A DNA stretch of 64,000 nucleotides, from positions 18,156 through 82,155 of the IMG/VR virus record IMGVR_UViG_3300022696_000117; one strand, 5' to 3'. The position numbers and the translations under genes were made by a program. A model generated the notes under the pieces. That model had not been told where the DNA came from and searched no databases. It saw only the letters and a list, made by a program, of their open reading frames with translations. Source of the stretch: a virus. Each line of letters starts with the position of its first letter. Positions within the stretch are counted from its first letter, which is position 1. Below are positions 1 through 64,000 of this stretch, piece by piece.

Positions 1-8
1 AAAACTTG

Positions 9-37
9 AGGTTACATCCAGGTTACAAAAGGTTACA
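9..37. repeat. Three direct repeats AGGTTACA (9-16, 20-27, 30-37); possible iterons
   Basis: Exact 8-mers at 11- and 10-bp spacing in non-coding DNA at the window edge; the array may extend to the left. Confidence 0.6.
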
Positions 38-51
38 TTTTTAACATCGTC

Positions 52-561
52 CTATATACAGCTGTTATCATTGGTATATTTTCCGCTGGCATGTCTGGCA
101 CGATACGTAGCTTTCGCCTCTCCCACTGACTCGTCCGCGTGGTGCCTCTTGCCGTGCAGCTTGAGGTGGTGGCTGCGACAAAGCCATGTGATGGAAAGCG
201 GCTTTGAGTAGTCCTCGTGATGAGCTTCAGCGTCCGCCTTACCACATACGCTGCACCGTCCCTTTTTTATCTCGCCGGATCTTATGCCGTTGGACACAGC
301 GATCCTTGCCTTATATTTCTCGTGGTTCACAGCTCTGCGCTCCCTCTGCTTGGAAACCGCATATGCTCTCCGCTCCGGATCTTTCCATCTGCGCTTCTCA
401 TATTTAGTATAGTGGTCGATCCGCTTTCTATAGTTTTTGGACACATCCTTTTTAGCGCAAAGCTTGCACTTGTTCAGGTGCCCATCTGCCATCGCCGGAT
501 GCCGGTAAAACTCATCGAGGCTTTTAACCTTTTCACACTTAAAACATTTTTTAGTAATCAT
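52..561 (-). CDS. Phage HNH-family zinc-binding endonuclease
   Basis: N-terminal CxxC pairs; C-terminal CSVCG...AEAHHEDYSKPLSITWLCRSHHLKLH HNH-type motif. Confidence 0.7.
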   Translation of the reverse strand: MITKKCFKCEKVKSLDEFYRHPAMADGHLNKCKLCAKKDVSKNYRKRIDHYTKYEKRRWKDPERRAYAVSKQRERRAVNHEKYKARIAVSNGIRSGEIKKGRCSVCGKADAEAHHEDYSKPLSITWLCRSHHLKLHGKRHHADESVGEAKATYRARHASGKYTNDNSCI

Positions 562-574
562 ATCAGTACCTTAT

Positions 575-1072
575 CTAAAAGGGAATATCCTCGTCATCAG
601 GCGCCTGCGTAGGATCGTATCCGCTGCCCCCAACACCCCCCCCATTATTCGTTGGTATCTTGGGGGTCGAGCCGGCCGCACCGGCGCCGCCGCCCGCCGC
701 CGCGTCGGGTGGGGCTGACCCTTGCTGTTGGTTGTTGGTGCCTCCTCCGAGCATCTGGAGGTCCCTGGCGATGATTTCCGTGGTCCAGCGGCGGTTGCCT
801 TCCTTGTCCTGCCACTCCCTGGTTTGGATTTTGCCTTCGATATAAACCTTGGAGCCTTTGGTGAGGTACTGGTTGCAGATCTCGGCGAGGCGCCTGAAGG
901 CCACTATACGCAGCCACTCGGTCTTCTCCCGCTTTTCGCCGGTGCTCTTGTCGGTCCAGGATTCGGACACGGCTACCGAAAAGTTCGATACCGCCGTGCC
1001 GTCGTCCATATGTCTTGCTTCCGGGTCCCGTCCGAGGTTCCCTACGATAATCGCTTTGTTTACACCCGCCAT
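575..1072 (-). CDS. ssb: Single-stranded DNA-binding protein
   Basis: [20 protein letters not shown]-fold start, [14 protein letters not shown], Gly-rich linker, acidic DDEDIPF tail. Confidence 0.97.
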
Positions 1073-1073
1073 C

Positions 1074-1304
1074 TCACCTGCCTCCCTTCGTCTGTTTCAT
1101 GATTGCATCTTTTGCCTTCTCGACCTCTTCCCGGACCTCCTGGAAGAAGGCTGCGTGGCCGTACATACGGATACACCTGGCCAGCCATGCCGTTGGTCTG
1201 ATTTCCGGGTAGTTCCCGGGGACTCCGTCCATTTCCATGCACATCGCCTTGATCTCCTGTCTCAGAAGGGCGTTGAACTTCGCTGCATCGTCTTTAAGGT
1301 TCAT
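1074..1304 (-). CDS. Hypothetical protein
   Basis: Fits the tightly packed minus-strand operon (4-nt overlap upstream, 1-nt gap to ssb). Confidence 0.6.
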
Positions 1305-1750
1305 GGTGTGACGTCCTCCACTACGCCCATCGCGCGTCTGAATTCGGTTGTCCTTTCTTCTTTGGACAGCTTCTCGAAAGCCTTCTGGACCTGCGAGCCC
1401 TGCGAGTCGAGTATCTGTCTGAGCATACTCGCCTTGGCGTCTTCCATGGTGAGGTGGATGTTGCCCATCCTCATCGGCTTCCCTGGTCCGCCTGGAGAAA
1501 AGGTCTCCGCCAGCGTCCCCTTCTTTTTCATCCTCTCCGCCGCCCGCGCCGCCGCCATCATCCGTTTGCAGTGGTTGGTCAGCATGATGTGGGCTCGTTC
1601 CTGAAGCTCCTCGGCGCAGGCCTCCGGATTGTCGTCTGGTTCGAGTTCGGCTTCGAGCCGGATCTCGGGGAGCGCCCCGAAGCCATCGGCGGGGAAGTCG
1701 CCACGAGCCTTCACTGCCGTCGCTACAGCCGTAATCTTGGTAATCCTCAC
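1301..1750 (-). CDS. Hypothetical protein
   Basis: GTG start at 1750 with GGAGG SD, overlapping the lysozyme stop codon. Confidence 0.6.
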   Translation of the reverse strand: MRITKITAVATAVKARGDFPADGFGALPEIRLEAELEPDDNPEACAEELQERAHIMLTNHCKRMMAAARAAERMKKKGTLAETFSPGGPGKPMRMGNIHLTMEDAKASMLRQILDSQGSQVQKAFEKLSKEERTTEFRRAMGVVEDVTP

Positions 1751-2205
1751 CGTGGCACCTCCTCCCCCGTCTCGATCATGTGCTTCAGCCGGACCGCCCG
1801 GCCCTTGACCTGGCAGAACCACTTCGAGTCGGCCATCTCAGTGCCGGCGTCCAGCCACCGCTCATCCTTGACCGCGGAGATAAACCGCTTGAACCCGAGA
1901 AACCCGGCCATGCCGAGGTTGAAGCGCATATCGATGAGTGCATGCTGTCTTGCATCGGTGAGGTTCGGCCAGTTCGGGAAGGTTCTTTCCATATCGATGA
2001 CGCATTCGTTGATGTCTCGATCCAGAAGGATCATCGCCTCTGCGTGAGAGAGCCCCTTCTTGTCGAGGCATCTTCCGACGCCGATCGTGGGATGCCCCGT
2101 GATCGTGTCTCCCGGACCGAGAGGCTTTCCGTCGTAATCGTCGTAGACCGTCAGCCGCTGGCCCTCGTGTTCAGCGAGCTGCTGTTTCAGTCGATCCCAT
2201 TTCAT
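1747..2205 (-). CDS. Phage lysozyme/endolysin (GH24, T4-like); C-terminal part of ORF 1747-2562
   Basis: LAEHEG catalytic Glu, YDD..G...TIGVGR, RQHALIDMRFNLG, DSKWFCQVKGRA; own SD AAGGAG before the in-frame ATG at 2205. Confidence 0.88.
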   Translation of the reverse strand: MKWDRLKQQLAEHEGQRLTVYDDYDGKPLGPGDTITGHPTIGVGRCLDKKGLSHAEAMILLDRDINECVIDMERTFPNWPNLTDARQHALIDMRFNLGMAGFLGFKRFISAVKDERWLDAGTEMADSKWFCQVKGRAVRLKHMIETGEEVPR

Positions 2206-2562
2206 ATTGTTTTTCTCCTTTTGCTTGGTAATCCATTCTGATTTTTCAAGGACGGCTCCGGCCGCTTTGGTCCAGGCTTCTTGGACCCGCTTCGAGGCGG
2301 CTTCCCATTCGTTTTTGAACGTAAGCCCGAGATATTCCCTGTGCGTCTCGTAAGCGGTGGAGGCCAGCCATGCCATAGAGGCACCAGCCGGCGGTTCCTC
2401 TTCGGGTTCCGGTTGGGAAAAATTGACCGATAAAAAATCCTTCCGGAGTTCTTTCCCGCAGCGGCCGCAATTGATTGTGGAGACCCACCGGCCTTCGCCG
2501 TCTACGCTGACAATCGCGGGGCTTGAGTCGTCGTGCATGCCGAGGCTGCAAAGGATGCTCAT
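2206..2562 (-). CDS. Cys-containing N-terminal region in frame with the lysozyme (no intervening stop)
   Basis: ATG at 2562 overlaps the upstream stop; CSLGMH and CGRCG motifs. Confidence 0.5.
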
Positions 2563-2813
2563 CCGTCGCCTCCGTCGTCCTGGTCCGTCTTTCTGGCCAA
2601 GCCTTTAAAAATGATCGGGGTGAAGCTTTCGTCCAGCTTTGCCACCGCGACACTGTCGTCGAGCAGTCCGGACCTGAAGGCGACAAGGGCGCCCGGATCG
2701 AACCCGCTGGTCGTGACATGGCTTACCCGTTCATCCTGCACGAAGACCGCGGCAGCCCGCTTTGCAAAATCAATCACCGTTTCCATTTCCTCTATGTCAA
2801 TAATCATGCCCAT
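2559..2813 (-). CDS. Hypothetical protein
   Basis: GGAGG SD before ATG at 2813; operon packing. Confidence 0.55.
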   Translation of the reverse strand: MGMIIDIEEMETVIDFAKRAAAVFVQDERVSHVTTSGFDPGALVAFRSGLLDDSVAVAKLDESFTPIIFKGLARKTDQDDGGDG

Positions 2814-2814
2814 A

Positions 2815-3030
2815 TCAATCCTCCACCCCCTGATGCCTGCACAACCCTTCCCGCAAATCCTTCCCGCAGACATTGCATTTTGGTACGGGGTGATGGAAAG
2901 AGCCTTGGAGGCAGCACATTTCAGGCTTGCTCATGACGTGCGACGGGTGCCGCTCCCAGGTCCTCCAGACAGTTTTTTCGCATGCGGCGCACTTCCATAC
3001 CACCGGGTATCGCTTGGTTGCCCTGCTCAT
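2815..3030 (-). CDS. Small Cys-rich (Zn-finger-like) protein
   Basis: CAAC, CC, CNVC motifs; 4-nt overlap with the exonuclease stop. Confidence 0.55.
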   Translation of the reverse strand: MSRATKRYPVVWKCAACEKTVWRTWERHPSHVMSKPEMCCLQGSFHHPVPKCNVCGKDLREGLCRHQGVED

Positions 3031-3650
3031 GGCTTGATCCTCCCGAACATGTTGCAGGCAGACCCGGTCCAGCTTGAAAATATTCTTTCCGCAATCACCT
3101 TTTTTGTCAGGGCGATAGTCGCCCTTATGTCAGCCATGGCGTCATGCGCGTTGGCCAGGGCTATACCGAAGTGCTTGCACATGGTTTCAAGCTTACAGTC
3201 CTTGGTTTCGATGATCCCTGCCCTCCAAAGGCAAACCAGAACAGGGTACGGATCTATCGGCTGGAATTGAAGATGATCCCAGAAGGCATATGGCCCTCCT
3301 GAGCACTTTTCATACCATGCCGAAAGAAACTGGAGGTCGAACTGGTTATTGTATCCTCCCGGGATATACCGTTTGGCTTTGTTTTTTCTGAAGCCATGCC
3401 TGTCAAGGATGCAATTTAATTTTTGGTATGCTTCCAGCGGATCCATGAACGTGCTGATCTCATCCATGGCGACTCCGTTCACAGCAAGAGCTTCTTTGGA
3501 AATCAGATCCCCCTTGAAGGGCTTCATCTTCAGGTTGAACTCTTCGACAAGCCCTTCCTCGGTTTCGATCGCCCCAGCTATTTGAATTACACCATGCCTG
3601 CCAGGCTCGGTTCCTGTAGTTTCAAGGTCATTCCAGAATATTCTTTTCAT
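3027..3650 (-). CDS. DEDDh 3'-5' exonuclease (DnaQ-like)
   Basis: ExoI DLETTG, ExoII GYNNQFD, ExoIII AHDAMADI. Confidence 0.92.
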   Translation of the reverse strand: MKRIFWNDLETTGTEPGRHGVIQIAGAIETEEGLVEEFNLKMKPFKGDLISKEALAVNGVAMDEISTFMDPLEAYQKLNCILDRHGFRKNKAKRYIPGGYNNQFDLQFLSAWYEKCSGGPYAFWDHLQFQPIDPYPVLVCLWRAGIIETKDCKLETMCKHFGIALANAHDAMADIRATIALTKKVIAERIFSSWTGSACNMFGRIKP

Positions 3651-3994
3651 GGCCGAACCCCCGTAGCCATCTGAAGCTCATAGATGGCTCGTTCAAGATG
3701 CCCGAGGTTGTCCGCGGGATCGCTCGTTTCGTCGGTCTCTATCCTGATTACGATTCGGTAGATCTTTCCGTCTTCGGTCTCGAAGGTTCCGTCGGTTTCG
3801 ACAGGCCTGCCGGGAGGGGCAAGCGGGCTGACTTGCTCTGAAACATAGACGACGTATCTATCGGTCCGGACCCCGTTTACCGCCGGCTGCTCCACGATCA
3901 CTTCAGCACCCCAGGCCGACGTTGCTAGTAAGATCGCACCGGCTGCTATCAGCTTTGCCGGTTTGTCGCAAAGATCGCAGAATGCTCGTTTCAT
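3647..3994 (-). CDS. Hypothetical protein
   Basis: 4-nt overlaps at both ends; hydrophobic N-terminal stretch. Confidence 0.55.
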   Translation of the reverse strand: MKRAFCDLCDKPAKLIAAGAILLATSAWGAEVIVEQPAVNGVRTDRYVVYVSEQVSPLAPPGRPVETDGTFETEDGKIYRIVIRIETDETSDPADNLGHLERAIYELQMATGVRP

Positions 3995-4197
3995 GCTCCC
4001 TCCAAAATCATCACGGCCGAGTCATAGGCTTCCTCATAGCCCTGGCCGACAGGGCTGTAGAGGTCTTGCTGAATATATCCCGGCAGGCTCTTAAAGCATT
4101 TCCAGCAGAAAGACTTCCCCCTGGCTTTCATCTTGCCGCAGATGCACTCCTCGCTTTTGAGTTGGTCGATGTAAAAAAGTCTGTCGCTTGGTTTCAT
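3991..4197 (-). CDS. Small Cys-rich hypothetical protein
   Basis: CICG...FCWKC; ATGA overlap at 4194-4197. Confidence 0.55.
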   Translation of the reverse strand: MKPSDRLFYIDQLKSEECICGKMKARGKSFCWKCFKSLPGYIQQDLYSPVGQGYEEAYDSAVMILEGA

Positions 4198-4883
4198 TTT
4201 TTCTCCACTTTTTTGAAAGTTATGGCCCAGACCCAGGGATTTGAAAGCCAGTCGATACCAGGCTTCTTCCCGTTCAGAACCTCCCAATATTCGTAGAAAT
4301 GCTCCGAGGGGTACTGGCCGATGTAATCGTTGCCAGCGGGGGTGACGACTGCCGTAGATTCGAATCCCTCGGCAATCGCGTCCTCTTCGCTGATTTGATT
4401 GAGTCGTTGAACCCGAATATCCGTGATTTCAAGGAATATCCGGCAGACCCACTTGGGCATGAAGATGGAGGGGCGCCAAGGGCCCTCGTCGAGACTGTCG
4501 GCCTTGTATTCGATCGGCCGAGTTTTTAAATATTCCAGGTCGAGGCCCTTGAGGCTTCCTTCGAGAATATCTGGGTCAAGGGCTTCGTATCCAGCGAATG
4601 CCTGCCCCTCCCATAGCCGCCAGGTTTCCCGAACCCACAAGCGGTCGCCGACCCTTCCATATGGACACAGATATGCCCGTGGCTCAAAGATCCCGGTTTT
4701 CCCTGTCTTACTCAACGGCATCCAAAGGCTTTCCCCGTCCACTTCCCCATTCTCGAACCGGTCCAGATTGCTCGTACCGGTGCAAACAGGCTGCGGCCTC
4801 AAAGGCCTTCGTGTCTGCGTCTTCCGCCCATTCAAAATCAAACGAACCATCTCGGTGCTGAATAAAGTCGGCAGCTCCCTCAT
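4194..4883 (-). CDS. ASCH/PUA-like phage protein
   Basis: LFSTEMVRLILNGRKTQTRR, CPYGRVGDRLWVRETW, WRPSIFMP, ISEEDAIAEG, NPWVW motifs; ATG at 4883 with GGAGG SD. Confidence 0.8.
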   Translation of the reverse strand: MRELPTLFSTEMVRLILNGRKTQTRRPLRPQPVCTGTSNLDRFENGEVDGESLWMPLSKTGKTGIFEPRAYLCPYGRVGDRLWVRETWRLWEGQAFAGYEALDPDILEGSLKGLDLEYLKTRPIEYKADSLDEGPWRPSIFMPKWVCRIFLEITDIRVQRLNQISEEDAIAEGFESTAVVTPAGNDYIGQYPSEHFYEYWEVLNGKKPGIDWLSNPWVWAITFKKVEKK

Positions 4884-4999
4884 CGTTTGTCCTCCCTCCC
4901 TTCGCTCATCCTGATCCCATACGTGACCCACTTGAAGGCCAGAAACGATCTCCCCAGATCGTCCTTTTCCGTTCGCCACACTTTGATTTTCTTGGTCAT
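4880..4999 (-). CDS. 39-aa small protein MTKKIKVWRTEKDDLGRSFLAFKWVTYGIRMSEGREDKR (below ORF-track cutoff)
   Basis: AAGGAG SD before ATG at 4999; its stop overlaps the ASCH start (ATGA). Confidence 0.55.
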   Translation of the reverse strand: MTKKIKVWRTEKDDLGRSFLAFKWVTYGIRMSEGREDKR

Positions 5000-5013
5000 G
5001 GTTTTCTCCTTGG

Positions 5014-5214
5014 TTAAATTTTGTAGGGCGTGTGAACAGGACATTCATCGAATTCACACGTCAGTCCCCGCTTGGCCATCTCCTTTACCAGCGTCCGGCA
5101 TCTCCGGCAGTAGTACCAAAGCCCGGGAGCCACCGGTCGCCGCCCACACATTTTGCACGTCCGTTTCTGTCTGGGCTCCTTCGCCCGTTCCGGATTGTGC
5201 TGCCTCGAAAGCAT
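5014..5214 (-). CDS. Small Zn-ribbon protein
   Basis: CKMC...CRRC; GGGAG SD. Confidence 0.55.
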   Translation of the reverse strand: MLSRQHNPERAKEPRQKRTCKMCGRRPVAPGLWYYCRRCRTLVKEMAKRGLTCEFDECPVHTPYKI

Positions 5215-5236
5215 TGTTTCTCCCTTCACCCAAAAA

Positions 5237-5252
5237 GGTCCCATTTGGGAAA
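5237..5252. promoter_or_regulatory. Operator-like palindrome GGTCCCATTTGGGAAA
   Basis: Intergenic copy of the CCC-N4-GGG motif found at >=8 intergenic sites. Confidence 0.6.
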
Positions 5253-5265
5253 ATTCAGGACAAAA

Positions 5266-7821
5266 TTAATTGAGACATCTGGCCCCCACCGGGCCCATTA
5301 CCGCGTCGTATCTGAAGATCATAGATCTCCGGCTCTTCGATGTCTGGTTCCACGAGTATTTCACCGCTCTCTGCGACTCCATGAATGCGGAGTGATTCTC
5401 TAGCGCCTCCTTCAGCTCCTTGGTAGAAGCAACTACCTTATACCCTCTTTTGTCGAGGGCCTTGGTAAGCTCCGGAAGATGAAGCCTGATTTCGTTCGCG
5501 TCCGGCTTCAACATGAGGCATAGCCCGATATCTTCATTCCATTCCTCTTCGCCGATGCCGAGGACCAGGTCGAAGAAATATTCGGCCAGGGCGCCGGCTT
5601 CTCGGGAACACTCCTTCTGTTTTGCGATCCCGATCTCTTGAAGATATGACTCCAGCGGATAGGCGATTCCGAGTTGGTCCATGAAGAGCCGATGGAACGC
5701 CAGGACCGTGGCGTGATTCTCGTTGATTCGGTTATCCGAGATGTAGCATCTCAAATCGGCTTTAGCCCGAACGAACTCCTGGAACCATGTGTCTTTGTAG
5801 TGAGGATGCTGCTGAATGACTGAAATGTAAAATGCGCCGAAGTCTGAAAGGGGGATGTCGCGGAGTTTGTCAAAGGCGAGCTTGGATCCGATGCTCTGAT
5901 AGTCCTTCGAGAAATAAGAGGATATGACCCGCTCCCTCTGCGGCTTGTTTTCCCATGGTTCCCTGTTCTGGGCGAAGGCGATCCCGCCCTTGAGCTTCAG
6001 GGTCTCCGTCCTGTTGTCGGTGGACTTGATCCCCTTGATCTGGAGTGGGGCGTCATTGTATCCGCCGAGGACGAAGCGAAAATCAAACTTGGCTTTCTGC
6101 GCCGCCTTGTCCGCCTCGATGATGCCCTGGAATAGATTGGATCTCTGTGAAAGCAGCCGCACGATCCCGACCGCCGTGTCGCTCGGTTTGATCTGGTGGC
6201 CCTCTTCGTCAAGGCACTGCATGGCGTTCAGGAACACCATCATGTTCGATTTGCCGGTGCCGGGTTCTCCGTAATAAGACAGGAACGGAAACTGCCGGCA
6301 TTTGGCTTTGATGTCGCCGACGAACCACGACGCGATGGTCCACGCAACTCCGACAGCGGCCCGGTCCCCCCATGCGTCGATCAGGAGGTTATAGATATCC
6401 TTAATCGGTGTTCCGGTCGTGGGGACCAGGTCCGGAAGCTGTGCGGCTCTCAGGAACCGCCGCGTACCACAGTCGAAGATTCCCGTTTCCTGGTCCGGGT
6501 AGACGATCTTCCTGGTCTGGTCGATCATGAACTCTCGGAATACGTACCCGCCTGACTCACGATCATAGCCCTTCTGCTGAAGCTGTCTGACGATTGGTGC
6601 CTTGGATGTGGTGATCTGGTTCAACAGGCTCACCACCGGCGCCTTCTCTCCGCTCCACACGGCGTTCGCTCTGGACAAAAAGAGCGTCGTCATCTGGGCC
6701 GCGGAGCTTAACTCATTCGCCGTTGCCGTGAACCTGGTCGGTGCGCCCTTCGGCTTTCGCACCTCGATATTGTATCGGTAGACCGGCTCATCCGGGTTCT
6801 GGTTTTCCAAAAGAAAGGAGACGACGCGGCAGGTGAAGTTCGACACCGGGCTGCACATCACTTCCGGCTCCTTTTTATTGCTGAGGGAACTGAAGTAATA
6901 TTTGCTTCCCCAGTCGAAAAGCCCGGCCGGTTTCCCGCGATGCTCGTACCAGACCTGGGCATACTCCTGGGCGTTCTTTGCGATCGCAAGCCGCCCCATG
7001 AACAGAAGCTCCTCCCATTGTGTGTCGATCCACGCGGCCGCGTCCTGGGCGTCTTTGGTGACCAGAAGATCGTTCCAGTCGCCATGCGGAAGACACACGT
7101 GCTGCATGTCCGGATGCTTCTTGTGCCAGTTGCGGTGAGCCTTCCACCCGGCGGAATCGTTGTCGAAGGCGAAAATCAATTCCTTCCACATCGACAGGTC
7201 TATGTTCGCCGGGTCCCGCTTCGACGCCAGAACGGCGATCGCCTGGAAGCCCATCTCGATCAGGGCCAGGGCGTCTATGACACCCTCGGTAACGTATGTC
7301 GGTTTGGAGTAATCATAGCTCAGGGCCGGGTGCTGCCAGTACAGACCCTCCTGTGATCCGAAGCCGTGGCCTTTCTGCTCACCCTTGGGAGGGTTGAAAA
7401 TCCGTCCGTTCCATACCTCCTTGCCCGCCGAGTTTACCCCCACATAAAAAAGAATGCCGCCGACCCCGAGGCCGCGGCAATTTTTTATGTACTTGAAATT
7501 CAGACCCTCAGCCGCCTTTTCGATTCCGCGAATCGACAGGAACCTTTTCGCCGGCAGATGAGGGTCTGTTTCTGTAGCGGGGTATCTTTCCTCGATCGAG
7601 GAAAGCAGGTTGGGAAAAACCCTTGTTATGGCGGTCGTTTCGCCGCATTTGTTGTTCCGGTGGCATATGATGGCCAGAGGAGAGGCCGAGTAGGCAAAGG
7701 CTTCCGGCCGTTGACATTCCGGGCAAATTATGTTCTCTATGTATTTCCCAACAATCTTCGCTTTGGGACTCCAATAGGGAGAATCCCTAAGCTGTTCCAA
7801 AATTTCGTCTGCTGAAAGCAT
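5266..7821 (-). CDS. Primase-helicase (Zn finger + Toprim + P-loop NTPase)
   Basis: CPEC...C Zn finger; Toprim VTEGVIDAL and FAFDND; Walker A YGEPGTGKS. Confidence 0.88.
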   Translation of the reverse strand: MLSADEILEQLRDSPYWSPKAKIVGKYIENIICPECQRPEAFAYSASPLAIICHRNNKCGETTAITRVFPNLLSSIEERYPATETDPHLPAKRFLSIRGIEKAAEGLNFKYIKNCRGLGVGGILFYVGVNSAGKEVWNGRIFNPPKGEQKGHGFGSQEGLYWQHPALSYDYSKPTYVTEGVIDALALIEMGFQAIAVLASKRDPANIDLSMWKELIFAFDNDSAGWKAHRNWHKKHPDMQHVCLPHGDWNDLLVTKDAQDAAAWIDTQWEELLFMGRLAIAKNAQEYAQVWYEHRGKPAGLFDWGSKYYFSSLSNKKEPEVMCSPVSNFTCRVVSFLLENQNPDEPVYRYNIEVRKPKGAPTRFTATANELSSAAQMTTLFLSRANAVWSGEKAPVVSLLNQITTSKAPIVRQLQQKGYDRESGGYVFREFMIDQTRKIVYPDQETGIFDCGTRRFLRAAQLPDLVPTTGTPIKDIYNLLIDAWGDRAAVGVAWTIASWFVGDIKAKCRQFPFLSYYGEPGTGKSNMMVFLNAMQCLDEEGHQIKPSDTAVGIVRLLSQRSNLFQGIIEADKAAQKAKFDFRFVLGGYNDAPLQIKGIKSTDNRTETLKLKGGIAFAQNREPWENKPQRERVISSYFSKDYQSIGSKLAFDKLRDIPLSDFGAFYISVIQQHPHYKDTWFQEFVRAKADLRCYISDNRINENHATVLAFHRLFMDQLGIAYPLESYLQEIGIAKQKECSREAGALAEYFFDLVLGIGEEEWNEDIGLCLMLKPDANEIRLHLPELTKALDKRGYKVVASTKELKEALENHSAFMESQRAVKYSWNQTSKSRRSMIFRYDAVMGPVGARCLN

Positions 7822-7858
7822 CCGATCCCCACCCCTTTTTAAATTGGACGATAGTTAA

Positions 7859-7897
7859 ATACCTGCCTGGGAATCAAACATGTATCCAATTGGGAAG
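7859..7897. promoter_or_regulatory. Operator-like sites upstream of primase (ATACCTGCCTGGGAAT; GTATCCAATTGGGAAG)
   Basis: The second copy matches the 44294-44309 site at 14/16 positions. Confidence 0.55.
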
Positions 7898-7951
7898 ATT
7901 GAGGCGTTAAAAAAATTACCAGTGGTTTGCTCAGAATTTTTTAGGCCGGAG

Positions 7952-8380
7952 CTACTTCTCTTTTTTTTTCTCTGCGCCTTCCTCCCAAAGGCGTTGAAGA
8001 AGCTTCCCTGGGTCCGTTCCGGACTCCTGAAATTTTAAGGCATACTTACGAAGCGTCTCGTTTTCGTATACCGTCAAAGTGTGTATGTAATTTGCCTCTG
8101 CCTCATTTAGGTCCAGCTTTTCCTTCATTTCTTGTACGCTCAAAATACCACCCCCTATAAAAAGTGCGAGGTGTTCCTCTGTCACCGTTCTCTCATGCTT
8201 TTCAAAATGCACATATTCGCTGAGTCGGTTTTGAGGCACCCCTGTAACACTGGAGATCTCTACGTAGGTCCACCCCTCTACGGAGGCCATAAACGCAAGC
8301 TTGCGCCCCACGTATTCAGTCACTTTCTCCAGTAGTTCCTTTTTTTCTTTACGTCTTAGCCAACTTACTTTCTTAGCCAT
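7952..8380 (-). CDS. XRE-like HTH transcriptional regulator (candidate repressor)
   Basis: GWTYVEISSVTGVPQNRLSEY helix-turn-helix; AAAGGAGG SD; first gene left of the divergent promoter region. Confidence 0.7.
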   Translation of the reverse strand: MAKKVSWLRRKEKKELLEKVTEYVGRKLAFMASVEGWTYVEISSVTGVPQNRLSEYVHFEKHERTVTEEHLALFIGGGILSVQEMKEKLDLNEAEANYIHTLTVYENETLRKYALKFQESGTDPGKLLQRLWEEGAEKKKEK

Positions 8381-8440
8381 TCTACAAAATCCTCCTTTGT
8401 TGGACAATGTTTTCCCAAGCAGTTTTTGGTTCTCGGGAGT

Positions 8441-8469
8441 ATCTACAGGAGGTCAGCGGACAAGTCAAG
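8441..8469 (-). promoter_or_regulatory. Leftward sigma70-type promoter TTGACT-N17-TAGATA
   Basis: Consensus-like hexamers with 17-bp spacer upstream of the HTH gene. Confidence 0.55.
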
Positions 8470-8524
8470 AATTTTTTCCCAATTTTTTACCCAAAACTTT
8501 TCCCAACTCTTTTCCATTTTCCGC

Positions 8525-8553
8525 TTGACTTTTCCCAGACGGGAAACTATAAG
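8525..8553 (+). promoter_or_regulatory. Rightward promoter TTGACT-N17-TATAAG with operator TTTCCCAGACGGGAAA (8531-8546) in the spacer
   Basis: Near-consensus -35/-10; a 6-bp-arm palindrome fills the spacer. Confidence 0.75.
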
Positions 8554-8763
8554 GGATCTTAGCGGGGATAAGCCTGAACTTTCAGGCCCCCGAGTTGACA
8601 ATACCCCGACGGCTCGGGACGGCACCCGAGCCGTCAAACCAATCTTAAAAGGCGAAAGGAGGAGTCGGTGTAGACGAAAACAAAGATTGAATCGTTTAGA
8701 GTGCTGTCAAAACTGCCCGGGCCTATCTGGGGGCCCGGGTAACTTCACCAAGGGAATCTCAAC

Positions 8764-9354
8764 ATGCAGACCATCAATTACTCACAAATAGTCGGATATC
8801 ATCATGCCAGAAAAGGCCGTCCGCTTCGAAAGCCGACCCGCGGCGAACTCGACACAATCCTGACCCTTGCCTACGCGATGGCGCTACACGGCTGGATCGT
8901 CGAACAAACCGCACCGCCGGCGCCCGATGCGTCGACTGATGAACAGATCGAATATATCACCATGCTTTCACTGGCTGATTCGGTGAGAGAGCAGGTGATG
9001 GAGGCGTACAAAGGCTACGACTGCGCCGTATCCGAAGAGCAGGTCAAGGAAATCGACAAAAAGATCGACAAGCTGAAGGCAAAGATGTGGTCTAAACCGC
9101 AGACGATGCAGGTCTACTGCTCGTTCGTTCTGAAGCGGATCAGCGATCACCTCGAAATTCCGAAGCGAAAGTTGAAAAACGGCCGTGTGGTTCCGAAGAA
9201 ATCCGGCTGGATCAAAAACAAAGGTATCCGCGAATCATTAAAAGCGGTCAATTCCTGTGTCTACTCCCTCCTCCAGCATTTCGATCCGGAGACCGATGAC
9301 GTAGACGCGATGGACAACGGAAAAGAAGCCCAGAGATATTGGGCAACACTGTAA
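8764..9354 (+). CDS. Hypothetical protein, first gene of the rightward operon
   Basis: 196-aa ORF downstream of the rightward promoter. Confidence 0.7.
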   Translation: MQTINYSQIVGYHHARKGRPLRKPTRGELDTILTLAYAMALHGWIVEQTAPPAPDASTDEQIEYITMLSLADSVREQVMEAYKGYDCAVSEEQVKEIDKKIDKLKAKMWSKPQTMQVYCSFVLKRISDHLEIPKRKLKNGRVVPKKSGWIKNKGIRESLKAVNSCVYSLLQHFDPETDDVDAMDNGKEAQRYWATL

Positions 9355-9365
9355 AGGAGGATACA

Positions 9366-9581
9366 ATGAGCGAATGGATGTTCAAGATAGGCGAAACGGT
9401 AGCCATAAAGGCGAGTCGAGAATGGGGCGAGGTTATCGGCCGGGCCGAATACGCCCAGACCGAACCACACTACCTCATAAGATACAGGGCTGCTGACGGC
9501 CGAGCTGTCGAAGCGTGGTGGGGGGAGTCTTCTCTGGTGACGGAAGACTCGCTGGAAGCCAGTGCTCCGGGGGAGGCCTGA
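9366..9581 (+). CDS. Small phage protein (SH3-like pattern)
   Basis: AAGGAGG SD; FKIGETV...GEVIGRAEY...YLIRY...WWGES. Confidence 0.7.
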   Translation: MSEWMFKIGETVAIKASREWGEVIGRAEYAQTEPHYLIRYRAADGRAVEAWWGESSLVTEDSLEASAPGEA

Positions 9582-9805
9582 TGCGGGAACAAAAAGCAAA
9601 GAACCTGCGCCGCATGGTTTACGGCGATCTGGCCAGAAGAGGACACGGCTACGTTCGCAAAGACGGCGGCTATATGGCCACCGGGCGGAGACGGATCTAC
9701 CGGGCTGCAAAGAAGGCCATCAAAGAAAATCCTGAACTGTCGGCAGAAGCGGTGGTCGAGGCCCTGACCGTCGAGGCGGTCAAGCATAAAATGATCAGAA
9801 AATAA
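9581..9805 (+). CDS. Small basic hypothetical protein
   Basis: GGAGG SD; TGATG coupling. Confidence 0.55.
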   Translation: MREQKAKNLRRMVYGDLARRGHGYVRKDGGYMATGRRRIYRAAKKAIKENPELSAEAVVEALTVEAVKHKMIRK

Positions 9806-9815
9806 GGAGAAAAAA

Positions 9816-10223
9816 ATGTCGCAATTATCAGTAAGACCGGTAACCCTGGAGAATCTCGGCGGCGGAGTCCTGGCCGAGAAATTTGATGTTTCCTGGCAGC
9901 GGGTCATGGACAACCTCATGGACCCGAACACCAAGCAATCCGTGAATCGGGAAATCAACATCAAAATCAAGATCAAGCCGTCCGAGGAACGCGAGATTTG
10001 CAACCTCGAAATCGAATGCACCGAGAAACTGGCGCCGGATTACGGTTACGGCACCATGGTCTTCATCGACAAGGACATCAAGGGCAAGCACGAAGCCTTC
10101 GAAAACAATCCGCGGCAGCCGCAACTTCCGTTCAAGGAAAAGGAAGATGCCACCGAGCCCGCCGATGAAGAAACCGAATCCAAAAACAACGTCCGAGTGA
10201 TCGGGGGAGGGAAGAAAGAATGA
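9816..10223 (+). CDS. Conserved phage protein (family often labelled 'replication terminator protein')
   Basis: LGGGVLAEKFD...VMDNLMDPNT...REINIKIKIKP...KLAP pattern. Confidence 0.65.
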   Translation: MSQLSVRPVTLENLGGGVLAEKFDVSWQRVMDNLMDPNTKQSVNREINIKIKIKPSEEREICNLEIECTEKLAPDYGYGTMVFIDKDIKGKHEAFENNPRQPQLPFKEKEDATEPADEETESKNNVRVIGGGKKE

Positions 10224-10969
10224 TCGATTCAAGCTTTATAGACAAGATCGAATCCATGGCGCTGCCGGTCAAGGTGTCCAGTCTCAACGGTGAGCATATC
10301 CGCAGGGGCCAGTACAACTATGAGCTGGTCCGGCCCGAGCCCTTCCCGGCGGTATCCGTCCGGACCCTCACTGGTCTTCTGGATTACATCGGTGAAAAAA
10401 TCGACGGTGGCTGCGATGGTAATTTCATCCATGTCTCCAACCCGAGCCGGGTATCCCTTTGTGGTTTTTCAGACGAGGATAAGCATCGTGATGTCTATGC
10501 CGAGGCAGGCGCCATGCCCTGCGAGTTTCCATTCAACACTTACCATGCCCACGAAGAGTTCATCGTTCGTGCCATGGCGGCTTTTGTCCGAAACGACAAG
10601 CTGGTCGAGGTTCTTCAGGCCGTCTCCACCATGCGGCACGAGAAGATCCAGACCTCCAGGGACGACAACATGAGCCAGGAGATCAGCGTTCGTGAGGGGA
10701 TCTCACGATCCTTATCGGTCAAGATCGAAAACCCGGTCACCCTCCAGCCGTATTCCACATTCGCAGAGATAGACCAACCTGAGAGAGACTTCGTTCTCAG
10801 GTTTAGAGGGGGTGGTGACCGCGGAGACATCAGCCTTGCCCTTTTCGAGGTCGACGGCCGGTCTTGGGAGGGTGCGACCGTCCTCCAGATCAAGGCATAT
10901 CTGGTCCAGAGGATTCAGGAGCTGGTTGACGCAGGAGTAATCAGCAGAGCGATTCCGGTGATCGCCTAA
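10220..10969 (+). CDS. Conserved phage protein, usual partner of the upstream gene
   Basis: TLTGLLDYI, DDNMSQEISVREG, NPVTLQPYSTFAEIDQPE, ALFEVDG. Confidence 0.65.
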   Translation: MIDSSFIDKIESMALPVKVSSLNGEHIRRGQYNYELVRPEPFPAVSVRTLTGLLDYIGEKIDGGCDGNFIHVSNPSRVSLCGFSDEDKHRDVYAEAGAMPCEFPFNTYHAHEEFIVRAMAAFVRNDKLVEVLQAVSTMRHEKIQTSRDDNMSQEISVREGISRSLSVKIENPVTLQPYSTFAEIDQPERDFVLRFRGGGDRGDISLALFEVDGRSWEGATVLQIKAYLVQRIQELVDAGVISRAIPVIA

Positions 10970-10981
10970 AAAAACAAGGGG

Positions 10982-11287
10982 GTGTGGATGCGGTACAAGG
11001 ATTTAGTGGGAGAGGTTTGGGAAAAAAGCTCGGACCTCAGAAGCAGAAACGCAGCGCAGCGAACCGTAGACCTGGTGATCTCCGTCTTTAAGGAGGCCCT
11101 TCTCGCCGGAGACGACGTGAAGCTGCCCAAATTCGGCAGGCTTCAGCCGAGAACGGCCAAGAAGAGGACAGTGATGTCTCCACTCATTCCTGGAGGCGGA
11201 TCGGTAGAGGTCCCAGAGCGGAAACTGGTGAAATTCGACGCATACAAAGGCCTCAAAGAGGGGCTCAACAGCGGGGGTGGAGAATGA
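10982..11287 (+). CDS. HU/IHF-family DNA-binding protein
   Basis: EALLAGDDVKLPKFGRL...KRTVMSP...VEVPERKLVKF...LKEGLN. Confidence 0.88.
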   Translation: MWMRYKDLVGEVWEKSSDLRSRNAAQRTVDLVISVFKEALLAGDDVKLPKFGRLQPRTAKKRTVMSPLIPGGGSVEVPERKLVKFDAYKGLKEGLNSGGGE

Positions 11288-12540
11288 CTGAAATAAGGGA
11301 TCGGGCGCTGGCCGTAATCGACCAGGCGCCGGAAGAAGTTAAAGGGTATCTTCTTGCGCTGGAGAAGAAGGACGTGGTGGCCCTCGGGATAGATGAGGCG
11401 TTCGTTCTGAGGGATTCCGAGGGCCAGATCAAGGCGTTCAAGCAGACGGTGCATTTGTCGCTTCAGAATGGGGGCCTGATTCAACCTGTTTACAACGGCC
11501 CTTCCGTCGTGTCGGCCCAGGGCTACGAAATAATTAACGAGGCCACAGGGGCCAGCGTAATCTTCCCGAAGACTGTGCTGGTCGACGGAGAGGAGAAGCC
11601 CAATCCGTTTGTGGTCCGGGAAAAAGGCCACATCACGCAGATAATCTGTCGGGCGGTGGCCTTCAAATACAGCTCTAAGGGCATTCCCATGACCCGGGAC
11701 TGGACCACCGTTTACGACGTCAGGAAGTATCGAGCCGCAGACCTGTTCGCCAAAGCCAAGAAATTTCCGCAGGCGTTTATGGCCCTGCCGGCGGACATGA
11801 AACCATCGGACCTGGATCTCGACATCAAGGGGCCGCAGGCATGGGCCAAGACAGAGATCAACGATGAGGTAAATCTCTGGTACAACACCCGCCATCCTGA
11901 GTGTCTCGATTGGCTGAAACATATCATCAACCGGGAGAAAAAGGTGCTCGACTACGCACAGACCTTCGCGGCAAGAAACGCCGCAAAGCATCTTCACGGA
12001 ATCCAGAGGCCCCCGGGGCAGATCGGCCAGAATGGGAACACCGTCCCTGTTCCAGCGTGGACCTTCACGGTCCTCTGTTGGAGGCCGGTCGGGCAGAACA
12101 TTATCAAGTGGGATACGGCACAGTACGAAGCCCTCCAGGGCCGGGTTGATCGAATGCTGAAGGGTGAAAACGAGTTCAAGGGCCAACATCTGGACTACAA
12201 GGCCGGCTCAGAAGAGATCGACCAGGAAGCCTATGCCGATCCCACCGTGATGGAACCGGAAGACGGCCCGGCTCAGATCGAGGTCCAGGAATTCGAGGGC
12301 CCGGAAGGGGCTGATGAGCCCAACGAGGCCCCCGACGACTCAGAGTCGGTCTCCGGTCCGAAGTTGGATTACGTCACACAGGTTTCGTCCATTCGAGACG
12401 ATCCCGAGCTAAATCGATTCTTTCTTGAAGCCTGCGATGCGCTCAAGATCGATCCGAAGGCAGAACTGTCCCAAGAGCAGGCAGAGGCGTTGTTTCAGGG
12501 CATCTCCAACTCGATAGACCAGGCCGACAAGGAGGGATAG
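11284..12540 (+). CDS. Hypothetical protein, possible ssDNA-annealing/recombination protein
   Basis: 418 aa with an acidic disordered C-terminal third, in a recombination gene context; family not recognised. Confidence 0.5.
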   Translation: MTEIRDRALAVIDQAPEEVKGYLLALEKKDVVALGIDEAFVLRDSEGQIKAFKQTVHLSLQNGGLIQPVYNGPSVVSAQGYEIINEATGASVIFPKTVLVDGEEKPNPFVVREKGHITQIICRAVAFKYSSKGIPMTRDWTTVYDVRKYRAADLFAKAKKFPQAFMALPADMKPSDLDLDIKGPQAWAKTEINDEVNLWYNTRHPECLDWLKHIINREKKVLDYAQTFAARNAAKHLHGIQRPPGQIGQNGNTVPVPAWTFTVLCWRPVGQNIIKWDTAQYEALQGRVDRMLKGENEFKGQHLDYKAGSEEIDQEAYADPTVMEPEDGPAQIEVQEFEGPEGADEPNEAPDDSESVSGPKLDYVTQVSSIRDDPELNRFFLEACDALKIDPKAELSQEQAEALFQGISNSIDQADKEG

Positions 12541-12541
12541 C

Positions 12542-13609
12542 ATGATCACAAGGGTATGGGCGAGAAATTTCAAGGGAGCCTCATTCAAGCAGCCGCTATC
12601 CGAAAGAACGCTTTTCGTTGGTCCAAACGGCATCGGGAAAACGCTTCGAGCCCAGGCGCTGACCCTGGCGGTCAATGGATATATTCCCGGGACATCGAAG
12701 CTGAACCGGGATATCCACGCCGCCTACGCCACCGCCGCGAAGATGGCGGTCGGGTTCGAGCTCGGCGGGATCCAGTTCGAGAGGATTTTCCAGGCTGCCG
12801 GCGAGAAAGTGTCGTGCCTCTACAGGATCGATGGAGCAAAATATAGCGCCAAGGACTTCCAAGTGGAGATGGCCAAGGCAGGCGACCCGCAGATTTGCGA
12901 CCTCACGGCTTTCCTTGGCCTGTCGGACCCGAAAAAGATCGAGGAGATATTTAAGTCCTATCCGCCGTCAGGGAATCTTAAGGGTATTGAGTCGGAGGTT
13001 CACCGAGCTAAAGAAAAAATCAATATCTACAATAGAGAAATCCAATCCAACGAAAGAAGCATCGAGCGTCTGTCCAAATCCAGGGCCTCACTCGAACTTC
13101 CGGCCGGGACCCTCCCTGAGCTTCAGGCCCGGATTGGATCCCTCGAAAAGGATCTCGCTGAAGCGCAGGAAGAAGAACGCAGGCAAAGGGATGAGCTGCA
13201 GCGAGAAAGGGAGGCCGAGGAGCGCAGGGCCGTTGAAAAGAGGCAGGCTGAACTGAAAGCCAAACGCGATGCTGAAGAGGCTGAGGCCAGGCGGCGTGAG
13301 CAGGAGGATTTTGAGCGCAGAAAGGCGGCATGGGAGGCCAAACAGAAGCGCGAGGCCGAGGAGCTTGAGCGGAGAAAAGCCGAGGAGGCTTCCCGCAGAG
13401 AACAGATGAAGGAAGAGAGCCTTCATCCTCCTGGCTCGAAAGATCCTCCGGTCCCTGAGCCTCAACCTGCACCAGAACCGGTCCATATCGGTGCGATCGC
13501 GTCCATCAACCGGATTATTGCAAAAATGAACGAGGGGGGATGCCCGAATTGCTCCGCAAAGATGACTGCCATTATTGAGCGCAGGAAGCTTAAAGGAGGT
13601 GCTGCATGA
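12542..13609 (+). CDS. SbcC/Rad50-like ABC-ATPase, N-terminal half
   Basis: ITRVWARNFKG, Walker A GPNGIGKT, coiled coil, terminal CPNC. Confidence 0.8.
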   Translation: MITRVWARNFKGASFKQPLSERTLFVGPNGIGKTLRAQALTLAVNGYIPGTSKLNRDIHAAYATAAKMAVGFELGGIQFERIFQAAGEKVSCLYRIDGAKYSAKDFQVEMAKAGDPQICDLTAFLGLSDPKKIEEIFKSYPPSGNLKGIESEVHRAKEKINIYNREIQSNERSIERLSKSRASLELPAGTLPELQARIGSLEKDLAEAQEEERRQRDELQREREAEERRAVEKRQAELKAKRDAEEAEARRREQEDFERRKAAWEAKQKREAEELERRKAEEASRREQMKEESLHPPGSKDPPVPEPQPAPEPVHIGAIASINRIIAKMNEGGCPNCSAKMTAIIERRKLKGGAA

Positions 13610-14259
13610 CTGAACTTGACATGATGACCACGCAGGTAGGGGCCCTCAAACAGGCGATTCACGACGAGCGGGCCAAGCGGGATCTCTTCGTGAAGGCGTC
13701 CACCCTCGATGAGGAGATCCAGAAGATCTCATCCGACACCGAGGAGCTTCGTGAGCAGCTCAAGGACGCGAAAGCCAAACACGCCGACGCCATACGCCGA
13801 AGAGACGAAGCGGTCAGAACCTCCCTCGGGGCCATGGAGCGAAGAATCCAGAAGATGCTGCCTTTCGGTGAAGCGGCGCTCAATCTCACCGAAGATGGGC
13901 GGCTGGTAATCGGCTGGATCATCGGAGAAAAAAGCATCCCCTATTGGGCACTTTCCGGGGGGCAGAAGATGATTTTCGATCCGGCTCTCGCCTTCGCCAT
14001 GCTCGGGAAAGCGCAGTCCAAGATCGTGATCATGGAAGGCGCCGAGATGGACACCCGCCATCTCACGGAAACCATACAGCAGATCGCCGAAAGCCGGCCG
14101 GAGGCGCAAATCATCTGCGCCACCTGGCACGAACCTGACGGAGAGGTTGATGGATGGGAAACCGTGAAGCTGGAGGGGTCCGATGCCGAAAGCGGGGCAC
14201 AGGAGGAAGGCGAAGAAGAAGTGGATGACTCACAAGAAGGCGAAGACGAAGGCGCATAA
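13606..14259 (+). CDS. SbcC/Rad50-like ABC-ATPase, C-terminal half
   Basis: Coiled coil, then LSGGQ signature, Walker B/D-loop-like IVIMEGAEMD, H-loop QIICATWH. Confidence 0.8.
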   Translation: MTELDMMTTQVGALKQAIHDERAKRDLFVKASTLDEEIQKISSDTEELREQLKDAKAKHADAIRRRDEAVRTSLGAMERRIQKMLPFGEAALNLTEDGRLVIGWIIGEKSIPYWALSGGQKMIFDPALAFAMLGKAQSKIVIMEGAEMDTRHLTETIQQIAESRPEAQIICATWHEPDGEVDGWETVKLEGSDAESGAQEEGEEEVDDSQEGEDEGA

Positions 14260-14464
14260 GCTCTTCGACCAGTTGTGGCAGGGGGGAATGATGAGCCGGT
14301 CGGATGCTTATCGATGGTTGTCCGACCGGCTCAATATCCCGCTTCATCGGTGTCACTTTCGATATTTCGGCACAGGAATGTGTAAGCGGGTGATCAGGGT
14401 CATGAACCAGGTTAAACCAAGGGAAATCAAAAATGAATATCACAGACAAACCACAACTCAATGA
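14183..14464 (+). CDS. DUF3268-like small protein (C-terminal part)
   Basis: AHKLFDQLWQ...SRSDAYRWLSDRL.....CHF..F...C. Confidence 0.6.
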   Translation: MPKAGHRRKAKKKWMTHKKAKTKAHKLFDQLWQGGMMSRSDAYRWLSDRLNIPLHRCHFRYFGTGMCKRVIRVMNQVKPREIKNEYHRQTTTQ

Positions 14465-16208
14465 GCACCAGCAGGCTGCGGTTGAGGCATCGGAGCCCAG
14501 GGTCCTTGTCCGGGCCGGCGCAGGCTCCGGAAAGACTCGAGTTCTCACCGAGCGGATCGCATACCTGATCGAGGACCGTCAGGCAAGTCCGCACGAAATC
14601 ATGGCCTTCACCTTCACCCGGAAAGCCGCCCAGGAAATGAAAGAACGGCTCCTTGTGCGGGTCGGAAGCGCCGCCCACAAGATCGACATCGGTACATTCC
14701 ATGCCGTGGGCCTCGATTTCATCCAACGCCATGCCGAAATGATCGGATTCAGGCAGGCGGTGACCGTATACGGTGAATGGGAAACCAACCACCTGATCGA
14801 AAGGGCCGCTGAGGCCCTGGGGTATAGGACAGGGAAGAAATGGAAGACACCGAAGAAGCTCATCGTGGATACGTTCAAGAGTTGCGATGAACGAGGCGAG
14901 GAGCCGGAACGGCTTCATCCGCTTCGGCCGCTTTTCGATTCCTTCATGACGACATGCAGGTCGAACAACGCAATGCACTTCGGAGCCATTCTGGTGCATT
15001 TCAGGGACCTGATTCAGTGTATCAAGAATCTCTATCCCATCCAGTATGTGTTGACCGACGAGGCTCAGGACAATGATGAGTTACAGTGGGAGATTTTGGA
15101 GCTTCTCCAGGAGCAATTCGGGGCGGAATTGTTTTGCGTTGGTGATCCTGACCAGTCCATTTACGAATTCCGTGGCGCCGTTCCGCAATATCTGATCGAG
15201 CACCAGGACGATTTCGCCGTTTATGATCTTCCGGAGAACTATCGGTCTTTCAGGCCGATTGTGGAGGCGGCGAACAGCCTCATTGGGCACAATAGCGACC
15301 GTATCGGAAGCCCAATGTCCTGCGCCAGGGCCGGCGGTGATTCGAGCGCAAGCTTTGTGCTGGAGAATTTCGACAGCGCCGTTGTGGTGGAATATTTGAA
15401 GGCCCGGAAGCTGGAGCCATCCAGAACCGCAATCCTCGCCAGAAATCATTTTCTTCTGATGAAACTCGCCAATATCATGGACGAGCAGGGGATCCACTAC
15501 CATTATATCGGCAAAAAAAGCTCGATCACCAGGACCGAGGAGTTCCAACGATTTCACGCCTACATGAAGCTGTTGGTCAATCCGTATGACGACTTCTCAT
15601 TCATGCTGGCATCCGAAGCCCTTGGTGTTTCTGTCGAACAGCTGAGGGCCCTGCGGCTGGAATCTACCCAAACAGGCGATGGGGCGTTCAGCATCTGGAG
15701 CCGGCAGGAGTTCAGCAGCCCCCCGAAATGGGTGGAGTTCTTTAATACCGCCCACAAGGACAGCTGGAGCGTTTACCGAATTGCCGGCTTCATCCAGGAC
15801 AACGGCGGCTTTGAAGACGATAAAGTCTGGCGGTTCGTCATGGAATGGTTCGAGGCGAACCCGACCGAGAGCCTGGAGGAGTACCTTTATTGGGTTTCCA
15901 CCTACGACATCCATGACGAGCTTGCAGACGACAGCAGCCAGGATTGCTATCAGCTGGCCACCATCCACGGCGCCAAGGGCCTCGAATGGCCCAACGTGAT
16001 CATCGCCGGGGTGAACGAGGGCCTTTTGCCGTCGTCTCAGGCGATTCGGTGCGGCGATATCGAGGGTGAGCGGCGGCTGATGTATGTGGCCATGACCCGG
16101 GCCGAAGAAAAGTTGATCCTTACGATCCGTCCGGAGGAGACCGTGAACGCCCGCGGGCAGGTGAACGTGAATCCTGTGAGCCGGTTTGTGGAGGAGGCGG
16201 GGTTATGA
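14433..16208 (+). CDS. UvrD/PcrA-family SF1 helicase
   Basis: LNEHQ, AGAGSGKT, TFTRKAA, DEAQD, VGDPDQSIYEFRGA, NYRS, TIHGAKGLEW, ERRLMYVAMTRA. Confidence 0.95.
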   Translation: MNITDKPQLNEHQQAAVEASEPRVLVRAGAGSGKTRVLTERIAYLIEDRQASPHEIMAFTFTRKAAQEMKERLLVRVGSAAHKIDIGTFHAVGLDFIQRHAEMIGFRQAVTVYGEWETNHLIERAAEALGYRTGKKWKTPKKLIVDTFKSCDERGEEPERLHPLRPLFDSFMTTCRSNNAMHFGAILVHFRDLIQCIKNLYPIQYVLTDEAQDNDELQWEILELLQEQFGAELFCVGDPDQSIYEFRGAVPQYLIEHQDDFAVYDLPENYRSFRPIVEAANSLIGHNSDRIGSPMSCARAGGDSSASFVLENFDSAVVVEYLKARKLEPSRTAILARNHFLLMKLANIMDEQGIHYHYIGKKSSITRTEEFQRFHAYMKLLVNPYDDFSFMLASEALGVSVEQLRALRLESTQTGDGAFSIWSRQEFSSPPKWVEFFNTAHKDSWSVYRIAGFIQDNGGFEDDKVWRFVMEWFEANPTESLEEYLYWVSTYDIHDELADDSSQDCYQLATIHGAKGLEWPNVIIAGVNEGLLPSSQAIRCGDIEGERRLMYVAMTRAEEKLILTIRPEETVNARGQVNVNPVSRFVEEAGL

Positions 16209-16480
16209 AGCAAGTATACAAATACATTCTTCGCCTTGATAGGCCTATCTGTGAAATACCAAAAGGCGGCACAATCCGCCATGTGGATGAGCAGCTCGGA
16301 AATATTTGCGTTTGGGTTGAAGTTGACCCTGATCAGCCAAAAGAGAAACGGCGCTTCGAGATTTACGGGACAGGCCATACGATTAGAGAAGATATGGGCG
16401 TAACCCGTGTGTACCTTGGTTCCGTGAAGCTTGAAGGTGGTGCGCTCATTTTTCATATTTATGAGCACACCGGTATATAA
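16205..16480 (+). CDS. Hypothetical phage protein
   Basis: VYKY...ICVWVEVDP...FEIYGTGH...YLGSV...HIYE; lower GC than neighbours. Confidence 0.7.
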   Translation: MKQVYKYILRLDRPICEIPKGGTIRHVDEQLGNICVWVEVDPDQPKEKRRFEIYGTGHTIREDMGVTRVYLGSVKLEGGALIFHIYEHTGI

Positions 16481-16503
16481 TCCAGGACACTCGAGCGTAC
16501 AGA

Positions 16504-17901
16504 ATGAAACTCACCATCTCCAACTACCTCCAGCTCTACGGCCACCCGATGGAGTTGGAGAAGCACCTCACCAGGCTCCTCACCATCCAGAACCCGAGGT
16601 GGCTTGACAACGAGAAGATGAACCGGTGGCAGGGCAATACCGCTCGATTCCTGACCTATTTCCACACCGACGGCCTCGGGACGATGTCCGTACCCCGGGG
16701 CCTGGCCGTGCATGTCTGGAGGTGGTGCAAGGATCATGGGGCAGAGGTTGAGGTTGAGGATAAACGGGCGTCTTTTCCTGGTCTCAACATCAACTTCATG
16801 GGCCGCGGCCTTCGGCAATATCAGGTAGAAGCCGCGGAGGCCGTCCTGAAAAGAGACGCGGGGGTCCTCTGCGCTCCGACCGGGTCCGGAAAGACCGTCA
16901 TGGCGCTTTATCTGATTGCAAAAAGGGACCAACCGACGGTCATAGTGGTCCACACGAAGGACCTGGCCAACCAATGGATAGACCGCATAGGCCAGTTCCT
17001 CGGAATAGACGCCGGAGATATCGGACTGATCGGGGCTGGCAAGAAGACCGTCAATCCGAATGGCCTAAATGTGGCCCTGGTTCAAACCCTGTACGGCTGC
17101 GCCGATGAAATCGCATCCCATATCGGCCATCTCGTGGTTGACGAATGCCACCGGGCCCCGAGCCGGACTTTCAACGAGGCCGTAACCGCGTTCTCATCCA
17201 AGTACATTCTCGGCCTCACAGCCACCCCGTTCCGCCGGGACAAAATGACCAACCTGATTTATTGGTTTCTCGGTGATCAGGTCCATAAAATAGAGCCGGA
17301 CGGCCTTCGAGAAGACGGGCACATTCTCACCGCGGATGTGGTGGTCCGCAAAACCGACTTCAAGGCGTATTCCGACCCTAAGAACGAATACGCCAAGATG
17401 CTCTCGGAGCTGTCTTCTGATCTCCACAGGAACCGCATGATCGTTCAAGACGTGGCCGACATCGTAAACTCCGAAGAAGAGGGCGTGTGCCTGGTCCTGT
17501 CAGACAGGAAAGAGCACTGCGAGATCCTGAAGTCGGCGATTACCACCGAAAAGAAGATCCCGGCGGTCGTTCTTACCGGAGACACGCCGAATAAGCAGCG
17601 AGAAATGATCATCGACATGGTCAACCGCGGGGCGGTGCCGGTTGTGGTGGCCACCGGGCAGCTCATCGGCGAAGGGTTCGACTGCAAGAACCTGACGAAC
17701 CTTTTTTTGGCCATGCCGATCAAGTTCTCAGGGCGCCTGATCCAGTATCTCGGCCGGGTGCTTCGGCCTGCGCCGGGCAAGGAGCGGGCGCTTATCTATG
17801 ACTACGAGGATGCCAAGGTGGGTGTTCTCCGCAATTCCGCCTCCGGGCGGAGGAGGGTGTATAGGCAAAATGGATTTTCGATCACAAGAGAGGGAGCTTG
17901 A
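16504..17901 (+). CDS. SF2 DEAD/DEAH-box helicase
   Basis: LRQYQ, APTGSGKT, VVDECH, GLTATP, EGFD, QYLGRVLR. Confidence 0.95.
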   Translation: MKLTISNYLQLYGHPMELEKHLTRLLTIQNPRWLDNEKMNRWQGNTARFLTYFHTDGLGTMSVPRGLAVHVWRWCKDHGAEVEVEDKRASFPGLNINFMGRGLRQYQVEAAEAVLKRDAGVLCAPTGSGKTVMALYLIAKRDQPTVIVVHTKDLANQWIDRIGQFLGIDAGDIGLIGAGKKTVNPNGLNVALVQTLYGCADEIASHIGHLVVDECHRAPSRTFNEAVTAFSSKYILGLTATPFRRDKMTNLIYWFLGDQVHKIEPDGLREDGHILTADVVVRKTDFKAYSDPKNEYAKMLSELSSDLHRNRMIVQDVADIVNSEEEGVCLVLSDRKEHCEILKSAITTEKKIPAVVLTGDTPNKQREMIIDMVNRGAVPVVVATGQLIGEGFDCKNLTNLFLAMPIKFSGRLIQYLGRVLRPAPGKERALIYDYEDAKVGVLRNSASGRRRVYRQNGFSITREGA

Positions 17902-18277
17902 ACTGTTTGCGCCTCCGGATTACTGGACGATGCCGGTGGAGGCGCTGAAGGAAATAGCCGGTGGGTGCGGCGCAGGCAGGGGGCTTGGCGATACGCTGGT
18001 TCCGGATACCGCCTGGGGGTTATCGATCAAGCCGGCCTGCAAAATCCACGATTTCATGTACCATTTCGGCGAATGCCTGGAAGACAAAAAGGCTGCGGAC
18101 AGGGTGTTTTTGAACAATATGATCAGGATTATCGAGGCAAGAACGAGGTTCTCCTTTTTGGCACGGCTCCGCCTTCAGCGGTGCAGAACCTATTTCTTCT
18201 TCGTCAAATATTTAGGTGGGCCGGCATTCTGGAAACGCAAAAATCCCGACGCAACAATCGGAAAGGTAGCCGCATAA
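17870..18277 (+). CDS. DUF1353/phospholipase-A2-like HD protein
   Basis: GCG...ACKIHDFMY...KKAADRVFLNNM; start codon uncertain. Confidence 0.6.
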   Translation: MDFRSQERELELFAPPDYWTMPVEALKEIAGGCGAGRGLGDTLVPDTAWGLSIKPACKIHDFMYHFGECLEDKKAADRVFLNNMIRIIEARTRFSFLARLRLQRCRTYFFFVKYLGGPAFWKRKNPDATIGKVAA

Positions 18278-18531
18278 TGGAGTTGAGTCTGCACGAAATG
18301 GACACACTGGTCGACATGATCGCCGAGAGGGTCGCCCAAAAGCTGGAAGCCAGGCTTTCACCCGGGAAGTGGCTGACGTTCGAGGAAGCCATGCGGATGA
18401 TGAAGATCAAGTCAAAAGACACCCTCCGGAAGCGATTGATCGATGGTGACGTATACGGGATCAAGGACGGGGGGAAGTGGAAGGTTGATCGGGAATCTAT
18501 CGAGGATTATTTGAATCAGGAGAGGGTATGA
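18277..18531 (+). CDS. Excisionase-like winged-HTH protein
   Basis: WLTFEEAMRMMKIKSKDTLRKRLIDG...KDGGKWKVDRESIEDYL; upstream of the integrase. Confidence 0.8.
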   Translation: MELSLHEMDTLVDMIAERVAQKLEARLSPGKWLTFEEAMRMMKIKSKDTLRKRLIDGDVYGIKDGGKWKVDRESIEDYLNQERV

Positions 18532-18589
18532 CGTGCCGGGGGGGGTGTTCTCGGCTAATATCAGGGAAGTTTTACCTGTTAATCAATGG

Positions 18590-18979
18590 TTATACTTTTA
18601 TACAAGAAAGGGATTAATTATGTACAATATTGAACAGATGGGCATGATAACGGAAAGAGAATGCGAACCTGATTATAAAAAGGTCGCTGAAGTCAAGGAA
18701 AAAGAGCTTGATTTGATTTCGGATTTGATTTCTAACCTTTGTTTATTTGCCGATATGGTCGGCACACATGGGTTCAGAGATGCACACGGCAGAAATATGT
18801 TTCATGAGTTTTTGGGCACTCTGTCCCTTGACAAAAGGAATCGTGAGAAACAGTTGGAAGAGTTGAATAGTCGTATAGAAAAAAAAGTATAACCCAGCGA
18901 TGAACACGGACAAGCAGGGCATCGCTTTTGTAGCAGATTCATAATCACCGGTTGCCCTGCTTGCCGGTTATCTATTACG
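18590..18979 (+). mobile_element. Integron gene cassette (single ORF + attC)
   Basis: Starts after G in GTTATAC (18589-18595), the exact reverse complement of the attC R'' box GTATAAC (18887-18893); ends at G|TTAAAA (18979); AT-rich. Confidence 0.82.
18620..18892 (+). CDS. Cassette-borne hypothetical helical protein (90 aa)
   Basis: ATG at 18620 about 30 nt after the core site; TAA stop lies inside the R'' TAAC. Confidence 0.75.
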   Translation: MYNIEQMGMITERECEPDYKKVAEVKEKELDLISDLISNLCLFADMVGTHGFRDAHGRNMFHEFLGTLSLDKRNREKQLEELNSRIEKKV

Positions 18980-18985
18980 TTAAAA
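18887..18985 (+). other. attC recombination site
   Basis: R'' GTATAAC, 5-nt spacer, arm GAT[G]AAC[A]CGG[A]CAAGCAGGGCA pairing with TGCCCTGCTTGCCGGTTATC (three extrahelical bases), 6-nt spacer, R' GTTAAAA. Confidence 0.85.
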
Positions 18986-18995
18986 AAGAGGCATA

Positions 18996-19220
18996 ATGGC
19001 CGAGATAAAGCTATGCGCTACGACTAAGGATGGTCCGTCCATGCCAAGTGACCTGTCGGCTTGGACAGCGGACGAACCCTGGCCGGGTGGAGGCACCGTC
19101 AAGGTTTTGAAGTTTGGCATCGGAGATTCCACAATTACAATCTGGCCGGCTGACCCGGACAAAATTCATAATCTTAGCGCCAGGCTTTCCAAGATCGCTT
19201 ATGAGCTGAAAGGGGGGTAG
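18996..19220 (+). CDS. Hypothetical protein
   Basis: GAGG SD; 74-aa ORF. Confidence 0.55.
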   Translation: MAEIKLCATTKDGPSMPSDLSAWTADEPWPGGGTVKVLKFGIGDSTITIWPADPDKIHNLSARLSKIAYELKGG

Positions 19221-19225
19221 GGCGA

Positions 19226-19408
19226 ATGACCTTCGAAGAATGGCTCCGCACCCTCCCGGATGAATATCCTGCGGAGGGGTACATTTGCGGCTTACTGCGG
19301 ATGGCTTGGAATGCGGCCCTTTCCGAAAACGGTCATGAGTCCTTGACCAACCCCCACAACCCTGATAACTCAGTCTCTAATGAAAGCGAGACTGTGGAAA
19401 AGAAATAA
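19226..19408 (+). CDS. Hypothetical protein
   Basis: MTFEEW...AWNAA pattern common in small phage ORFs. Confidence 0.5.
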   Translation: MTFEEWLRTLPDEYPAEGYICGLLRMAWNAALSENGHESLTNPHNPDNSVSNESETVEKK

Positions 19409-20423
19409 CGGCCAGTATTATGCCCTGTGGGAGGAGGATGGGCGGACCCGGCAGAAGTCCCTTAAAACCGACTCCCTCAAAATAGCCAACCGGCGGTTGA
19501 AAAACTTCAACCGGGATCTGCTGGCCGGCAGCGTCAAGAAGCTCTCCCAGACAGTCCCGAAGGTCACCCTCGGCGAGCTTCGGGAAGCCTTCCTCAAATT
19601 CAAAGACGGCAGGGTGGCCAAAACCACCCTTGCCATCTACGAAACCTCTTTTGATCACGCAGAAAAAACCCTCGGGGAAGATATCCCCATTACGCACATC
19701 ACACAAAAGCGCCTGGAGCAGGTCATGGACGACATGATGGCGTCCGGGCTCAAGCCTCCGACCGTCAACAAGCACCGACGGCACCTGCGGACGGTTTTCA
19801 ACCAGGCCTACGATTGGAACTATCTGGAGAAGCCGATCAAGATGCCTAAGCCTCTGCGAGAGGAGGAGCGTCTCCGGTTCCTGTCAATCGATGAACTCAG
19901 AAAGCTCATCGATTGCATCGACGATCAGGAGTTTTTCGACTTCTGCATGTTGTCGGCCTACACCGGAATGAGATCCGGGGAGCTTCTGAGAATGATGCGG
20001 GGCCACGTCGACCGGCCGGAGGGTTTTCTATTGGTCACCTCTGAACAGAAAAACAAGGCGGACTGGATTATCCCGATCAATGACCATGCGAGGGAGATCC
20101 TGGACAGGTGCCTTTCCAGAAATCACGGACCGAGAGTGTTTCCTAAATGGCGGCTGGAGTGGGTTTCGAAGAAATTCAAGAAATATGCGAGGAAGTCAGG
20201 CTTGAAAGATTGTCGGTTCCATGATCTGAGGCATACCTTTGCAAGCCACCTTGCAATGGGTGGCCAGGATCTCCTGGTCATTCAGATGCTCATGCGCCAC
20301 AAGTCCATGTCGTCGACGATGGTGTACGCCAAGCTGTCTCCAGAACACCTTTCCAGGGCCAGCAACAGCCTTAACTTCGGCCCGATGCCGATACCTTCCA
20401 CGAAGAAGGACGGCAAGGCATAA
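19380..20423 (+). CDS. int: Phage tyrosine integrase
   Basis: N-terminal arm-binding domain; TGMRSGEL, KN, FHDLRHTFAS, LMRH, TMVY catalytic residues; adjacent to attP. Confidence 0.95.
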   Translation: MKARLWKRNNGQYYALWEEDGRTRQKSLKTDSLKIANRRLKNFNRDLLAGSVKKLSQTVPKVTLGELREAFLKFKDGRVAKTTLAIYETSFDHAEKTLGEDIPITHITQKRLEQVMDDMMASGLKPPTVNKHRRHLRTVFNQAYDWNYLEKPIKMPKPLREEERLRFLSIDELRKLIDCIDDQEFFDFCMLSAYTGMRSGELLRMMRGHVDRPEGFLLVTSEQKNKADWIIPINDHAREILDRCLSRNHGPRVFPKWRLEWVSKKFKKYARKSGLKDCRFHDLRHTFASHLAMGGQDLLVIQMLMRHKSMSSTMVYAKLSPEHLSRASNSLNFGPMPIPSTKKDGKA

Positions 20424-20476
20424 TGGAACCCAAAGTGGAAAGCATCCCCCAAAACAGCTGCTTCCAAGGTCTGTTT

Positions 20477-20550
20477 TTGCAATATCTTTGCAATGCCCAG
20501 AGATTGTGTTTCCATTGCAAATCCATTGCAAAATTTTTCCTATTGCAAAA
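20477..20550. repeat. TTGCAA/CATTGCAAA repeats; likely integrase arm-type sites (left arm)
   Basis: Five TTGCAA copies in about 75 bp between int and the core. Confidence 0.7.
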
Positions 20551-20597
20551 ACCTCTCAGATGGCTTACCGTAAATGACTGAATTGAGGGGTTATTTT

Positions 20598-20648
20598 TGG
20601 TACGCCCGGCAGGATTCGAACCTGCGGCCTACGGATTAGAAGTCCGTT
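20598..20648 (-). other. attP core: 3' half of tRNA-Arg(TCT)
   Basis: Minus strand ACGGA-CTTCTAA-TCCGT anticodon arm, GGTTCGAATCC T-loop, ...GGGCGTACCA end; D-arm and 5' acceptor strand absent. Confidence 0.9.
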
Positions 20649-20703
20649 CCAGCCCACAGCTGAAAACCCCGCAATTTCAAGTAATTCCCTAAAAATCAGA
20701 CCC

Positions 20704-20731
20704 TTGTAAAGCTTTCCCGGATGGGTAAAAT
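20704..20731 (+). promoter_or_regulatory. Candidate terL promoter TTGTAA-N16-TAAAAT overlapped by operator TTTCCCGGATGGGTAA (20713-20728)
   Basis: Same architecture as the 8525-8553 promoter. Confidence 0.55.
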
Positions 20732-20763
20732 GGACTAAAACGGGCCATTTCGGGCTCATTTTT

Positions 20764-20799
20764 CATTGCAAAACATTGCAATTCTACCCAAACGGGTAA
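20764..20799. repeat. Tandem CATTGCAA arm-type repeats (right arm) abutting operator CTACCCAAACGGGTAA (20784-20799)
   Basis: Same motif as the left arm, on the other side of the core. Confidence 0.65.
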
Positions 20800-20825
20800 A
20801 GTAAAGGATACCAGCCAGGAATAAA

Positions 20826-22661
20826 ATGGCCAAGTTCAACGCAGCGTATCGCAACGGCGGGGAGGGAATGACCCAATGGGTTGAGGATTTCGTTCGGATG
20901 CCGATCTATCCGGAGGGCAGCCCTATTCCAGTTTGGGTTCCCATGAACGACCTGCCTCAAGAGCCCAATCTCGACACCGGAAGGTCATACCAGACGATAT
21001 GGGACGCACAGAAAGACATCCTCCACGAGGCCCTCGCCATGAAAAACGGCCGGTTCATCCACCGGCTGATCGTCCTGTGCTGGATGCGTGGCGAAGGAAA
21101 GACCGTCATAGGGCCCTGCCTGATCAATCTGTGGAAATTCATGAACTGGCCCAGGCAGAACATTGTCCTCGGAGCCAACTCCAAAGATCAGACCAAGTTC
21201 ATCACTTTCGATATCATCCGTGACATGATTCTGAACAGCCCCAACCTGCTTGCGTTGGTCGGCAAGAAGAATATCCGGGAAAAAGAGATCCGGCTGAGAG
21301 ACGCAAAAGGCAACGTCGTGTCAACCATCAGAGCTGTCTCATCTTTTTCCGGCATCCTGTCGAACATCACCGGGTACGCTTTCAGCGAAATCTTTCAGAT
21401 GAACAACCCGGAATTTTTCCAGCAGATCGACGGATCCATCCGAAATGTTCCCAACGCGATGGGCGTCATCGACTCCACAGTGTCATCGAAGGACCATATC
21501 CTGTACCAGCTCTACGAAGCCGATCGTGACGGCCAGGACCCGACCATCTATTTTTCATACCGGTGCTCTCACGATGGCGACTATCGAGATTACTGGCATC
21601 CCAACCAGAATCAGAGTCAGCTTGACTCATATCGGGTGAAGTTCAAGGCAGGCAACGGGTTCAAGCGGTATTTTCAGAACCTGTGGTCTGCCGGCTCCGA
21701 AAAGTTTTTTCCGGAAGAGATCATCGAGGCATCCTATTATGTCGGTCTCTATGGGCGACCGAACGATTTCAACGGAATCAAGGAGCAGATATCCAGAATA
21801 CATGGACTCAGGCGGGAGATTGATGCTTTTGCCAAAAAGGATGTCGAGCTTGCTGATTTCAAAATCAGATTCGAGGTCGCCCGAAAAGAGCTTCAACCGG
21901 TTGAGGACATCTACCAGCTTGGTACGACCCAGGGCCTCCCGCGGCATTGTTCAATCGATGAGCTGGAGGATCTCTCCGACTTTTTCGATACCGATTGGGC
22001 CATCGCCGCCGGCATCGACCGGGCCGACCCGGGAAAGACCAGGACCGGGGCAAGAACCATGCTGTCCGTGGTAGGCAAGGGCATGATCGGCAGCCGATCC
22101 AATCCGCATCTCTGGACCTCGATTGCCAAGGACTATATCTATTGCGTCCTCCATGTGGCCGACATCGCAGATCATAGTTTGGTCGGCATCAAAGCCGAAA
22201 TCCTGAAATGCCACGAGGAATATGAAGGGGTGGATCTGGTATCGTCAGAACGATTCGGGCTTTGGGATCTGAAGGAGTGGGGTGAGGAGAACGACATACG
22301 GTTCGACCTGATATACCCGACCTTCGATCGCCAGAAGGACGCCTTCTACGAGTTTTTCCGGATCATGGATTCGGGCCGGCTCAAGATGCCGCGAGTGTAT
22401 GTCCCGGGGTCCCGGAGTTCGGACATTCTCCGCGAGGAGCTATCAATGTTCGAGAGCGAAATCAGATCAGAGACGCAGGGCTGGTTCGGTTCTCCTGAAA
22501 AGAAAAAGATGAAAGGCGTCCAGGACGATTTGGTCTTTGCAATGGCGTGGGCCGTCTACGGCGCCAGGGTTCTCACCGTAGACGACTTTCGGGGCAGGGG
22601 GGCAAAGGTTGAGTTCGGGGATTCTATTTCTCCGAGGGGATTGCTCGGAGCGTATGCTTGA
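20826..22661 (+). CDS. terL: Terminase large subunit
   Basis: WDAQ Q-motif, Walker A-like WMRGEGKT, IDST coupling motif, RYFQNLW, nuclease AAGIDRA and QDDLVFAMAWA. Confidence 0.8.
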   Translation: MAKFNAAYRNGGEGMTQWVEDFVRMPIYPEGSPIPVWVPMNDLPQEPNLDTGRSYQTIWDAQKDILHEALAMKNGRFIHRLIVLCWMRGEGKTVIGPCLINLWKFMNWPRQNIVLGANSKDQTKFITFDIIRDMILNSPNLLALVGKKNIREKEIRLRDAKGNVVSTIRAVSSFSGILSNITGYAFSEIFQMNNPEFFQQIDGSIRNVPNAMGVIDSTVSSKDHILYQLYEADRDGQDPTIYFSYRCSHDGDYRDYWHPNQNQSQLDSYRVKFKAGNGFKRYFQNLWSAGSEKFFPEEIIEASYYVGLYGRPNDFNGIKEQISRIHGLRREIDAFAKKDVELADFKIRFEVARKELQPVEDIYQLGTTQGLPRHCSIDELEDLSDFFDTDWAIAAGIDRADPGKTRTGARTMLSVVGKGMIGSRSNPHLWTSIAKDYIYCVLHVADIADHSLVGIKAEILKCHEEYEGVDLVSSERFGLWDLKEWGEENDIRFDLIYPTFDRQKDAFYEFFRIMDSGRLKMPRVYVPGSRSSDILREELSMFESEIRSETQGWFGSPEKKKMKGVQDDLVFAMAWAVYGARVLTVDDFRGRGAKVEFGDSISPRGLLGAYA

Positions 22662-23264
22662 TCAAAGCATTATTTTGAGTTCAAGTTCCGATATGTCGAA
22701 GGTATCAGCCTCGTTGCCGGTCAGAGAAACGGTTATGTAAACAGACGGCCAGGCTTCTGTGATTCCAGAGAAGTCGAGTTCATCCTTCCATAACAACAGG
22801 TCTTCCCATTCATTGACCGTCGACATCGGAACCCATGTTTGCGAAAAGATAGTGGTCCCAACGTCTCCTTCCATGCCCACATAGAAAGCGGGTGAGCCAA
22901 CATCAGTTCTTCTGCATCTGGCTCTTATTTCAGCTTTTGTGGCTTTTCTTAAAATTGATCCTGATATGCTGCTATACCGCCACAAGTTAAGGCTGTAGGT
23001 GTCGCTTGCGTTGGTGTTTATGGCCGTGGCGTAATCGGTGTCAACCGGTGCGTCGATTCCATTTGAAATCAACTTATACCTGTCCCCATCCAGGCCGACC
23101 GAGGCGGCGAAGTTTCCGCTCCACACTCCGGTAGCAAACGCACGAACCGGATTTTGCACAAACATCAGGGTTTCAATTGAAAGGCTTACTTCTGAGATTG
23201 CGTCTTCCATCCCGGAGGCTATTTCTCCGGAAATAACCACATTTCCTGATTCAGGCCGTATCAT
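22662..23264 (-). CDS. Tail-tip/receptor-binding-like beta protein
   Basis: Last gene of the structural operon; beta-rich. Confidence 0.5.
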   Translation of the reverse strand: MIRPESGNVVISGEIASGMEDAISEVSLSIETLMFVQNPVRAFATGVWSGNFAASVGLDGDRYKLISNGIDAPVDTDYATAINTNASDTYSLNLWRYSSISGSILRKATKAEIRARCRRTDVGSPAFYVGMEGDVGTTIFSQTWVPMSTVNEWEDLLLWKDELDFSGITEAWPSVYITVSLTGNEADTFDISELELKIML

Positions 23265-24373
23265 ATAACACCCCCATAAATCGTTACTTCGTTTGATTCA
23301 GAAAGATCGGTTATGTGGATGCCGACCTTGAAGGCGCCCTTCAGGTCCCAATCTACATCAGGTGATCTGTACTTGCCGGTTGCATCTTGGAACTGAGCGG
23401 TCCCCATGGCTGATCGCTTGGTCGTCAAAACATCCAGATCCTGAACGCTGCCGGAGTGTGTGACTGTCAATTTCGGATAATATGAAACATTGTCTATGTA
23501 AAACTCGGTCAAACCCAACATGCTTAAAAACGGTTCAGGCTGGAGGTATATCCATACCGAAGCATCTCTGACCCACTCAGGCCTGTCTACTGCCGCCTGG
23601 ACGGCTGCGGCCACATTAGGTGACGTCTCCCATGTTCCGTTGGTGCCTGGCGACAAATCCCAATCAACTCCTGTCGAAGATTCTGCAAGCGCCATGAAGG
23701 CGAAAGCCCTGTCTTTGTCGGTTCCGTTCGCGCTCAGGACGGCTTCTACTTGCTTTTCGGTGAACGCATATACTTTGAGATTTTGCGCGTGGCCCCCGTA
23801 GCTGGCCGCCAGCCTTAAATCGATGGTGGCGGAATCTATCGTGGTTCCCCTTTCGGCGTCTATCGCCGGAAACTTTAGAAGCTGCGTTACCGTTTCGCTG
23901 TCTCCGTCTGCGGACTTTTCGCCAACCCATGCGTTTCCTGGGTAAATAACGTAATCTTCCCATACAGCGGCTTCGAGTGTACCTCCGTCTGGGTACATTG
24001 CGCCGTACTCGTGTCGATCCGAGTATTCCTGCTCCATGGTCCCGCCGCCGGTTTTTATCATAGAGACGATTGGCGTCATGTCCACGGATCCATCTATTTG
24101 GCTATGAACAGGGGAAACGACCAGAGACGACTTGTCCCCTACCGGCAGCATATTGTCGACCAGGTCGTCAGGCAGGCTGGAAAGGTCGACCGTGTCGGGG
24201 CTCGAAACCTCGACAGTAATTCCCCTGATCTTTTTCATCTCAGCAGCTCGGCTTGCGATATCAACCACCTGGATGTATCGAAGGTTCTGGTACTCATCCC
24301 TCTCGTTGGCAAGCCGTGTTGCAACGATGTCGCCAATGTCTGCTTCTTTAACCTTGACTCCGTATTCCATCAC
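23261..24373 (-). CDS. Virion protein with a central DNRLRE-like beta-sandwich
   Basis: LLKFPAI...GTTIDSATIDL...NVAAAVQAAVDRPEW...PKLTVT. Confidence 0.55.
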   Translation of the reverse strand: MMEYGVKVKEADIGDIVATRLANERDEYQNLRYIQVVDIASRAAEMKKIRGITVEVSSPDTVDLSSLPDDLVDNMLPVGDKSSLVVSPVHSQIDGSVDMTPIVSMIKTGGGTMEQEYSDRHEYGAMYPDGGTLEAAVWEDYVIYPGNAWVGEKSADGDSETVTQLLKFPAIDAERGTTIDSATIDLRLAASYGGHAQNLKVYAFTEKQVEAVLSANGTDKDRAFAFMALAESSTGVDWDLSPGTNGTWETSPNVAAAVQAAVDRPEWVRDASVWIYLQPEPFLSMLGLTEFYIDNVSYYPKLTVTHSGSVQDLDVLTTKRSAMGTAQFQDATGKYRSPDVDWDLKGAFKVGIHITDLSESNEVTIYGGVI

Positions 24374-24380
24374 AATCTCC

Positions 24381-25430
24381 TTATTCTTCCGGTTCTTCCG
24401 TCTGGATGTCTATTAGGTCGACCGAGCCCAGTATCGGCGCCATGAGTTGGGCCTGCCTTGGAGCGTTTGGGTCAGGTGGGTAGGCTCGGTACGGCGTTGC
24501 GAGAGCAATCAGGTCTACGAGCATCTGTGACATGTCTGGGGAGTAGTCCACTTTATATGGCGGTTCGTCGTTGTCGTCGTCAGGGTCCATATTAACCGCC
24601 TGCGGTTCTCCGAAGATGCGGCTCCCTGCGATAATATTGCTGGTTCCGCCTATAGCAGGGTTGGTCATTGACCCGTCCATTTGCTGAACCGCATATACTC
24701 CAGACATGGGAGAATACCCCCATGAGAAAGCAAGATATGCGTAGTCCATAGGGGCGGGGTTCATTGGAACATAGTCAGCTTGAGACTTGCCTTCTATGTT
24801 GGTTGTCGAACGGTATGTGCCTGGGTGGTCTGGAAAATCTGTGTGCCCGAGAAGTATGCGCAGGCCCCTGTCGTAGGCGTTGTTTTGCGGAAATCGCGGA
24901 TCGTATGAATATTGAATGTTGTTATACTCAAAACGGAACAGCGTGTCCCCTGACATTGTGAATTCGTATGTGAATATTCTTTCCGGGAAAGTTTTTGTTC
25001 TCCATTTTGTTATCGGCACGTCGTCCTTCAGGTTCCACATTTGGGCGTAGGCGGTTTCGACCCAATTCCCTCCTGGGTCTGTGTATATCGCCAAGGCTCC
25101 AAAGATGGCGACCCTAATTCGGCACGGCTTTACGTCTTTCACGAAACCGACCACCTCAAAAGTTTTTACGCCAACTGACGCCCTGTGTCTGTACGCCAGG
25201 ACCAAGACCCTGTCTCCGGCGTTGAAGGCAGACCAGCCGTTATCAACCACCTGCTGGCCCTCGCAGTGGTAGAATATGGGAACGTCAGCCTCTTCTCCAT
25301 GATCATCTATATTTACGACTGCGGTTTTCGTGTCGCCATCGACTGAAACGATTGTGCCCTGTTTCATTGCGGCGTCGAAAACGTCGGTTACATTGTTTCC
25401 GAAGTCGATATATTCGTGCTGTTCAGCCAT
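24381..25430 (-). CDS. Tail-tip protein with N-terminal OB-fold-like region
   Basis: QGTIVSVD...AVVNI...DVPIFYHC...AFNAGDRVLV. Confidence 0.55.
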   Translation of the reverse strand: MAEQHEYIDFGNNVTDVFDAAMKQGTIVSVDGDTKTAVVNIDDHGEEADVPIFYHCEGQQVVDNGWSAFNAGDRVLVLAYRHRASVGVKTFEVVGFVKDVKPCRIRVAIFGALAIYTDPGGNWVETAYAQMWNLKDDVPITKWRTKTFPERIFTYEFTMSGDTLFRFEYNNIQYSYDPRFPQNNAYDRGLRILLGHTDFPDHPGTYRSTTNIEGKSQADYVPMNPAPMDYAYLAFSWGYSPMSGVYAVQQMDGSMTNPAIGGTSNIIAGSRIFGEPQAVNMDPDDDNDEPPYKVDYSPDMSQMLVDLIALATPYRAYPPDPNAPRQAQLMAPILGSVDLIDIQTEEPEE

Positions 25431-26749
25431 CAAGCGCCTTCCCAACCGATTTTCATCGGGATGATTACATAATTCGATTTTGCCGGGTCCAGGGCAGAGC
25501 CTTCAGGAGCGTCCGCGGTAAAGCCGAAGGTGTTGGCCCAATGGACCGTTCCGTCTTTGGCTCGAATGACCGAAAAGCCGGTCTCCTTAAACTCAGGCCG
25601 GATCATATTTGCAAAATGCCTTGGAGACGCAAGCCACCCACCGAAAACACTTTCAGCGTCGTTGAAACCCTTGGCCAGATTTTCGCCAGTCCCCATTTCC
25701 TGTGCGTTCATTCCGTATCCTGTCGCTGTTATCCGCTCCTGCGAGCTTGATCCGTCAGAGCCTGTGTGCCCTATAAAGCTATTGGATACCATATCCTTGC
25801 AGTGGTTCTGAGCGGCAGACGCAAGGTTGGTATTGATGCTTAGTCTTCCCACGCCATGTTCTTCACGCAGGGCGTTGATCAAATTCAGCAGAATCCTCGT
25901 TTGACTCCTAAGCGCCGAGTCGTCTTCACCTGAATATTCAACCTGCCCGAGGTCGCAATTCAGATCGCATGAATCTTGAGCGCTCATGAGAAAAACCCAA
26001 TCTCCGACCTCGTAGTCAACATGGTCCGATGCCCTGCATGCGTAGAGGACGCCTTCTACCTCGACGATATAGTAGATGGTCGTTGAGTCGTAATCCCCCC
26101 TGACCTCTTTGACAACTCCACCCGTGATTGAGCACGTCCGATAGTATTTTTTCCCGCAGACGACCTCTTTTTCCCTTTTACCATCGGTAAAAAAAAGGTG
26201 GGCCCTGGCTTCCATTCCCGGGACCATTATGCCGTTGTCCAGAACGTCGTATTCCTGTGGCGGTATTTTATAGGATTTGCAGTCCGTCCTCTCGTTTTTG
26301 TCTACCTCTGTCCTCGGCACTCCGTTTCGGCTGCCCGACTTGTAGGTTTCCGCAAACAGCTCTCCACTGGTGTCATCAAGCCCCTTGTGCCCTGTCACAA
26401 CCGTTCTGAACCATTGGCAATGATACGGCCGGTAGACATCGATATGGGGGTACGGCTCCAGCGACGTGACGGCCCCGCTTATCGGGTGGAATGTCTCAGG
26501 GTCTCTGGCGATGCTGATGCACTCTTCCAGGACGTCGCAATTGAAAGGCTCGTAATCGGCCGAGTTCGGTAGCCTGACGATCACCCTGTTCCTTTCGATT
26601 TCCATTTCCGGATCTCGAATCGCCAAGGTGATCAGTTTTTTTTCTTCGCTGACGCTTGCACCCTTTCCGCAATTCTGACCGGATGGTTCTGCATAGCAGG
26701 AGCCCGGGACAGTTCCGCACAGGGGGATGTATATCTTCCTGCTTCCCAT
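25430..26749 (-). CDS. Tail-module protein with a CAP (SCP/Tpx-1) domain
   Basis: LINALREEHG..L...L..AAQNHCKDM....HTGSDGS...GENLA...WLASPRHFANM. Confidence 0.8.
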   Translation of the reverse strand: MGSRKIYIPLCGTVPGSCYAEPSGQNCGKGASVSEEKKLITLAIRDPEMEIERNRVIVRLPNSADYEPFNCDVLEECISIARDPETFHPISGAVTSLEPYPHIDVYRPYHCQWFRTVVTGHKGLDDTSGELFAETYKSGSRNGVPRTEVDKNERTDCKSYKIPPQEYDVLDNGIMVPGMEARAHLFFTDGKREKEVVCGKKYYRTCSITGGVVKEVRGDYDSTTIYYIVEVEGVLYACRASDHVDYEVGDWVFLMSAQDSCDLNCDLGQVEYSGEDDSALRSQTRILLNLINALREEHGVGRLSINTNLASAAQNHCKDMVSNSFIGHTGSDGSSSQERITATGYGMNAQEMGTGENLAKGFNDAESVFGGWLASPRHFANMIRPEFKETGFSVIRAKDGTVHWANTFGFTADAPEGSALDPAKSNYVIIPMKIGWEGA

Positions 26750-28116
26750 TATTCTTCGTCTTCTTTCGGCTCAGGTATCGTTACCTGATAGGTAGCCGAT
26801 TTGCCGTCTTTGTCGGCTGAAACCTGATAGGTAGCCTTCGGCGTCAAAAGCCCCACCCCGCACGAACCATCTGTTCCGGTAACGAAGGTCTGGCCTCCTA
26901 TCCTTACTGTGGCCCCCGGGACCGGCGAATTTTCGCTGCAATCCCATACCACGACCACGTCGTATTCTTCAGGGCCGAGCGATTTTTCGTCGGTGAAGTT
27001 GACCGTAAGAGAGGCGCTTTGATCTCCCTGCACCGCCACCACGAGGGCCGGCACAGGCCCTATATCAGGATCTCCTAGGTCGCCTATTCTTTCGTCAACT
27101 ACCAGGCTCCACCGGTCGAACTTGACGAAATAGTAGACCTTGAGGATCGCCGTAATTTTTTCAGGGACTGTTATTTCTGCGCCGCTAAACCTGGGAGATA
27201 CTCCAGGATCTCTTCCGATCCACTCCCATCCCTGGATACCTGAAGGCGTTGAGGAGAGGGACGCTGAAGGTGCGTTGCCGAACTGGACGTCCTGTTCGAT
27301 CGGCATCTTGCTCCTTACACCGCTCCCTTCGGGCCTCAGCCTGCCCCAGGTAGACCTCATCGTGTAGTCTTCCCGGGTTGCCTTAAAAACCCGAATGTAT
27401 GCCTTTTCTCCGAAGACAAATTCCGACTTTACGGTGGGCTCCGCTTCCGGGTCTTCAGGATCAGGAGGCTCTACGTTCATGTCTTCGTCAAGGGCGAGGG
27501 ACAGGCTTCCGTGCGTCTCATCAGCACTGCCATCTGAAAAGTTCACCGTAAGGTTCGCTTTTTGGCTTCCCTGTATCGCAATGACCAGGGACGGCATGGC
27601 ATCCTCATCGCCTATGCCGAGGCCGCCGGTTCCGTTGTCGACCTTCAGGCTCCAGCGATCGAATCGAACAAGATATTTAACCCTCAAAACTCCTATCGTC
27701 GGTTTCTCAAGGGTTGCAACCGCCTCTGTGAACGACGGCTCGAATCCAGGGTCTGTCCCGACCCATTCCCACCCCTGGATTGTTGACGGAACAGCCGAAA
27801 GAGACCCCTCAAAGGTTTGGGTGAATACGATGTCTTCCGTTATGGGCGTTTTGCTTTCGACCTCTTCTTTTTCGAGCTTGAGCGTCCCCCATGTCGTGAG
27901 CATGGTATACGGATCTGTATTCGGTCTGGTGACCTTGATGTATGCCTTTTCTCCGAAAGCGAACTCAGACTTTATTGTGGGCTCTCCCCCTGGTTCGGCA
28001 GCCGGTTCAAGATTCATGTCCTCGTCGAGCGCGAGAGCGATAGACTTTTCTCCTCCGGCCTCTCCCTCTATCCCGAATTGCACCTCAAGTGTGGCTGATA
28101 CTTTGTCTGCGCCCAT
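26749..28116 (-). CDS. Tail protein with an internal tandem duplication
   Basis: Two ~180-aa repeats (LALDEDMNxEP...KSEFxFGEKAYI...IQGWEWxGxDPG...FDRWSL...LTVNF). Confidence 0.7.
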   Translation of the reverse strand: MGADKVSATLEVQFGIEGEAGGEKSIALALDEDMNLEPAAEPGGEPTIKSEFAFGEKAYIKVTRPNTDPYTMLTTWGTLKLEKEEVESKTPITEDIVFTQTFEGSLSAVPSTIQGWEWVGTDPGFEPSFTEAVATLEKPTIGVLRVKYLVRFDRWSLKVDNGTGGLGIGDEDAMPSLVIAIQGSQKANLTVNFSDGSADETHGSLSLALDEDMNVEPPDPEDPEAEPTVKSEFVFGEKAYIRVFKATREDYTMRSTWGRLRPEGSGVRSKMPIEQDVQFGNAPSASLSSTPSGIQGWEWIGRDPGVSPRFSGAEITVPEKITAILKVYYFVKFDRWSLVVDERIGDLGDPDIGPVPALVVAVQGDQSASLTVNFTDEKSLGPEEYDVVVVWDCSENSPVPGATVRIGGQTFVTGTDGSCGVGLLTPKATYQVSADKDGKSATYQVTIPEPKEDEE

Positions 28117-28620
28117 CTATTGCTCCATTACCCAACAAAGCACTGATATGGGCTCTCCGCTGCCGGGCGCAGTCACCGATCCCCGTATAAACTTGGCCCT
28201 GTAGGTAACCTCGGCAATCCCGAAGCCCTTTTTGGAGCATCTTACATTCTCTCCGTCTGGGCTTGGGCTCAGTGACCCGAGCCCAGACCCTACCCACTTG
28301 TAACTGAACGAGTCGGATATCGGCTTGCTGACACTTGCAGAGCGCGAGTTTGAAAACGTGATTCTCTCCTTGACCGTCATGGTGCCTGTCCCTCCGGAGC
28401 TGGCGCCGCCAATGTTGCTTTCCATCCTGGTTATGGAGAGGTTGGCCGGCTTTACGAAGATCCTGATGTGGGCGGCCGTTCCGAACGGAAACTGAGTTCT
28501 GCCCTCGTTTGCCTCGTCGTCCAGCTCCATGGATATAGATGGCGAGCTGTCGCTTGACTCTTCGCCTTCTTCCAGACCGAACGACACCTCTAATGTCGCG
28601 TGTGCTTTTTCTTCAGCCAT
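28117..28620 (-). CDS. Tail protein, single-copy paralog of the downstream repeat
   Basis: ATLEVSFG...ELDDEAN...FPFG..AHIRIF resembles the N-terminus of 26749-28116. Confidence 0.65.
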   Translation of the reverse strand: MAEEKAHATLEVSFGLEEGEESSDSSPSISMELDDEANEGRTQFPFGTAAHIRIFVKPANLSITRMESNIGGASSGGTGTMTVKERITFSNSRSASVSKPISDSFSYKWVGSGLGSLSPSPDGENVRCSKKGFGIAEVTYRAKFIRGSVTAPGSGEPISVLCWVMEQ

Positions 28621-28891
28621 CTATCTTTACCCTCCTGATAGTGCGAAATCCTGATAGCCCTGATATTCCGGTTATGACATAAAGCCCGGTGTTCGATTTT
28701 TCGAGAAAAACATTTGCGCCTATGGGAACCTTGCCTATCGTAGACGGGCATGTAAAAAACCGGTCTCCGATCTGGACCTTGTAGGATCGGCGCAAGGCAG
28801 CCTTCAAGACCGTCCCTGTTTGAGACGCTTGTGAAGACGCAGACGAAGGCGACAGGCTTTTTTGAAGAACGCTTATGAGAGAGAAAGACAT
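28613..28891 (-). CDS. Small tail protein, OB-fold-like
   Basis: TGTVLK...YKVQIG...GANVFL. Confidence 0.5.
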   Translation of the reverse strand: MSFSLISVLQKSLSPSSASSQASQTGTVLKAALRRSYKVQIGDRFFTCPSTIGKVPIGANVFLEKSNTGLYVITGISGLSGFRTIRRVKIDG

Positions 28892-31005
28892 TTTATGACC
28901 TCAGCGTCGTCCCAGATGGCCGGTCCCTCCATTCTTATTGTGACCCTTCTCACCTTATTGTTCCCGACACATTCCACGTTTTCGTTTTGGATGAAAGCCG
29001 TGCTTCCATCCACGCAATCATCATGATGCGGGGCTGCGAAAGATGTCAACTCCGTATCATAAATTATGGCATCCAGCTCTGCCGTGCCTCTTTCCACACA
29101 GGCTGCCTCGGTCGTCAGCGCGTTGTCGGAAACTGGCGGAGCAGACTTATCTCCTGCTCCGATCTCTACGATCACCGCCACCGATGCGGGGTTGTAATAG
29201 CTGAACACAGCCAGCAGGTGCTCTATCCTGTGCCGGACAATCTGATATCTGCGATATGTGGACTCATATTTGATTTTGGCGACAGCCCACAAGCCGTCGC
29301 TCAACACGATGTCTTTGGTATGCGGGGTCCATTTATATTCTCCTGACCCCGGCATTTTTCCGATCCATGCGAACTTCAGTATCTTGGTGATGGGGTGGCT
29401 TACAGAAGCTTTGCCCTCGGTGAAGGTGATCAGCTCTCTGTCTTCTACCGGCTCATCGTCATCATCATCGTCTTCCTTTTTCTCTACGATAGGAAATACA
29501 TGAGAATGTTCACCGAGATCGATTATTTCACCGGCTGTGAGATATGTTTCCAGCGGCTTCGGCGGTTCGTTTCCGGGCCAATACGCCCTGACGTGTACCG
29601 TTTGTCCGATTATCGGCGAGCTTTCCTCCACCTCCAATGTCGGAGATTCAGAGGTGTCGCTTCCGACTCCGGATACCATGATCGCATTGTAGTCCTCTCC
29701 GTATCGTATTTCAGGCCCGGAAATGCTTACCAGACGGGTCCGGTCATACGACACATCCGGCTTTTGCTTTTGCATGTAGACCGGCCGGGTCGGCCATTCT
29801 TTCCTGATTACGATTTCCTCTCCGGGCCCGCTTCTCACGATGGCTCTCAGCTTTCCGGCGATAGTCTGTAAGCAGGTGATGGGATCTGCATCGAACTCGA
29901 AGCCGGCCGGCAGGGGCCAATCGGCGATCTCCCATACTATCCTTCCGTGCGGCAGAAGGGTTTCAGCTACCTCTTTGGCGCTGGCAGGCTCTTCCAGGAC
30001 CGGCGCTGACCAATCCTCTGTCAGATACTCCGGTTCGTTCCTGGCGGACAGGCTGAGGCACGACAGCGAAAACTGGTGCTCCCCGCTCGGCTTTCTGGCG
30101 TCGATTATGAACTTGTATATCTTGGTTCCGATGTGGACCTCGACCCGACATTCTCCACGATGTTTTTTCGGATTAACGGCATAAAACAGCTCCCTGTCCG
30201 AGGACGACAGCTCCAGGGTGTTGTGGACGCTGCTTTCGTCGAGAGAGATAGACGAGGAGGTGATCCTGTGGTTCACCGGCATGCCGTCGATGTAGATGAT
30301 GTATTTCGTGGTAATCGGTATCGGTGTGCCGCCGCTTCCGCCAGGCACCGGCATGACGGTTCCGGGCCGGCCGGGCGGGGTTGCGATTTCTACCGAAGGC
30401 CGAATGGTCTTCGGCCTCCCGAGCCTGTCGATAGACAGAAGCTGTGAATAGAAGACATCTTTCTCGTGGAATCGCTCAAGCGCATCAAGCATGCTCGCTC
30501 GTTCACCCGGAGACAGTTTTTCGTCGAGCACGATAGATGTCCTGAACACTCTGTTCAGGATCTCGGAAATTTCGACCGTGGAGACGTAGGTCCGATTCAT
30601 CCGGTCTTCCAGCTCGATTATGTCAGGGTTCCGTTCGAAGGTTTCGGACAGCGTCAACATGGTTGATGACTGAACCCCACGAGACAGGGTGTCGCAAACG
30701 AGCAGCGCTTCAGTGAAGACATGGGCCAGTTTTTCCAGGAAAACAGTGTCTGAGGAGCCGCCGGACATTTTATCCGAAAGCATGAGGCCCGAACTCGACG
30801 GAACCCCCCTCGACAACCTTTCCAGCAGGTTCAGGCCTGTGGCCCAGACTGCCCCTGAAAGTTTTTCTAGGCAGGCCAGGTCTTTCGGGTTTTGCTCAAA
30901 GCAATCAGACAGGTCGAAGCCGGAAGATACCGACATCCTGTCGGACAGAACGACCTCGCTGTAAAACTCGTCTCCGGAGCTTCCGAGAAGGAGGAGGAGC
31001 GTCAT
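28873..31005 (-). CDS. Baseplate hub/Tal-like tail protein
   Basis: Position after TMP; central hub-like region (ITSSSISLDESS...YNAIMVSG); N-terminal short repeats. Confidence 0.6.
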   Translation of the reverse strand: MTLLLLLGSSGDEFYSEVVLSDRMSVSSGFDLSDCFEQNPKDLACLEKLSGAVWATGLNLLERLSRGVPSSSGLMLSDKMSGGSSDTVFLEKLAHVFTEALLVCDTLSRGVQSSTMLTLSETFERNPDIIELEDRMNRTYVSTVEISEILNRVFRTSIVLDEKLSPGERASMLDALERFHEKDVFYSQLLSIDRLGRPKTIRPSVEIATPPGRPGTVMPVPGGSGGTPIPITTKYIIYIDGMPVNHRITSSSISLDESSVHNTLELSSSDRELFYAVNPKKHRGECRVEVHIGTKIYKFIIDARKPSGEHQFSLSCLSLSARNEPEYLTEDWSAPVLEEPASAKEVAETLLPHGRIVWEIADWPLPAGFEFDADPITCLQTIAGKLRAIVRSGPGEEIVIRKEWPTRPVYMQKQKPDVSYDRTRLVSISGPEIRYGEDYNAIMVSGVGSDTSESPTLEVEESSPIIGQTVHVRAYWPGNEPPKPLETYLTAGEIIDLGEHSHVFPIVEKKEDDDDDDEPVEDRELITFTEGKASVSHPITKILKFAWIGKMPGSGEYKWTPHTKDIVLSDGLWAVAKIKYESTYRRYQIVRHRIEHLLAVFSYYNPASVAVIVEIGAGDKSAPPVSDNALTTEAACVERGTAELDAIIYDTELTSFAAPHHDDCVDGSTAFIQNENVECVGNNKVRRVTIRMEGPAIWDDAEVIKCLSLS

Positions 31006-32447
31006 TATTCGTTGGTCACCCGAATCGGGGTGATATTGTTTTCTTCAGACTCGGTTCCGGCAGGAACGATCTGTCTGACCCAGATATACATGGCCCCGAG
31101 GTGGGTGCTGAATTGAAGCTTGTCTCCGGCAGTCGGAGACCCGATCCACCCGAGGTGGTCGACGGTGAATAGAGGCTCACCGGAAGCTGGATTGACAGGG
31201 GCGCAATCAGACGAGACGTTAAAAGTCCCAAGCGATCCGCCATTCACTCCGGTCACTTGAAACGTGGAGGAGGAAGAGAACGTCAGCTCATAAGCGTCCT
31301 CTTCCACGCCGTCGTTCACAAGCTCAATCGGGTAGCTCGTCTCGTCATATATTCCGCCGGCGGAGGTGTCGTTAAATCCGTCGTAGCTCGCCACCAGATC
31401 ACCGCCCTGGAGGGCTCCGGAGGCGTATGTGTTCGTTGCGCTGAAAGCTGTCGCTACCTGGCCGTCCAGGTCGATCGTGCAGATATTCCCGGAATAGGAC
31501 CAACATTTGTCCCAATAGGTGATGGTTATGTCGGTGCCGTTGTCAGGGGCGGATACCCATGTCGGCTGAGTGGTCCAGGCCCCGGTCGCCGGGTTTATCT
31601 GGCCACCGGTGCAGTGGCCCTCGCAGTTCCCGTCTGAATCGAAGGTGATGGTCTGGCTCACGCCTGAGCAGGTGGCGGTGATCGTAGGCATAAAGTCCGA
31701 CTTGATCAGAAGACCGTTGGTAATGCCGGACAAGGCCGAGAGCGTCGGCTGAACCGCACCGGTCCCGGTTCCGATTGATTCGTCTGTGGTTTTGTTTTCC
31801 GGCAGGGGAATTTTCTGTTCGTTGGAAACGCCGGTCTCGTATGTCATTACCAAGTCGTTTCCCAAATAGCGCCCTTTTGGGTAAACCAGGTCCGAAGAAT
31901 AGGTGGCCTTGGACCATGTGCCGTCAGCGTATGAGACCGAATCTCCGACCTTCACGTCAGAAGCCAAGGTCTGGCCGGCTTTGAACTGATCAGACAGGTA
32001 GAGGTATCCACCAGGTACGAACTCCGCTTCGTCGCCCTCCATCTCAAGCTCAAGCTGAGACTCTCCTCCGGACAGAGATGAGTTGAGTTTGCCTGCGCCG
32101 ACCCACAGCTTCAGGTCTGCGCTCAACTCTGACTGAACATCTGTTTCTGTCCCGAGGGCCATCGTTTTTCTGTCTCCGCCATTGGTTGGAGACATAAAAA
32201 AGGCCATGGCGTTCAGCGCGGTTTCCGGGGGCGATCCGGACTTTTCGTTCTTGGCGCCGAACTTCCTGTAGACCGGCTCCTTCGGGCCACCCGGGTATCT
32301 GCCGGCCAGAAGATCCATCGCCGAAACATAGTCGAACAGGTTCAGCTGCGCTCCGGAGATGATCGGAACCCGCCCGATCCGACCGCCGTTTGCCGCGGTA
32401 TCGGTGTTGTTGACTGCCTTATAAAAAACCAACGACTCAACGCTCAT
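31005..32447 (-). CDS. Minor tail protein
   Basis: NGGRIG...NLFDYVS...YRK...IWVRQIVPAGT; post-TMP position. Confidence 0.65.
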   Translation of the reverse strand: MSVESLVFYKAVNNTDTAANGGRIGRVPIISGAQLNLFDYVSAMDLLAGRYPGGPKEPVYRKFGAKNEKSGSPPETALNAMAFFMSPTNGGDRKTMALGTETDVQSELSADLKLWVGAGKLNSSLSGGESQLELEMEGDEAEFVPGGYLYLSDQFKAGQTLASDVKVGDSVSYADGTWSKATYSSDLVYPKGRYLGNDLVMTYETGVSNEQKIPLPENKTTDESIGTGTGAVQPTLSALSGITNGLLIKSDFMPTITATCSGVSQTITFDSDGNCEGHCTGGQINPATGAWTTQPTWVSAPDNGTDITITYWDKCWSYSGNICTIDLDGQVATAFSATNTYASGALQGGDLVASYDGFNDTSAGGIYDETSYPIELVNDGVEEDAYELTFSSSSTFQVTGVNGGSLGTFNVSSDCAPVNPASGEPLFTVDHLGWIGSPTAGDKLQFSTHLGAMYIWVRQIVPAGTESEENNITPIRVTNE

Positions 32448-32457
32448 GATATGCTCC

Positions 32458-32862
32458 TTAAAGTTCCATGATTTTAATCGTCAAACTGTGGAATCTGTCA
32501 TTTTCCTCGAAAACGGGCTTGTTCATGTGGATCGGGACGGCTGAAATCACCGGTGGGTCTTCATGCGGAAACCTGAACTTGATTTTTGCTCCATGGTGGT
32601 TCCAAACGTACTGTGCGTCAGGCACCTGGGTAAGGGCGTGAAGATCGGCCAGGTCTTTGAAAAGGATGGTGGCTGTTGTTTGAGTCCCGGCGAACACCCT
32701 TATCGGATTGTAATCCGGGCCCTCGAATAGAATTATGTTTCTGGCCAGCGCCCGCTCGACCACCGAGAATACCCCGGTGAATGCCAGCGGCTCCTGCTCT
32801 ACAAGCTCGCTCGGCAATAGCACCAGACGCTCGGTCTCGTTAATATCCCATAGCGAAATCAT
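32458..32862 (-). CDS. Distal-tail-like protein
   Basis: 134-aa ORF directly after the TMP. Confidence 0.55.
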   Translation of the reverse strand: MISLWDINETERLVLLPSELVEQEPLAFTGVFSVVERALARNIILFEGPDYNPIRVFAGTQTTATILFKDLADLHALTQVPDAQYVWNHHGAKIKFRFPHEDPPVISAVPIHMNKPVFEENDRFHSLTIKIMEL

Positions 32863-35800
32863 TCGGTCTCCGTCGTTTTTCCATTCTGATTTGCTCCTTG
32901 AACTGTTCTATCTGGTCTACTCTGTCGTAAACCTGAACTGTGGTATTGCCAAGAGTTAAATCCATTTTCCCCATATTTGTTGCTTCCTGAGCCGGACGAA
33001 CGGCCCCACCGGTTGCGAAATGCTGAACGACCTGCTGTGTGAACTGAGGAACCATCTTCGGGACCGATATCTTGGGCATGACAGGTTTCACCGGCCCACC
33101 GAGGCTGAACTTCTGCACGAAAGAGCTCATGATGTCCTTTGCGTCGGACTTGGATCTGGATCGGAGCCAATTGAAGAAGCCGTGGCCGCCGAAGTTCTGC
33201 ACGGTCGGCACGTCGATGACATGCTCGTTCGGTGTCAGCATGGCCGGTACGGTGTCTCCGGTTCCGGACCCGGGCACCCGGCCGCCGGTTGCGTATTTCA
33301 GGGGGGTGTCGCCCATCTTGCTGGTGATGTCCTTGGCCATCTTGGCAAGTTTTTTGAGCTTGCCTTCTGCTTCGGTGGTGTCCAGCTCGAATTTGGTTCC
33401 GGACTCAAGCTTATCCATGAACTCACCGGCCTTCTCCCTCGCCCTGTCGAGACCGGCATTGACTTCTTGTTCCAGCCGCTTCCCGATCGCTTCCAGCCGA
33501 CCGTCGGTTACGGCCAGGGTCTTCTGGAGGGTGGCTGTGTGTTCCTCGGTTTTGGCCTGTGCTCTCTCCAGAACCTTAATCCGGCCTTCCTCTTCGGATT
33601 TAAGCGTGGAGAACATTTTCTTGACCGCTTCGGTGGATCTGGACCTTGCCCTCTCTGCGGAGATGATGACCTTTTCTTCGTCCTTGATCTCTCCCGTCAT
33701 ACCCTTGGCGGCGTTCATCGCCTCCTTGATGAGCTTGATCTTTTCTTCGTACCGATCGTTGCCCATCGCAACCGCTTTGTTGTATTTCTCGTTGATCTCA
33801 GCCCACTTGTCCTCGTAGGCTGCCTGTTCCGACATCCCTTCGCGTTTTTGGTCGCGGAGCCATTCTTCAACCGATTTCTGTTCTTCGGCCAGGCCCCTGC
33901 GAATATCGAGGATCTCGTTTGCGACATCCTTTTCCATCTGAAGGGACGCTTCAAGCTCAGACTTCAGGGCCTGCCTGGCTTCTTCGTAATGCTTCTTCTT
34001 GGCTCTAAGCACCTGCTCGTCGATGTCCTTGACTTCCTCGGCGTATTGTTTTTCAGCCTTGGTCATCTCCTTGGCCACATCGACGACGATCTTCTTTTTC
34101 TTTTCGGCGCCCTGGACCCGGTTCTGGGCGTCTGACTCGTAGAGGCGCTTCTTGGCCTCGTTGGCCTCCTTTTCGAGCGTCTCCATATCGATGTAGAATC
34201 TTTTGGTGCCTGCCAGAACATCCTGGTTGTGCTTGTCGATCAGGCCCTCGTTCATCGACCAGAATTTGTGGCGCTCGATGGCGTATTCGAGATCCAGGCG
34301 TTCCTGGTCGGTGATGGCCTCGGCTGTCGCCGCGGTCTCCTTGTTCAGGGCATCTTTTTTGATCCCGAGCGACCTGGCCGCGGCGTCCTTTTCCTTGGCC
34401 GCATAGTCGTCCAAGGCCGTGGCAGCAAGCCCGAGGGATTCTCTGATGGCGCTGACCCGCTCCTGGGCCATTTTCAGGTTTATGGCTCTGATCTTGTCTT
34501 CAATGGTCTGCACCTGGCTGACATCAGGAACGATGCCGTAATATTGCGCCAGGGCCGCATTCTGTTTTTTGGCGGCGTCTATTTCTTCGCCTGACAACTT
34601 GGAATAATCACCAATGGATTCTTTGAGAGAGGCCAGGAACAGCTCCTTACCCCTGGCGTATTTTTCTTCGGTGCTGAGGGTGCCGAGATAAACCCTGACT
34701 TTTTCTGCATGGGCCTCCTTTGCGATCCGGATCTCTTCTTCCGACATCTCCGAGAGAACCCCGATAGATTCGTTCAGGGCCTTGTAGAGCGGGCTGTTTT
34801 TCGGAGAGAAGCCTGAGATCTCTTTCTTGAGGAAGGTGCTTTCAGCCTCGACCTTGAGCCGTTCAAGTTCGGTGATTTCATTCTGGTAGGCTTCGATCTT
34901 CTTGGAGGATTCCTCCTGGATTCGCTTGGTCTTGGCCGCGATGTCGTCCAGGACATTCTGGATGGATGCCTGGCGGGTAACCTTCATTTCGTCTTCGGCG
35001 ATCTTTTTAAAAGCCTCAAACCTTTCACGCCAAATCGACTGAACCGTAGCAGAAATCTCTTCTTCGGTGTGTTTCATCGACTTGGCCTTGTTCTGATAGG
35101 CAATCGCTTCAGACTTGGTGTCAGCGAAGAACTTTTCGAAAGAGATTTTCCTTCTTGAATCCAGTTTTCCGTAAAACTCCTCGAATTCGTTGTACGTGCT
35201 TTTTAGAACCCTATGGTCTCTGCTTCCGGTTTTGCTCCAGTCGAACAGTTTTTCGAAGAGAGATTTTTTAGGCATTGCGTCGTTTACTTTTTGGGTGCCC
35301 TCCTTCACGATGCCCAAAAACTCCAGGATGGTCTGCCAGAAAGACTTCTTCGCAGGCTCTCCGTCTTCACCAACGAAAGAGGTGACTATCCGTGGCCTCA
35401 AAGCGTTCGCTTCTCTTTCGAATTCTCTGGTGAGGCCGGTCATTTCTTCGGTTTTTTCTGACAGATCAGTTTCGCTCGACCCCCTGCCTCTGAACCAGAC
35501 AACGGCTTTTGCAACCAGGCCTTTGCTGATCGTCTCCATCGCCCGCTTCATTCTGACTGCAACACTGTCGACCACGTTGTCATCGAGCATCGCTTCAAGC
35601 GGGTTGATGTCCTTGATGGTCCGCTCCACCTCTTCAAGGGAGGTTTCAGTCTCGGATTTTATTCTGTTGAAGAACCCGGATACCAACCCAAGTCCTGGAA
35701 TCTGGTCTGTTATCCAGGCCATGGCCTCCGCAAAGGACTTCTTTACGTCAAGCAGAAAGGCATGGATGTAGCCATATGCTTTCATGGTGTAGTCGTTCAC

Positions 35801-38800
35801 CTTCATCGGCAAAGTGCCGAATAGGTCCATGTCGCCTATGATTCTGCCGAGATCCCAACCGATGAAGAAAGCCTGAACCGCAGCCATCACCATATTAAAC
35901 TTGGATGCCACGGTAGCCGCTGCGCCCGCTATCTTTGCCAGGCCGGTACTCAGACCTGGGACCTTCGCAACCATGGCAGTAAATGCCTTGGCGGCCGAGG
36001 ACCCGTGCGTAGACAGTTTGGCGAATGCGGTTCTGCCTATTTCGGAGAGGCCGGTAATGGCTTTTCGTGCCAGGTCCGCAGAAGAAGCCATTACCTTGAA
36101 CGGTCTTTGTGCGAATTTGAAATACTCTTGCAGCCCCTTTATTCCAAGCTTGATGCCGGCCACCACGCTTTTGTTCTTATCCATGAAGTCGACAAAAGCA
36201 GCGGAGATCCCGTTTTTAGCGTCAGAGGCAATCTTGGCTGGGGCTGTGAGCGCATCAGTCAGGGCCGTTTTCACCTTCTCAGCGGCGATTTCCGCCTTGT
36301 CGGATATGCTTGTCTTTAAATCGAATCCGAGCGTGAAGACTTTCCCGACATTGGCCATCATGCCGATAGATTTTTTGGTCCAGGCTTCAAAAATTGAACT
36401 CATGGCGCCGAGGGCATCGGCCCATTTCGGGGAGAAGTAACCAACCGTGTTGTCTATTACGGCCCTGAACGAGTCACCTATGGTAGAAACAAAGCCAAGC
36501 GCAATGCCTTCCGCCTCGTCGAGCTTTTTGTTCAGGCCTACAAGGAAGTCCTCTCCGTCCTGGCCCACCAAAGAGATGATGTATCTTGCGCCCATGTGAT
36601 AGGCGTCTTCTGCAAGCTGTCGAAGCTCTTTCCCGGTGTTCAGGATTTTGTCGATCAGCGGCTCACCATTGTCTGCAATGAACCGCATCGTGAAATTGGT
36701 GTTCAGCTTCGATAGAGACGCCTTGAATTTTTCAGAGAAGAACAGGAACTCGTCCAGCCTGTCTTCAGGGGTCTTTTCGCCCTCATCAGTCACGAGGTTT
36801 ACGACGAAATTCGGAGAGTGTTTCTTGACCGAATCTGAAAACTCTTCGAGCTTGGCTTCGGTGGCGTCTATAGCGTCGCCCACAGGCTTTCCTGCGCCGT
36901 CCGTGAAGAAGGTCTTGACCTTTTCTGCGTTCTTGTCTGCCTTCTTGAAGATGCCCCTTATAGAATGGACGACGTTTGAGGCGAAGGCAATTGGGTCGTC
37001 TCCGTCCTCCGTCTCTATACCGAGACGCATGATGGCGTTGATGTTGCCTACGCTCTTCGAAAAAGATGTCGCCTTCGAGATATTCTTCTTTACGCCATCC
37101 GTGAAGCTGTCGCCTTCGTCGGTCCCGAAGAAAATTGAAAGACCGGTCTTCAGACGGCCGGTCCAGGTGGAGAATTTGTTCAGGTTTTCCTTCAGCAGAT
37201 CAACCTGCTCAGAAACAGGAACACCTTCCGTGGTCCCGTCGCTTCCGGTAAAGGCTATCCTGAATAGAGCCGCCCCGGCCTTGGCTCGGTCCAGAAGACT
37301 GCCCTCGCCTCTGAATTGGGCATAGAGATTACTCAGCTCATCTCCGCCCTCTACCGAGATTTCGACCTTTTTTTCACCGGATAGGGCATCGGCTTTTTTG
37401 CCGAGAGTATCGAGTTCTTTAGACGCTTCCGCGACAGCCGGTCCCAGGTTGAAAAAACCTGATATTGCCTTGACGGCTCCGCTTCCTCCAATCTTGGAAA
37501 AGAATCCGGACGCCGACTCCGCAGCGGATGACAATCCATCTCTCAGCTTTTCTGCGGTCTCGTATGCCCCTATGAGGGCCTTCGGCATATCTATGCCGAA
37601 CTTTTCGCCTATCTTCTGTACGGTGATCAGCGCACCGCCGACCGAGTCGATCATATCGGCGGCTTGCTCTTCAACCGGCCGGCCGTCGTCTCCGAGGATT
37701 CCAAAGGTGAGCGTGGCCTTGAGGTCGTTCACCTTGGTCACCAAGGCTGTGGCGGCCATCAGCGCCTTCTTGGCCTCCTCCGGGATCGGCGCACCGGTCT
37801 TTGCAGCCACTACGCCGATCTTCAGCGCGGCCTTGGCTGCATTGATGGTGTTCTGCGTCTTTTCGACGTCGCCCATGACCGCTCTGAGTTTGTCTTCTAT
37901 GGGCATTTTTTGACCTTCGTCAGAAACGAAGACCTCGAAAGCGGTTTTCATGCCCGATATGGTGCCGGATGCCTCGGAAAATTTCCCCATCATTTTCTCG
38001 ATGGCGTCATCAAGGGGTATCCCAGTAGCGTCCGAAAATTCGGCGATGAAGGAAACAAGCAGGCCACCGATAAACTTGACGAGGGACATGAATTGGTCCT
38101 TGGCCCACGACAACCCCTCAGAAAGCGGCATGCCTCCGATCTTTATGTCTGCGGTCATTTCGGCAGTGGTTTTGTTGATATAGTCTGACAGGGCCTTGAA
38201 CTTACCCTTGACCCACTCTACTATCCCCCCGAATGAAATCCCTTCTTCCGTTTCGAACTTGGCTCTGAACTTTGTTATTGTTTCGTTTATTGAGTCGGAA
38301 AGGAGCTTCATCCTTTTTTTGATGTGCTCCATCTGCTCTTCAAGAGGTGCCCCGTCCTTGGTCCAGAATCTCACCGAGAAAACAGCGCCGAGAGTCCCGA
38401 TTACCTGCTTCAAGCCCTCGAACCCCTTCAGGGTTTCTGATATCCTTTGCGTAATCGGCTTCCCGTTTTCTGAGGAAAACTTTATCTTGAACTCGGACGC
38501 CTTTCCTTTCACATACTTTGATGCCTCTAAGATATTCTCTTTCACCCACTTCAAAGTAGACGAAAGCGGGTTTCCTTCTCCATCGGTGAACTTCGTAATA
38601 AAGCTGGTCACCACCCGCCCGACCCGGCGGGCCATCCCCATGATGCCGCCTTCCATATCCTTGATTTTTTCTGTGAGCGGCTTTACACTGTTGTTTTCGC
38701 CCATGAAGGAGACGGTGAAGGTGGAGACCAGGCCCTCAATCAGGCCTGCCAGGCCCTCTGCGGACTTGGCGACCTCTCCCATTTTTGCGGTGGTAGCCAG

Positions 38801-41800
38801 TCCGTCGGCTGACAAAAAGTCTGTGGTGAAGGTGCTCCCGAGATTAGAGACCAGGTCGCTTAGGCTTTTGGACTCATCGATGATATCCAGAACCCGGTCT
38901 TCAAACGGAATGCCGGTTTCGGCTTCGAAGGAAACCATGAACTTGGTGGCCATCTTGCCGATCTCGGCAGCCACGTCATACCCTGCCTCAACTGTTTTCA
39001 GCGCGGCTTCATCGAAAGGTATCCCGTCGTCAGAAACGAACATAGCCGTGAAGTAGGATTTCAGGCTGTTGATCTTCTCGGACGTGTTCTGGGCGAGAGA
39101 AAGGATTTCCCGACTTTCCTCGGACAGGTTTGCGCCGCCCTCTCCCTTGAAGAGAGTCGTGAAGGTAGCCTTGATGTTGTCTATCTGCTCAGACGTACCT
39201 TTTATCCGCCCGTAAACGGACTGGATCGTCTCGAACAGGGGCTTTTCATCCTTGTCTGCGTCTCCGATAAAGGCGACCTTGAAGATGTTTTTGGCCGCAA
39301 ACATCTTGCCGATGGTGCTTTTGTAGAGACCGAACGCCTTGGTCATGGCCCCGGTCATCAACTCGAAAACAGATGGCCACTCCTTCACATCACCGGCTGC
39401 TTCGATTTCAAGGGTGATCGGATCTTTCTGTATTTCCTTCTGGCCGTCCTTGATGGTTTTGCGGATCTCTTCTATGGCCTTGTCGACCGGTAAGCCCCCG
39501 GATGTCTGGAAGTCGACATTGACGACCGAATCGGTCTCTTCGGCATCCTTTCTGAGGTCACCGAGTTCGGCCTGGATCTCTTCGATTTTTTCACCGAGGA
39601 GCTTTGTGTCTGAAGCAGTCCCGGTGAACACCAGATTGATATTGCCGTCTACAGCGGTGTCAGCCCTGAACTGGTTGATGTATCCGGTCATTTCCTCGAA
39701 TGTTTCTTTGAGCCGGGATGTGTTCAGGGTGAACGGGGTCTGGCTGATCTCCTCTATTTTTTTGCGGTATCCCTCAAGGATGGCTTCGGTCTGCTGGATC
39801 TCGCCCCTGATGGCGTCCATCTGGGTTTTGAATTCGGCTCTTTGCTTTTCGAGGATGGCAACAGCCGCTTCGTGGCTTTTGGTGATGCCCTCCTTGGCCG
39901 CGTCGGCTGTCTGCTCGACCGAAGCAATGGTCTTTCCGGATTCATCAACCACGTCCCGGGCCAGGCCCTTGAACATGGATTGGGCCTCTCGGACCATCTC
40001 AGCGTTCTGAGTTTTGATGCCTTCCGCCAGGAGCCGGTTGGCCTCTTCACGATCGTTCAGCCACCGCTCCTCGTCGGACATGGTTTTCTGTTGAACGTCC
40101 CGCATGTCCTCCATGTAGGACTTGTTTACATTCTCGATCGCTTCGTTGGTGGACTCTACCTGGCCGCGGAGCCGATCATACTGGCCCTCCAGCTCCCGAA
40201 TGTGACCGGATACGATGCTCTTGACCTTGTCGTAGGCCCTCCGGATACCGGCAACATATTTCTCGTTGACCACCTCCATGTAGCCGATAATTCTGCCCTC
40301 GGCCTCCTGGCGGGAGATGGATGCCTTGCGGTACTCCCTGACGGTCTGATCGATGAAGCCCCTGACTATCTGGACCGCCTTCTGCTCACGGTCCTGGACC
40401 GCATCGAGCATCTTGTTGTTTTCGAGCATGTAATCCGCATACTCTTTTGCCCTGAGCGCGGCCATACTTTCGATCCGGTCCTTCTCGGCCAGGTTCAACT
40501 CTTCGGCCCGGTCCTTGAACTGAGAGATCCTCGACCCCAGATTCTTGTTGAATTCGACGAATCCTACTTTGTCCGCCGCCGACATGTCGTCGATCATTCG
40601 TCGGTAGTCTCTGGGAAGCTCCTGGACTGAAGATCGAAACGTGGCTGCTACACGGCCCACCCTTCCTTCAACCTCTGCGATCGCTGACAACATGGCATCG
40701 GCCAGGTCCCTCGCCACTTCAGGACCCACACGCATCGAGTTTATCATTTTCAGAATCTCGACACGGTTCATCCCGTACTTCTGGTTCAGGACCAAAAAGG
40801 TTTTGGCCAAGTCCCTTATGTTGTCCTTATAGTTTTCAGTGGCCTCATCAAGCTGTTCTATTAGAACTTTCTGGCCTGGAGCCGCCAGAAGGGGGGATAG
40901 GTTTTCGCTCGGCATGGCAGCTGTTCGCTGCCGCTCCATCATGTCGTATAGAGCCTGAAGCGATTTGGCTTGCTCATCGAGTTCGCCGGTTATTTTGACT
41001 TTCTCAACCTCAAGCATGGCTTCTGCGAGCTTCGGATAAGCTAAAGAGGCGAGGTCGACAACCCCCAGAAGGTCTCTTAGGCTTTCGGCAAGAGATCCTT
41101 GTTCCTTTGAGAATCTTTCAAGCATGTTTTCGTATGAATCGTCCGGCCTCTTTGAGAGCTCTTCGAGTGTTCTCCGGTAAAAAGAAAGGGTCTCCGCACT
41201 TTCTTTGAACGCGATGGCCTGAATTCTCGCCTCTTCAGATGTCCTCTGAAGCGCCGTGCTAAACCTATTGAGGATGATCAACAGGCCGGATATTGCCGTG
41301 GTCCATACAATGAAAGGGTTGGCCTGGAGCGCCCGCATGAGCCCTCTCTTGGCCCATATGGCTGCTCCGGCGGCACCGAAAGACGTGGCTACCCTGGTGA
41401 GGTGCTTAGCAAATACAACGATTGCTGTCCCTGCGAAGGCTTTATTGAGAAACTGAGCCGCTTTAGCAAGGCTGGCGATCCCTGCCGTAGCAAGCCCAAG
41501 CTGAGTCACCAGCCCCCCGAAATCGCTTTTTACGAAACTTTCAAGGCCCGTGAAAACCACCTTCATGGTATCGGCCAAAACGCCGAATGCGCCTGCGAGA
41601 CCTCTTTCACCAATAGCAATCGCAAGGTTGCCGGCCCGGTCGGCCGCATTCTTGAACTTGACCGCGAGGCCAAGGGCCTGGGTGTCAGCCATCTCCATGG
41701 CGGTCCCAAGGCGCTTGACCATGTCCATGGCCTCGTCGTATTTGCCGCTCATGAATGCTTCTGTGATGGCGGCGGCTGCCTGGGCGCCACGAAGCCGGAA

Positions 41801-43363
41801 GTAATCGTAGGCCTTGCCCATGTCTACGGCGCCCTTGGCGTTGTCCCACAAAAGGCCGGATAGATTCTCCAAAACCTTTTCATATCCGATCAACTTCGGA
41901 TTAAGGTCTTCGAGGGCCACGCCCTGGGCCTGAAGGGCAGCAGCCATTTTATCGGTAGGGGCCAGCATTTTGGCGATTACCTGCCGGAGGCCCGTACCGA
42001 TGGTAGACGCCCGCATACCATTATTTGCAAGAACCATCATGGAGGCTGCGACCTCTTCCAGAGAGACTCCTGCCTGCGAAGCCGAGATGCCTACGTAGTT
42101 GAAGGATGTCCGGAGCTTATCGACTGTCAGTTTCGACTTGTTGATGGCGTTGGCGAAAACATCCGCGATCCGGTTCGCCTCCTTGGCCTCGATGTTGAAG
42201 GCCCGCATCGTGGAGGTGACCAGATCGGCGGTGGTCGCCATGTCGGTGAGCGTACCGGTGGCGAGGTTGGCGACGGCCTGGATGGTCTCGATGGCTTCAC
42301 CGGCTGACAGACCGGCCTGGGCCAGAAGCACCATGCCTTCGCCGATCTCGGTGGAGGAAAACTTCGTTTCTCTGGCGATATCGAGCATCTTCGTCGACAT
42401 CGCCTCGATCTCATGGATGGTGGCGCCGCTGATGGCCTGGAGGTTTTTCAGGGCCTGGTCGAAGTCGATGATGGCGCTGGTTCCGGCTCTGAGCGCATTG
42501 ATAAAACCGAAGACCACCGTGGCCGAAGCCATGAAGGTGGCGTATTCCTTGAATTTGTGGATCACCTTGCCGAGGATGCTCTCCTGTTTGCCGAGGGCTT
42601 CGGTGACCTTGTCGGTGCTGGCCTTCGCTTTATCCGCGGATGCTCCGGTTCGGGCTTGGATGTTATTCAGAAGCCCCATTGCCGAGTGCATCTTCTGAGC
42701 CTGGGTGATCTGCCTTTGGGTGGCGGCGGATAGCTGATCGTAAGCCAGCGTTATCTTGCCGAGACCTGCGGCTCCGGTCCCGGCCGCAGAGGCGAAAGCC
42801 CCGAACATCCCAAGGGACTTCTGGCTTTGAGCGATCCATCGGGTGAGCCCGGCGACAGATTTGTCGATCTGTCCGGTGAACGCAGCCATGGACGCCCTGG
42901 CTAGGACAGCACCCTGAGAGATGCGGCCCATCTCCTGGGTCCACTTGGCTGACCCCCTGGCGATCCCCTGAACCTTCTGGAGGTATTGATCGAACCCGGC
43001 CCTTACCTTGGCCAGGTTTTTGTCGGTTTGAAGGACGACGTTGGCAGCCGTCCGGTTGGCTGTTGAAAACTTGTTGATGCCCTGGGTTACGGCCTTGAAG
43101 GCGTTTTCGTAGGCCTTGCCGCGTTTGGACATCTGCATCAGAGATTTGTCAAATTCTGATGTTGCGGATACGGCTTTTTTTATTTCGCTGGAGCTACGCC
43201 CGATTTTCGCAAAAGCGTTGGAAATTTCAACGGCGGCGGCGCTGACTGTCTTCGCTTTCGCTTCTATTTTGCCGAAAGCTTTGTCGACTGATATAAGCTC
43301 ATCTAGAAGCGTTTTTGCATTGGCTTCAAATATCGCCCCTAATGTAACCGTGGTGTCGCTCAT
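32840..43363 (-). CDS. Tape measure protein (TP901-type core), about 3,500 aa
   Basis: FDQALKNLQAISGAT...ETKFSSTEIGEGMVLLAQAGLS...IADVFANAINKS core; C-terminal YATGGRVPGSGTGDTVPAMLTPNEHVI; start at 43363 or 43432. Confidence 0.93.
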   Translation of the reverse strand: MSDTTVTLGAIFEANAKTLLDELISVDKAFGKIEAKAKTVSAAAVEISNAFAKIGRSSSEIKKAVSATSEFDKSLMQMSKRGKAYENAFKAVTQGINKFSTANRTAANVVLQTDKNLAKVRAGFDQYLQKVQGIARGSAKWTQEMGRISQGAVLARASMAAFTGQIDKSVAGLTRWIAQSQKSLGMFGAFASAAGTGAAGLGKITLAYDQLSAATQRQITQAQKMHSAMGLLNNIQARTGASADKAKASTDKVTEALGKQESILGKVIHKFKEYATFMASATVVFGFINALRAGTSAIIDFDQALKNLQAISGATIHEIEAMSTKMLDIARETKFSSTEIGEGMVLLAQAGLSAGEAIETIQAVANLATGTLTDMATTADLVTSTMRAFNIEAKEANRIADVFANAINKSKLTVDKLRTSFNYVGISASQAGVSLEEVAASMMVLANNGMRASTIGTGLRQVIAKMLAPTDKMAAALQAQGVALEDLNPKLIGYEKVLENLSGLLWDNAKGAVDMGKAYDYFRLRGAQAAAAITEAFMSGKYDEAMDMVKRLGTAMEMADTQALGLAVKFKNAADRAGNLAIAIGERGLAGAFGVLADTMKVVFTGLESFVKSDFGGLVTQLGLATAGIASLAKAAQFLNKAFAGTAIVVFAKHLTRVATSFGAAGAAIWAKRGLMRALQANPFIVWTTAISGLLIILNRFSTALQRTSEEARIQAIAFKESAETLSFYRRTLEELSKRPDDSYENMLERFSKEQGSLAESLRDLLGVVDLASLAYPKLAEAMLEVEKVKITGELDEQAKSLQALYDMMERQRTAAMPSENLSPLLAAPGQKVLIEQLDEATENYKDNIRDLAKTFLVLNQKYGMNRVEILKMINSMRVGPEVARDLADAMLSAIAEVEGRVGRVAATFRSSVQELPRDYRRMIDDMSAADKVGFVEFNKNLGSRISQFKDRAEELNLAEKDRIESMAALRAKEYADYMLENNKMLDAVQDREQKAVQIVRGFIDQTVREYRKASISRQEAEGRIIGYMEVVNEKYVAGIRRAYDKVKSIVSGHIRELEGQYDRLRGQVESTNEAIENVNKSYMEDMRDVQQKTMSDEERWLNDREEANRLLAEGIKTQNAEMVREAQSMFKGLARDVVDESGKTIASVEQTADAAKEGITKSHEAAVAILEKQRAEFKTQMDAIRGEIQQTEAILEGYRKKIEEISQTPFTLNTSRLKETFEEMTGYINQFRADTAVDGNINLVFTGTASDTKLLGEKIEEIQAELGDLRKDAEETDSVVNVDFQTSGGLPVDKAIEEIRKTIKDGQKEIQKDPITLEIEAAGDVKEWPSVFELMTGAMTKAFGLYKSTIGKMFAAKNIFKVAFIGDADKDEKPLFETIQSVYGRIKGTSEQIDNIKATFTTLFKGEGGANLSEESREILSLAQNTSEKINSLKSYFTAMFVSDDGIPFDEAALKTVEAGYDVAAEIGKMATKFMVSFEAETGIPFEDRVLDIIDESKSLSDLVSNLGSTFTTDFLSADGLATTAKMGEVAKSAEGLAGLIEGLVSTFTVSFMGENNSVKPLTEKIKDMEGGIMGMARRVGRVVTSFITKFTDGEGNPLSSTLKWVKENILEASKYVKGKASEFKIKFSSENGKPITQRISETLKGFEGLKQVIGTLGAVFSVRFWTKDGAPLEEQMEHIKKRMKLLSDSINETITKFRAKFETEEGISFGGIVEWVKGKFKALSDYINKTTAEMTADIKIGGMPLSEGLSWAKDQFMSLVKFIGGLLVSFIAEFSDATGIPLDDAIEKMMGKFSEASGTISGMKTAFEVFVSDEGQKMPIEDKLRAVMGDVEKTQNTINAAKAALKIGVVAAKTGAPIPEEAKKALMAATALVTKVNDLKATLTFGILGDDGRPVEEQAADMIDSVGGALITVQKIGEKFGIDMPKALIGAYETAEKLRDGLSSAAESASGFFSKIGGSGAVKAISGFFNLGPAVAEASKELDTLGKKADALSGEKKVEISVEGGDELSNLYAQFRGEGSLLDRAKAGAALFRIAFTGSDGTTEGVPVSEQVDLLKENLNKFSTWTGRLKTGLSIFFGTDEGDSFTDGVKKNISKATSFSKSVGNINAIMRLGIETEDGDDPIAFASNVVHSIRGIFKKADKNAEKVKTFFTDGAGKPVGDAIDATEAKLEEFSDSVKKHSPNFVVNLVTDEGEKTPEDRLDEFLFFSEKFKASLSKLNTNFTMRFIADNGEPLIDKILNTGKELRQLAEDAYHMGARYIISLVGQDGEDFLVGLNKKLDEAEGIALGFVSTIGDSFRAVIDNTVGYFSPKWADALGAMSSIFEAWTKKSIGMMANVGKVFTLGFDLKTSISDKAEIAAEKVKTALTDALTAPAKIASDAKNGISAAFVDFMDKNKSVVAGIKLGIKGLQEYFKFAQRPFKVMASSADLARKAITGLSEIGRTAFAKLSTHGSSAAKAFTAMVAKVPGLSTGLAKIAGAAATVASKFNMVMAAVQAFFIGWDLGRIIGDMDLFGTLPMKVNDYTMKAYGYIHAFLLDVKKSFAEAMAWITDQIPGLGLVSGFFNRIKSETETSLEEVERTIKDINPLEAMLDDNVVDSVAVRMKRAMETISKGLVAKAVVWFRGRGSSETDLSEKTEEMTGLTREFEREANALRPRIVTSFVGEDGEPAKKSFWQTILEFLGIVKEGTQKVNDAMPKKSLFEKLFDWSKTGSRDHRVLKSTYNEFEEFYGKLDSRRKISFEKFFADTKSEAIAYQNKAKSMKHTEEEISATVQSIWRERFEAFKKIAEDEMKVTRQASIQNVLDDIAAKTKRIQEESSKKIEAYQNEITELERLKVEAESTFLKKEISGFSPKNSPLYKALNESIGVLSEMSEEEIRIAKEAHAEKVRVYLGTLSTEEKYARGKELFLASLKESIGDYSKLSGEEIDAAKKQNAALAQYYGIVPDVSQVQTIEDKIRAINLKMAQERVSAIRESLGLAATALDDYAAKEKDAAARSLGIKKDALNKETAATAEAITDQERLDLEYAIERHKFWSMNEGLIDKHNQDVLAGTKRFYIDMETLEKEANEAKKRLYESDAQNRVQGAEKKKKIVVDVAKEMTKAEKQYAEEVKDIDEQVLRAKKKHYEEARQALKSELEASLQMEKDVANEILDIRRGLAEEQKSVEEWLRDQKREGMSEQAAYEDKWAEINEKYNKAVAMGNDRYEEKIKLIKEAMNAAKGMTGEIKDEEKVIISAERARSRSTEAVKKMFSTLKSEEEGRIKVLERAQAKTEEHTATLQKTLAVTDGRLEAIGKRLEQEVNAGLDRAREKAGEFMDKLESGTKFELDTTEAEGKLKKLAKMAKDITSKMGDTPLKYATGGRVPGSGTGDTVPAMLTPNEHVIDVPTVQNFGGHGFFNWLRSRSKSDAKDIMSSFVQKFSLGGPVKPVMPKISVPKMVPQFTQQVVQHFATGGAVRPAQEATNMGKMDLTLGNTTVQVYDRVDQIEQFKEQIRMEKRRRPNDFAMGY

Positions 43364-43475
43364 CGCGTCGCATATCCGGGCCCTCCCTTTGGGGCGATCC
43401 CTTATGTGGATGGGGAGGGGGAAGCCGGCCAAGGGTAAACCGGCGTTCGGGAGCTACCCTATCCCCCAAGCTGGA

Positions 43476-43892
43476 TCAGTGAAGGACCGTACCGATGAAT
43501 CTTTTGTGCTCCATCCGGAGCTGTTCGGACCATTCCTTCCGTTCTTCTTTGGTCAGGTGCTCGTAAGTCCGAGGATCCCCGGGAACACAATCCCGATATT
43601 TCGGGCTCACGTATGTCATCGGATCTTCCTTCTTTTGATCTGAGGCGCCGCCATCCACTTTTGCACCGTGGATACCGGCCTCAAACTTCATCCGTTCGAC
43701 TTCACGTTTCTGGCCGTGGGTCGTAAGCACCTCGATCTGGCCTATCGTCAAGCCGCCTTCGAGGAAGCTTCGTTGGTAGATGTCTCGGAGGGTGTATCCG
43801 GGGTATCGTTCGAGGACATAGGTGCAGGCTTCTTCGAATGAGTACCCTCCGCCTTCCGTTCGAAGAGGTGCCTGTACTTGTCCGCCAGCAAA
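43476..43892 (-). CDS. Tail assembly chaperone, -1 frameshift extension (gpT-like)
   Basis: Frame is open from the slippery site C CCT TTG (43889-43895) to the stop at 43476. Confidence 0.65.
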   Translation of the reverse strand, partial: FAGGQVQAPLRTEGGGYSFEEACTYVLERYPGYTLRDIYQRSFLEGGLTIGQIEVLTTHGQKREVERMKFEAGIHGAKVDGGASDQKKEDPMTYVSPKYRDCVPGDPRTYEHLTKEERKEWSEQLRMEHKRFIGTVLH

Positions 43893-44257
43893 GGGGCTTT
43901 TTCAATCGCCCGCTGATAGTTTACCTCGAAAATGATTTCCATCACCTCCAGAAACTGATCGTTATCAATCTCCTCCAGGAGGTCTTCGCCCTTGTGTTCG
44001 CCGCAGGTGGCCAGGGTGAGGCTTTCGGCAGAGTTTCGTTGAAGCGTTCCGACGATGGTGGTCACCCAGGCCATGGGGTTTCTGGCATCATCGGTGGTCA
44101 TGCTCATGGCGCTGTTGAATGCGTCGGTGATCAAATCGGTCATTCGAAACTGGCCGGCGACCGACAACGGATACAGGGTGATGGTCATCGGGTTTCGGAT
44201 TCCGATATCAAGGGTTTTGACCTTCGGGTTCAGTTTTGCAGCATCGTCTCCAGGCAT
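43748..44257 (-). CDS. Tail assembly chaperone (gpG-like)
   Basis: Between tail tube and TMP; AAGGAG SD. Confidence 0.75.
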   Translation of the reverse strand: MPGDDAAKLNPKVKTLDIGIRNPMTITLYPLSVAGQFRMTDLITDAFNSAMSMTTDDARNPMAWVTTIVGTLQRNSAESLTLATCGEHKGEDLLEEIDNDQFLEVMEIIFEVNYQRAIEKAPLLADKYRHLFERKAEGTHSKKPAPMSSNDTPDTPSETSTNEASSKAA

Positions 44258-44293
44258 ATGCTTTTCTCCTTATAAGGCCGGCTCGCCCACCTG

Positions 44294-44309
44294 GTATCCA
44301 AATGGGAAA
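44294..44309. promoter_or_regulatory. Operator-like site GTATCCAAATGGGAAA
   Basis: Intergenic; 14/16 identical to 7882-7897. Confidence 0.6.
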
Positions 44310-44339
44310 GCCGGATTCAAAAAAAATGGGACAAAAAAA

Positions 44340-45260
44340 TTACGCAGCCTGCTGGAAGTAGATCCGTCCGAGCGGCCCGATGCCGTCGGTGAGGTTCAGG
44401 TTCCAGGCAGCGTTACCGCCGCTGATGTCTTCATGGGCCTGAGAACCCTGGAAGACGATCGGGACGTTGGATTCCTGCTCGGCCTGGGCCGCGTCTATAC
44501 CTGAACTCGACTGCGCCCGGGGCAGGATGATGATCATCTTGTGGCCGTCGGCGTACTCGAAGATCGCTTCGACCCGCACGTAGGCCGGCTGTCCGCCGAC
44601 ACCGAGCGGAATGGAGCCCTGATCCACGTTGCCATACAGGGCGGTGCCGGTCTCGGCCTTGGTTGTCCAGAAAGTGAAGCTATCATCTGCGGTCCAGGTT
44701 CCGGTGAAAAAACTGGCAGGGATGGTGAAGTAGGGGTTTCCGTCATTATCCGGAGCCATCTCGGAGTCGAGCGCCGCGAAGGTGTAAACCACTCCGCTTT
44801 TTTCTCCGATGATTTTGCCGGCCGTGGCACCGGTGAAAAACACGGTGAACCTATCGTTCACCGCACCGCCGGCATCGTCGACCGTAATATCTCCGGTGGT
44901 GGTCCCGGCATCCGAATTCGTCTCTCCGACATGGATGGCGGCGGAGACATCCCCGATCGGGTCCAGGCCGTTGGCCAGGGCGTAGTTGAACGGCTTGTGC
45001 TCCAGGAAGGCACACTCAACGGAAGCCATAGTGGACAGGGCTTCGACGCCGTCAAGGTTCTTCGGGGTCCCGGACTCGTAGTTGTAATTCTCCCGGGTGG
45101 CCGTCAGCTTGGTCGATGCCATGGCGCCGATGGAGTTGGCCGCGGCCAGACAGGGCAGGGGGTTGGAAATGTTCGCGGCGGATTTCCCGACACGAATCTG
45201 CATGAATCCAAGGTTTCTGGATTCTACGTTCTTTGATACCGGTCCTCTTGAGGTAGACAT
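44340..45260 (-). CDS. Major tail (tube) protein with an inserted beta domain
   Basis: Position before chaperones/TMP; no sheath gene nearby. Confidence 0.75.
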   Translation of the reverse strand: MSTSRGPVSKNVESRNLGFMQIRVGKSAANISNPLPCLAAANSIGAMASTKLTATRENYNYESGTPKNLDGVEALSTMASVECAFLEHKPFNYALANGLDPIGDVSAAIHVGETNSDAGTTTGDITVDDAGGAVNDRFTVFFTGATAGKIIGEKSGVVYTFAALDSEMAPDNDGNPYFTIPASFFTGTWTADDSFTFWTTKAETGTALYGNVDQGSIPLGVGGQPAYVRVEAIFEYADGHKMIIILPRAQSSSGIDAAQAEQESNVPIVFQGSQAHEDISGGNAAWNLNLTDGIGPLGRIYFQQAA

Positions 45261-45281
45261 AGTTCAGTCCTCCTGAAAAAA

Positions 45282-45743
45282 TTAAATGGTGTTTGCCCAT
45301 CTCGCCCGAACCGTGAGCGGCGAGACCTTGGTTTGATCAATACCCTTGAAATTCGGCCCTGGATCGACACGATCTATCATGAGGTGACCGATCTCGGTCC
45401 AGGGCGAAACTGTTGTGTCGTAAAGCGGGACCGCTTTGATGCCGTTGGCCTTGGCCGGGTCCACGAGGTATTTCATGACGGTGTCCTTCAGCCTGGCCCC
45501 TTCGATTCCTTCAGGATCTTCCTGGGTGCAGCAGAAGACCGTCCACACCGCGGCAGGAAGGTCCGACGCATACGGATCGATGGTTTCCACGTTCACCACG
45601 ATCCACTTGGTCCAGCCATCCACGGCTTCGATTCCAGCGTCGAACAGCACCTTGATTTCTTCGGTCGTTTCCAGGTTATCGACATGGAATTTGACCAAAG
45701 AGAGTTTCAAGTTGAGCTCGCTCGAATCGGCAGGCAGGCTCAT
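45282..45743 (-). CDS. Tail terminator-like protein
   Basis: 153 aa directly upstream of the tube gene. Confidence 0.55.
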   Translation of the reverse strand: MSLPADSSELNLKLSLVKFHVDNLETTEEIKVLFDAGIEAVDGWTKWIVVNVETIDPYASDLPAAVWTVFCCTQEDPEGIEGARLKDTVMKYLVDPAKANGIKAVPLYDTTVSPWTEIGHLMIDRVDPGPNFKGIDQTKVSPLTVRARWANTI

Positions 45744-46093
45744 CTCTTGACAGCCCTCCGAATCATTTCCTGTTCACTGAACTTTTTCGGCTTCCCGCTG
45801 AGAACCGCTTTCTTGATGTGGTCCCGTTCTTTCTGGAGCTTTTTCTTTTTTCCGTACTTAATAAGAGACCATCCCGTATAATTCAGCTCAAGAAGCTGAG
45901 ACATGACGGTCCAGTAGATGAATACGTTTTTCAGAAGCGGCGCTTCCGGGGCCTGGTCTTCGATGGCTTTTCGGATCTCCAGGTTCATCTGCCTGGACCA
46001 CTCGCCCCACTCTATCGAGAACCTGGAAAGGTTCTTCTCGACCGCGTCCTTGTAGCGGCTGTCGATGCTTTTGATGTACTCGGCAGGGGTCAT
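45740..46093 (-). CDS. Hypothetical protein
   Basis: 4-nt overlaps at both ends. Confidence 0.55.
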   Translation of the reverse strand: MTPAEYIKSIDSRYKDAVEKNLSRFSIEWGEWSRQMNLEIRKAIEDQAPEAPLLKNVFIYWTVMSQLLELNYTGWSLIKYGKKKKLQKERDHIKKAVLSGKPKKFSEQEMIRRAVKR

Positions 46094-46464
46094 GCGATGT
46101 GCTCCAGCTTTTTGTCGTCGTCAACCACGACCTTGCGCCATGTCGGGGCGATGCCTTCGATCTCGGTCCATGGGATATACTGAACGTGACAATGGCCGTC
46201 CTTGCACCCGCCGACCACCTGAAGCAGGAGGTTGTCTTCGTCTTCGTCCAGGACCTTCATTTCGTCTCTGCCTGTTGAGGCTGGTACGGTGATTAGGTCT
46301 TTCTTTGAGATTGGAAACCGCTTCCAGAAAGCCTGGCCCTTCTTCTTCGCAATCCAGAGCCTGATCGGGGCCTGAAGCCATGCGATAAGGGGCGGTGTTA
46401 TGATGGCGAAGATTATTGCCCAGGTGGCGGGTTGCGTGAACAGCTGCATCAGATTGGATTCCAT
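46090..46464 (-). CDS. Single-pass membrane protein
   Basis: N-terminal hydrophobic helix WAIIFAIITPPLIAWL. Confidence 0.6.
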   Translation of the reverse strand: MESNLMQLFTQPATWAIIFAIITPPLIAWLQAPIRLWIAKKKGQAFWKRFPISKKDLITVPASTGRDEMKVLDEDEDNLLLQVVGGCKDGHCHVQYIPWTEIEGIAPTWRKVVVDDDKKLEHIA

Positions 46465-46929
46465 TTATTCGCCTCCTCCGAAGACTTCCCCATCTGGAAG
46501 CTCAAGCTTGATAGGCAGCTCTGGGTGAATTCTGGCAGCCACAAGCTGGTCCGAGGAGAAATCAAACTCAAGGAATTCATCACCGACATTGAATCCGAAG
46601 GTGTAGTCGTCCGGGAAAATGTCGTCGTAGATGTAGTAGACAACGTCTATAGCCTCTCTTGAGACGGCTCCGGATGCAGACGGGTTGTATGGTGTGCCGA
46701 CGGAACCCCTGTCTTTGGTTTCGGTTTTGTTGTATTCAAGCGTCACGAACCCTAGGCCAGTGTATCCAGGGCCGCTGATTTCGGCCGGCTGTTTGAAGGT
46801 GGCTGTAAGGGTTAAGCCATCACAAACCTCGCAGTAAACCGGGTATTTCTCGCCGTAGATCGGCCAGTCTGCCATTGCCGGGCCTGAGAGAATCAGAACC
46901 AAAATGAAAACCATCGCCCTTGAAAGCAT
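46465..46929 (-). CDS. Secreted hypothetical protein
   Basis: Signal peptide MLSRAMVFILVLILSGPAMA|D. Confidence 0.6.
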   Translation of the reverse strand: MLSRAMVFILVLILSGPAMADWPIYGEKYPVYCEVCDGLTLTATFKQPAEISGPGYTGLGFVTLEYNKTETKDRGSVGTPYNPSASGAVSREAIDVVYYIYDDIFPDDYTFGFNVGDEFLEFDFSSDQLVAARIHPELPIKLELPDGEVFGGGE

Positions 46930-46937
46930 TGCTCCTC

Positions 46938-49631
46938 CTATAGTCCAAGAAGATCTTGGAGTTTTGCCCTATCCTGCCCAGGAATGAGGGCGGTTCCCTT
47001 GATTCGATACCTGCCGGTATCTACTTCGAAATATACGGTTGCGCCAGAAACGATCCGCCATGTGATTTCTCCTGTCACAGTATCCAGATCTGGCGAAATT
47101 TTGTCTCCGGCAAAAAACTGCCCCCCGCTTTCGTGAGGCAGGTTGATTATTTTCGCATAGGCTGAAACCGTTGTCGGAATCGTGTCCGGGTTTTCCACCC
47201 GGAGAACTTCGTAGATTTCACAGATGTCCGAGGGTAGGGGGTCATCCGTAGCCGGAGTTGTCCCATAGAATGTAAAGGTTTCTCCGTCTGAGGCTACGGT
47301 GAAGGCTTCCTGAACAAAAGACACCGGCGTTTTCCGCATGTAGAGATCGTATTCCCCGGGGTCCAGAGTGATTGCAGCGCTTCCATCTAGAGCTGTTCTG
47401 CCCCAGGTAACCAACACACCGCCTTGCCTAATGGCGAAGTCGACCTCACCTATCGATGTCGTGGTTCCTGTCTCATAGACCTGGAGTGTGACTCCATAAA
47501 GCCCGCTGGTGTCAGAGCTAACTGGCGCCTGTTCAAGAGCGTTCTGGGTGAACCTGTATGTCGCACCATCAAGCTCGATCATTCCCCCGAATCTGTCGGT
47601 CTGGACCTTCACCAGATCAAGGGTGGATTCCTGTGCGACTCCGGACAAATCGGCCTGCAGATCGGATGGTCCAGCCACGGACGTCCCCCCAACTGAAATC
47701 ACGTTCACATCTGTACCGCCGCCTCCGGCCGGAGCCTGCTCAAGGGCGTTCGCAGTAAACCTGAAAACAGCTCCATCTGCCTCAATCGCCGTGTCTATCT
47801 TATCGGTAACCGATTCGATGCCTGACACATCTACCGGCACGTAACTGGATGCCGCAAGTCGTGACGAAACAGTTGCATCGAGGTTTGACACATCTGCCTT
47901 GAAGTCATCGGCTACAGCCTGGAGGGCCACCACGACATCTGAAGCAGAGTGCGTTGAAAACCCGGTCGCCGTAATCCATGCCGCATCTCCGTGTCCCTGC
48001 AAGGCCGTTATCTCTGCGCCTGTTGCAAGGCCGGATGTGTCGGCTTTGAAGTCGTCAGGTCCGGCTACCGCTACGTCATTGACAGAGACGACATTCACGT
48101 TGGTTGATCCGCCGCCGGCAGGCGCCTGTTCCAGGGCGTTTGCAGTGAGTCGATAGACTGCGCCATCTAGCTCAAGGGCGGTATCAATCTTTACTGTTAC
48201 ATCTGAAATGGCTGAAACATCTGCTTTGAAATCGTCTGCCGCTGCCTGCATTGCGACAACAACATCTGAAGCAGCGTGGGTGCTGAATCCGGTGGCTGTA
48301 GCCCATTCCGCATCTCCATGCCCCTGAAGGGCAGTCAGCTCTACCGACGTTGCAAGGCCGCTGACATCAGCCTTGCTGGCCTCCCGTGATGCTGAGTCGG
48401 TCACAACGGTATCGGATGCCGGATCAAAAGTGGACAGTCCGGAGAGATCGGATGCTCCCGCCGGATCCGCGGGCAGATTGTCGGTCTTGAGCTTGATCGC
48501 GTCGACAATGCCGTCCACGACCGCCACCGCCGCAGACGTCGCCCCGTCCTGGAGAAGCTTACCTGGTGTACCGGCTGCGTCGTGGTTCCCAGACAGAACC
48601 CGGTCTAAAATAGCATCCCGACATGCAGCGGCGATGGCTTGGACGGAGAGGTCCCCGGTCGTCATGTCGTCTGCGATCAGATCGGCGATCGCCTGCATGA
48701 CAGCGGTTCCATCCAACTCATCAATGATCGCAGCCTCAATCGCTGCCGCCAGACTGGACCGTTCTCCTGCCGTCAAGGTCATAGCATCGCCAGGAGCGGC
48801 AAAGCCAGTCGCCGTTGCCCATGTCGTGTCTCCATGGCTTTGGAGAGCCGTTATCTCGGAGGACAGAGCGAGTCCGGACACGTCTGCTTTGCTGGCATTT
48901 CTGGATGCGGCGTCAGTCGTTACCGTAAAACCGAACTCCGATAGGGTCCTTGTGGTGGCCGTCCAGACCGCAGTAGCGATGTCGGATACCAGCGTCCCGT
49001 AACCGGTCAGGGTCCGCGTTCCCGCAGACCAGACATCCGAAGCAGAATGGGTTGAAAACCCGGTTGCGGTCGCCCAGGTCGTGTCTCCGTGGGATTGCAG
49101 ATTTGTAATGTCTGTCGGAGTCGCCGGAGCTGTAGACAGGGAGTACCCGGTTTTATCGTTATTGGTGCCGACGATTACTTGGTCAGTCGCAGGGTCAAAG
49201 GTGCTGAATCCGGTGGCTTTAAAGTCTCCGGCCACCGCCTGCATTGCAGACACGACGGCTGCTGCGTCATGGGTGCTGAATCCGGTGGCCTTGAAATCCG
49301 AGGCGTTGCAAGCAAAATATAACTCCACCTTGGCCGCGGCGGTCCCGTCAACGCTCATTTCCCAATAGGCGATGTAACACTTACCAGCAGTCAGCGCTGA
49401 CTTAGGCACCAGTACGCCCCATAGCCCCGTCTCCGAGTTATACTGCGCCGGATCAAAAGGAGATCCGGTTATGGTGGTAGCATCAAATGTCGCATCCGCC
49501 CCTCCCTCCTCGTAGATGATAAGGCTGTCCACAGAAGGGTTGGTAGCAGCTCCACTGGATGCCTGACACTGCACCAGGAAAGGGATGTAGGCCGGAAGCA
49601 GGTCGAGCTGTAATGTCTGGATTTCAGCCAT
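46938..49631 (-). CDS. 897-aa repeat-rich virion fibre/collar-like protein
   Basis: Repeated ATGFSTH/F, KADVSGLA, LQxHGDxxW and ELDGAVYRxTANALEQAP blocks. Confidence 0.65.
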   Translation of the reverse strand: MAEIQTLQLDLLPAYIPFLVQCQASSGAATNPSVDSLIIYEEGGADATFDATTITGSPFDPAQYNSETGLWGVLVPKSALTAGKCYIAYWEMSVDGTAAAKVELYFACNASDFKATGFSTHDAAAVVSAMQAVAGDFKATGFSTFDPATDQVIVGTNNDKTGYSLSTAPATPTDITNLQSHGDTTWATATGFSTHSASDVWSAGTRTLTGYGTLVSDIATAVWTATTRTLSEFGFTVTTDAASRNASKADVSGLALSSEITALQSHGDTTWATATGFAAPGDAMTLTAGERSSLAAAIEAAIIDELDGTAVMQAIADLIADDMTTGDLSVQAIAAACRDAILDRVLSGNHDAAGTPGKLLQDGATSAAVAVVDGIVDAIKLKTDNLPADPAGASDLSGLSTFDPASDTVVTDSASREASKADVSGLATSVELTALQGHGDAEWATATGFSTHAASDVVVAMQAAADDFKADVSAISDVTVKIDTALELDGAVYRLTANALEQAPAGGGSTNVNVVSVNDVAVAGPDDFKADTSGLATGAEITALQGHGDAAWITATGFSTHSASDVVVALQAVADDFKADVSNLDATVSSRLAASSYVPVDVSGIESVTDKIDTAIEADGAVFRFTANALEQAPAGGGGTDVNVISVGGTSVAGPSDLQADLSGVAQESTLDLVKVQTDRFGGMIELDGATYRFTQNALEQAPVSSDTSGLYGVTLQVYETGTTTSIGEVDFAIRQGGVLVTWGRTALDGSAAITLDPGEYDLYMRKTPVSFVQEAFTVASDGETFTFYGTTPATDDPLPSDICEIYEVLRVENPDTIPTTVSAYAKIINLPHESGGQFFAGDKISPDLDTVTGEITWRIVSGATVYFEVDTGRYRIKGTALIPGQDRAKLQDLLGL

Positions 49632-49640
49632 TGGAACCCC

Positions 49641-49940
49641 TTACTGAGAAAATACTGCGTCGATCAGATCGCGGAGCTTGGCGGTGTAATCATACCCAGT
49701 CTCGCCCCACTGGATGTCATGAAATGCCAGGAATGCGGCAATACGATCTGAAAGTTCATTGCCGTTGGCCGATGTGACACCGAACATGGTGTCAAATTCT
49801 GTAACGCTGACAGCGATGGCCTGGGCACGCTGGCCGTCAATCTGTTTCAGAATACCAATGCCCTCACGGATTTTTTCCAAAGCGTTCAGAACCTTTGCTC
49901 CATTGGTATTAGCTCGGTCGATTTTGACGAGATTTGCCAT
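49641..49940 (-). CDS. Hypothetical protein
   Basis: AAGGAGG SD; operon packing. Confidence 0.6.
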   Translation of the reverse strand: MANLVKIDRANTNGAKVLNALEKIREGIGILKQIDGQRAQAIAVSVTEFDTMFGVTSANGNELSDRIAAFLAFHDIQWGETGYDYTAKLRDLIDAVFSQ

Positions 49941-49951
49941 TTGCTTCCTCC

Positions 49952-50452
49952 TTATTGTATCAGCCCGCCGTCGATCAGCGAGGAGTTGAATCCGTCGATT
50001 AGGCGGGGGTTGCCGGTAGCCCTGGAATTGATTGAAAACGTTTGCATGTCCAGCGTCTCTGCAGGAGCGATGGTCTCTAAAACCGTCCAGCTCGATCCGT
50101 TAGAGCCGTACTCAATGGTAATTTCCTGCGGCAGATTGACATAGCTCGCGCCGTCCAACTCTTTGATCGCCAGGTCTACGATCTCCATCGAAGAGCCAAG
50201 ATCGACATAAATCCAGTGCTTTATTATCTCGGCCCCGGTAGACCATCGTGTGGAGTTGTTCCCGTCTACCGCGTTGCCGGCTACATTGCCGGCGGACTCC
50301 TCGCTAGCTACGGCGGTCTGGCCCTGTGCGTGATCCGTGCCCCCCGGTGACGTTCGGAGGATCAGCCGTGTGAGCTGAAAGGCCCCCTCCCAGTTGGGAT
50401 TAAAGCTGTCCGCCGTCGCCCGCAACCGCCAATACCTCGCACTCACCGCCAT
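49952..50452 (-). CDS. Discoidin/F5-8 type C (CBM32-like) domain protein
   Basis: ASEE...AGNAVDGNNSTRWS...WIYVDLG; ARYWRL at the N-terminus. Confidence 0.8.
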   Translation of the reverse strand: MAVSARYWRLRATADSFNPNWEGAFQLTRLILRTSPGGTDHAQGQTAVASEESAGNVAGNAVDGNNSTRWSTGAEIIKHWIYVDLGSSMEIVDLAIKELDGASYVNLPQEITIEYGSNGSSWTVLETIAPAETLDMQTFSINSRATGNPRLIDGFNSSLIDGGLIQ

Positions 50453-50473
50453 ATCAGCACCCCACCCGATCCG

Positions 50474-50953
50474 TCATCGCCACTCCCTCGAAATGGCGTT
50501 CAAGGCTTCTTTCCCCCGCTGCTTCCACCCGGTCCTGGCATACTGCTTTGCAACCGGTCCGAACAAAGGCCGGCCTCGATCAGTCTCATTCCGATAGGCA
50601 TACTCCGAAATATTCTCACCCATTGAGCTGGTGGCTCCGGGGAGAAGCCCTGAAACCCAATTGCCGGCTGCCTTGAACACCCGAAGGTTTGCGATCAAAT
50701 CCCCACGCAACTCCCAGAAGCGAAGGTGACCGGCCGTTTCCAGCTTCCACTTCGCATAGCCCTGGTTGTACGGGGGGTAGTAGGCCCGGCTCGGCATGCT
50801 CTGATTTGCGATCGCGTCCATCAGGGCATTGCGGTAGTCCACCGCACCGATGTAGGCCAGGTTGGCCTGGGCGGATTTGACGGCCAGCATGGTGCGCTGA
50901 ATGGCCGATCTGACCCGCTTCATGTCGGTATCCTTAAAGCTTATTTTGATCAT
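50474..50953 (-). CDS. Neck/tail-completion protein
   Basis: Basic; YAYRNE...RPLFGP motif. Confidence 0.6.
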   Translation of the reverse strand: MIKISFKDTDMKRVRSAIQRTMLAVKSAQANLAYIGAVDYRNALMDAIANQSMPSRAYYPPYNQGYAKWKLETAGHLRFWELRGDLIANLRVFKAAGNWVSGLLPGATSSMGENISEYAYRNETDRGRPLFGPVAKQYARTGWKQRGKEALNAISREWR

Positions 50954-51170
50954 TTTTTATCCGGCTAGGCCAATAGACCACGCTGATCATCCACAGGATG
51001 TTCTTTTTTACCTGAGCCTTCTCCTTCTCATCAAGCCGATAGGCGGAAATATCTATTGCCTTTTCAACTTCAGACGATAGCCGTCCTGACAAGCTTTCAA
51101 AGATTGCAAAAGATATCTTGACCAGCTCATCCTCATTGCGCTTGGGCATCCAACCTGTCTCTAAGCTCAT
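50934..51170 (-). CDS. Hypothetical protein
   Basis: Short overlap-coupled ORF. Confidence 0.4.
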   Translation of the reverse strand: MSLETGWMPKRNEDELVKISFAIFESLSGRLSSEVEKAIDISAYRLDEKEKAQVKKNILWMISVVYWPSRIKNDQNKL

Positions 51171-51567
51171 TTAAGGCGTTGAGCACCACGTCTAGCTCCT
51201 CTGCCTTTTCATCCTTGCCCAGGCGGCGGCTGTTCCGAATCATATCCTCAATGTTTGACAGCTTGTTTTCCACCACAGCTATTCGCTCCTGGTTAGCTGT
51301 AAGCCTAACGATGGCCCTTTCTGACAAGGTAACAGCTCTTTCAATGGCGCTCATGCGCTCCTCAAGCCCGTCTACCTTTACGAATAGTTTTTCAAGTCTT
51401 TCCGCCATGCCTTTTGATGATGCGGATCGGTAGCCGCTCTTTGCTTTTAAGTGACCATACGCACCTAGCGCGGCTGCAGCTAGCCCGAACACCCAAATCA
51501 AGATCTGAGAAAGGCCTGAGTTCTTGTTCGACCAATCTGCAAACCGCCGAAGGATTTCTTCGATCAC
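51133..51567 (-). CDS. Membrane-anchored coiled-coil protein (holin-like candidate)
   Basis: One TM helix ILIWVFGLAAAALGAYG followed by a heptad coiled coil. Confidence 0.55.
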   Translation of the reverse strand: MIEEILRRFADWSNKNSGLSQILIWVFGLAAAALGAYGHLKAKSGYRSASSKGMAERLEKLFVKVDGLEERMSAIERAVTLSERAIVRLTANQERIAVVENKLSNIEDMIRNSRRLGKDEKAEELDVVLNALNELRDRLDAQAQ

Positions 51568-51570
51568 GGA

Positions 51571-52158
51571 TCATCTCACATCTTTCTCTATCATAGCGGT
51601 TCCTACGCCCTCGTATCTACTGCCGTCCACTGAGCCGATTCGATATGATGCGCCAGAAGCCGTGACGAATCGGTCCATCGCTTTAACGATGTAAGAGGCT
51701 GGGAAATAAATTTCGCCCTTGCGAATCTCCACTGTCCCGAAGCCTTCGAACGATAACGAGAAGTCAGAGGCTCCTCGAAACGCATACGCCGGGTTGGCCA
51801 CATCCGATTCAGTCATTTCCAGCTGGTATGAGGTGTTACGTGCCTGAGACAACCGCTCAATCCTCCCCTGGAAATTACACTGGTAGAGAAGTGACCCATA
51901 TTCGAATGGGGAGTCTTCAAATACGTCCGGGATAAGCAGCACCACCAGATACTTCCCCCCGCCTACGGCCGGGATTTCGATAATATCTCCGGGGACGGCC
52001 TGGGTGGTTGCAGGGAAGAACGCCCTTCGAATAAAAGAAGTCCCGGCGTCCGGCTCCGAATCAATGTACTCTCCGGAGATATCGCCGCCGGCACGAAGGA
52101 TGGTGACGGCCATGCCGATCTCTTCGTAGACTTCTTTTATGTCGTCTCCGAGGCTCAA
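51571..52158 (-). CDS. Head closure/neck protein
   Basis: Position after the adaptor; two beta-barrel-like halves. Confidence 0.55.
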   Translation of the reverse strand: MSLGDDIKEVYEEIGMAVTILRAGGDISGEYIDSEPDAGTSFIRRAFFPATTQAVPGDIIEIPAVGGGKYLVVLLIPDVFEDSPFEYGSLLYQCNFQGRIERLSQARNTSYQLEMTESDVANPAYAFRGASDFSLSFEGFGTVEIRKGEIYFPASYIVKAMDRFVTASGASYRIGSVDGSRYEGVGTAMIEKDVR

Positions 52159-52625
52159 TCATTATCTCCAGGGTTGATCGTGACCAGGTCTGTTCCTGCC
52201 CATTCTTTCCCCAACTCATCGTATCCAAGGCCGGTTCCGATCAGCGTCCCGAATTGATGGGCGGCTGCGTCGGCCATGTCGGCGTTGGAGTCGATGTATT
52301 CTTTCCAGGCCGAGTCCATGCTTTCGATCATCGCTTTCAGGTGAGCAAACCGATGCTGAAGCGCGAACGCCTTAGCTTGGAATTTGCGGGACTGCCCGGT
52401 AGCTAAATAGAAGAGGAGGTGCCTCTTGCACCGCTGCTTGAACCAGTAGATCCGTGACTTGTCCTCCAGCGGAAGATCCCAACCGGTCTCGTTGGTGGCG
52501 TCCTCAATGGACAGATCGGAGTCGGTTAGTTCGTCCGCAGGGGTGGTCTCGTCTCGCCAGTCCATGTAATCCGACCAGTCCCGCATCTCCGCCTGGAGGC
52601 GAAGGGTGAGAGCCGCAGCGTCCAT
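52155..52625 (-). CDS. Head-tail adaptor
   Basis: Helical 156-aa ORF downstream of the capsid gene. Confidence 0.55.
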   Translation of the reverse strand: MDAAALTLRLQAEMRDWSDYMDWRDETTPADELTDSDLSIEDATNETGWDLPLEDKSRIYWFKQRCKRHLLFYLATGQSRKFQAKAFALQHRFAHLKAMIESMDSAWKEYIDSNADMADAAAHQFGTLIGTGLGYDELGKEWAGTDLVTINPGDND

Positions 52626-52882
52626 TACTTCTTGGCCTTGGCCTTATCGTCTTTGGTTTCGATTTCAGCCGGCGGCTCCGGTTCAGGCGGAGGCTCCTCG
52701 GCTTTCGGTTTGACGGGGACGGGGACGTCGACATATTCAGCGGCTCCGCCTTCGAGTTCTGCCTCAGACTTCAGCATCTCGAACTCCTCGGTCCCAGGGG
52801 CGTACCGCTGGCGCCGGAAAACCCTAGACCCAACTTTTACCGGCCGAATGACTTCGATATGTTTCTCGGTCTTTTGTGCCAT
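52625..52882 (-). CDS. Small post-capsid protein
   Basis: Pro/Glu/Lys-rich tail; typical position. Confidence 0.55.
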   Translation of the reverse strand: MAQKTEKHIEVIRPVKVGSRVFRRQRYAPGTEEFEMLKSEAELEGGAAEYVDVPVPVKPKAEEPPPEPEPPAEIETKDDKAKAKK

Positions 52883-52905
52883 GACTTGTATCCTTTTCCA
52901 GTTCA

Positions 52906-52929
52906 GGCCCCGCTTGGGAAGCCGGGGCC
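52906..52929 (-). terminator. Hairpin after the capsid gene, overlapping operator-like GGCCCCGCTTGGGAAG
   Basis: GGCCCCG...CGGGGCC stem; U-tract is weak. Confidence 0.45.
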
Positions 52930-52938
52930 CAAAAATTA

Positions 52939-54174
52939 TCAGATGACCTTCATCGAGATAACGCAGTCGGTGTTGTAAAGCACCGGCAGGCCCTTGTTCT
53001 GGACCCTGACCATCGTTCCGTCAGGGTCCCACTCGTCCTTCGAATCCACGAACATGCCGTAGGTGCGATTCAGGCCGAAGGGGGCGTTCAGGAACTCGGC
53101 GGTGGTGCTGCCCTCGACCTCTTTGGCCAAGAGCACGAACCGGTCAGGGGGGATGAACTTCCGGGTGGTATAGACGAAGTCTTCCCGGGCGCGGAAACTG
53201 ATTGACGGGGCTGCGGCCACCGTAATGGTCCCGGCGTCTACATTCACCGCGGAGATGGTCTCTTCTTCCCAGGTGCTGGAGGACACATCCACGAACCGCA
53301 GGGTGTCGCCGACCTCGAAGTCTGATGCTTCATCGACGTAGATTGTGGTGGTGGAATCGCCTACGACATTGGCAGTCAGCCATGCGCGGATCTGGTACTG
53401 CTCGTCGTAGAGCACCATGTTGGGGATGTCGAGCAGGCTTCCGAGAACCTGGACCGGTCGGGCGAACAGATCGCCTTCGCCGTAAGCCGACTTTTGCAGA
53501 AGAGTCTGAATGGTTTCGGCCATGATCATCTCTTTGAGCACTTCAGATGTGAAGTAGGCGTTCGTCGGAATCCCGCCGTTGGAGTTCTGGAGCATGATCT
53601 TGATGTCCATGATGTCTTCCAGAATGTTCACGGTGGAATCGTCCCCGGTGTAGTTCCACTTCCGGGTGCTGCCCAGCTCGAAGATGAAGTCGTCAGGAAT
53701 GCCGTAATCCACATCGATTCGAATCCCGCCCTGCTGGAGATAACTGAAAGATCCGGTGGTCAGCATCTTGCAGATCATCCATTCCTTTCGGCGGTCACAG
53801 CGGTTCTTGAGGGTTTGCGTCTCTCTTGCGATCCGCTTTTGGGCGGTTTCGATCTGGTCGTAGGTGCCGGGCTGGCGAAGATTGTTGAGGAATTCCTCAT
53901 CAAAATAAATCTTCTCCTTCCAGTATGCAGCCTTCGCGGTGTGCTTGGCCACCCCGGTGGGCGCCAGCATTTGGGCTTTGGACCCGGGAGCCGCAAACGG
54001 GGTCATGCCCCGGTTCCCGATCTGGCTTTCCCATTCGATGGTGTCCGAAGGGGCGTTGTCCTCTCCGAACATATTGAGAAAGAGCAGGTTCGGTGCCGTC
54101 ATGAACCGCTCGATGAGTTTTTGCAGTCTTTCCGGCCTCAGGTCCGGAAGGTCGGCAGGTCTGTACTGTGGCAT
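52939..54174 (-). CDS. Major capsid protein (lambda gpE-like HK97 fold) with an inserted domain
   Basis: MTPFAAPGS, RCDRRKEWMICKMLTTG, IDVDYG, W...NILEDI, DPDG.MVRVQNKGLPVL. Confidence 0.9.
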   Translation of the reverse strand: MPQYRPADLPDLRPERLQKLIERFMTAPNLLFLNMFGEDNAPSDTIEWESQIGNRGMTPFAAPGSKAQMLAPTGVAKHTAKAAYWKEKIYFDEEFLNNLRQPGTYDQIETAQKRIARETQTLKNRCDRRKEWMICKMLTTGSFSYLQQGGIRIDVDYGIPDDFIFELGSTRKWNYTGDDSTVNILEDIMDIKIMLQNSNGGIPTNAYFTSEVLKEMIMAETIQTLLQKSAYGEGDLFARPVQVLGSLLDIPNMVLYDEQYQIRAWLTANVVGDSTTTIYVDEASDFEVGDTLRFVDVSSSTWEEETISAVNVDAGTITVAAAPSISFRAREDFVYTTRKFIPPDRFVLLAKEVEGSTTAEFLNAPFGLNRTYGMFVDSKDEWDPDGTMVRVQNKGLPVLYNTDCVISMKVI

Positions 54175-54186
54175 TTTTATACCTCC

Positions 54187-54894
54187 TTACTTCAGGATGA
54201 CGTACTGGCCGTACTCGCTGTTCCCGAGATCTGTCTTGGCCTCTGAGTCGTACAGGTTGAGCGAGCCCTTGTAGAGCATCGCATTGGATAAAACGATGAC
54301 GCCCATACCCCCCTGGGCCTTTTCACCGGTTCCGGTCTCCACCCCACCGATCAGGATGCCGGCGGCCTTGGTGAAGGGAGCGGTGGCATTGGTCTGAATC
54401 CAGACCCGGGCGCCCCTGGCTACTGTGTAGCCGGTGGAGACATCGTTGGTGACGGTGATTACCGCTTTGTGCGGGTAGGTAGACCGATCAATGTCGGTAA
54501 TGGCGCCAAGGTCTTTTGCCGCAGCAGCGATCGATGCGTAATTGGTGTTGTCAGCGATCGCCAGGTGGTCACCGACCAAGAACTTGTAGCTGTCTTCCAT
54601 GGTGACATAGACCAGCTTGTCCGCAGCTCCGTCGAGCAAAAGGGACGCAGCTCCTATCGCTGAATCGTCGCCGGCTACCGGCCGTTCCTTGGTGTACGGA
54701 GCGAACATGCCCTGTCTCGGTGAAGTAGCTTCGGTGATCTGCCCAAGGATGGTCCCCATTGGCACGATGCCGTAGCCGGGCGGGAGGGAGATCTGCATGG
54801 TGAGAGCGTTTTCAGGCTCGGAATAAAAGAGCCTACGAAGGTCGTGCTGTACCCCGCGGAGAATATGCGGAGTGTCTCCGAATACATTCGCCAT
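54187..54894 (-). CDS. Head decoration protein with an inserted domain
   Basis: GIVPMGTILGQIT...FAPY...AAGILI; position between protease and MCP. Confidence 0.7.
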   Translation of the reverse strand: MANVFGDTPHILRGVQHDLRRLFYSEPENALTMQISLPPGYGIVPMGTILGQITEATSPRQGMFAPYTKERPVAGDDSAIGAASLLLDGAADKLVYVTMEDSYKFLVGDHLAIADNTNYASIAAAAKDLGAITDIDRSTYPHKAVITVTNDVSTGYTVARGARVWIQTNATAPFTKAAGILIGGVETGTGEKAQGGMGVIVLSNAMLYKGSLNLYDSEAKTDLGNSEYGQYVILK

Positions 54895-56348
54895 TACTTA
54901 CCTCCCTTCACGGCCATCTTGTAAACTTTGTCGACCCAGGCTTCGTCTTCCTGCTCCTGTTTTTCGGCAAGCTGACTGGCTTCTGGAACCTGGGAACGGA
55001 TTGTTACTCCGCCGCCGATGACCTGGAATCCGCCGGCGTCCTCGAAGTCTTCGATTTCGCTGTCGACCGCCTCGGAAAACTTAGCTTCGTCAAGGACGCC
55101 GTCTTTCATGAATTGGCCATGGGGGACCATGGACCGAACCTTATCCGCGAACTTCGCCGGCAGGGAACTTGCCTCCAGCTTGGTCTTGAGGATGGTTTCA
55201 GCGAGCTTTTTTGCCGACTGAGCGTCCCGAATGGCCAACGACTTCTCGGATTGCGCCAACCGCTTATTGGACTGGCTCAATTGATTCTTCAGCTCGTCGA
55301 TCTGACGCTGAAATTTCTGGGACATCTGTGCGCCCTCTCCTTCGGGTTTCTTGGGAGGCGTCACCTCGGATTTCAGCTCCGGGTATTCCTTCAGGATTTC
55401 GTCCAGCAGGGCCCGGGCTTCATCGAGGGTACGTTTTTTCTCCTCGGGTTTGTCTTCGGCGGGGGGCGCTTCACCCTCGCCTTCGGCCATGTCGCCGGTA
55501 GGGGCCTGGGATCCTTCGAGTTCAGCCTTGACTTCGGCCACGACTTCCTCCTTGACCTCGGCTTTTACCTCCTCAACGATCTCCGGTTTGATCTCCTCTT
55601 TGACAGCCGCAACCACGGCCGGGTCGCTTACCGCTTCCTGGAATGTCATGGTGCGGTTGGGATCCCTGGCCTTGCTGCCGGCCTTCTTGTTGAACAGATT
55701 TGGCATCTTTGCCTCCTCCTGGTTAAAATGTTCTTCATCGGAGCCACTCATTGAATCGTAGCCCCTTTTCCTGACTGGCGAAGGCCCAACCTCCACCTCA
55801 ATAACATCATCGGAAAACGCCGCGGCCCGGGTGTTCTTGTCCCACCCGAAGACACATGCGCTGGTTTCTTGGTATTCGCACTGACGCCATATGTGCCCTG
55901 GCCCTGCAAAAACATATCCGTTGACCTCGGCCTCTTCTCCGGCTTCGAGGTATTCGATCTGGGTGGGGATGGCGTAAATGCTGGCCTGATAGGGGAACCC
56001 GGCCCTTGAATTCTTGACAAAGGTGTTGGCCTCCTGGTTGTCCAGAAGCACTACATCATCCGGGTCGATGCGAAGCCCGTTCTCGTCTATGATCGGTGGC
56101 CCGGAGTGACCGATCTTCAGGTCCTGGAAGTGGTCTTCGAGGATCGGATACCGGTCACGAGACGCTGTGATCCCGGCCAGGTCGATGGCCAGGTCGCCCC
56201 AATACCAATGGTCTTTGATGACCGAACCGGAATAGCCCACCATGTCCAGCTTGGCCGGTGCGTCCGGCTTGCCGGTATCGAGGAACTTGACGTAGGCGTT
56301 GCGGTCGATGAAGGCAAGGGCCGACTTCGGAACTTTTTTCTCAGGCAT
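54894..56348 (-). CDS. Prohead protease-scaffold fusion
   Basis: GYSG...PILEDH...IGH...GFPYQASI...ETSACVFGWD.NT; C-terminal charged coiled coil. Confidence 0.8.
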   Translation of the reverse strand: MPEKKVPKSALAFIDRNAYVKFLDTGKPDAPAKLDMVGYSGSVIKDHWYWGDLAIDLAGITASRDRYPILEDHFQDLKIGHSGPPIIDENGLRIDPDDVVLLDNQEANTFVKNSRAGFPYQASIYAIPTQIEYLEAGEEAEVNGYVFAGPGHIWRQCEYQETSACVFGWDKNTRAAAFSDDVIEVEVGPSPVRKRGYDSMSGSDEEHFNQEEAKMPNLFNKKAGSKARDPNRTMTFQEAVSDPAVVAAVKEEIKPEIVEEVKAEVKEEVVAEVKAELEGSQAPTGDMAEGEGEAPPAEDKPEEKKRTLDEARALLDEILKEYPELKSEVTPPKKPEGEGAQMSQKFQRQIDELKNQLSQSNKRLAQSEKSLAIRDAQSAKKLAETILKTKLEASSLPAKFADKVRSMVPHGQFMKDGVLDEAKFSEAVDSEIEDFEDAGGFQVIGGGVTIRSQVPEASQLAEKQEQEDEAWVDKVYKMAVKGGK

Positions 56349-57968
56349 CTATTCCATACCTTCCACGGTAGATTCCTGGGCTTCCCGCTCCACCAGCTGT
56401 TCGTCAGACGGCTCGGCCTCCAGCTTTTCCTGCATGGCTTCCTGATCGATGGTGAGAGCAAGGTCCGGATACTGGTTGTCCTCAACCGCTTTCCTGAGCC
56501 GCATGGTATGGTAGTTGCCGATACCAAGCTGCTTGGCCAGCCGTCCCTGGGGAAGCCCGGCGCCCTCCGCGAGAGAGGCATGCTTGACGCCGTAGACGGC
56601 CCGGACCCTGGACTCAAGGTCGATGGATTCCGAAACCGGAAAGGAGATCTCAAGAAAGTGTTCGGGCGGTTTGCTAACCTGTCGAAGGATCGGCTCCTTG
56701 TTCTGGTCCCAACCGACGCAGACGTTTTTCACGAAGGTCTCCGGCATGAAGCCGACCTTGGAGCGAAGAAAGAACACCGCTGACCAGAAGTCGTGCCTGA
56801 GGAACCGCTCGAAATATGCGATCTCGTCCGATGTTCGGTCCGACATGGGCCCCCGGGATGCCTTGACGGAGGCGAAGGTCCCGGAGGCTCGGCCGGTCAT
56901 GACGTCGGAAGGCTCGTTGAGACCGGATGAAACCATGTCGAGAATGTCGGTGTCCTGGCCGGACAGGGAGGGGAGGTTGGGATTTTTGACTTCGCATTTC
57001 ATGCCCGGGGGAAGAACAAGCTTCTGCCCCGGAGCGATCGGTTGGCCGATGGCGGTCTTCTTCTTTTCCTCATCGGGCAGGGAAACCCACTTACGGAACG
57101 AGGCAAGATCCTCGAACGAAAAGACCCAGGCGTAGGCGCCGGCTGATTTCTTGTGGTCGATCTCATATTGCTTCAACCGCTCGTAGTGGTTCAGCCATTT
57201 GATGGTGGTCTGGAGATAGGCCGTGGCCCTTCGGGTCATAAGGCCCTTGTCCCACGCGACGATGAACGAGCAGTAGCCCTTGAGCTTTGAGTAGCCGTAG
57301 CCACCGAAAGCGGCCTGCTGTTCCTGGATGTTGAAATCGGGATGGGTCTGCGCGTCTTCGAGGAGGGACGGGTATCGGGCGATAAAGATGGAGGGGATCT
57401 GCTCCCGGACCTGGCCCTTGCCCCGGTCGTTATAACTTATGTTATAGAACAGGGGCATCGTGGTCTTGCGGGAATGATATATGACGCCGGTGCCGTCGTC
57501 GCCGCCATCCTTGATCGCGGACGGATCGACGAAGTCCACCTCGACAAAGCCGTCTTTCTTGTGGACGGTGAGACGCTGGAAAAGCTCGCCTTCGATTTCA
57601 TGCCGGCCGACATACTTCGGCCAGAAATCCCAAAGACGGTTCCTGTGATCGGTTTCGATTTCTTCAATGACCTGCTGGATTTCGTAAAGAGGGGAGGTGA
57701 CCTCGAATCCCCACCCTGCCATCCGGCCCATGACACCACGGATCGCGGTGTTGAGCTGCGGATTGTCGTGAAACTTGTTCCAGCATTCAGCCTGGAGGGA
57801 CTCACGGTTCTGAGGTGTGGTTTTGGAGGTGCCGCGGGAAAGGGGGAACCCGTCCTCGTCGGTAAGGACGGGTTCTGTGGGCAGGAGCTGGAACTGCATT
57901 TGACGGAGGAGGTCGTCAGGTATGGAGGCGACTGCGTCGGCTAATTTTTCGGGCGGCAAGCCTGTCAT
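56349..57968 (-). CDS. Portal protein
   Basis: 539 aa, first gene of the head operon; NPQLNTAI...GWGF, IEGELF, LVLPPGMK, GTFASVK. Confidence 0.8.
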   Translation of the reverse strand: MTGLPPEKLADAVASIPDDLLRQMQFQLLPTEPVLTDEDGFPLSRGTSKTTPQNRESLQAECWNKFHDNPQLNTAIRGVMGRMAGWGFEVTSPLYEIQQVIEEIETDHRNRLWDFWPKYVGRHEIEGELFQRLTVHKKDGFVEVDFVDPSAIKDGGDDGTGVIYHSRKTTMPLFYNISYNDRGKGQVREQIPSIFIARYPSLLEDAQTHPDFNIQEQQAAFGGYGYSKLKGYCSFIVAWDKGLMTRRATAYLQTTIKWLNHYERLKQYEIDHKKSAGAYAWVFSFEDLASFRKWVSLPDEEKKKTAIGQPIAPGQKLVLPPGMKCEVKNPNLPSLSGQDTDILDMVSSGLNEPSDVMTGRASGTFASVKASRGPMSDRTSDEIAYFERFLRHDFWSAVFFLRSKVGFMPETFVKNVCVGWDQNKEPILRQVSKPPEHFLEISFPVSESIDLESRVRAVYGVKHASLAEGAGLPQGRLAKQLGIGNYHTMRLRKAVEDNQYPDLALTIDQEAMQEKLEAEPSDEQLVEREAQESTVEGME

Positions 57969-58000
57969 TGAAAATCTCGATAAGCATTATAGATTATGCC

Positions 58001-58053
58001 TATTTACATACCGAGAGAATGTTATGTCAAGTTAAATTTTCCCGTTTGGGGAA
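58001..58053 (-). promoter_or_regulatory. Candidate late promoter (TTGACA at 58025-58030) with adjacent operator TTTCCCGTTTGGGGAA (58038-58053)
   Basis: Perfect -35; AT-rich -10 region; upstream of the portal. Confidence 0.55.
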
Positions 58054-58097
58054 AAATGTGGAAGGATATGGGGCGGGTGTGCGCGTGCGTAGGAAAC

Positions 58098-58130
58098 AAA
58101 AAAAGGCCCTATCCGGGGCAGGATAGGGCC
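58098..58130 (-). terminator. Intrinsic terminator 2
   Basis: GGCCCTATCC/GGATAGGGCC 10-bp stem plus T7. Confidence 0.85.
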
Positions 58131-58176
58131 AAAACAAAAAAAGCCCCCTGCCGCATGGGAAACGACAGGGGGCTTT
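58131..58176 (-). terminator. Intrinsic terminator 1
   Basis: AAAGCCCCCTG/CAGGGGGCTTT stem plus T-tract. Confidence 0.85.
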
Positions 58177-58210
58177 AGCCAAGGAAAACCATGACCAGCG
58201 AACAGGTCAT
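58134..58210 (-). ncRNA. Candidate ~75-nt small RNA carrying an anti-RBS sequence
   Basis: Promoter TTGACA-N17-TACCAT (58243-58215) directly upstream and a terminator directly downstream; contains UGGUCAUGGUUUUCCUUGG. Confidence 0.55.
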
Positions 58211-58249
58211 GGTGATGGTATATTCGTGGTGCTATGATGTCAAGGTGTT

Positions 58250-58474
58250 TTAAATACCAAGACCGCGGATGTCGCCAGCCAAACTTTCCCCGTTGGTTTC
58301 AATCGCTCTCTCCAAGACGCTCTCGATAACGGTGTCGCTTACACTTGACTCGCAGTCCTCCGGAGCAGGATATCTGCCCACAATGTCGAGCGCGTCTTGC
58401 CAGTCGGACCAGGACGCTTCATTGATCTCATTGTTGTCTTCGACAGCTGATATCAAATACCTGAGCTTTTCCAT
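58250..58474 (-). CDS. Small acidic protein
   Basis: GGAGG SD; TAATG coupling. Confidence 0.6.
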   Translation of the reverse strand: MEKLRYLISAVEDNNEINEASWSDWQDALDIVGRYPAPEDCESSVSDTVIESVLERAIETNGESLAGDIRGLGI

Positions 58475-58671
58475 TAAGCCTCCTCTTCGGTGACCGATAT
58501 GTATTCGGCTATGCTTATCGGATCGATATCGAGAGCACCGCTTCCCCAAAACATGTACGCCTCGGTATCCGTGATTACCTTGCTCCCGTTGCGCCAGTAT
58601 AGGAGCTTGAGCTTGGTGGGGTCGTACTTGTCTCCTTGGTTTCTCCTTTCAGTCCGACTCAAAATATCCAT
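58474..58671 (-). CDS. Small hypothetical protein
   Basis: Operon packing. Confidence 0.5.
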   Translation of the reverse strand: MDILSRTERRNQGDKYDPTKLKLLYWRNGSKVITDTEAYMFWGSGALDIDPISIAEYISVTEEEA

Positions 58672-58846
58672 TCGTGTGGATCACCGGGCACATCCCGCAT
58701 TTGCAGTTCGCTTTGTGTGCGCTGATTACCCATTTACCATTTCCGTTTTCGATTGCCGTTGCACCAGGCCAGCCAGTCTTTCTGAAACTCTGCGCCTGGG
58801 CGTCTGCATCTTCCTTGCTGGTATAGATTTGTACTGTGGACAACAT
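58649..58846 (-). CDS. Small hypothetical protein
   Basis: AAGGAGG SD. Confidence 0.6.
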   Translation of the reverse strand: MLSTVQIYTSKEDADAQAQSFRKTGWPGATAIENGNGKWVISAHKANCKCGMCPVIHTNGYFESD

Positions 58847-58976
58847 GATTTCCTCCTTGACTCCCCACGAAGCGGATGGTACTTAGAGTCCAGCCGCTTG
58901 TCGTGGGGATGGTTCGTTTTGAATGACCGTAAGCATTCGTTAACGGGCGTTTACCCTACAATGGCGGCTTCCCCTT

Positions 58977-59291
58977 TCAAGCATCCTCCACGCTGTCTGC
59001 GAAGTGGGTTTCGATTTCTTCGGTGAAGCCATATTTTTCCAGCCAACTCAAAGCTTCGCCGTGTGACAGAACCCTCCATCCTGAGCCGCCACCACGGCCG
59101 TTGTCTCCGACTGGCTGGCTGTATCCGGTCATGGCCCCGCCTTCTCCGAAAACAAAATACTTTCCCTTCTGGGTCCGATAGAGAGTTTCCTCGTACCACT
59201 TGAACTCCCCATCAGGGTAGCCGTTATCATAGTGTGCAATCTCGTCCGCCGTCTCAGTGTCATACCGTTTGCCATCAATAATCTTTTTCAT
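58977..59291 (-). CDS. Conserved small acidic phage protein
   Basis: MKKIIDGKRYDTETA...ETLYRTQKGKYF..GEGG pattern; AAGGAG SD. Confidence 0.75.
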   Translation of the reverse strand: MKKIIDGKRYDTETADEIAHYDNGYPDGEFKWYEETLYRTQKGKYFVFGEGGAMTGYSQPVGDNGRGGGSGWRVLSHGEALSWLEKYGFTEEIETHFADSVEDA

Positions 59292-59481
59292 TTTTGCTCC
59301 TTTCAGGTTTGATTTTTCTCCCCCAACAGTCTACCTCCACTGGTCCGCATCCCTCGCAGACCGCAAAGGCCGTCCGCCGGAAGAGATAGTATTCGATCAC
59401 GCCGACCTCGCCGGCCAACCCCGGCCGTTCACCCAGGGCCGCGGCGCAGTCGGCGCAGAACTCAGCCATTGCCGGGTTCAA
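59275..59481 (-). CDS. Small Cys-rich protein
   Basis: FCADC...CEGCG...VDCWG. Confidence 0.55.
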   Translation of the reverse strand: MNPAMAEFCADCAAALGERPGLAGEVGVIEYYLFRRTAFAVCEGCGPVEVDCWGRKIKPERSKNEKDY

Positions 59482-59788
59482 AGAATCGGGCCAGGCCCCA
59501 GACGGTGAAGTTCGTTCCGTATGGTCGGATCTTTATCTTCTCGCTGGTCAGCCGGCGCTCAAGAACCTGGACCTTGGTGCCCTCCGGGAGGGTGATAACG
59601 ACCTTCTCCACGATCAGCTCGGTCAGAGCTTCATAATCCTTGGCCTCAACCAGGGACAACACATGGTCCAGCACCTTTTCGGTTGGGGCCACCAGGCAAC
59701 TGGTGCCATTTACATACAAAGGCTCCTCAGCCGCGGCCGCACCGGCCAACGACATCCATACCACAACGCACATCACCATCTTTTGCAT
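59462..59788 (-). CDS. Secreted SH3-like protein
   Basis: Signal peptide ...SLAGAAAA|EE; LPEGTKVQVLE...IKIR...VW. Confidence 0.6.
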   Translation of the reverse strand: MQKMVMCVVVWMSLAGAAAAEEPLYVNGTSCLVAPTEKVLDHVLSLVEAKDYEALTELIVEKVVITLPEGTKVQVLERRLTSEKIKIRPYGTNFTVWGLARFFEPGNG

Positions 59789-59799
59789 ATCTCCTCCTT

Positions 59800-60675
59800 T
59801 TAGTTCGCCCACCCGAGCCCGTCCGAGACTCGCTTTCTCAGCATATCCTCGGTGGGGTGCAGGTAGACCTTTTCGATTATATCCCTCGAATCGCCCAACA
59901 GAAAGGCGATATCCTCCAGCCGCATCTCGGCATCGTAGAACAGCTTTGTCGCCACGAAATGCCTGAACACATGGGTGAGACGCCCGGGCTCCTTCAGCCC
60001 GAGTTCCTTCAGCATGTAATCTATCAGGGCTTTGATCCGTGGGGCCTCGATGTTAAACAGCTTCCTGTCCGGATCTTCGAACAACTCCTCCTTGGATTCA
60101 AGGTATCGCCTCATAAGATCCCTCGTGATCGGGTTCACAAAAACATGCCGGCAGGTCGTTTTCGAGATGCCGATGTAGATCGAGCGCTTCTCGACGTTCA
60201 CGTCCCGGACCTTGATGCTTGCGATCTCACGAACCCGGCAGCCGGTCTCGGCCAGGAGCCGGACGATCAGGTGATTGCGGTCATGGTGGTTCGGGAACTC
60301 GAATTCCATGCACCGCTTCACGTCTTCTTCGGTGAGCCACCGCCGTACCTGCTTCTGCCGATACTGATGCTGTTCGGCATTGGTGATGCGGTAGGTGAAT
60401 CCTTTGACCGGGCTGCCGGTCTTCGCCATCATCATACGAATGACGTTGCAATAATACTGGATGGTCTTCCCGGAAACTCCCCGGGTCGACTGAGTGAACC
60501 TTATGAACGCCTCGGTGTGGTCCACCAAGGACTTGTCCAGGTGGCGCACACCCGCCGAATCGCAGTATCGGACCAGGGCGTCCAGCGCATATCCATATGT
60601 GTCTCTGGTGGTCTTGGCCAGGCCCCGGATATCGGGACTGTTCAGGAACCTCTTAATCCTCTGTCTCGGTGTCAT
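59800..60675 (-). CDS. Second tyrosine recombinase (Xer-like, no arm-binding domain)
   Basis: ETGCRVREI, SKT, HVFRH, LLGD, KVY; GGAGG SD before ATG at 60675. Confidence 0.85.
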   Translation of the reverse strand: MTPRQRIKRFLNSPDIRGLAKTTRDTYGYALDALVRYCDSAGVRHLDKSLVDHTEAFIRFTQSTRGVSGKTIQYYCNVIRMMMAKTGSPVKGFTYRITNAEQHQYRQKQVRRWLTEEDVKRCMEFEFPNHHDRNHLIVRLLAETGCRVREIASIKVRDVNVEKRSIYIGISKTTCRHVFVNPITRDLMRRYLESKEELFEDPDRKLFNIEAPRIKALIDYMLKELGLKEPGRLTHVFRHFVATKLFYDAEMRLEDIAFLLGDSRDIIEKVYLHPTEDMLRKRVSDGLGWAN

Positions 60676-61096
60676 CGTCAGCCTCCGAAAATATGTTCCG
60701 GATGGTATCCGGATCGCCTCCGAGGGCCTCGAAGAACGAGGCGATCTTCTCGACACAGGGGCCGCAGACCGGATCGACACCCACGGTGAACGGATGCCCG
60801 CCTGCGTTCAGGGCCTGGTCGCAGAAGTAGCAGTCTCCTCGGGAAGCGTTGTATTTATCGTTTATTTCCTGGAAGTAATCGACCCCTTCGGTCAGTTCGA
60901 CCAGGTCGAAGTCCCCCTTGCCTACGGTGCCGAGTCCCTCATCCACCTGCATGAGGATGGAGGCCCCGATGAATGAGATGATCTTCTGTCTCATGTCGTC
61001 AGGCAGTCCGGCCAAATGATCGATGGCCTGGACCAGGACCGGGTCCTCCTTCTCGGCTTTCCGCTGGAACAGATCGATTATCTTTTTGTCCACCAT
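60653..61096 (-). CDS. Hypothetical protein with two CxxC motifs
   Basis: CYFC...CGPC; AGGAG SD. Confidence 0.6.
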   Translation of the reverse strand: MVDKKIIDLFQRKAEKEDPVLVQAIDHLAGLPDDMRQKIISFIGASILMQVDEGLGTVGKGDFDLVELTEGVDYFQEINDKYNASRGDCYFCDQALNAGGHPFTVGVDPVCGPCVEKIASFFEALGGDPDTIRNIFSEADDDTETED

Positions 61097-61164
61097 TTCG
61101 GCTCCTGTTGTTGTTATAATATCAGCCTCCTTTCTATTTTTTCTTTCGCTTTAGCGCAAGACTT

Positions 61165-61509
61165 TTATGGGTTATTGGAGCGTACCGTGATAATTGCCGG
61201 GTTTAAAACACCATCGGAATCCTCCTGGCCAGTGGCCTTTCCGACGTCTCTGTTCCATGCCTTCCTGAACTCCTCTCCCCGGCTATGGCAGTGGGACACC
61301 ATCTGCGCTACGCATCCGGCCATGAAGCCCGTAATGCCACCGGTCTGAGCATCTTCGTCAGCACGGCGAATTATCTCATGAAGGTCAAAACCCTCTTCTT
61401 CGTCGAGGATTTCCATGACTCTCCTGGCAACATCAATGCAAGCCTTCCCATACGGGTCTTCGTTTGCCTTGACCCACGACTCCCAATCTTCCTGTTTGAC
61501 TATCGGCAT
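61165..61509 (-). CDS. Conserved phage hypothetical protein
   Basis: NEDPYG...GITGFMAGCV....HSRGEEFRKAWN...GVLNPAI. Confidence 0.65.
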   Translation of the reverse strand: MPIVKQEDWESWVKANEDPYGKACIDVARRVMEILDEEEGFDLHEIIRRADEDAQTGGITGFMAGCVAQMVSHCHSRGEEFRKAWNRDVGKATGQEDSDGVLNPAIITVRSNNP

Positions 61510-61527
61510 TTCTCTCTCCTTACGTTA

Positions 61528-61728
61528 TTAGTTATGTTTGCGGTCACTGCCCACAGAAAGCTTCTCCCTCACATAATGCGTGAAACAGCTTTCGCATACC
61601 AGCTTGTCGCCATGATCCTCGGTCGAATAAAAGTCAAAGCTCGGGGTGCAAAGACGAACCTTTTCGCACACACAACAGCGACATTGCTTATAACACCTGT
61701 CTTCATTTACGGTTTCAACGATGCTCAC
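61528..61728 (-). CDS. Small Cys-rich protein
   Basis: CRCCVC...C...CESC. Confidence 0.55.
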   Translation of the reverse strand: MSIVETVNEDRCYKQCRCCVCEKVRLCTPSFDFYSTEDHGDKLVCESCFTHYVREKLSVGSDRKHN

Positions 61729-62888
61729 TCCCCCACCTCGATTCTAACGGTCTCCCCGAACGGTGCTTTCCGATCGGTAGTTGCGATCCACAGCACCGGA
61801 TAGGCCGGCGCCGTGCCCGGGAAGTTGCCATACATATCCGTCAGGTAGATCAGACACGCCGGGGTGTCGCCGGATTGATCTATGTGATCGAACACCGGCC
61901 GGAAGTCGGTGCCGCCGCCGCCTTTCGCTGTCAGCTTGATGGGCAGCTCGTCCTGGGTATAGGTCTCTGTGCCCTGGACTCTGGAATCGCACCAGATCAG
62001 ATTGACGGTGCAGGCCTGGTACTCTTCCAGGATGGAGTTCAACTCACCGGCGAACTGCGAAAGCTCATCGGAGCCGACCGAACCGCTGGTGTCGATGGCC
62101 AGGGTGATCTCACCGAGTTCCAGGCTATGCAGGCTCGGCAGGATGATGCCGCCCTGGAGATATCTACGATTCGGCCTGGTCCAGTTGTAATCGTTCTTGG
62201 CGGACCGCTCGACGTAGGCTCGGAGCATTTCTCTCCAGTCGACCTTGGGAGCGAGGATTTCATCGACGAATCCTTCGAGCGCCCCCGGAAGTTTGCCGCA
62301 GGCTTTCGCGGCCTGTGCGGCCTGGCGGGTCGAGATCTTCCAGTCCTGTTCGTGTTCTTGCATTTCGGAAGGGGAGGGTTTGCCCTGGCCCTTGCCGTCC
62401 TTGTCTCCGTCTTTGCCGGGGCCGGGATAATCTCGGACTTCGCCCCACCCTCCTTCGCCGTCGCCACCGGGGCCGTCTCCATGTTTTTCGGGGAGCTTCC
62501 CGTACACGGCCTCGGTCGAAAGCCCAACGAAGTTCTGATCGAGAAGCCCGCCGGCCGGGAGCGCCATACCGCAGTCCCGAAGGACCGGGTTGATCACGTA
62601 GTCACCAGCCACGTTCCACCGTTTCGGCGCCCGCTGGCATCTGCGGGTGTGGTGGTTGCTGGCGCAGTGCATTACCTCGTGAGCGATAAAGCCCTTGACT
62701 TCGTCCAGGCTGAGGGACTCGATCCATTCCGGATTGTACCCCAGGTGGACCCCGTTCACCCATCCGGTCGGTTGAGTCGGGTCCTCCTTGAATTGAAGCT
62801 TCAGGGCCAGCGCCCCGAAGAATCGCATGTCCAGGATGAGCCCGGCCCGGGCTTTTGTCATTTTGTCTTTTGCTGTGGGGTTGTTCAT
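61725..62888 (-). CDS. DUF2201-type metallopeptidase + VWA domain protein
   Basis: AHEVMH (HExxH), WNVAGDYVIN, MIDAS DTSGS, GGGTDFRPVF, YLTD. Confidence 0.9.
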   Translation of the reverse strand: MNNPTAKDKMTKARAGLILDMRFFGALALKLQFKEDPTQPTGWVNGVHLGYNPEWIESLSLDEVKGFIAHEVMHCASNHHTRRCQRAPKRWNVAGDYVINPVLRDCGMALPAGGLLDQNFVGLSTEAVYGKLPEKHGDGPGGDGEGGWGEVRDYPGPGKDGDKDGKGQGKPSPSEMQEHEQDWKISTRQAAQAAKACGKLPGALEGFVDEILAPKVDWREMLRAYVERSAKNDYNWTRPNRRYLQGGIILPSLHSLELGEITLAIDTSGSVGSDELSQFAGELNSILEEYQACTVNLIWCDSRVQGTETYTQDELPIKLTAKGGGGTDFRPVFDHIDQSGDTPACLIYLTDMYGNFPGTAPAYPVLWIATTDRKAPFGETVRIEVGE

Positions 62889-63160
62889 GATTTTTTCTCC
62901 CTTCTGATTTTGGCCTCGATGGCTTCGACGTCGTCCTCATAAAAGCACCGGCTTTTCCTGAAATCTTCGTCACCCTCCTCGTCAACCAAGCAGCCGTGAC
63001 TTGCTTCGGCCCAATAAATTTCGTATCCGCAGACATCAAACTTTCCTGAATACAGCGGAGCGGTGCTCCTGGCCTTCACGATCGCGTCTTCCTGCGAATC
63101 AGCCTCGACTCCGGCAACCTTGACTACGAATTCCTCATAAAGATGAACGGTGTATTTCAT
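62885..63160 (-). CDS. Hypothetical protein
   Basis: VEADSQEDAI motif; GGAGG SD. Confidence 0.55.
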   Translation of the reverse strand: MKYTVHLYEEFVVKVAGVEADSQEDAIVKARSTAPLYSGKFDVCGYEIYWAEASHGCLVDEEGDEDFRKSRCFYEDDVEAIEAKIRREKKS

Positions 63161-63365
63161 GATACCTCCCGTCAGACCAAGCATCCAGCATGTTGGAAAT
63201 CCCGACCAGGGCATTCAGGTCCCTGCGGTCCACGACAAGCTGGATGTAGTTTTCGTTTTCCGGTTCTTTAAACTCGAGCTGCGCCAGGTCGGCCAGCTCA
63301 CCCAAGGCTTTTCGCTGTTCCTCCAGTTCTTCGAAGTCACAGTTTCCGATTACCAATATATCCAT
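63135..63365 (-). CDS. Hypothetical acidic protein
   Basis: GGAGG SD. Confidence 0.5.
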   Translation of the reverse strand: MDILVIGNCDFEELEEQRKALGELADLAQLEFKEPENENYIQLVVDRRDLNALVGISNMLDAWSDGRYHEIHRSSL

Positions 63366-63469
63366 GATCCCCTCCCTACGGCCCCGGCAATATCAGGCCA
63401 TAATGATGTGCAAAGATAATGTACCCGAACAAAACTCCGAGTACGAAAGTTACGATGTACGCGATCGCC

Positions 63470-63757
63470 TTATCTATCAAGTAGCTCCCGCAGTCTTCGT
63501 AATCCTGCGGGGCTATCATCGGCCTTCTGAACCTTGCCATTCCCAACCTCCTGGTTCGCTGTTTCAAAGTCGAGCGCCACTTCCGGGCACCCGGCGATTG
63601 CCCTTTCATGTATCCGGCCCGGGACTCCGGCCTGCCAACTGGCCTCCAGTGTCATGGCCGAAACGAACAAACCCCGCATCCGGAGGGTGTAAAGGACTTT
63701 CTTCTGGAGCGGGGTCAGTTTGAATTTCGGGGGCTCGGGCTTGCGCCGCTTTTTCAT
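63470..63757 (-). CDS. Hypothetical protein
   Basis: ATGA overlap with the upstream gene. Confidence 0.5.
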   Translation of the reverse strand: MKKRRKPEPPKFKLTPLQKKVLYTLRMRGLFVSAMTLEASWQAGVPGRIHERAIAGCPEVALDFETANQEVGNGKVQKADDSPAGLRRLRELLDR

Positions 63758-64000
63758 GCCGCCTCCTGCCCCACGTAGCCGGCCATCGCCGCCAAGATGT
63801 CGTCGGCGGATTTGGCTGCTTCCTTTCGAACGCCTTTGTCCTCCTTGATATCCCGATCTTTGTAGCCGCAGAGCTTCACCTCTACGGCCCGCCGCATATC
63901 TTCGAGTTTCGGATCGTCGGTCAAGTTCAGCTTCGGCAGGAGATCCACCAGCTCCTGAATGTTTCCGATCATGGTGCTCTGGAACCCCTGGTCGGGGATG
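63754..64000 (-). CDS. 3' end of a DUF3150-like protein (truncated by the window)
   Basis: IGNIQELVDLLPKLNLTDDPKLE...LC...VRKEAA...IL; close to the VWA gene. Confidence 0.55.
   Translation of the reverse strand, partial: IPDQGFQSTMIGNIQELVDLLPKLNLTDDPKLEDMRRAVEVKLCGYKDRDIKEDKGVRKEAAKSADDILAAMAGYVGQEAA

Follow-up and report, generated by a model that had tools for sequence, protein, structure and literature searches.

The 390-bp unit at positions 18590-18979 (+) of the window, by which we mean the whole 64,000-nt stretch of DNA that was analyzed, is very probably a true integron gene cassette, present in linear form after insertion. From its sequence, we read it as a cassette that a host integron integrase (IntI) inserted at a secondary site, making it a SALIN in a temperate phage. 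It is bounded by two G|TT junctions and lies between the excisionase-like gene xis and the phage integrase gene int. The window forms part of an IMG/VR virus record with a total length of 82 kb.

Every gene around the cassette is on the + strand. Upstream are a UvrD-type helicase (14433-16208), a DUF7352 gene (16205-16480), an SF2 helicase (16504-17901) and xis (18277-18531), an HTH_17 gene with matches to Pfam PF12728 and phrog_66 that is the final phage gene ahead of the insertion. The first phage-side gene past the cassette is ORF74 (18996-19220), whose ribosome binding site (AAGAGG) stands just 3' of the junction. It is followed by ORF60 (19226-19408), int (19380-20423), which is a phage tyrosine integrase (PF00589 and phrog_1) and not an IntI, and a terminase-like gene (20826-22661). 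ORF74 had no family match and no homolog in related integration modules. Farther along, the phage structural region contains a single 3530-aa open reading frame (32840-43432, - strand). When IMG/VR was searched with ORF90 (the cassette's own reading frame), int, xis and ORF74, nothing closer than 28% was returned, so this phage is without close relatives there.

Just past int, at 20599-20650 on the - strand, is the 3' half of a tRNA-Arg(UCU), with matches to tRNA-Arg and to the epsilon34 attP, and with CATTGCAA arm-type repeats on its flanks. At least five copies of CATTGCAA(A) occur in 20460-20800, on both sides of the tRNA-Arg(UCU) core, and by their arrangement are likely to be arm-type integrase binding sites. 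A search of the window found no complete tRNA gene. On these features, we identify the core as attP and the contig as the phage form of a temperate phage. This identification also means that the cassette has phage DNA on both sides.

The initial annotation had described an AT-rich 90-aa ORF ending in a canonical attC, and this description was accurate. ORF90 (18620-18892, +; GC 0.38) lies directly upstream of the attC and in the same orientation, as in a one-ORF cassette. Its TAA stop codon (18890-18892) falls within the R'' box GTATAAC (18887-18893), a layout likewise seen in the host-order array L046, in region L018 and in genome G638. ORF90 is putatively promoterless; one weak promoter-like match was found at 18599-18628. 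The GC content of 18590-18979 is 0.397 versus 0.512 and 0.532 in the 500-nt flanks, and this break in composition coincides with the cassette junctions.

The attC spans 18887-18985 (+). After R'' come a 5-nt spacer, CCAGC (18894-18898), the 5' arm (L''/stem) GAT[G]AAC[A]CGG[A]CAAGCAGGGCA (18899-18921), the loop (18922-18952), the 3' arm (stem/L') TGCCCTGCTTG-CCG-GTT-ATC (18953-18972), a 6-nt spacer, TATTAC (18973-18978), and a hybrid R' box, GTTAAAA (18979-18985). The stem, put at about 20 bp in the initial annotation, has 20 bp, and the asymmetric 5/6-nt spacers and the R'' and R' boxes are also as given there. Three bases are extrahelical (G18902, A18906 and A18910), all on the R''-side arm, and G18902 occupies the consensus bulge position of the covariance model described below. 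On the bottom strand they read C, T and T, which differs from the G and T of textbook class 1 and VCR attC sites and counts against the identification; the host-order attC consensus, however, has G (top strand) at the first bulge.

Folding of the bottom strand, proposed earlier as a check, gave -19.6 kcal/mol (z = -3.99), and none of 200 shuffles did as well. The top strand folded at -18.3 kcal/mol (z = -2.74). An inner stem, GGACAAGCAGGGCA...TGCCCTGCTTG, lies outside the modeled core and agrees with the long-loop class of attC seen in arrays L055 and L041. The orientation of the L boxes (GATGAAC/GTTATC) was considered as an argument against an attC and was dropped, since host-order sites show no such constraint.

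We scored the site with covariance models built from attC sites of the putative host order. The sources were 18 Desulfobacterales regions on the 5' side of intI genes scoring above the 265-bit cut-off of TIGR02249, the NCBIfam integron integrase model. Several of these regions were simple cassette arrays, in which the ORFs were co-oriented and each had a hairpin after it, running from ...AAC to GTT.... Two hand-written attC finders were abandoned in favor of covariance models: one was over-strict, demanding complementarity between R'' and the downstream R', and the other was unspecific. Since MAFFT alignments of mixed-length attC sites mis-registered the 3' arms, the seed of the first model (R1) was limited to four mutually consistent sites. 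R1 found 33 sites, from which R2 was built. R2 in turn found 73, of which 71 lay on the strand to be expected given how intI is oriented, and the 73 gave R3. The window was excluded from the building of every attC covariance model.

The covariance-model match that the initial annotation had asked for was obtained with R3, which is based on 73 host-order attC sites: 29.6 bits, with an E-value of about 3e-5 that, like that of R2, rests on a shortened calibration. The match is full-length and on the + strand. With filters off and both strands searched, the runner-up in the window reached 11.5 bits, and the - strand of the window gave no R3 match at E<=10. Under the same settings, the best R2 match in the window was 18887-18985 (+), at 20.6 bits (E 0.011). 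With the default filters of Infernal, R1 and R2 missed the window site, which was seen only with filters off. The alignment is in register throughout, from R'' and the 5-nt spacer through the 3-bp L box, the bulged G, CGGAC and the 3' arm to the 6-nt spacer and R'. For orientation, IntegronFinder keeps attC sites at E<1 (PMC4889954).

The background searched was approximately 134 kb, of which 46 kb came from related integration modules and 89 kb from other DNA; here the maximum score was 17.3 bits, barring three higher-scoring sites that on inspection were attC sites themselves. True array attC sites scored between 18 and 69 bits, which places the 29.6 bits of the window site in the lower third. 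An Rfam scan of 17500-20000 returned nothing relevant; Rfam is without an attC family. The searches also turned up a convincing attC at L062 308-364 (G239:C65; 20.7 bits, ACATAAC...GTTAGCC), after a restriction-endonuclease-like ORF. It is approximately 0.8 kb from a tRNA fragment upstream of a related integrase, and the DNA beyond that fragment is probably host.

The two ends of the cassette can be read in terms of the way cassettes recombine. In an array, the six bases of R' past the G belong to the next cassette, and the circular form of a cassette pairs them with its own R''. The left junction here is G|TTATAC (18589-18595, +), in which TTATAC corresponds to the cassette's own R' remainder. 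As had been pointed out in the initial annotation, this upstream GTTATAC is the exact complement of R'' GTATAAC, with agreement at 4/4 variable positions. At the right junction, G|TTAAAA (18979-18985, +), TTAAAA corresponds to the right half of the original target.

We checked this rule on 63 real array cassettes. R'' and the upstream R' were complementary at 4/4 positions in 46 of the 63, versus 3.4% of random pairs. For the downstream hybrid R', full complementarity to R'' was found in 3/83, and the mode in arrays was 2/4. The downstream GTTAAAA of the phage is complementary to R'' at 2/4 variable positions, like the hybrid R' of arrays. The box pair GTATAAC/GTTATAC occurs in three host-order arrays. 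GTTATAC arose in 0.8% of shuffles (P = 0.008) of the 88-nt stretch from the xis stop to the ORF90 start. Since the phage unit obeys the R''/R' rule, 18590-18979 carries the footprint of two G|TT crossovers, and the recombination footprint proposed for both cassette ends is borne out. The R''/R' boxes, spacers, extrahelical bases, model score, co-oriented ORF and left-end partner are those of an integron cassette.

The phage itself has no integron integrase. The 82-kb record encodes two tyrosine recombinases, int and a second gene distant from attP (59800-60780, - strand), and these scored 32 and 28.8 bits, respectively, against the TIGR02249 cut-off of 265; the absence noted in the initial annotation thus extends to the whole record. 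An intI beside attI and cassettes, as in a complete integron, was not found on the 82-kb record, nor was a cluster of at least two attC sites lacking intI (a CALIN), since there is one attC in the window and none in the remaining 18 kb (L057). What is present, one attC that goes with a CDS and has neither another att site nor an intI near it, is the arrangement of a SALIN.

The host, a sulfate-reducing sediment bacterium, is probably a member of the Desulfobacterales or Desulfobulbales, as judged from two kinds of sequence match. Seven Desulfobacterales/Desulfobulbales genomes, Desulfatibacillum alkenivorans among them, contain an exact 49-nt match to the attP core, as does one Acidobacteriota MAG. 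Relatives of int with 37-46% identity, each with an xis-like neighbor, were found in 11 of 401 sampled host-order genomes. The attP core matches, together with these related int/xis loci in the sampled order, make a Desulfobacterota host the most likely one. This lineage is very rich in integrons. TIGR02249 was matched above its cut-off in 183 of the 401 sampled genomes of the host order (the order containing Desulfatibacillum), often in several copies per genome, and IntI is present in two of five genomes bearing the exact attP core. Because the record is without IntI and IntI is common in the host order, a host IntI acting in trans is the economical explanation.

Ten of 12 related loci have a homolog of xis (26-43% identity) ahead of int, at a distance of 45-120 nt, and those related xis-int modules had no attC and no homolog of ORF90, ORF74 or ORF60. 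Given that the related modules have xis against int, the 850-nt gap seen here is derived. The relatives also lack ORF74 and ORF60, so the gap has gained more than the cassette and the pre-insertion site is a reconstruction; neither a relative with the empty site nor a population variant was found. Removing the cassette in silico gives ...TTAATCAATGG|TTAAAAAAGAGGCATAATG, with the GTT core 14 nt ahead of the ORF74 start. The sole related module with an xis-int gap of approximately 1 kb is at L068 457-1501 (G130:C98), and no attC was found in that gap.

The initial annotation had also suggested that 18560-18595 might act as an attI-like landing pad. An attI is the double-stranded docking site of an IntI ahead of the first cassette; it is defined functionally, and each IntI has its own. 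We located the attI-cassette junctions of ten host-order integrons by the complementarity rule and built a PWM from these ten. Many host-order attI junctions read CTAAT(N4-5)G|TT, for example CTAATAATGG|TT, CTAATCATCG|TT and CTAATCCTTGG|TT, and the phage junction reads TTAATCAATGG|TT with the same polarity. The left half of the target, GTTAATCAATGG (18578-18589, +), ends in the crossover G, and its resemblance to the host attI cores is suggestive. The phage junction scored 7.65 bits with the PWM, ranking fourth of 1664 GTT sites in the window and falling inside the leave-one-out range of real attI sites, but the matrix favors any AT-rich stretch and other AT-rich sites in the window reach equally high scores. 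What stands of the landing-pad proposal is the likeness of the left 12 nt to attI cores; an ordinary attG-type site fits equally well. Because the PWM favors AT-rich DNA, our reading is of a secondary (attG-type) site with likeness to an attI core, rather than of a proven docking site.

A more ambitious reading is that the phage keeps a functional attI-like docking site (18545-18589 plus GTTAAAA) and borrows host IntI in trans to fill it again and again, the present cassette being the current occupant. We consider this unlikely. The host-like core with its polarity and high PWM rank would fit, as would a second CTAATAT motif with CTCGG ahead of it (18551-18563), like those of L046 and L047, and the occurrence of GTTTTAC, GTTAATC and GTTATAC at 9- and 11-nt spacing. 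However, just one cassette is there, no second phage with another cassette at the same spot was found, the related xis-int modules have neither such a spacer nor an attC, and the PWM mostly rewards AT-richness. Moreover, attI is not conserved across integron classes, and GWT with loose context suffices for off-target insertion (Loot et al., bioRxiv 10.1101/2022.09.11.507474). There is a similarly slim chance that such an attI-like site would load host cassettes via SOS-induced host IntI at prophage induction. If that were true, the temperate phages of integron-rich Desulfobacterota would routinely move cassettes from host to host in a site-specific way, and a two-cassette cluster in a prophage-like region of genome G088, described below, would be a second instance.

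The upstream motif, CTCGGCTAATATC (18551-18563), has CTAATAT preceded by CTCGG as in L046 and L047, and precedes the junction by 26 nt. It is similar to the attI cores CTCGCTAATAATGG and CTCGCTAATCATCG but has no GTT after it, and could be a second IntI-binding-like motif or a chance occurrence. The putative attI sites of L046, L047, L041, L044 and L056 have a CTAAT-N4-5-G|TT core in common, and in L046, L047 and L044 a short inverted repeat (e.g., GAGCG...GCTCG) stands ahead of the attI core.

ORF90 and its attC might instead have been acquired from a host array without IntI, by illegitimate or microhomology exchange or by aberrant excision, in which case the match at the boundary would be coincidental. 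Phage genomes are mosaic, ORF74 and ORF60 are also in the xis-int gap and absent from relatives, and the hexamer GGTTAT is repeated, at 18588-18593 and at 18966-18971. Qi et al. (PMC9892861) discuss one such route, in which off-target recombination, either homologous or illegitimate, takes place at GTTRRRY-like motifs. Against such a route, G|TT marks the precise position of both ends, the remainder on the left is a perfect partner of R'' (P about 0.008), and the shift in composition coincides with the junctions; left of 18589 there is no trace of an upstream attC or of other array DNA. We therefore regard it as very unlikely.

ORF90 had no Pfam or PHROG family match. Its family comprises about ten small metagenomic proteins (P0005-P0014), all on short metagenomic contigs; the relatives are 87-94 aa long, one being 76% identical and eight 29-38% identical. 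Metagenome scans for the ORF90 family returned no match. AlphaFold2 modeled ORF90 with a mean pLDDT of 82 and two long helices, and on this model it is predicted to be a helical hairpin protein. Comparison of the model with BFVD and PDB yielded only non-specific helical-hairpin matches (E>0.4).

A search for the ORF in chromosomal cassette arrays, which the initial annotation had recommended, found one family member that is a cassette. When 401 Desulfobacterota genomes were searched with a profile, the end of contig G638:C143 gave a C-terminal fragment that is 44% identical to ORF90 residues 63-87. The stop codon of the fragment is inside the R'' box (GGTTAAC) of a 39.8-bit attC, and the 3.7-kb contig carries four co-oriented attC sites. 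By this arrangement, the fragment reads as a cassette-array member of the ORF90 family with the same build as the phage copy. A remote homolog of ORF90 (hhalign probability 96.6%), which is not a cassette, belongs to an early region of G088 that is prophage-like.

It is extremely unlikely that ORF90 is just a moron (a phage accessory gene) whose hairpin, formed by chance or of the terminator type, happens to resemble an attC. In favor of this reading, AT-rich morons with their own hairpins are common close to int, the remote homolog in G088 is itself without an attC, and a T-run follows the hairpin on the - strand. Against it, the model score exceeds the window background by 18 bits, on one strand only, there is no terminator-like call on the + strand at the hairpin, the junction rule holds, and the closer family member, in G638:C143, is a real cassette.

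A prophage-like early region of G088 contains two strong attC sites, of 33.7 and 45.2 bits (L018 13389-13774 = G088:C123:58388-58773). A PAPS-reductase-like gene and a 68-aa ORF are bounded by these sites, for which the R''/R' rule holds as well (GTTATAT/ATATAAC). This prophage-like early region also holds a rep O-like gene, NinB, HNH, endolysin and a phrog_1967 helicase. The IntI of the G088 genome sits on a different contig from the attC pair. On this gene content, we read the pair as a second case of cassettes within phage-type DNA, in the Desulfobacterales.

Under our preferred explanation, insertion by host IntI at a secondary site, a circular cassette would have brought an attC with the R box GTATAAC/GTTATAC. 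A host integron integrase, acting in trans, would have joined the folded bottom strand of this attC to the double-stranded phage site ...TTAATCAATGG|TTAAAAAAGAGG at G|TT, and the crossover would have produced G|TTATAC as the left junction and ...G|TTAAAA as the right one. The target would have been in the xis-ORF74 intergenic spacer, with a left half like the host-order attI core. Because the cassette is co-directional with the xis-int gene string, read-through from a phage promoter could transcribe ORF90. With an attC and two junctions that are all intact, the cassette could be excised by the IntI of a later host, which would make the phage a possible vehicle. We infer insertion by IntI, expression of ORF90 and continued mobility of the cassette from this arrangement.

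Several features of this unit have precedents. Loot et al. described SALINs and attG sites with a GWT core, and reported that inserted cassettes are expressible from nearby promoters and can be re-excised (bioRxiv 10.1101/2022.09.11.507474). Secondary-site insertion of cassettes is represented by Recchia & Hall 1995 (aadB in RSF1010) and Segal 1999, both cited in PMC4889954. As in SALINs, the phage unit consists of one CDS and one attC, neither intI nor a further attC is close by, and both junctions are G|TT in a GWT-type core. It is likewise oriented with a resident promoter from which it may be expressed, and its structure should leave it excisable. It differs in that the recipient is a phage xis-int intergenic spacer instead of a chromosome or plasmid. 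In addition, the CRGM right-hand motif of the IntI1 hotspots in E. coli is missing and the target is attI-core-like instead.

Qi, Rajabal, Ghaly, Tetu and Gillings (2023) surveyed integron components in phage genomes, and five phage attC sites were recombined with attI1 by IntI1 (PMC9892861). Their attC sites and cassettes, like ours, are phage-borne without a phage IntI, and they proposed phages as cassette carriers (PMC9892861). However, their survey counted only CALINs (at least two attC) and integron fragments, whereas here a single cassette has both footprints readable. Our case also differs in its Desulfobacterota host lineage and in the location of the insertion inside the integration module of a temperate phage.

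The sedentary arrays of the Desulfobacterales (L046, L047, L054, L039, L052 and others) have the same sequence of R'', 5-nt spacer, 3 bp, bulge and stem with CGGAC. They also share the GTATAAC/GTTATAC box type (in three arrays), the stop in R'' and the long-loop class with a CAGGGC inner stem. Unlike them, the phage copy has no intI, Pc or neighboring cassettes; it has two extra bulged A residues and is flanked by phage genes. Because attC sites in phages and off-site cassettes have already been published, the phenomenon is a known one and the novelty claimed for it earlier was too high. Here the host lineage is new, the position in the xis-int spacer of a temperate phage is notable, and the single cassette with its readable junctions is a clean example.

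Integron cassettes travel on plasmids and transposons. Their carriage by phages has been documented recently, mainly as multi-attC clusters of unclear origin. Because both junctions of a single cassette are readable here, the event can be reconstructed as an IntI-type crossover that took place at a G|TT of the phage. The finding leaves current views of integrons as they are. The attC and the reconstructed target form a defined substrate pair for asking whether non-clinical IntI enzymes prefer attI-like secondary sites. The protein encoded by ORF90, predicted to be helical, is a candidate for a function useful to both phage and host. The cassette itself is direct sequence evidence of cross-talk between a host integron and a temperate phage.

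What the first reader, a model, noticed from the sequence alone, without database searches (positions are those of the whole stretch)
58098..58243. Stand-alone small RNA complementary to a ribosome-binding site 53 kb away
Seen: TTGACA-N17-TACCAT fires on the minus strand into about 75 nt that end in two tandem intrinsic terminators. The RNA contains UGGUCAUGGUUUUCCUUGG. This pairs (13+6 bp with a 2-nt bulge) with CCAAGGAGAAAACCAUGACCA, the SD and start of the unannotated 39-aa ORF at 4880-4999 (target 4993-5013). That ORF heads a largely ATGA-coupled chain leading to the ASCH, exonuclease, lysozyme and ssb genes. Inference: a trans-acting phage sRNA that silences this operon by RBS occlusion and polarity, possibly an RNA layer of immunity or lysis timing.
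Basis: partly seen in the sequence, partly recalled or inferred. Interest (0 to 1): 0.78.

Follow-up and report, generated by a model that had tools for sequence, protein, structure and literature searches.

The report
Candidate phage antisense small RNA
A phage has a promoter-to-terminator unit for a ~75-nt RNA that could pair with the ribosome-binding site of a small phage gene, but the match comes from a start-site motif this phage reuses at many genes, and neither a transcript nor any regulation is shown.

Summary
On the minus strand, TTGACA-N17-TACCAT (58243-58215) is followed by a 9-bp hairpin and two strong intrinsic terminators (58176-58140 and 58130-58105, each with U7). Nucleotides 58197-58179 are complementary to the SD and AUG of the 39-aa ORF (5013-4993): 14 contiguous bp, 23 of 26 with flanks. 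Promoters and terminators this strong are rare in the 82-kb phage genome, so a small RNA unit is credible.

The plus strand of the seed is a copy of this phage's stereotyped gene junction (stop-CCAAGGAG-N-CCATGA). It resembles the target no more than sibling start sites resemble each other. It also heads a 20-aa plus-strand ORF. The complementarity may therefore be a by-product, or reflect cis-antisense control.

No close relative could be fetched, so covariation was not tested. One metatranscriptome contig keeps the RNA body and -10 but not the -35 or the neighbouring 74-aa gene.

My odds:
- trans anti-RBS RNA: about 0.38
- terminator insulator plus inverted junction relic: about 0.33
- cis-antisense pair: about 0.14

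If real, it is a new member of a known kind, like P1 c4, with a possible regulon of 5-7 look-alike early start sites.

The parts
58215..58243 (-). P1, a sigma-70-like promoter: TTGACA (58243-58238), 17-nt spacer, TACCAT (58220-58215), with an A/T-rich tract upstream
   Evidence: It is one of 7 hits of 10/12 or better in the whole genome on both strands, and one of 3 outside large genes. In the X2 relative the -35 and spacer are not kept: the contig joins 58221 to 58484.
58134..58210 (-). Putative small RNA, short form (about 75-77 nt). Read-through to 58098 gives about 111-113 nt.
   Evidence: Predicted from P1 and terminator 1. No transcript data.
58188..58213 (-). Hairpin 1: ACCAUGACC, 8-nt loop, GGUCAUGGU. 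It is a perfect 9-bp palindrome and holds part of the seed. Only 4-6 bp remain if transcription starts at 58210-58207.
   Evidence: It is the only such palindrome in the genome.
58179..58197 (-). Seed, complementary to the SD and AUG of the 39-aa ORF. The similarity extends over 58174-58197.
58133..58176 (-). Intrinsic terminator 1: 15-bp stem with 9 G-C pairs, then U7
58098..58130 (-). Intrinsic terminator 2: 10-bp stem with 7 G-C pairs, then U7
58179..58253 (+). Plus-strand junction-type start site (TAG-CCAAGGAAAACC-ATG-ACC) heading a 20-aa ORF (58191-58253) that runs antisense into the end of the 74-aa gene
   Evidence: Read. Family membership is shown.
58250..58474 (-). 74-aa gene, the last gene of the leftward accessory operon. 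No family hit. Together with P1's spacer and -35 it makes up the 262-nt stretch (58222-58483) that the X2 contig skips.
58037..58055 (-). Operator-like palindrome TTTTCCCCAAACGGGAAAA, just upstream of the portal promoter
   Evidence: Related copies lie at 8532, 20714 and 20785 and near 5237.
58024..58029 (-). P2: the -35 TTGACA of the portal promoter, 56 nt before the portal ATG
   Evidence: A TTGACA at the same distance from the portal start is present in more than 20 relatives.
56349..57968 (-). Portal gene, first gene of the structural operon
4993..5013 (-). Proposed target: SD (AAGGAG) and AUG of the 39-aa ORF, directly after the stop of the 66-aa gene
   Evidence: Local opening energy is only 2.8 kcal/mol.
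4880..4999 (-). 39-aa ORF, a real small gene, ATGA-coupled to the next gene
   Evidence: 38-aa homologue at 82% identity with conservative changes. Called in JGI/IMG.
4194..4883 (-). ASCH-like gene (phrog_874). Its start at 4883 agrees with the N-termini of homologues.

Best explanation
A short minus-strand RNA of about 75 nt is made from the sigma-70-type promoter P1, or released as the 3' end of the leftward accessory operon, and stops at the tandem terminators.

Its 5' domain is the exact antisense of one copy of this phage's stereotyped gene junction (stop-CCAAGGAG-N-CCAUGA). It can therefore cover the Shine-Dalgarno sequence and AUG of look-alike start sites in trans. The best match is the 39-aa ORF at 4999. 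That ORF is translationally coupled to the ASCH-like gene in the replication operon. Four to six early genes in the left arm are weaker matches.

Shown:
- the promoter and terminator anatomy
- the complementarity
- an open target site
- that the target ORF is a real gene

Inferred:
- that the RNA is made
- that it pairs in vivo
- that pairing lowers translation
- any polarity on downstream genes

No evidence supports a role in immunity or lysis timing.
For: - P1 matches 10 of 12 with a perfect -35 and a 17-nt spacer. Such matches are rare: 7 in 164 kb.
- The phage family demonstrably uses TTGACA promoters: the portal promoter is conserved in more than 20 relatives.
- Two strong terminators follow within 75-113 nt. 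Only 6 exist in the genome, 3 of them here.
- The fold has z = -8.4.
- Pairing is 14 contiguous bp, or 23 of 26 with flanks, over the SD and AUG.
- About 6-8 independent complements to start sites of 14 nt or more occur genome-wide. The expectation of one landing within about 60 nt upstream of one of the few strong terminators is about 0.01.
- The hybrid is -28.4 kcal/mol, net about -16 to -17.5 after opening costs. The target site is unstructured.
- With a 23-nt seed against 28-nt start-site windows, the target ranks first of 121 (-30.5; median -13.9).
- The 39-aa ORF is a conserved gene and overlaps the next gene by ATGA.
Against: - There are no transcript data. Metatranscriptome contigs cannot show starts, ends or strand.
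- In the one relative that covers the locus (X2), similarity stops at 58221. The -35 and spacer of P1 are therefore not kept there.
- The seed's plus strand is a member of the phage's start-site family. Its similarity to the target (37.5) is no higher than between sibling start sites (38, 38, 36). Selection for pairing is not needed to explain it.
- Over 34 x 50-nt windows the duplex energy is matched by 30% of shuffles, and another start site ties.
- 8-9.5 kcal/mol is needed to open the seed.
- No relative was close enough for covariation.
- The ASCH-like gene is absent from 5 near-complete relatives.
Confidence: 0.38

Rival explanations
1. The locus is a transcriptional insulator plus a relic. 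It is simply the end of the leftward accessory operon: three tandem hairpin terminators shield the conserved portal promoter P2 from upstream transcription. The seed is an inverted, decaying copy of the phage's stereotyped gene junction, left by module shuffling at a rearranged site. P1 is fortuitous or irrelevant, and nothing is regulated by pairing.
For: - In about 60 relatives terL lies directly upstream of the portal, with only a short gap that carries the TTGACA promoter. Here terL is 35 kb away on the other strand, so this intergenic region is a rearrangement junction.
- The similarity to the target is at the level seen within the start-site family.
- The mosaic boundary at 58221/58222 cuts both P1 and the plus-strand ORF in the X2 relative.
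- The hairpin and terminators begin 37-74 nt after the stop of the 74-aa gene, as operon terminators do.
Against: - A 10/12 promoter match falling by chance in this 281-nt gap on the right strand has an expectation of about 0.01.
- A relic would not be expected to keep 23 of 26 identities, or to sit exactly between a promoter and terminators.
- The perfect 9-bp palindrome is unexplained.
Confidence: 0.33
2. The locus is a cis-antisense pair. The plus-strand junction-type start site is functional and drives the 20-aa ORF (58191-58253). The P1 RNA overlaps that ORF's SD, AUG and first 6 codons and controls it in cis, with the geometry of SymR/symE or Sok/hok. Complementarity to the 39-aa ORF then follows only from shared start-site style.
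For: - Eight of the nine CCAAGGA(G/A)-N-ATG sites in the genome are real gene starts.
- The P1 start lies 15-19 nt inside the ORF.
- Hairpin 1 would sequester the AUG in the plus-strand mRNA.
- There is a weak plus-strand promoter match at 57968-57995, 9 of 12.
- A distant relative (L112/L105) also has an opposite-strand AAGGAG-N6-ATG and a 28-aa ORF abutting a terminator between terL and the portal.
Against: - The peptide is 20 aa, only moderately hydrophobic (own calculation: GRAVY about 0.6), and has no transmembrane stretch.
- The ORF's last 11 codons lie beyond the mosaic boundary at 58221.
- Anti-start-site motifs upstream of terminators are not enriched across the family loci: 4 of 48 against a 4.3% background.
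- No plus-strand gene neighbours it.
Confidence: 0.14
3. The RNA is a late-operon leader, as with lambda PR'-6S-tR'. P1 is the late promoter, its transcript normally stops at the tandem terminators, and a phage antiterminator lets RNA polymerase read into the portal operon.
For: A constitutive-looking promoter, a short terminated RNA and then the first structural gene lie within 250 nt.
Against: - The portal has its own family-conserved TTGACA promoter downstream of the terminators. An operator-like palindrome shared with terL lies next to it.
- No Q-like or other antiterminator family was found among the upstream small proteins.
Confidence: 0.05
4. The 9-8-9 palindrome (ACCATGACC-N8-GGTCATGGT) is a DNA core site for the tyrosine recombinase encoded 1.6 kb upstream (59800-60780), for example for dimer resolution. 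The RNA-level features are then incidental.
For: Inverted 9-bp arms around an 8-bp spacer have the geometry of lox/FRT/dif-type sites. A XerC/D-like recombinase gene lies nearby.
Against: - There is only one full palindrome in the genome.
- About 3 such palindromes are expected by chance in 82 kb (own estimate).
- It does not explain the SD-complementary part or the terminators.
Confidence: 0.04

Closest known systems
c4 antisense RNA of phages P1/P7 (immI region)
   Same: Both are phage-encoded short RNAs whose complementary segment covers the ribosome-binding site of a phage mRNA and blocks translation (review PMC12197685). From my own knowledge, the P1 target is the small ORF icd, which is translationally coupled to ant. 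That parallels the 39-aa ORF coupled to the ASCH-like gene.
   Different: From my own knowledge, c4 is processed from the leader of the same transcript as its target. Here the RNA and its target are 53 kb apart in separate units. The target operon is for replication, not an antirepressor. There is no Rfam C4 match, even at E up to 10.
Other phage or prophage trans-acting sRNAs (24B_1, DicF, IsrK)
   Same: All are short phage-encoded RNAs that act by base pairing. 24B_1 is proposed to repress a gene of its own phage. IsrK acts through translation of a small leader ORF that is coupled to a downstream gene (PMC12197685).
   Different: There is no sequence or structural homology, the host is unknown, and neither expression nor a phenotype is known here.
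SymR/symE and Sok/hok-type cis-antisense control
   Same: The RNA starts a few codons inside an opposite-strand small ORF and covers its SD and AUG.
   Different: The 20-aa ORF is not toxin-like. There is no evidence that the plus strand is transcribed.
Lambda 6S RNA (PR'-tR' leader)
   Same: A short terminated transcript lies immediately upstream of the late genes.
   Different: Here a separate, conserved promoter lies between the terminators and the portal gene.

Membership tests
Trans-encoded base-pairing sRNA (RBS occlusion) | Own promoter | tested here: inconclusive
   There is a strong consensus match. Activity is not shown, and the -35 is not kept in the X2 relative.
Trans-encoded base-pairing sRNA (RBS occlusion) | Rho-independent terminator with a U-tail at the 3' end | tested here: met
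   Two terminators, each followed by U7.
Trans-encoded base-pairing sRNA (RBS occlusion) | Seed complementary to the SD/AUG of a distant mRNA, with favourable net energy | tested here: met
   14 bp perfect and 23 of 26 overall, net about -16 to -17.5 kcal/mol. The match is explained by the start-site family.
Trans-encoded base-pairing sRNA (RBS occlusion) | A discrete transcript is detected | not testable with these tools
   Only Logan contigs were available. They show presence in one run, but not ends or strand.
Trans-encoded base-pairing sRNA (RBS occlusion) | Conservation or covariation of seed and target in relatives | not testable with these tools
P1/P7 c4 RNA (Rfam C4) | Match to the covariance model | tested here: not met
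   No hit at the gathering score or at E up to 10.
P1/P7 c4 RNA (Rfam C4) | Encoded in the leader of the transcript that it regulates | tested here: not met
   The target is 53 kb away, in another operon.
Type I toxin-antitoxin / cis-antisense pair | Antisense RNA overlapping the start site of an opposite-strand small ORF | tested here: met
   The 20-aa ORF spans 58191-58253 and the RNA starts at 58210-58207.
Type I toxin-antitoxin / cis-antisense pair | Hydrophobic, membrane-active toxin peptide | tested here: not met
   MTSEQVMVMVYSWCYDVKVF has charged residues and no stretch long enough to span a membrane (read).
Lambda-type late leader with antitermination | No promoter between the terminator and the late genes | tested here: not met
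   A conserved TTGACA lies 56 nt before the portal ATG here and at the same place in more than 20 relatives.
Any Rfam family | Score at or above the gathering threshold | tested here: not met
   The best hit is anti-hemB at 25.5 bits against a threshold of 49.5. The hits are look-alikes with two hairpins.

The most novel reading that the evidence does not exclude
The RNA is a phage-encoded 'anti-start-site' regulator with a regulon defined by a stereotyped translation-initiation motif. The motif CCAAGGAG-N-CCAUGA is over-represented at this phage's early and replication genes. The seed pairs at -25 to -30 kcal/mol with five of them and at -23 to -24.5 with two more, against a median of -13.9. 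One small RNA could thus turn down a whole set of early genes at once, for example at the early-to-late switch or in the lysogen.
Probability: 0.12. Interest if true: 0.75.

Novelty: new member of a known kind. Interest (0 to 1): 0.4.

Why it matters
Trans-acting phage RNAs that silence the phage's own genes are few (P1/P7 c4, 24B_1), and almost none are known from uncultured environmental phages. If this one is real, it would show that a phage can turn a copy of its own stereotyped ribosome-binding site into an antisense regulator. It might then control several early genes through one motif.

If it is not real, the case is a useful warning. In a genome with stereotyped start sites, any antisense copy of one site produces impressive but meaningless complementarity to its siblings.

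Tried and rejected
- **Relatives for covariation.** I tried the INPHARED phages, IMG/VR with the portal protein, an exact seed pattern, a portal alignment and the ASCH-like protein, JGI metagenomes and GTDB genomes. The best portal identity was 54-59%. The sRNA region has no blastn or nhmmer similarity in 80 loci.
- **Relatives' records.** The ASCH-like gene is absent from 5 large relatives.
- The contigs that hold the near-identical 66-aa protein (P0135, 2544 nt) and the 82%-identical 38-aa protein (P0121, 1636 nt) could therefore not be read.
- **Expression.** Only assembled contigs of three metatranscriptomes and one DNA run were available. X1 and X3 have no contig over 58015-58415 and X2 has one. 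This says nothing about transcription.
- **Energy significance.** duplexfold of a 34-nt RNA against 50-nt windows does not separate the target from shuffles. I rejected it as a useful statistic.
- **A 53-kb inversion between the two copies.** Reversing it does not restore a sensible gene order, nor terL-portal adjacency. This is reasoning.
- **A longer ASCH-like gene (start at 5057) that would make the 39-aa ORF spurious.** The gain is only 6.5 bits, and homologues start at the position equivalent to 4883. Rejected.
- **A repeated operator made of the ACCATGACC half-site.** There is only one palindrome in the genome.
- **Enrichment of anti-start-site motifs upstream of terminators across the family.** Not significant.

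Full report
**Context.** The window is the last 64 kb of an 82,155-nt single-contig virus record. It belongs to a large family of 80-89-kb phages known only from metagenomes. The closest portal proteins are 50-59% identical.

The finding lies in a 281-nt gap. On one side is a 74-aa gene (58474-58250), the last gene of a leftward operon of small genes headed by a tyrosine recombinase (59800-60780). On the other side is the portal gene (57968-56349), the first gene of the structural operon.

**Check of the observation.** All elements are present as described.
- The promoter is TTGACA (58243-58238), 17 nt, TACCAT (58220-58215), 10 of 12 matches.
- A 9-bp hairpin ACCAUGACC/GGUCAUGGU lies at 58213-58188.
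- Terminator 1 is 58176-58140 (15 bp, then U7). Terminator 2 is 58130-58105 (10 bp, then U7).
- The region folds at -62.9 kcal/mol, z = -8.4.
- With a start at 58210-58207, the RNA is 75-77 nt to terminator 1.
- The sequence 58197-58179 is complementary to 5013-4993, which holds the AAGGAG and AUG of the 39-aa ORF.
- The perfect helix is 14 bp. A gapped alignment gives 23 of 26 identities, score 37.5 against 18.8 +/- 2.7 in shuffles.
- The 39-aa ORF overlaps the ASCH-like gene by ATGA. The chain continues to DNA-polymerase exonuclease, lysozyme and SSB genes.

**Is it more than chance?**
- Consensus promoters are rare here: 7 hits of 10/12 or better in 164 kb.
- So are strong terminators: 6 in the genome, 3 of them at this locus.
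- Complements of 14 nt or more to some start site are not rare genome-wide, at about 6-8 independent cases.
- One falling just upstream of one of the few strong terminators has an expectation near 0.01.

So the arrangement is not random.

**What explains the complementarity.** The plus strand of the seed reads TAG-CCAAGGAAAACC-ATG-ACC. This is this phage's stereotyped gene junction. Eight real genes start with CCAAGGA(G/A)-N-ATG, several of them with CCATGA.

Pairwise scores within this family are 38, 38, 37.5 (the seed's plus strand against the target), 36, 32.5 and lower. The match to the target therefore needs no selection for pairing. It follows from an inverted junction copy lying at this place.

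That copy also heads a 20-aa plus-strand ORF (58191-58253). The seed pairs nearly as well with other family start sites. Values are -30.5 for the target, -28.3, -27.9, -27.1 and -25.1 for four early genes, and a median of -13.9 over 121 start sites.

**Feasibility of pairing.**
- The hybrid is -28.4 kcal/mol.
- Opening the seed costs 8-9.5 kcal/mol.
- Opening the target costs 2.8 kcal/mol.
- The net is about -16 to -17.5 kcal/mol.
- An unrestricted duplex energy is not significant.

**The target is a real gene.** A 38-aa protein from another metagenome is 82% identical, with conservative changes. The start of the ASCH-like gene at 4883 agrees with the N-termini of homologues.

**Surroundings.**
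- In about 60 relatives terL lies directly upstream of the portal. The short gap almost always carries a TTGACA about 55-65 nt before the portal start. The same TTGACA is at 58029-58024 here, so the portal has its own conserved promoter downstream of the terminators.
- An operator-like palindrome (58055-58037) lies next to that promoter. Related copies lie before terL and elsewhere.
- In this phage terL is at 20826-22661 on the other strand. The gap studied is therefore a rearrangement junction.
- These points argue against a lambda-type late leader. They fit terminators that act as an insulator.

**Relatives and expression.**
- Contigs of three metatranscriptomes and one DNA run hold relatives that are 90-96% identical.
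- One X2 contig covers 57894-58221 and then jumps to 58484-58554. The portal start, P2, both terminators, the seed and the -10 are therefore contiguous in an independent assembly.
- That contig does not keep the -35 and spacer of P1 or the 74-aa gene.
- Contigs cannot show transcription.

**Known families.** Rfam gives nothing at the gathering score. The sub-threshold hits are generic sRNAs with two hairpins. The closest known system in function is the c4 RNA of P1/P7, with 24B_1 and IsrK as further phage examples (PMC12197685). The membership tests for c4 fail.

**Verdict.** A small RNA unit is credible, and its RNA could occlude the start site of the 39-aa ORF. The evidence does not separate three readings:
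- an adapted trans regulator (0.38)
- an insulator carrying an inverted junction relic (0.33)
- a cis-antisense pair with the 20-aa ORF (0.14)

The roles proposed in immunity or lysis timing are unsupported.

Noticed in passing
window 20826-22664 and 56349-58055: terL is detached from the portal. In about 60 relatives it lies directly upstream of the portal on the same strand. Here it is 35 kb away on the other strand. Its stop abuts the stop of the last tail gene with no gap, inside the palindrome TTGATCAA.
   Followed up: partly
window 58024-58029; loci L003, L010, L018-L025, L032-L043 and others: A TTGACA about 55-65 nt before the portal start is conserved across the phage family. It is a likely host-sigma-70-type portal promoter.
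   Followed up: partly
genome-wide, e.g. window 5013 and 58179, and window coordinates -4888 to -17625 (negative = before the window's start): The gene junction and start site is stereotyped as (stop)-CCAAGGAG-N-(CC)ATGA at about 8 genes. Pairs share up to 19 identical nucleotides. The cause is unknown. It could be module shuffling, strong translation or a shared regulator.
   Followed up: partly
window 58037-58055, 20714, 20785, 8532, about 5237: Operator-like palindromes TTCCC-N4/5-GGGAA lie in intergenic DNA before the portal, before terL, inside a promoter spacer at 8532, and after the primase gene.
   Followed up: partly
window 58222-58483: A relative in run X2 skips or replaces 262 nt at 58222-58483. 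This stretch comprises the 74-aa gene, which overlaps the preceding 65-aa gene by one base (TAATG), plus P1's spacer and -35. That is a mosaic boundary immediately upstream of the -10 of P1.
   Followed up: partly
window 61177-61733: Contigs of three runs (X1, X2, X3) join 61176 to 61734 with AGTT in between. This phage therefore carries 557 nt that its close relatives lack, next to the 3' end of the HNH endonuclease gene (61725-62888).
   Followed up: no
window 20601-20663: A partial tRNA-like sequence scores 32.7 bits in Rfam but is not called by ARAGORN. It lies between the integrase (19380-20423) and terL, and is a likely attP core.
   Followed up: no
L112 2900-2965 (same in L105): In a distant AT-rich relative, CCATGAGTTCTCCTTG lies directly before a strong terminator between terL and the portal. 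The opposite strand reads AAGGAG-N6-ATG and heads a 28-aa ORF. This may parallel the locus studied, or may be chance.
   Followed up: partly
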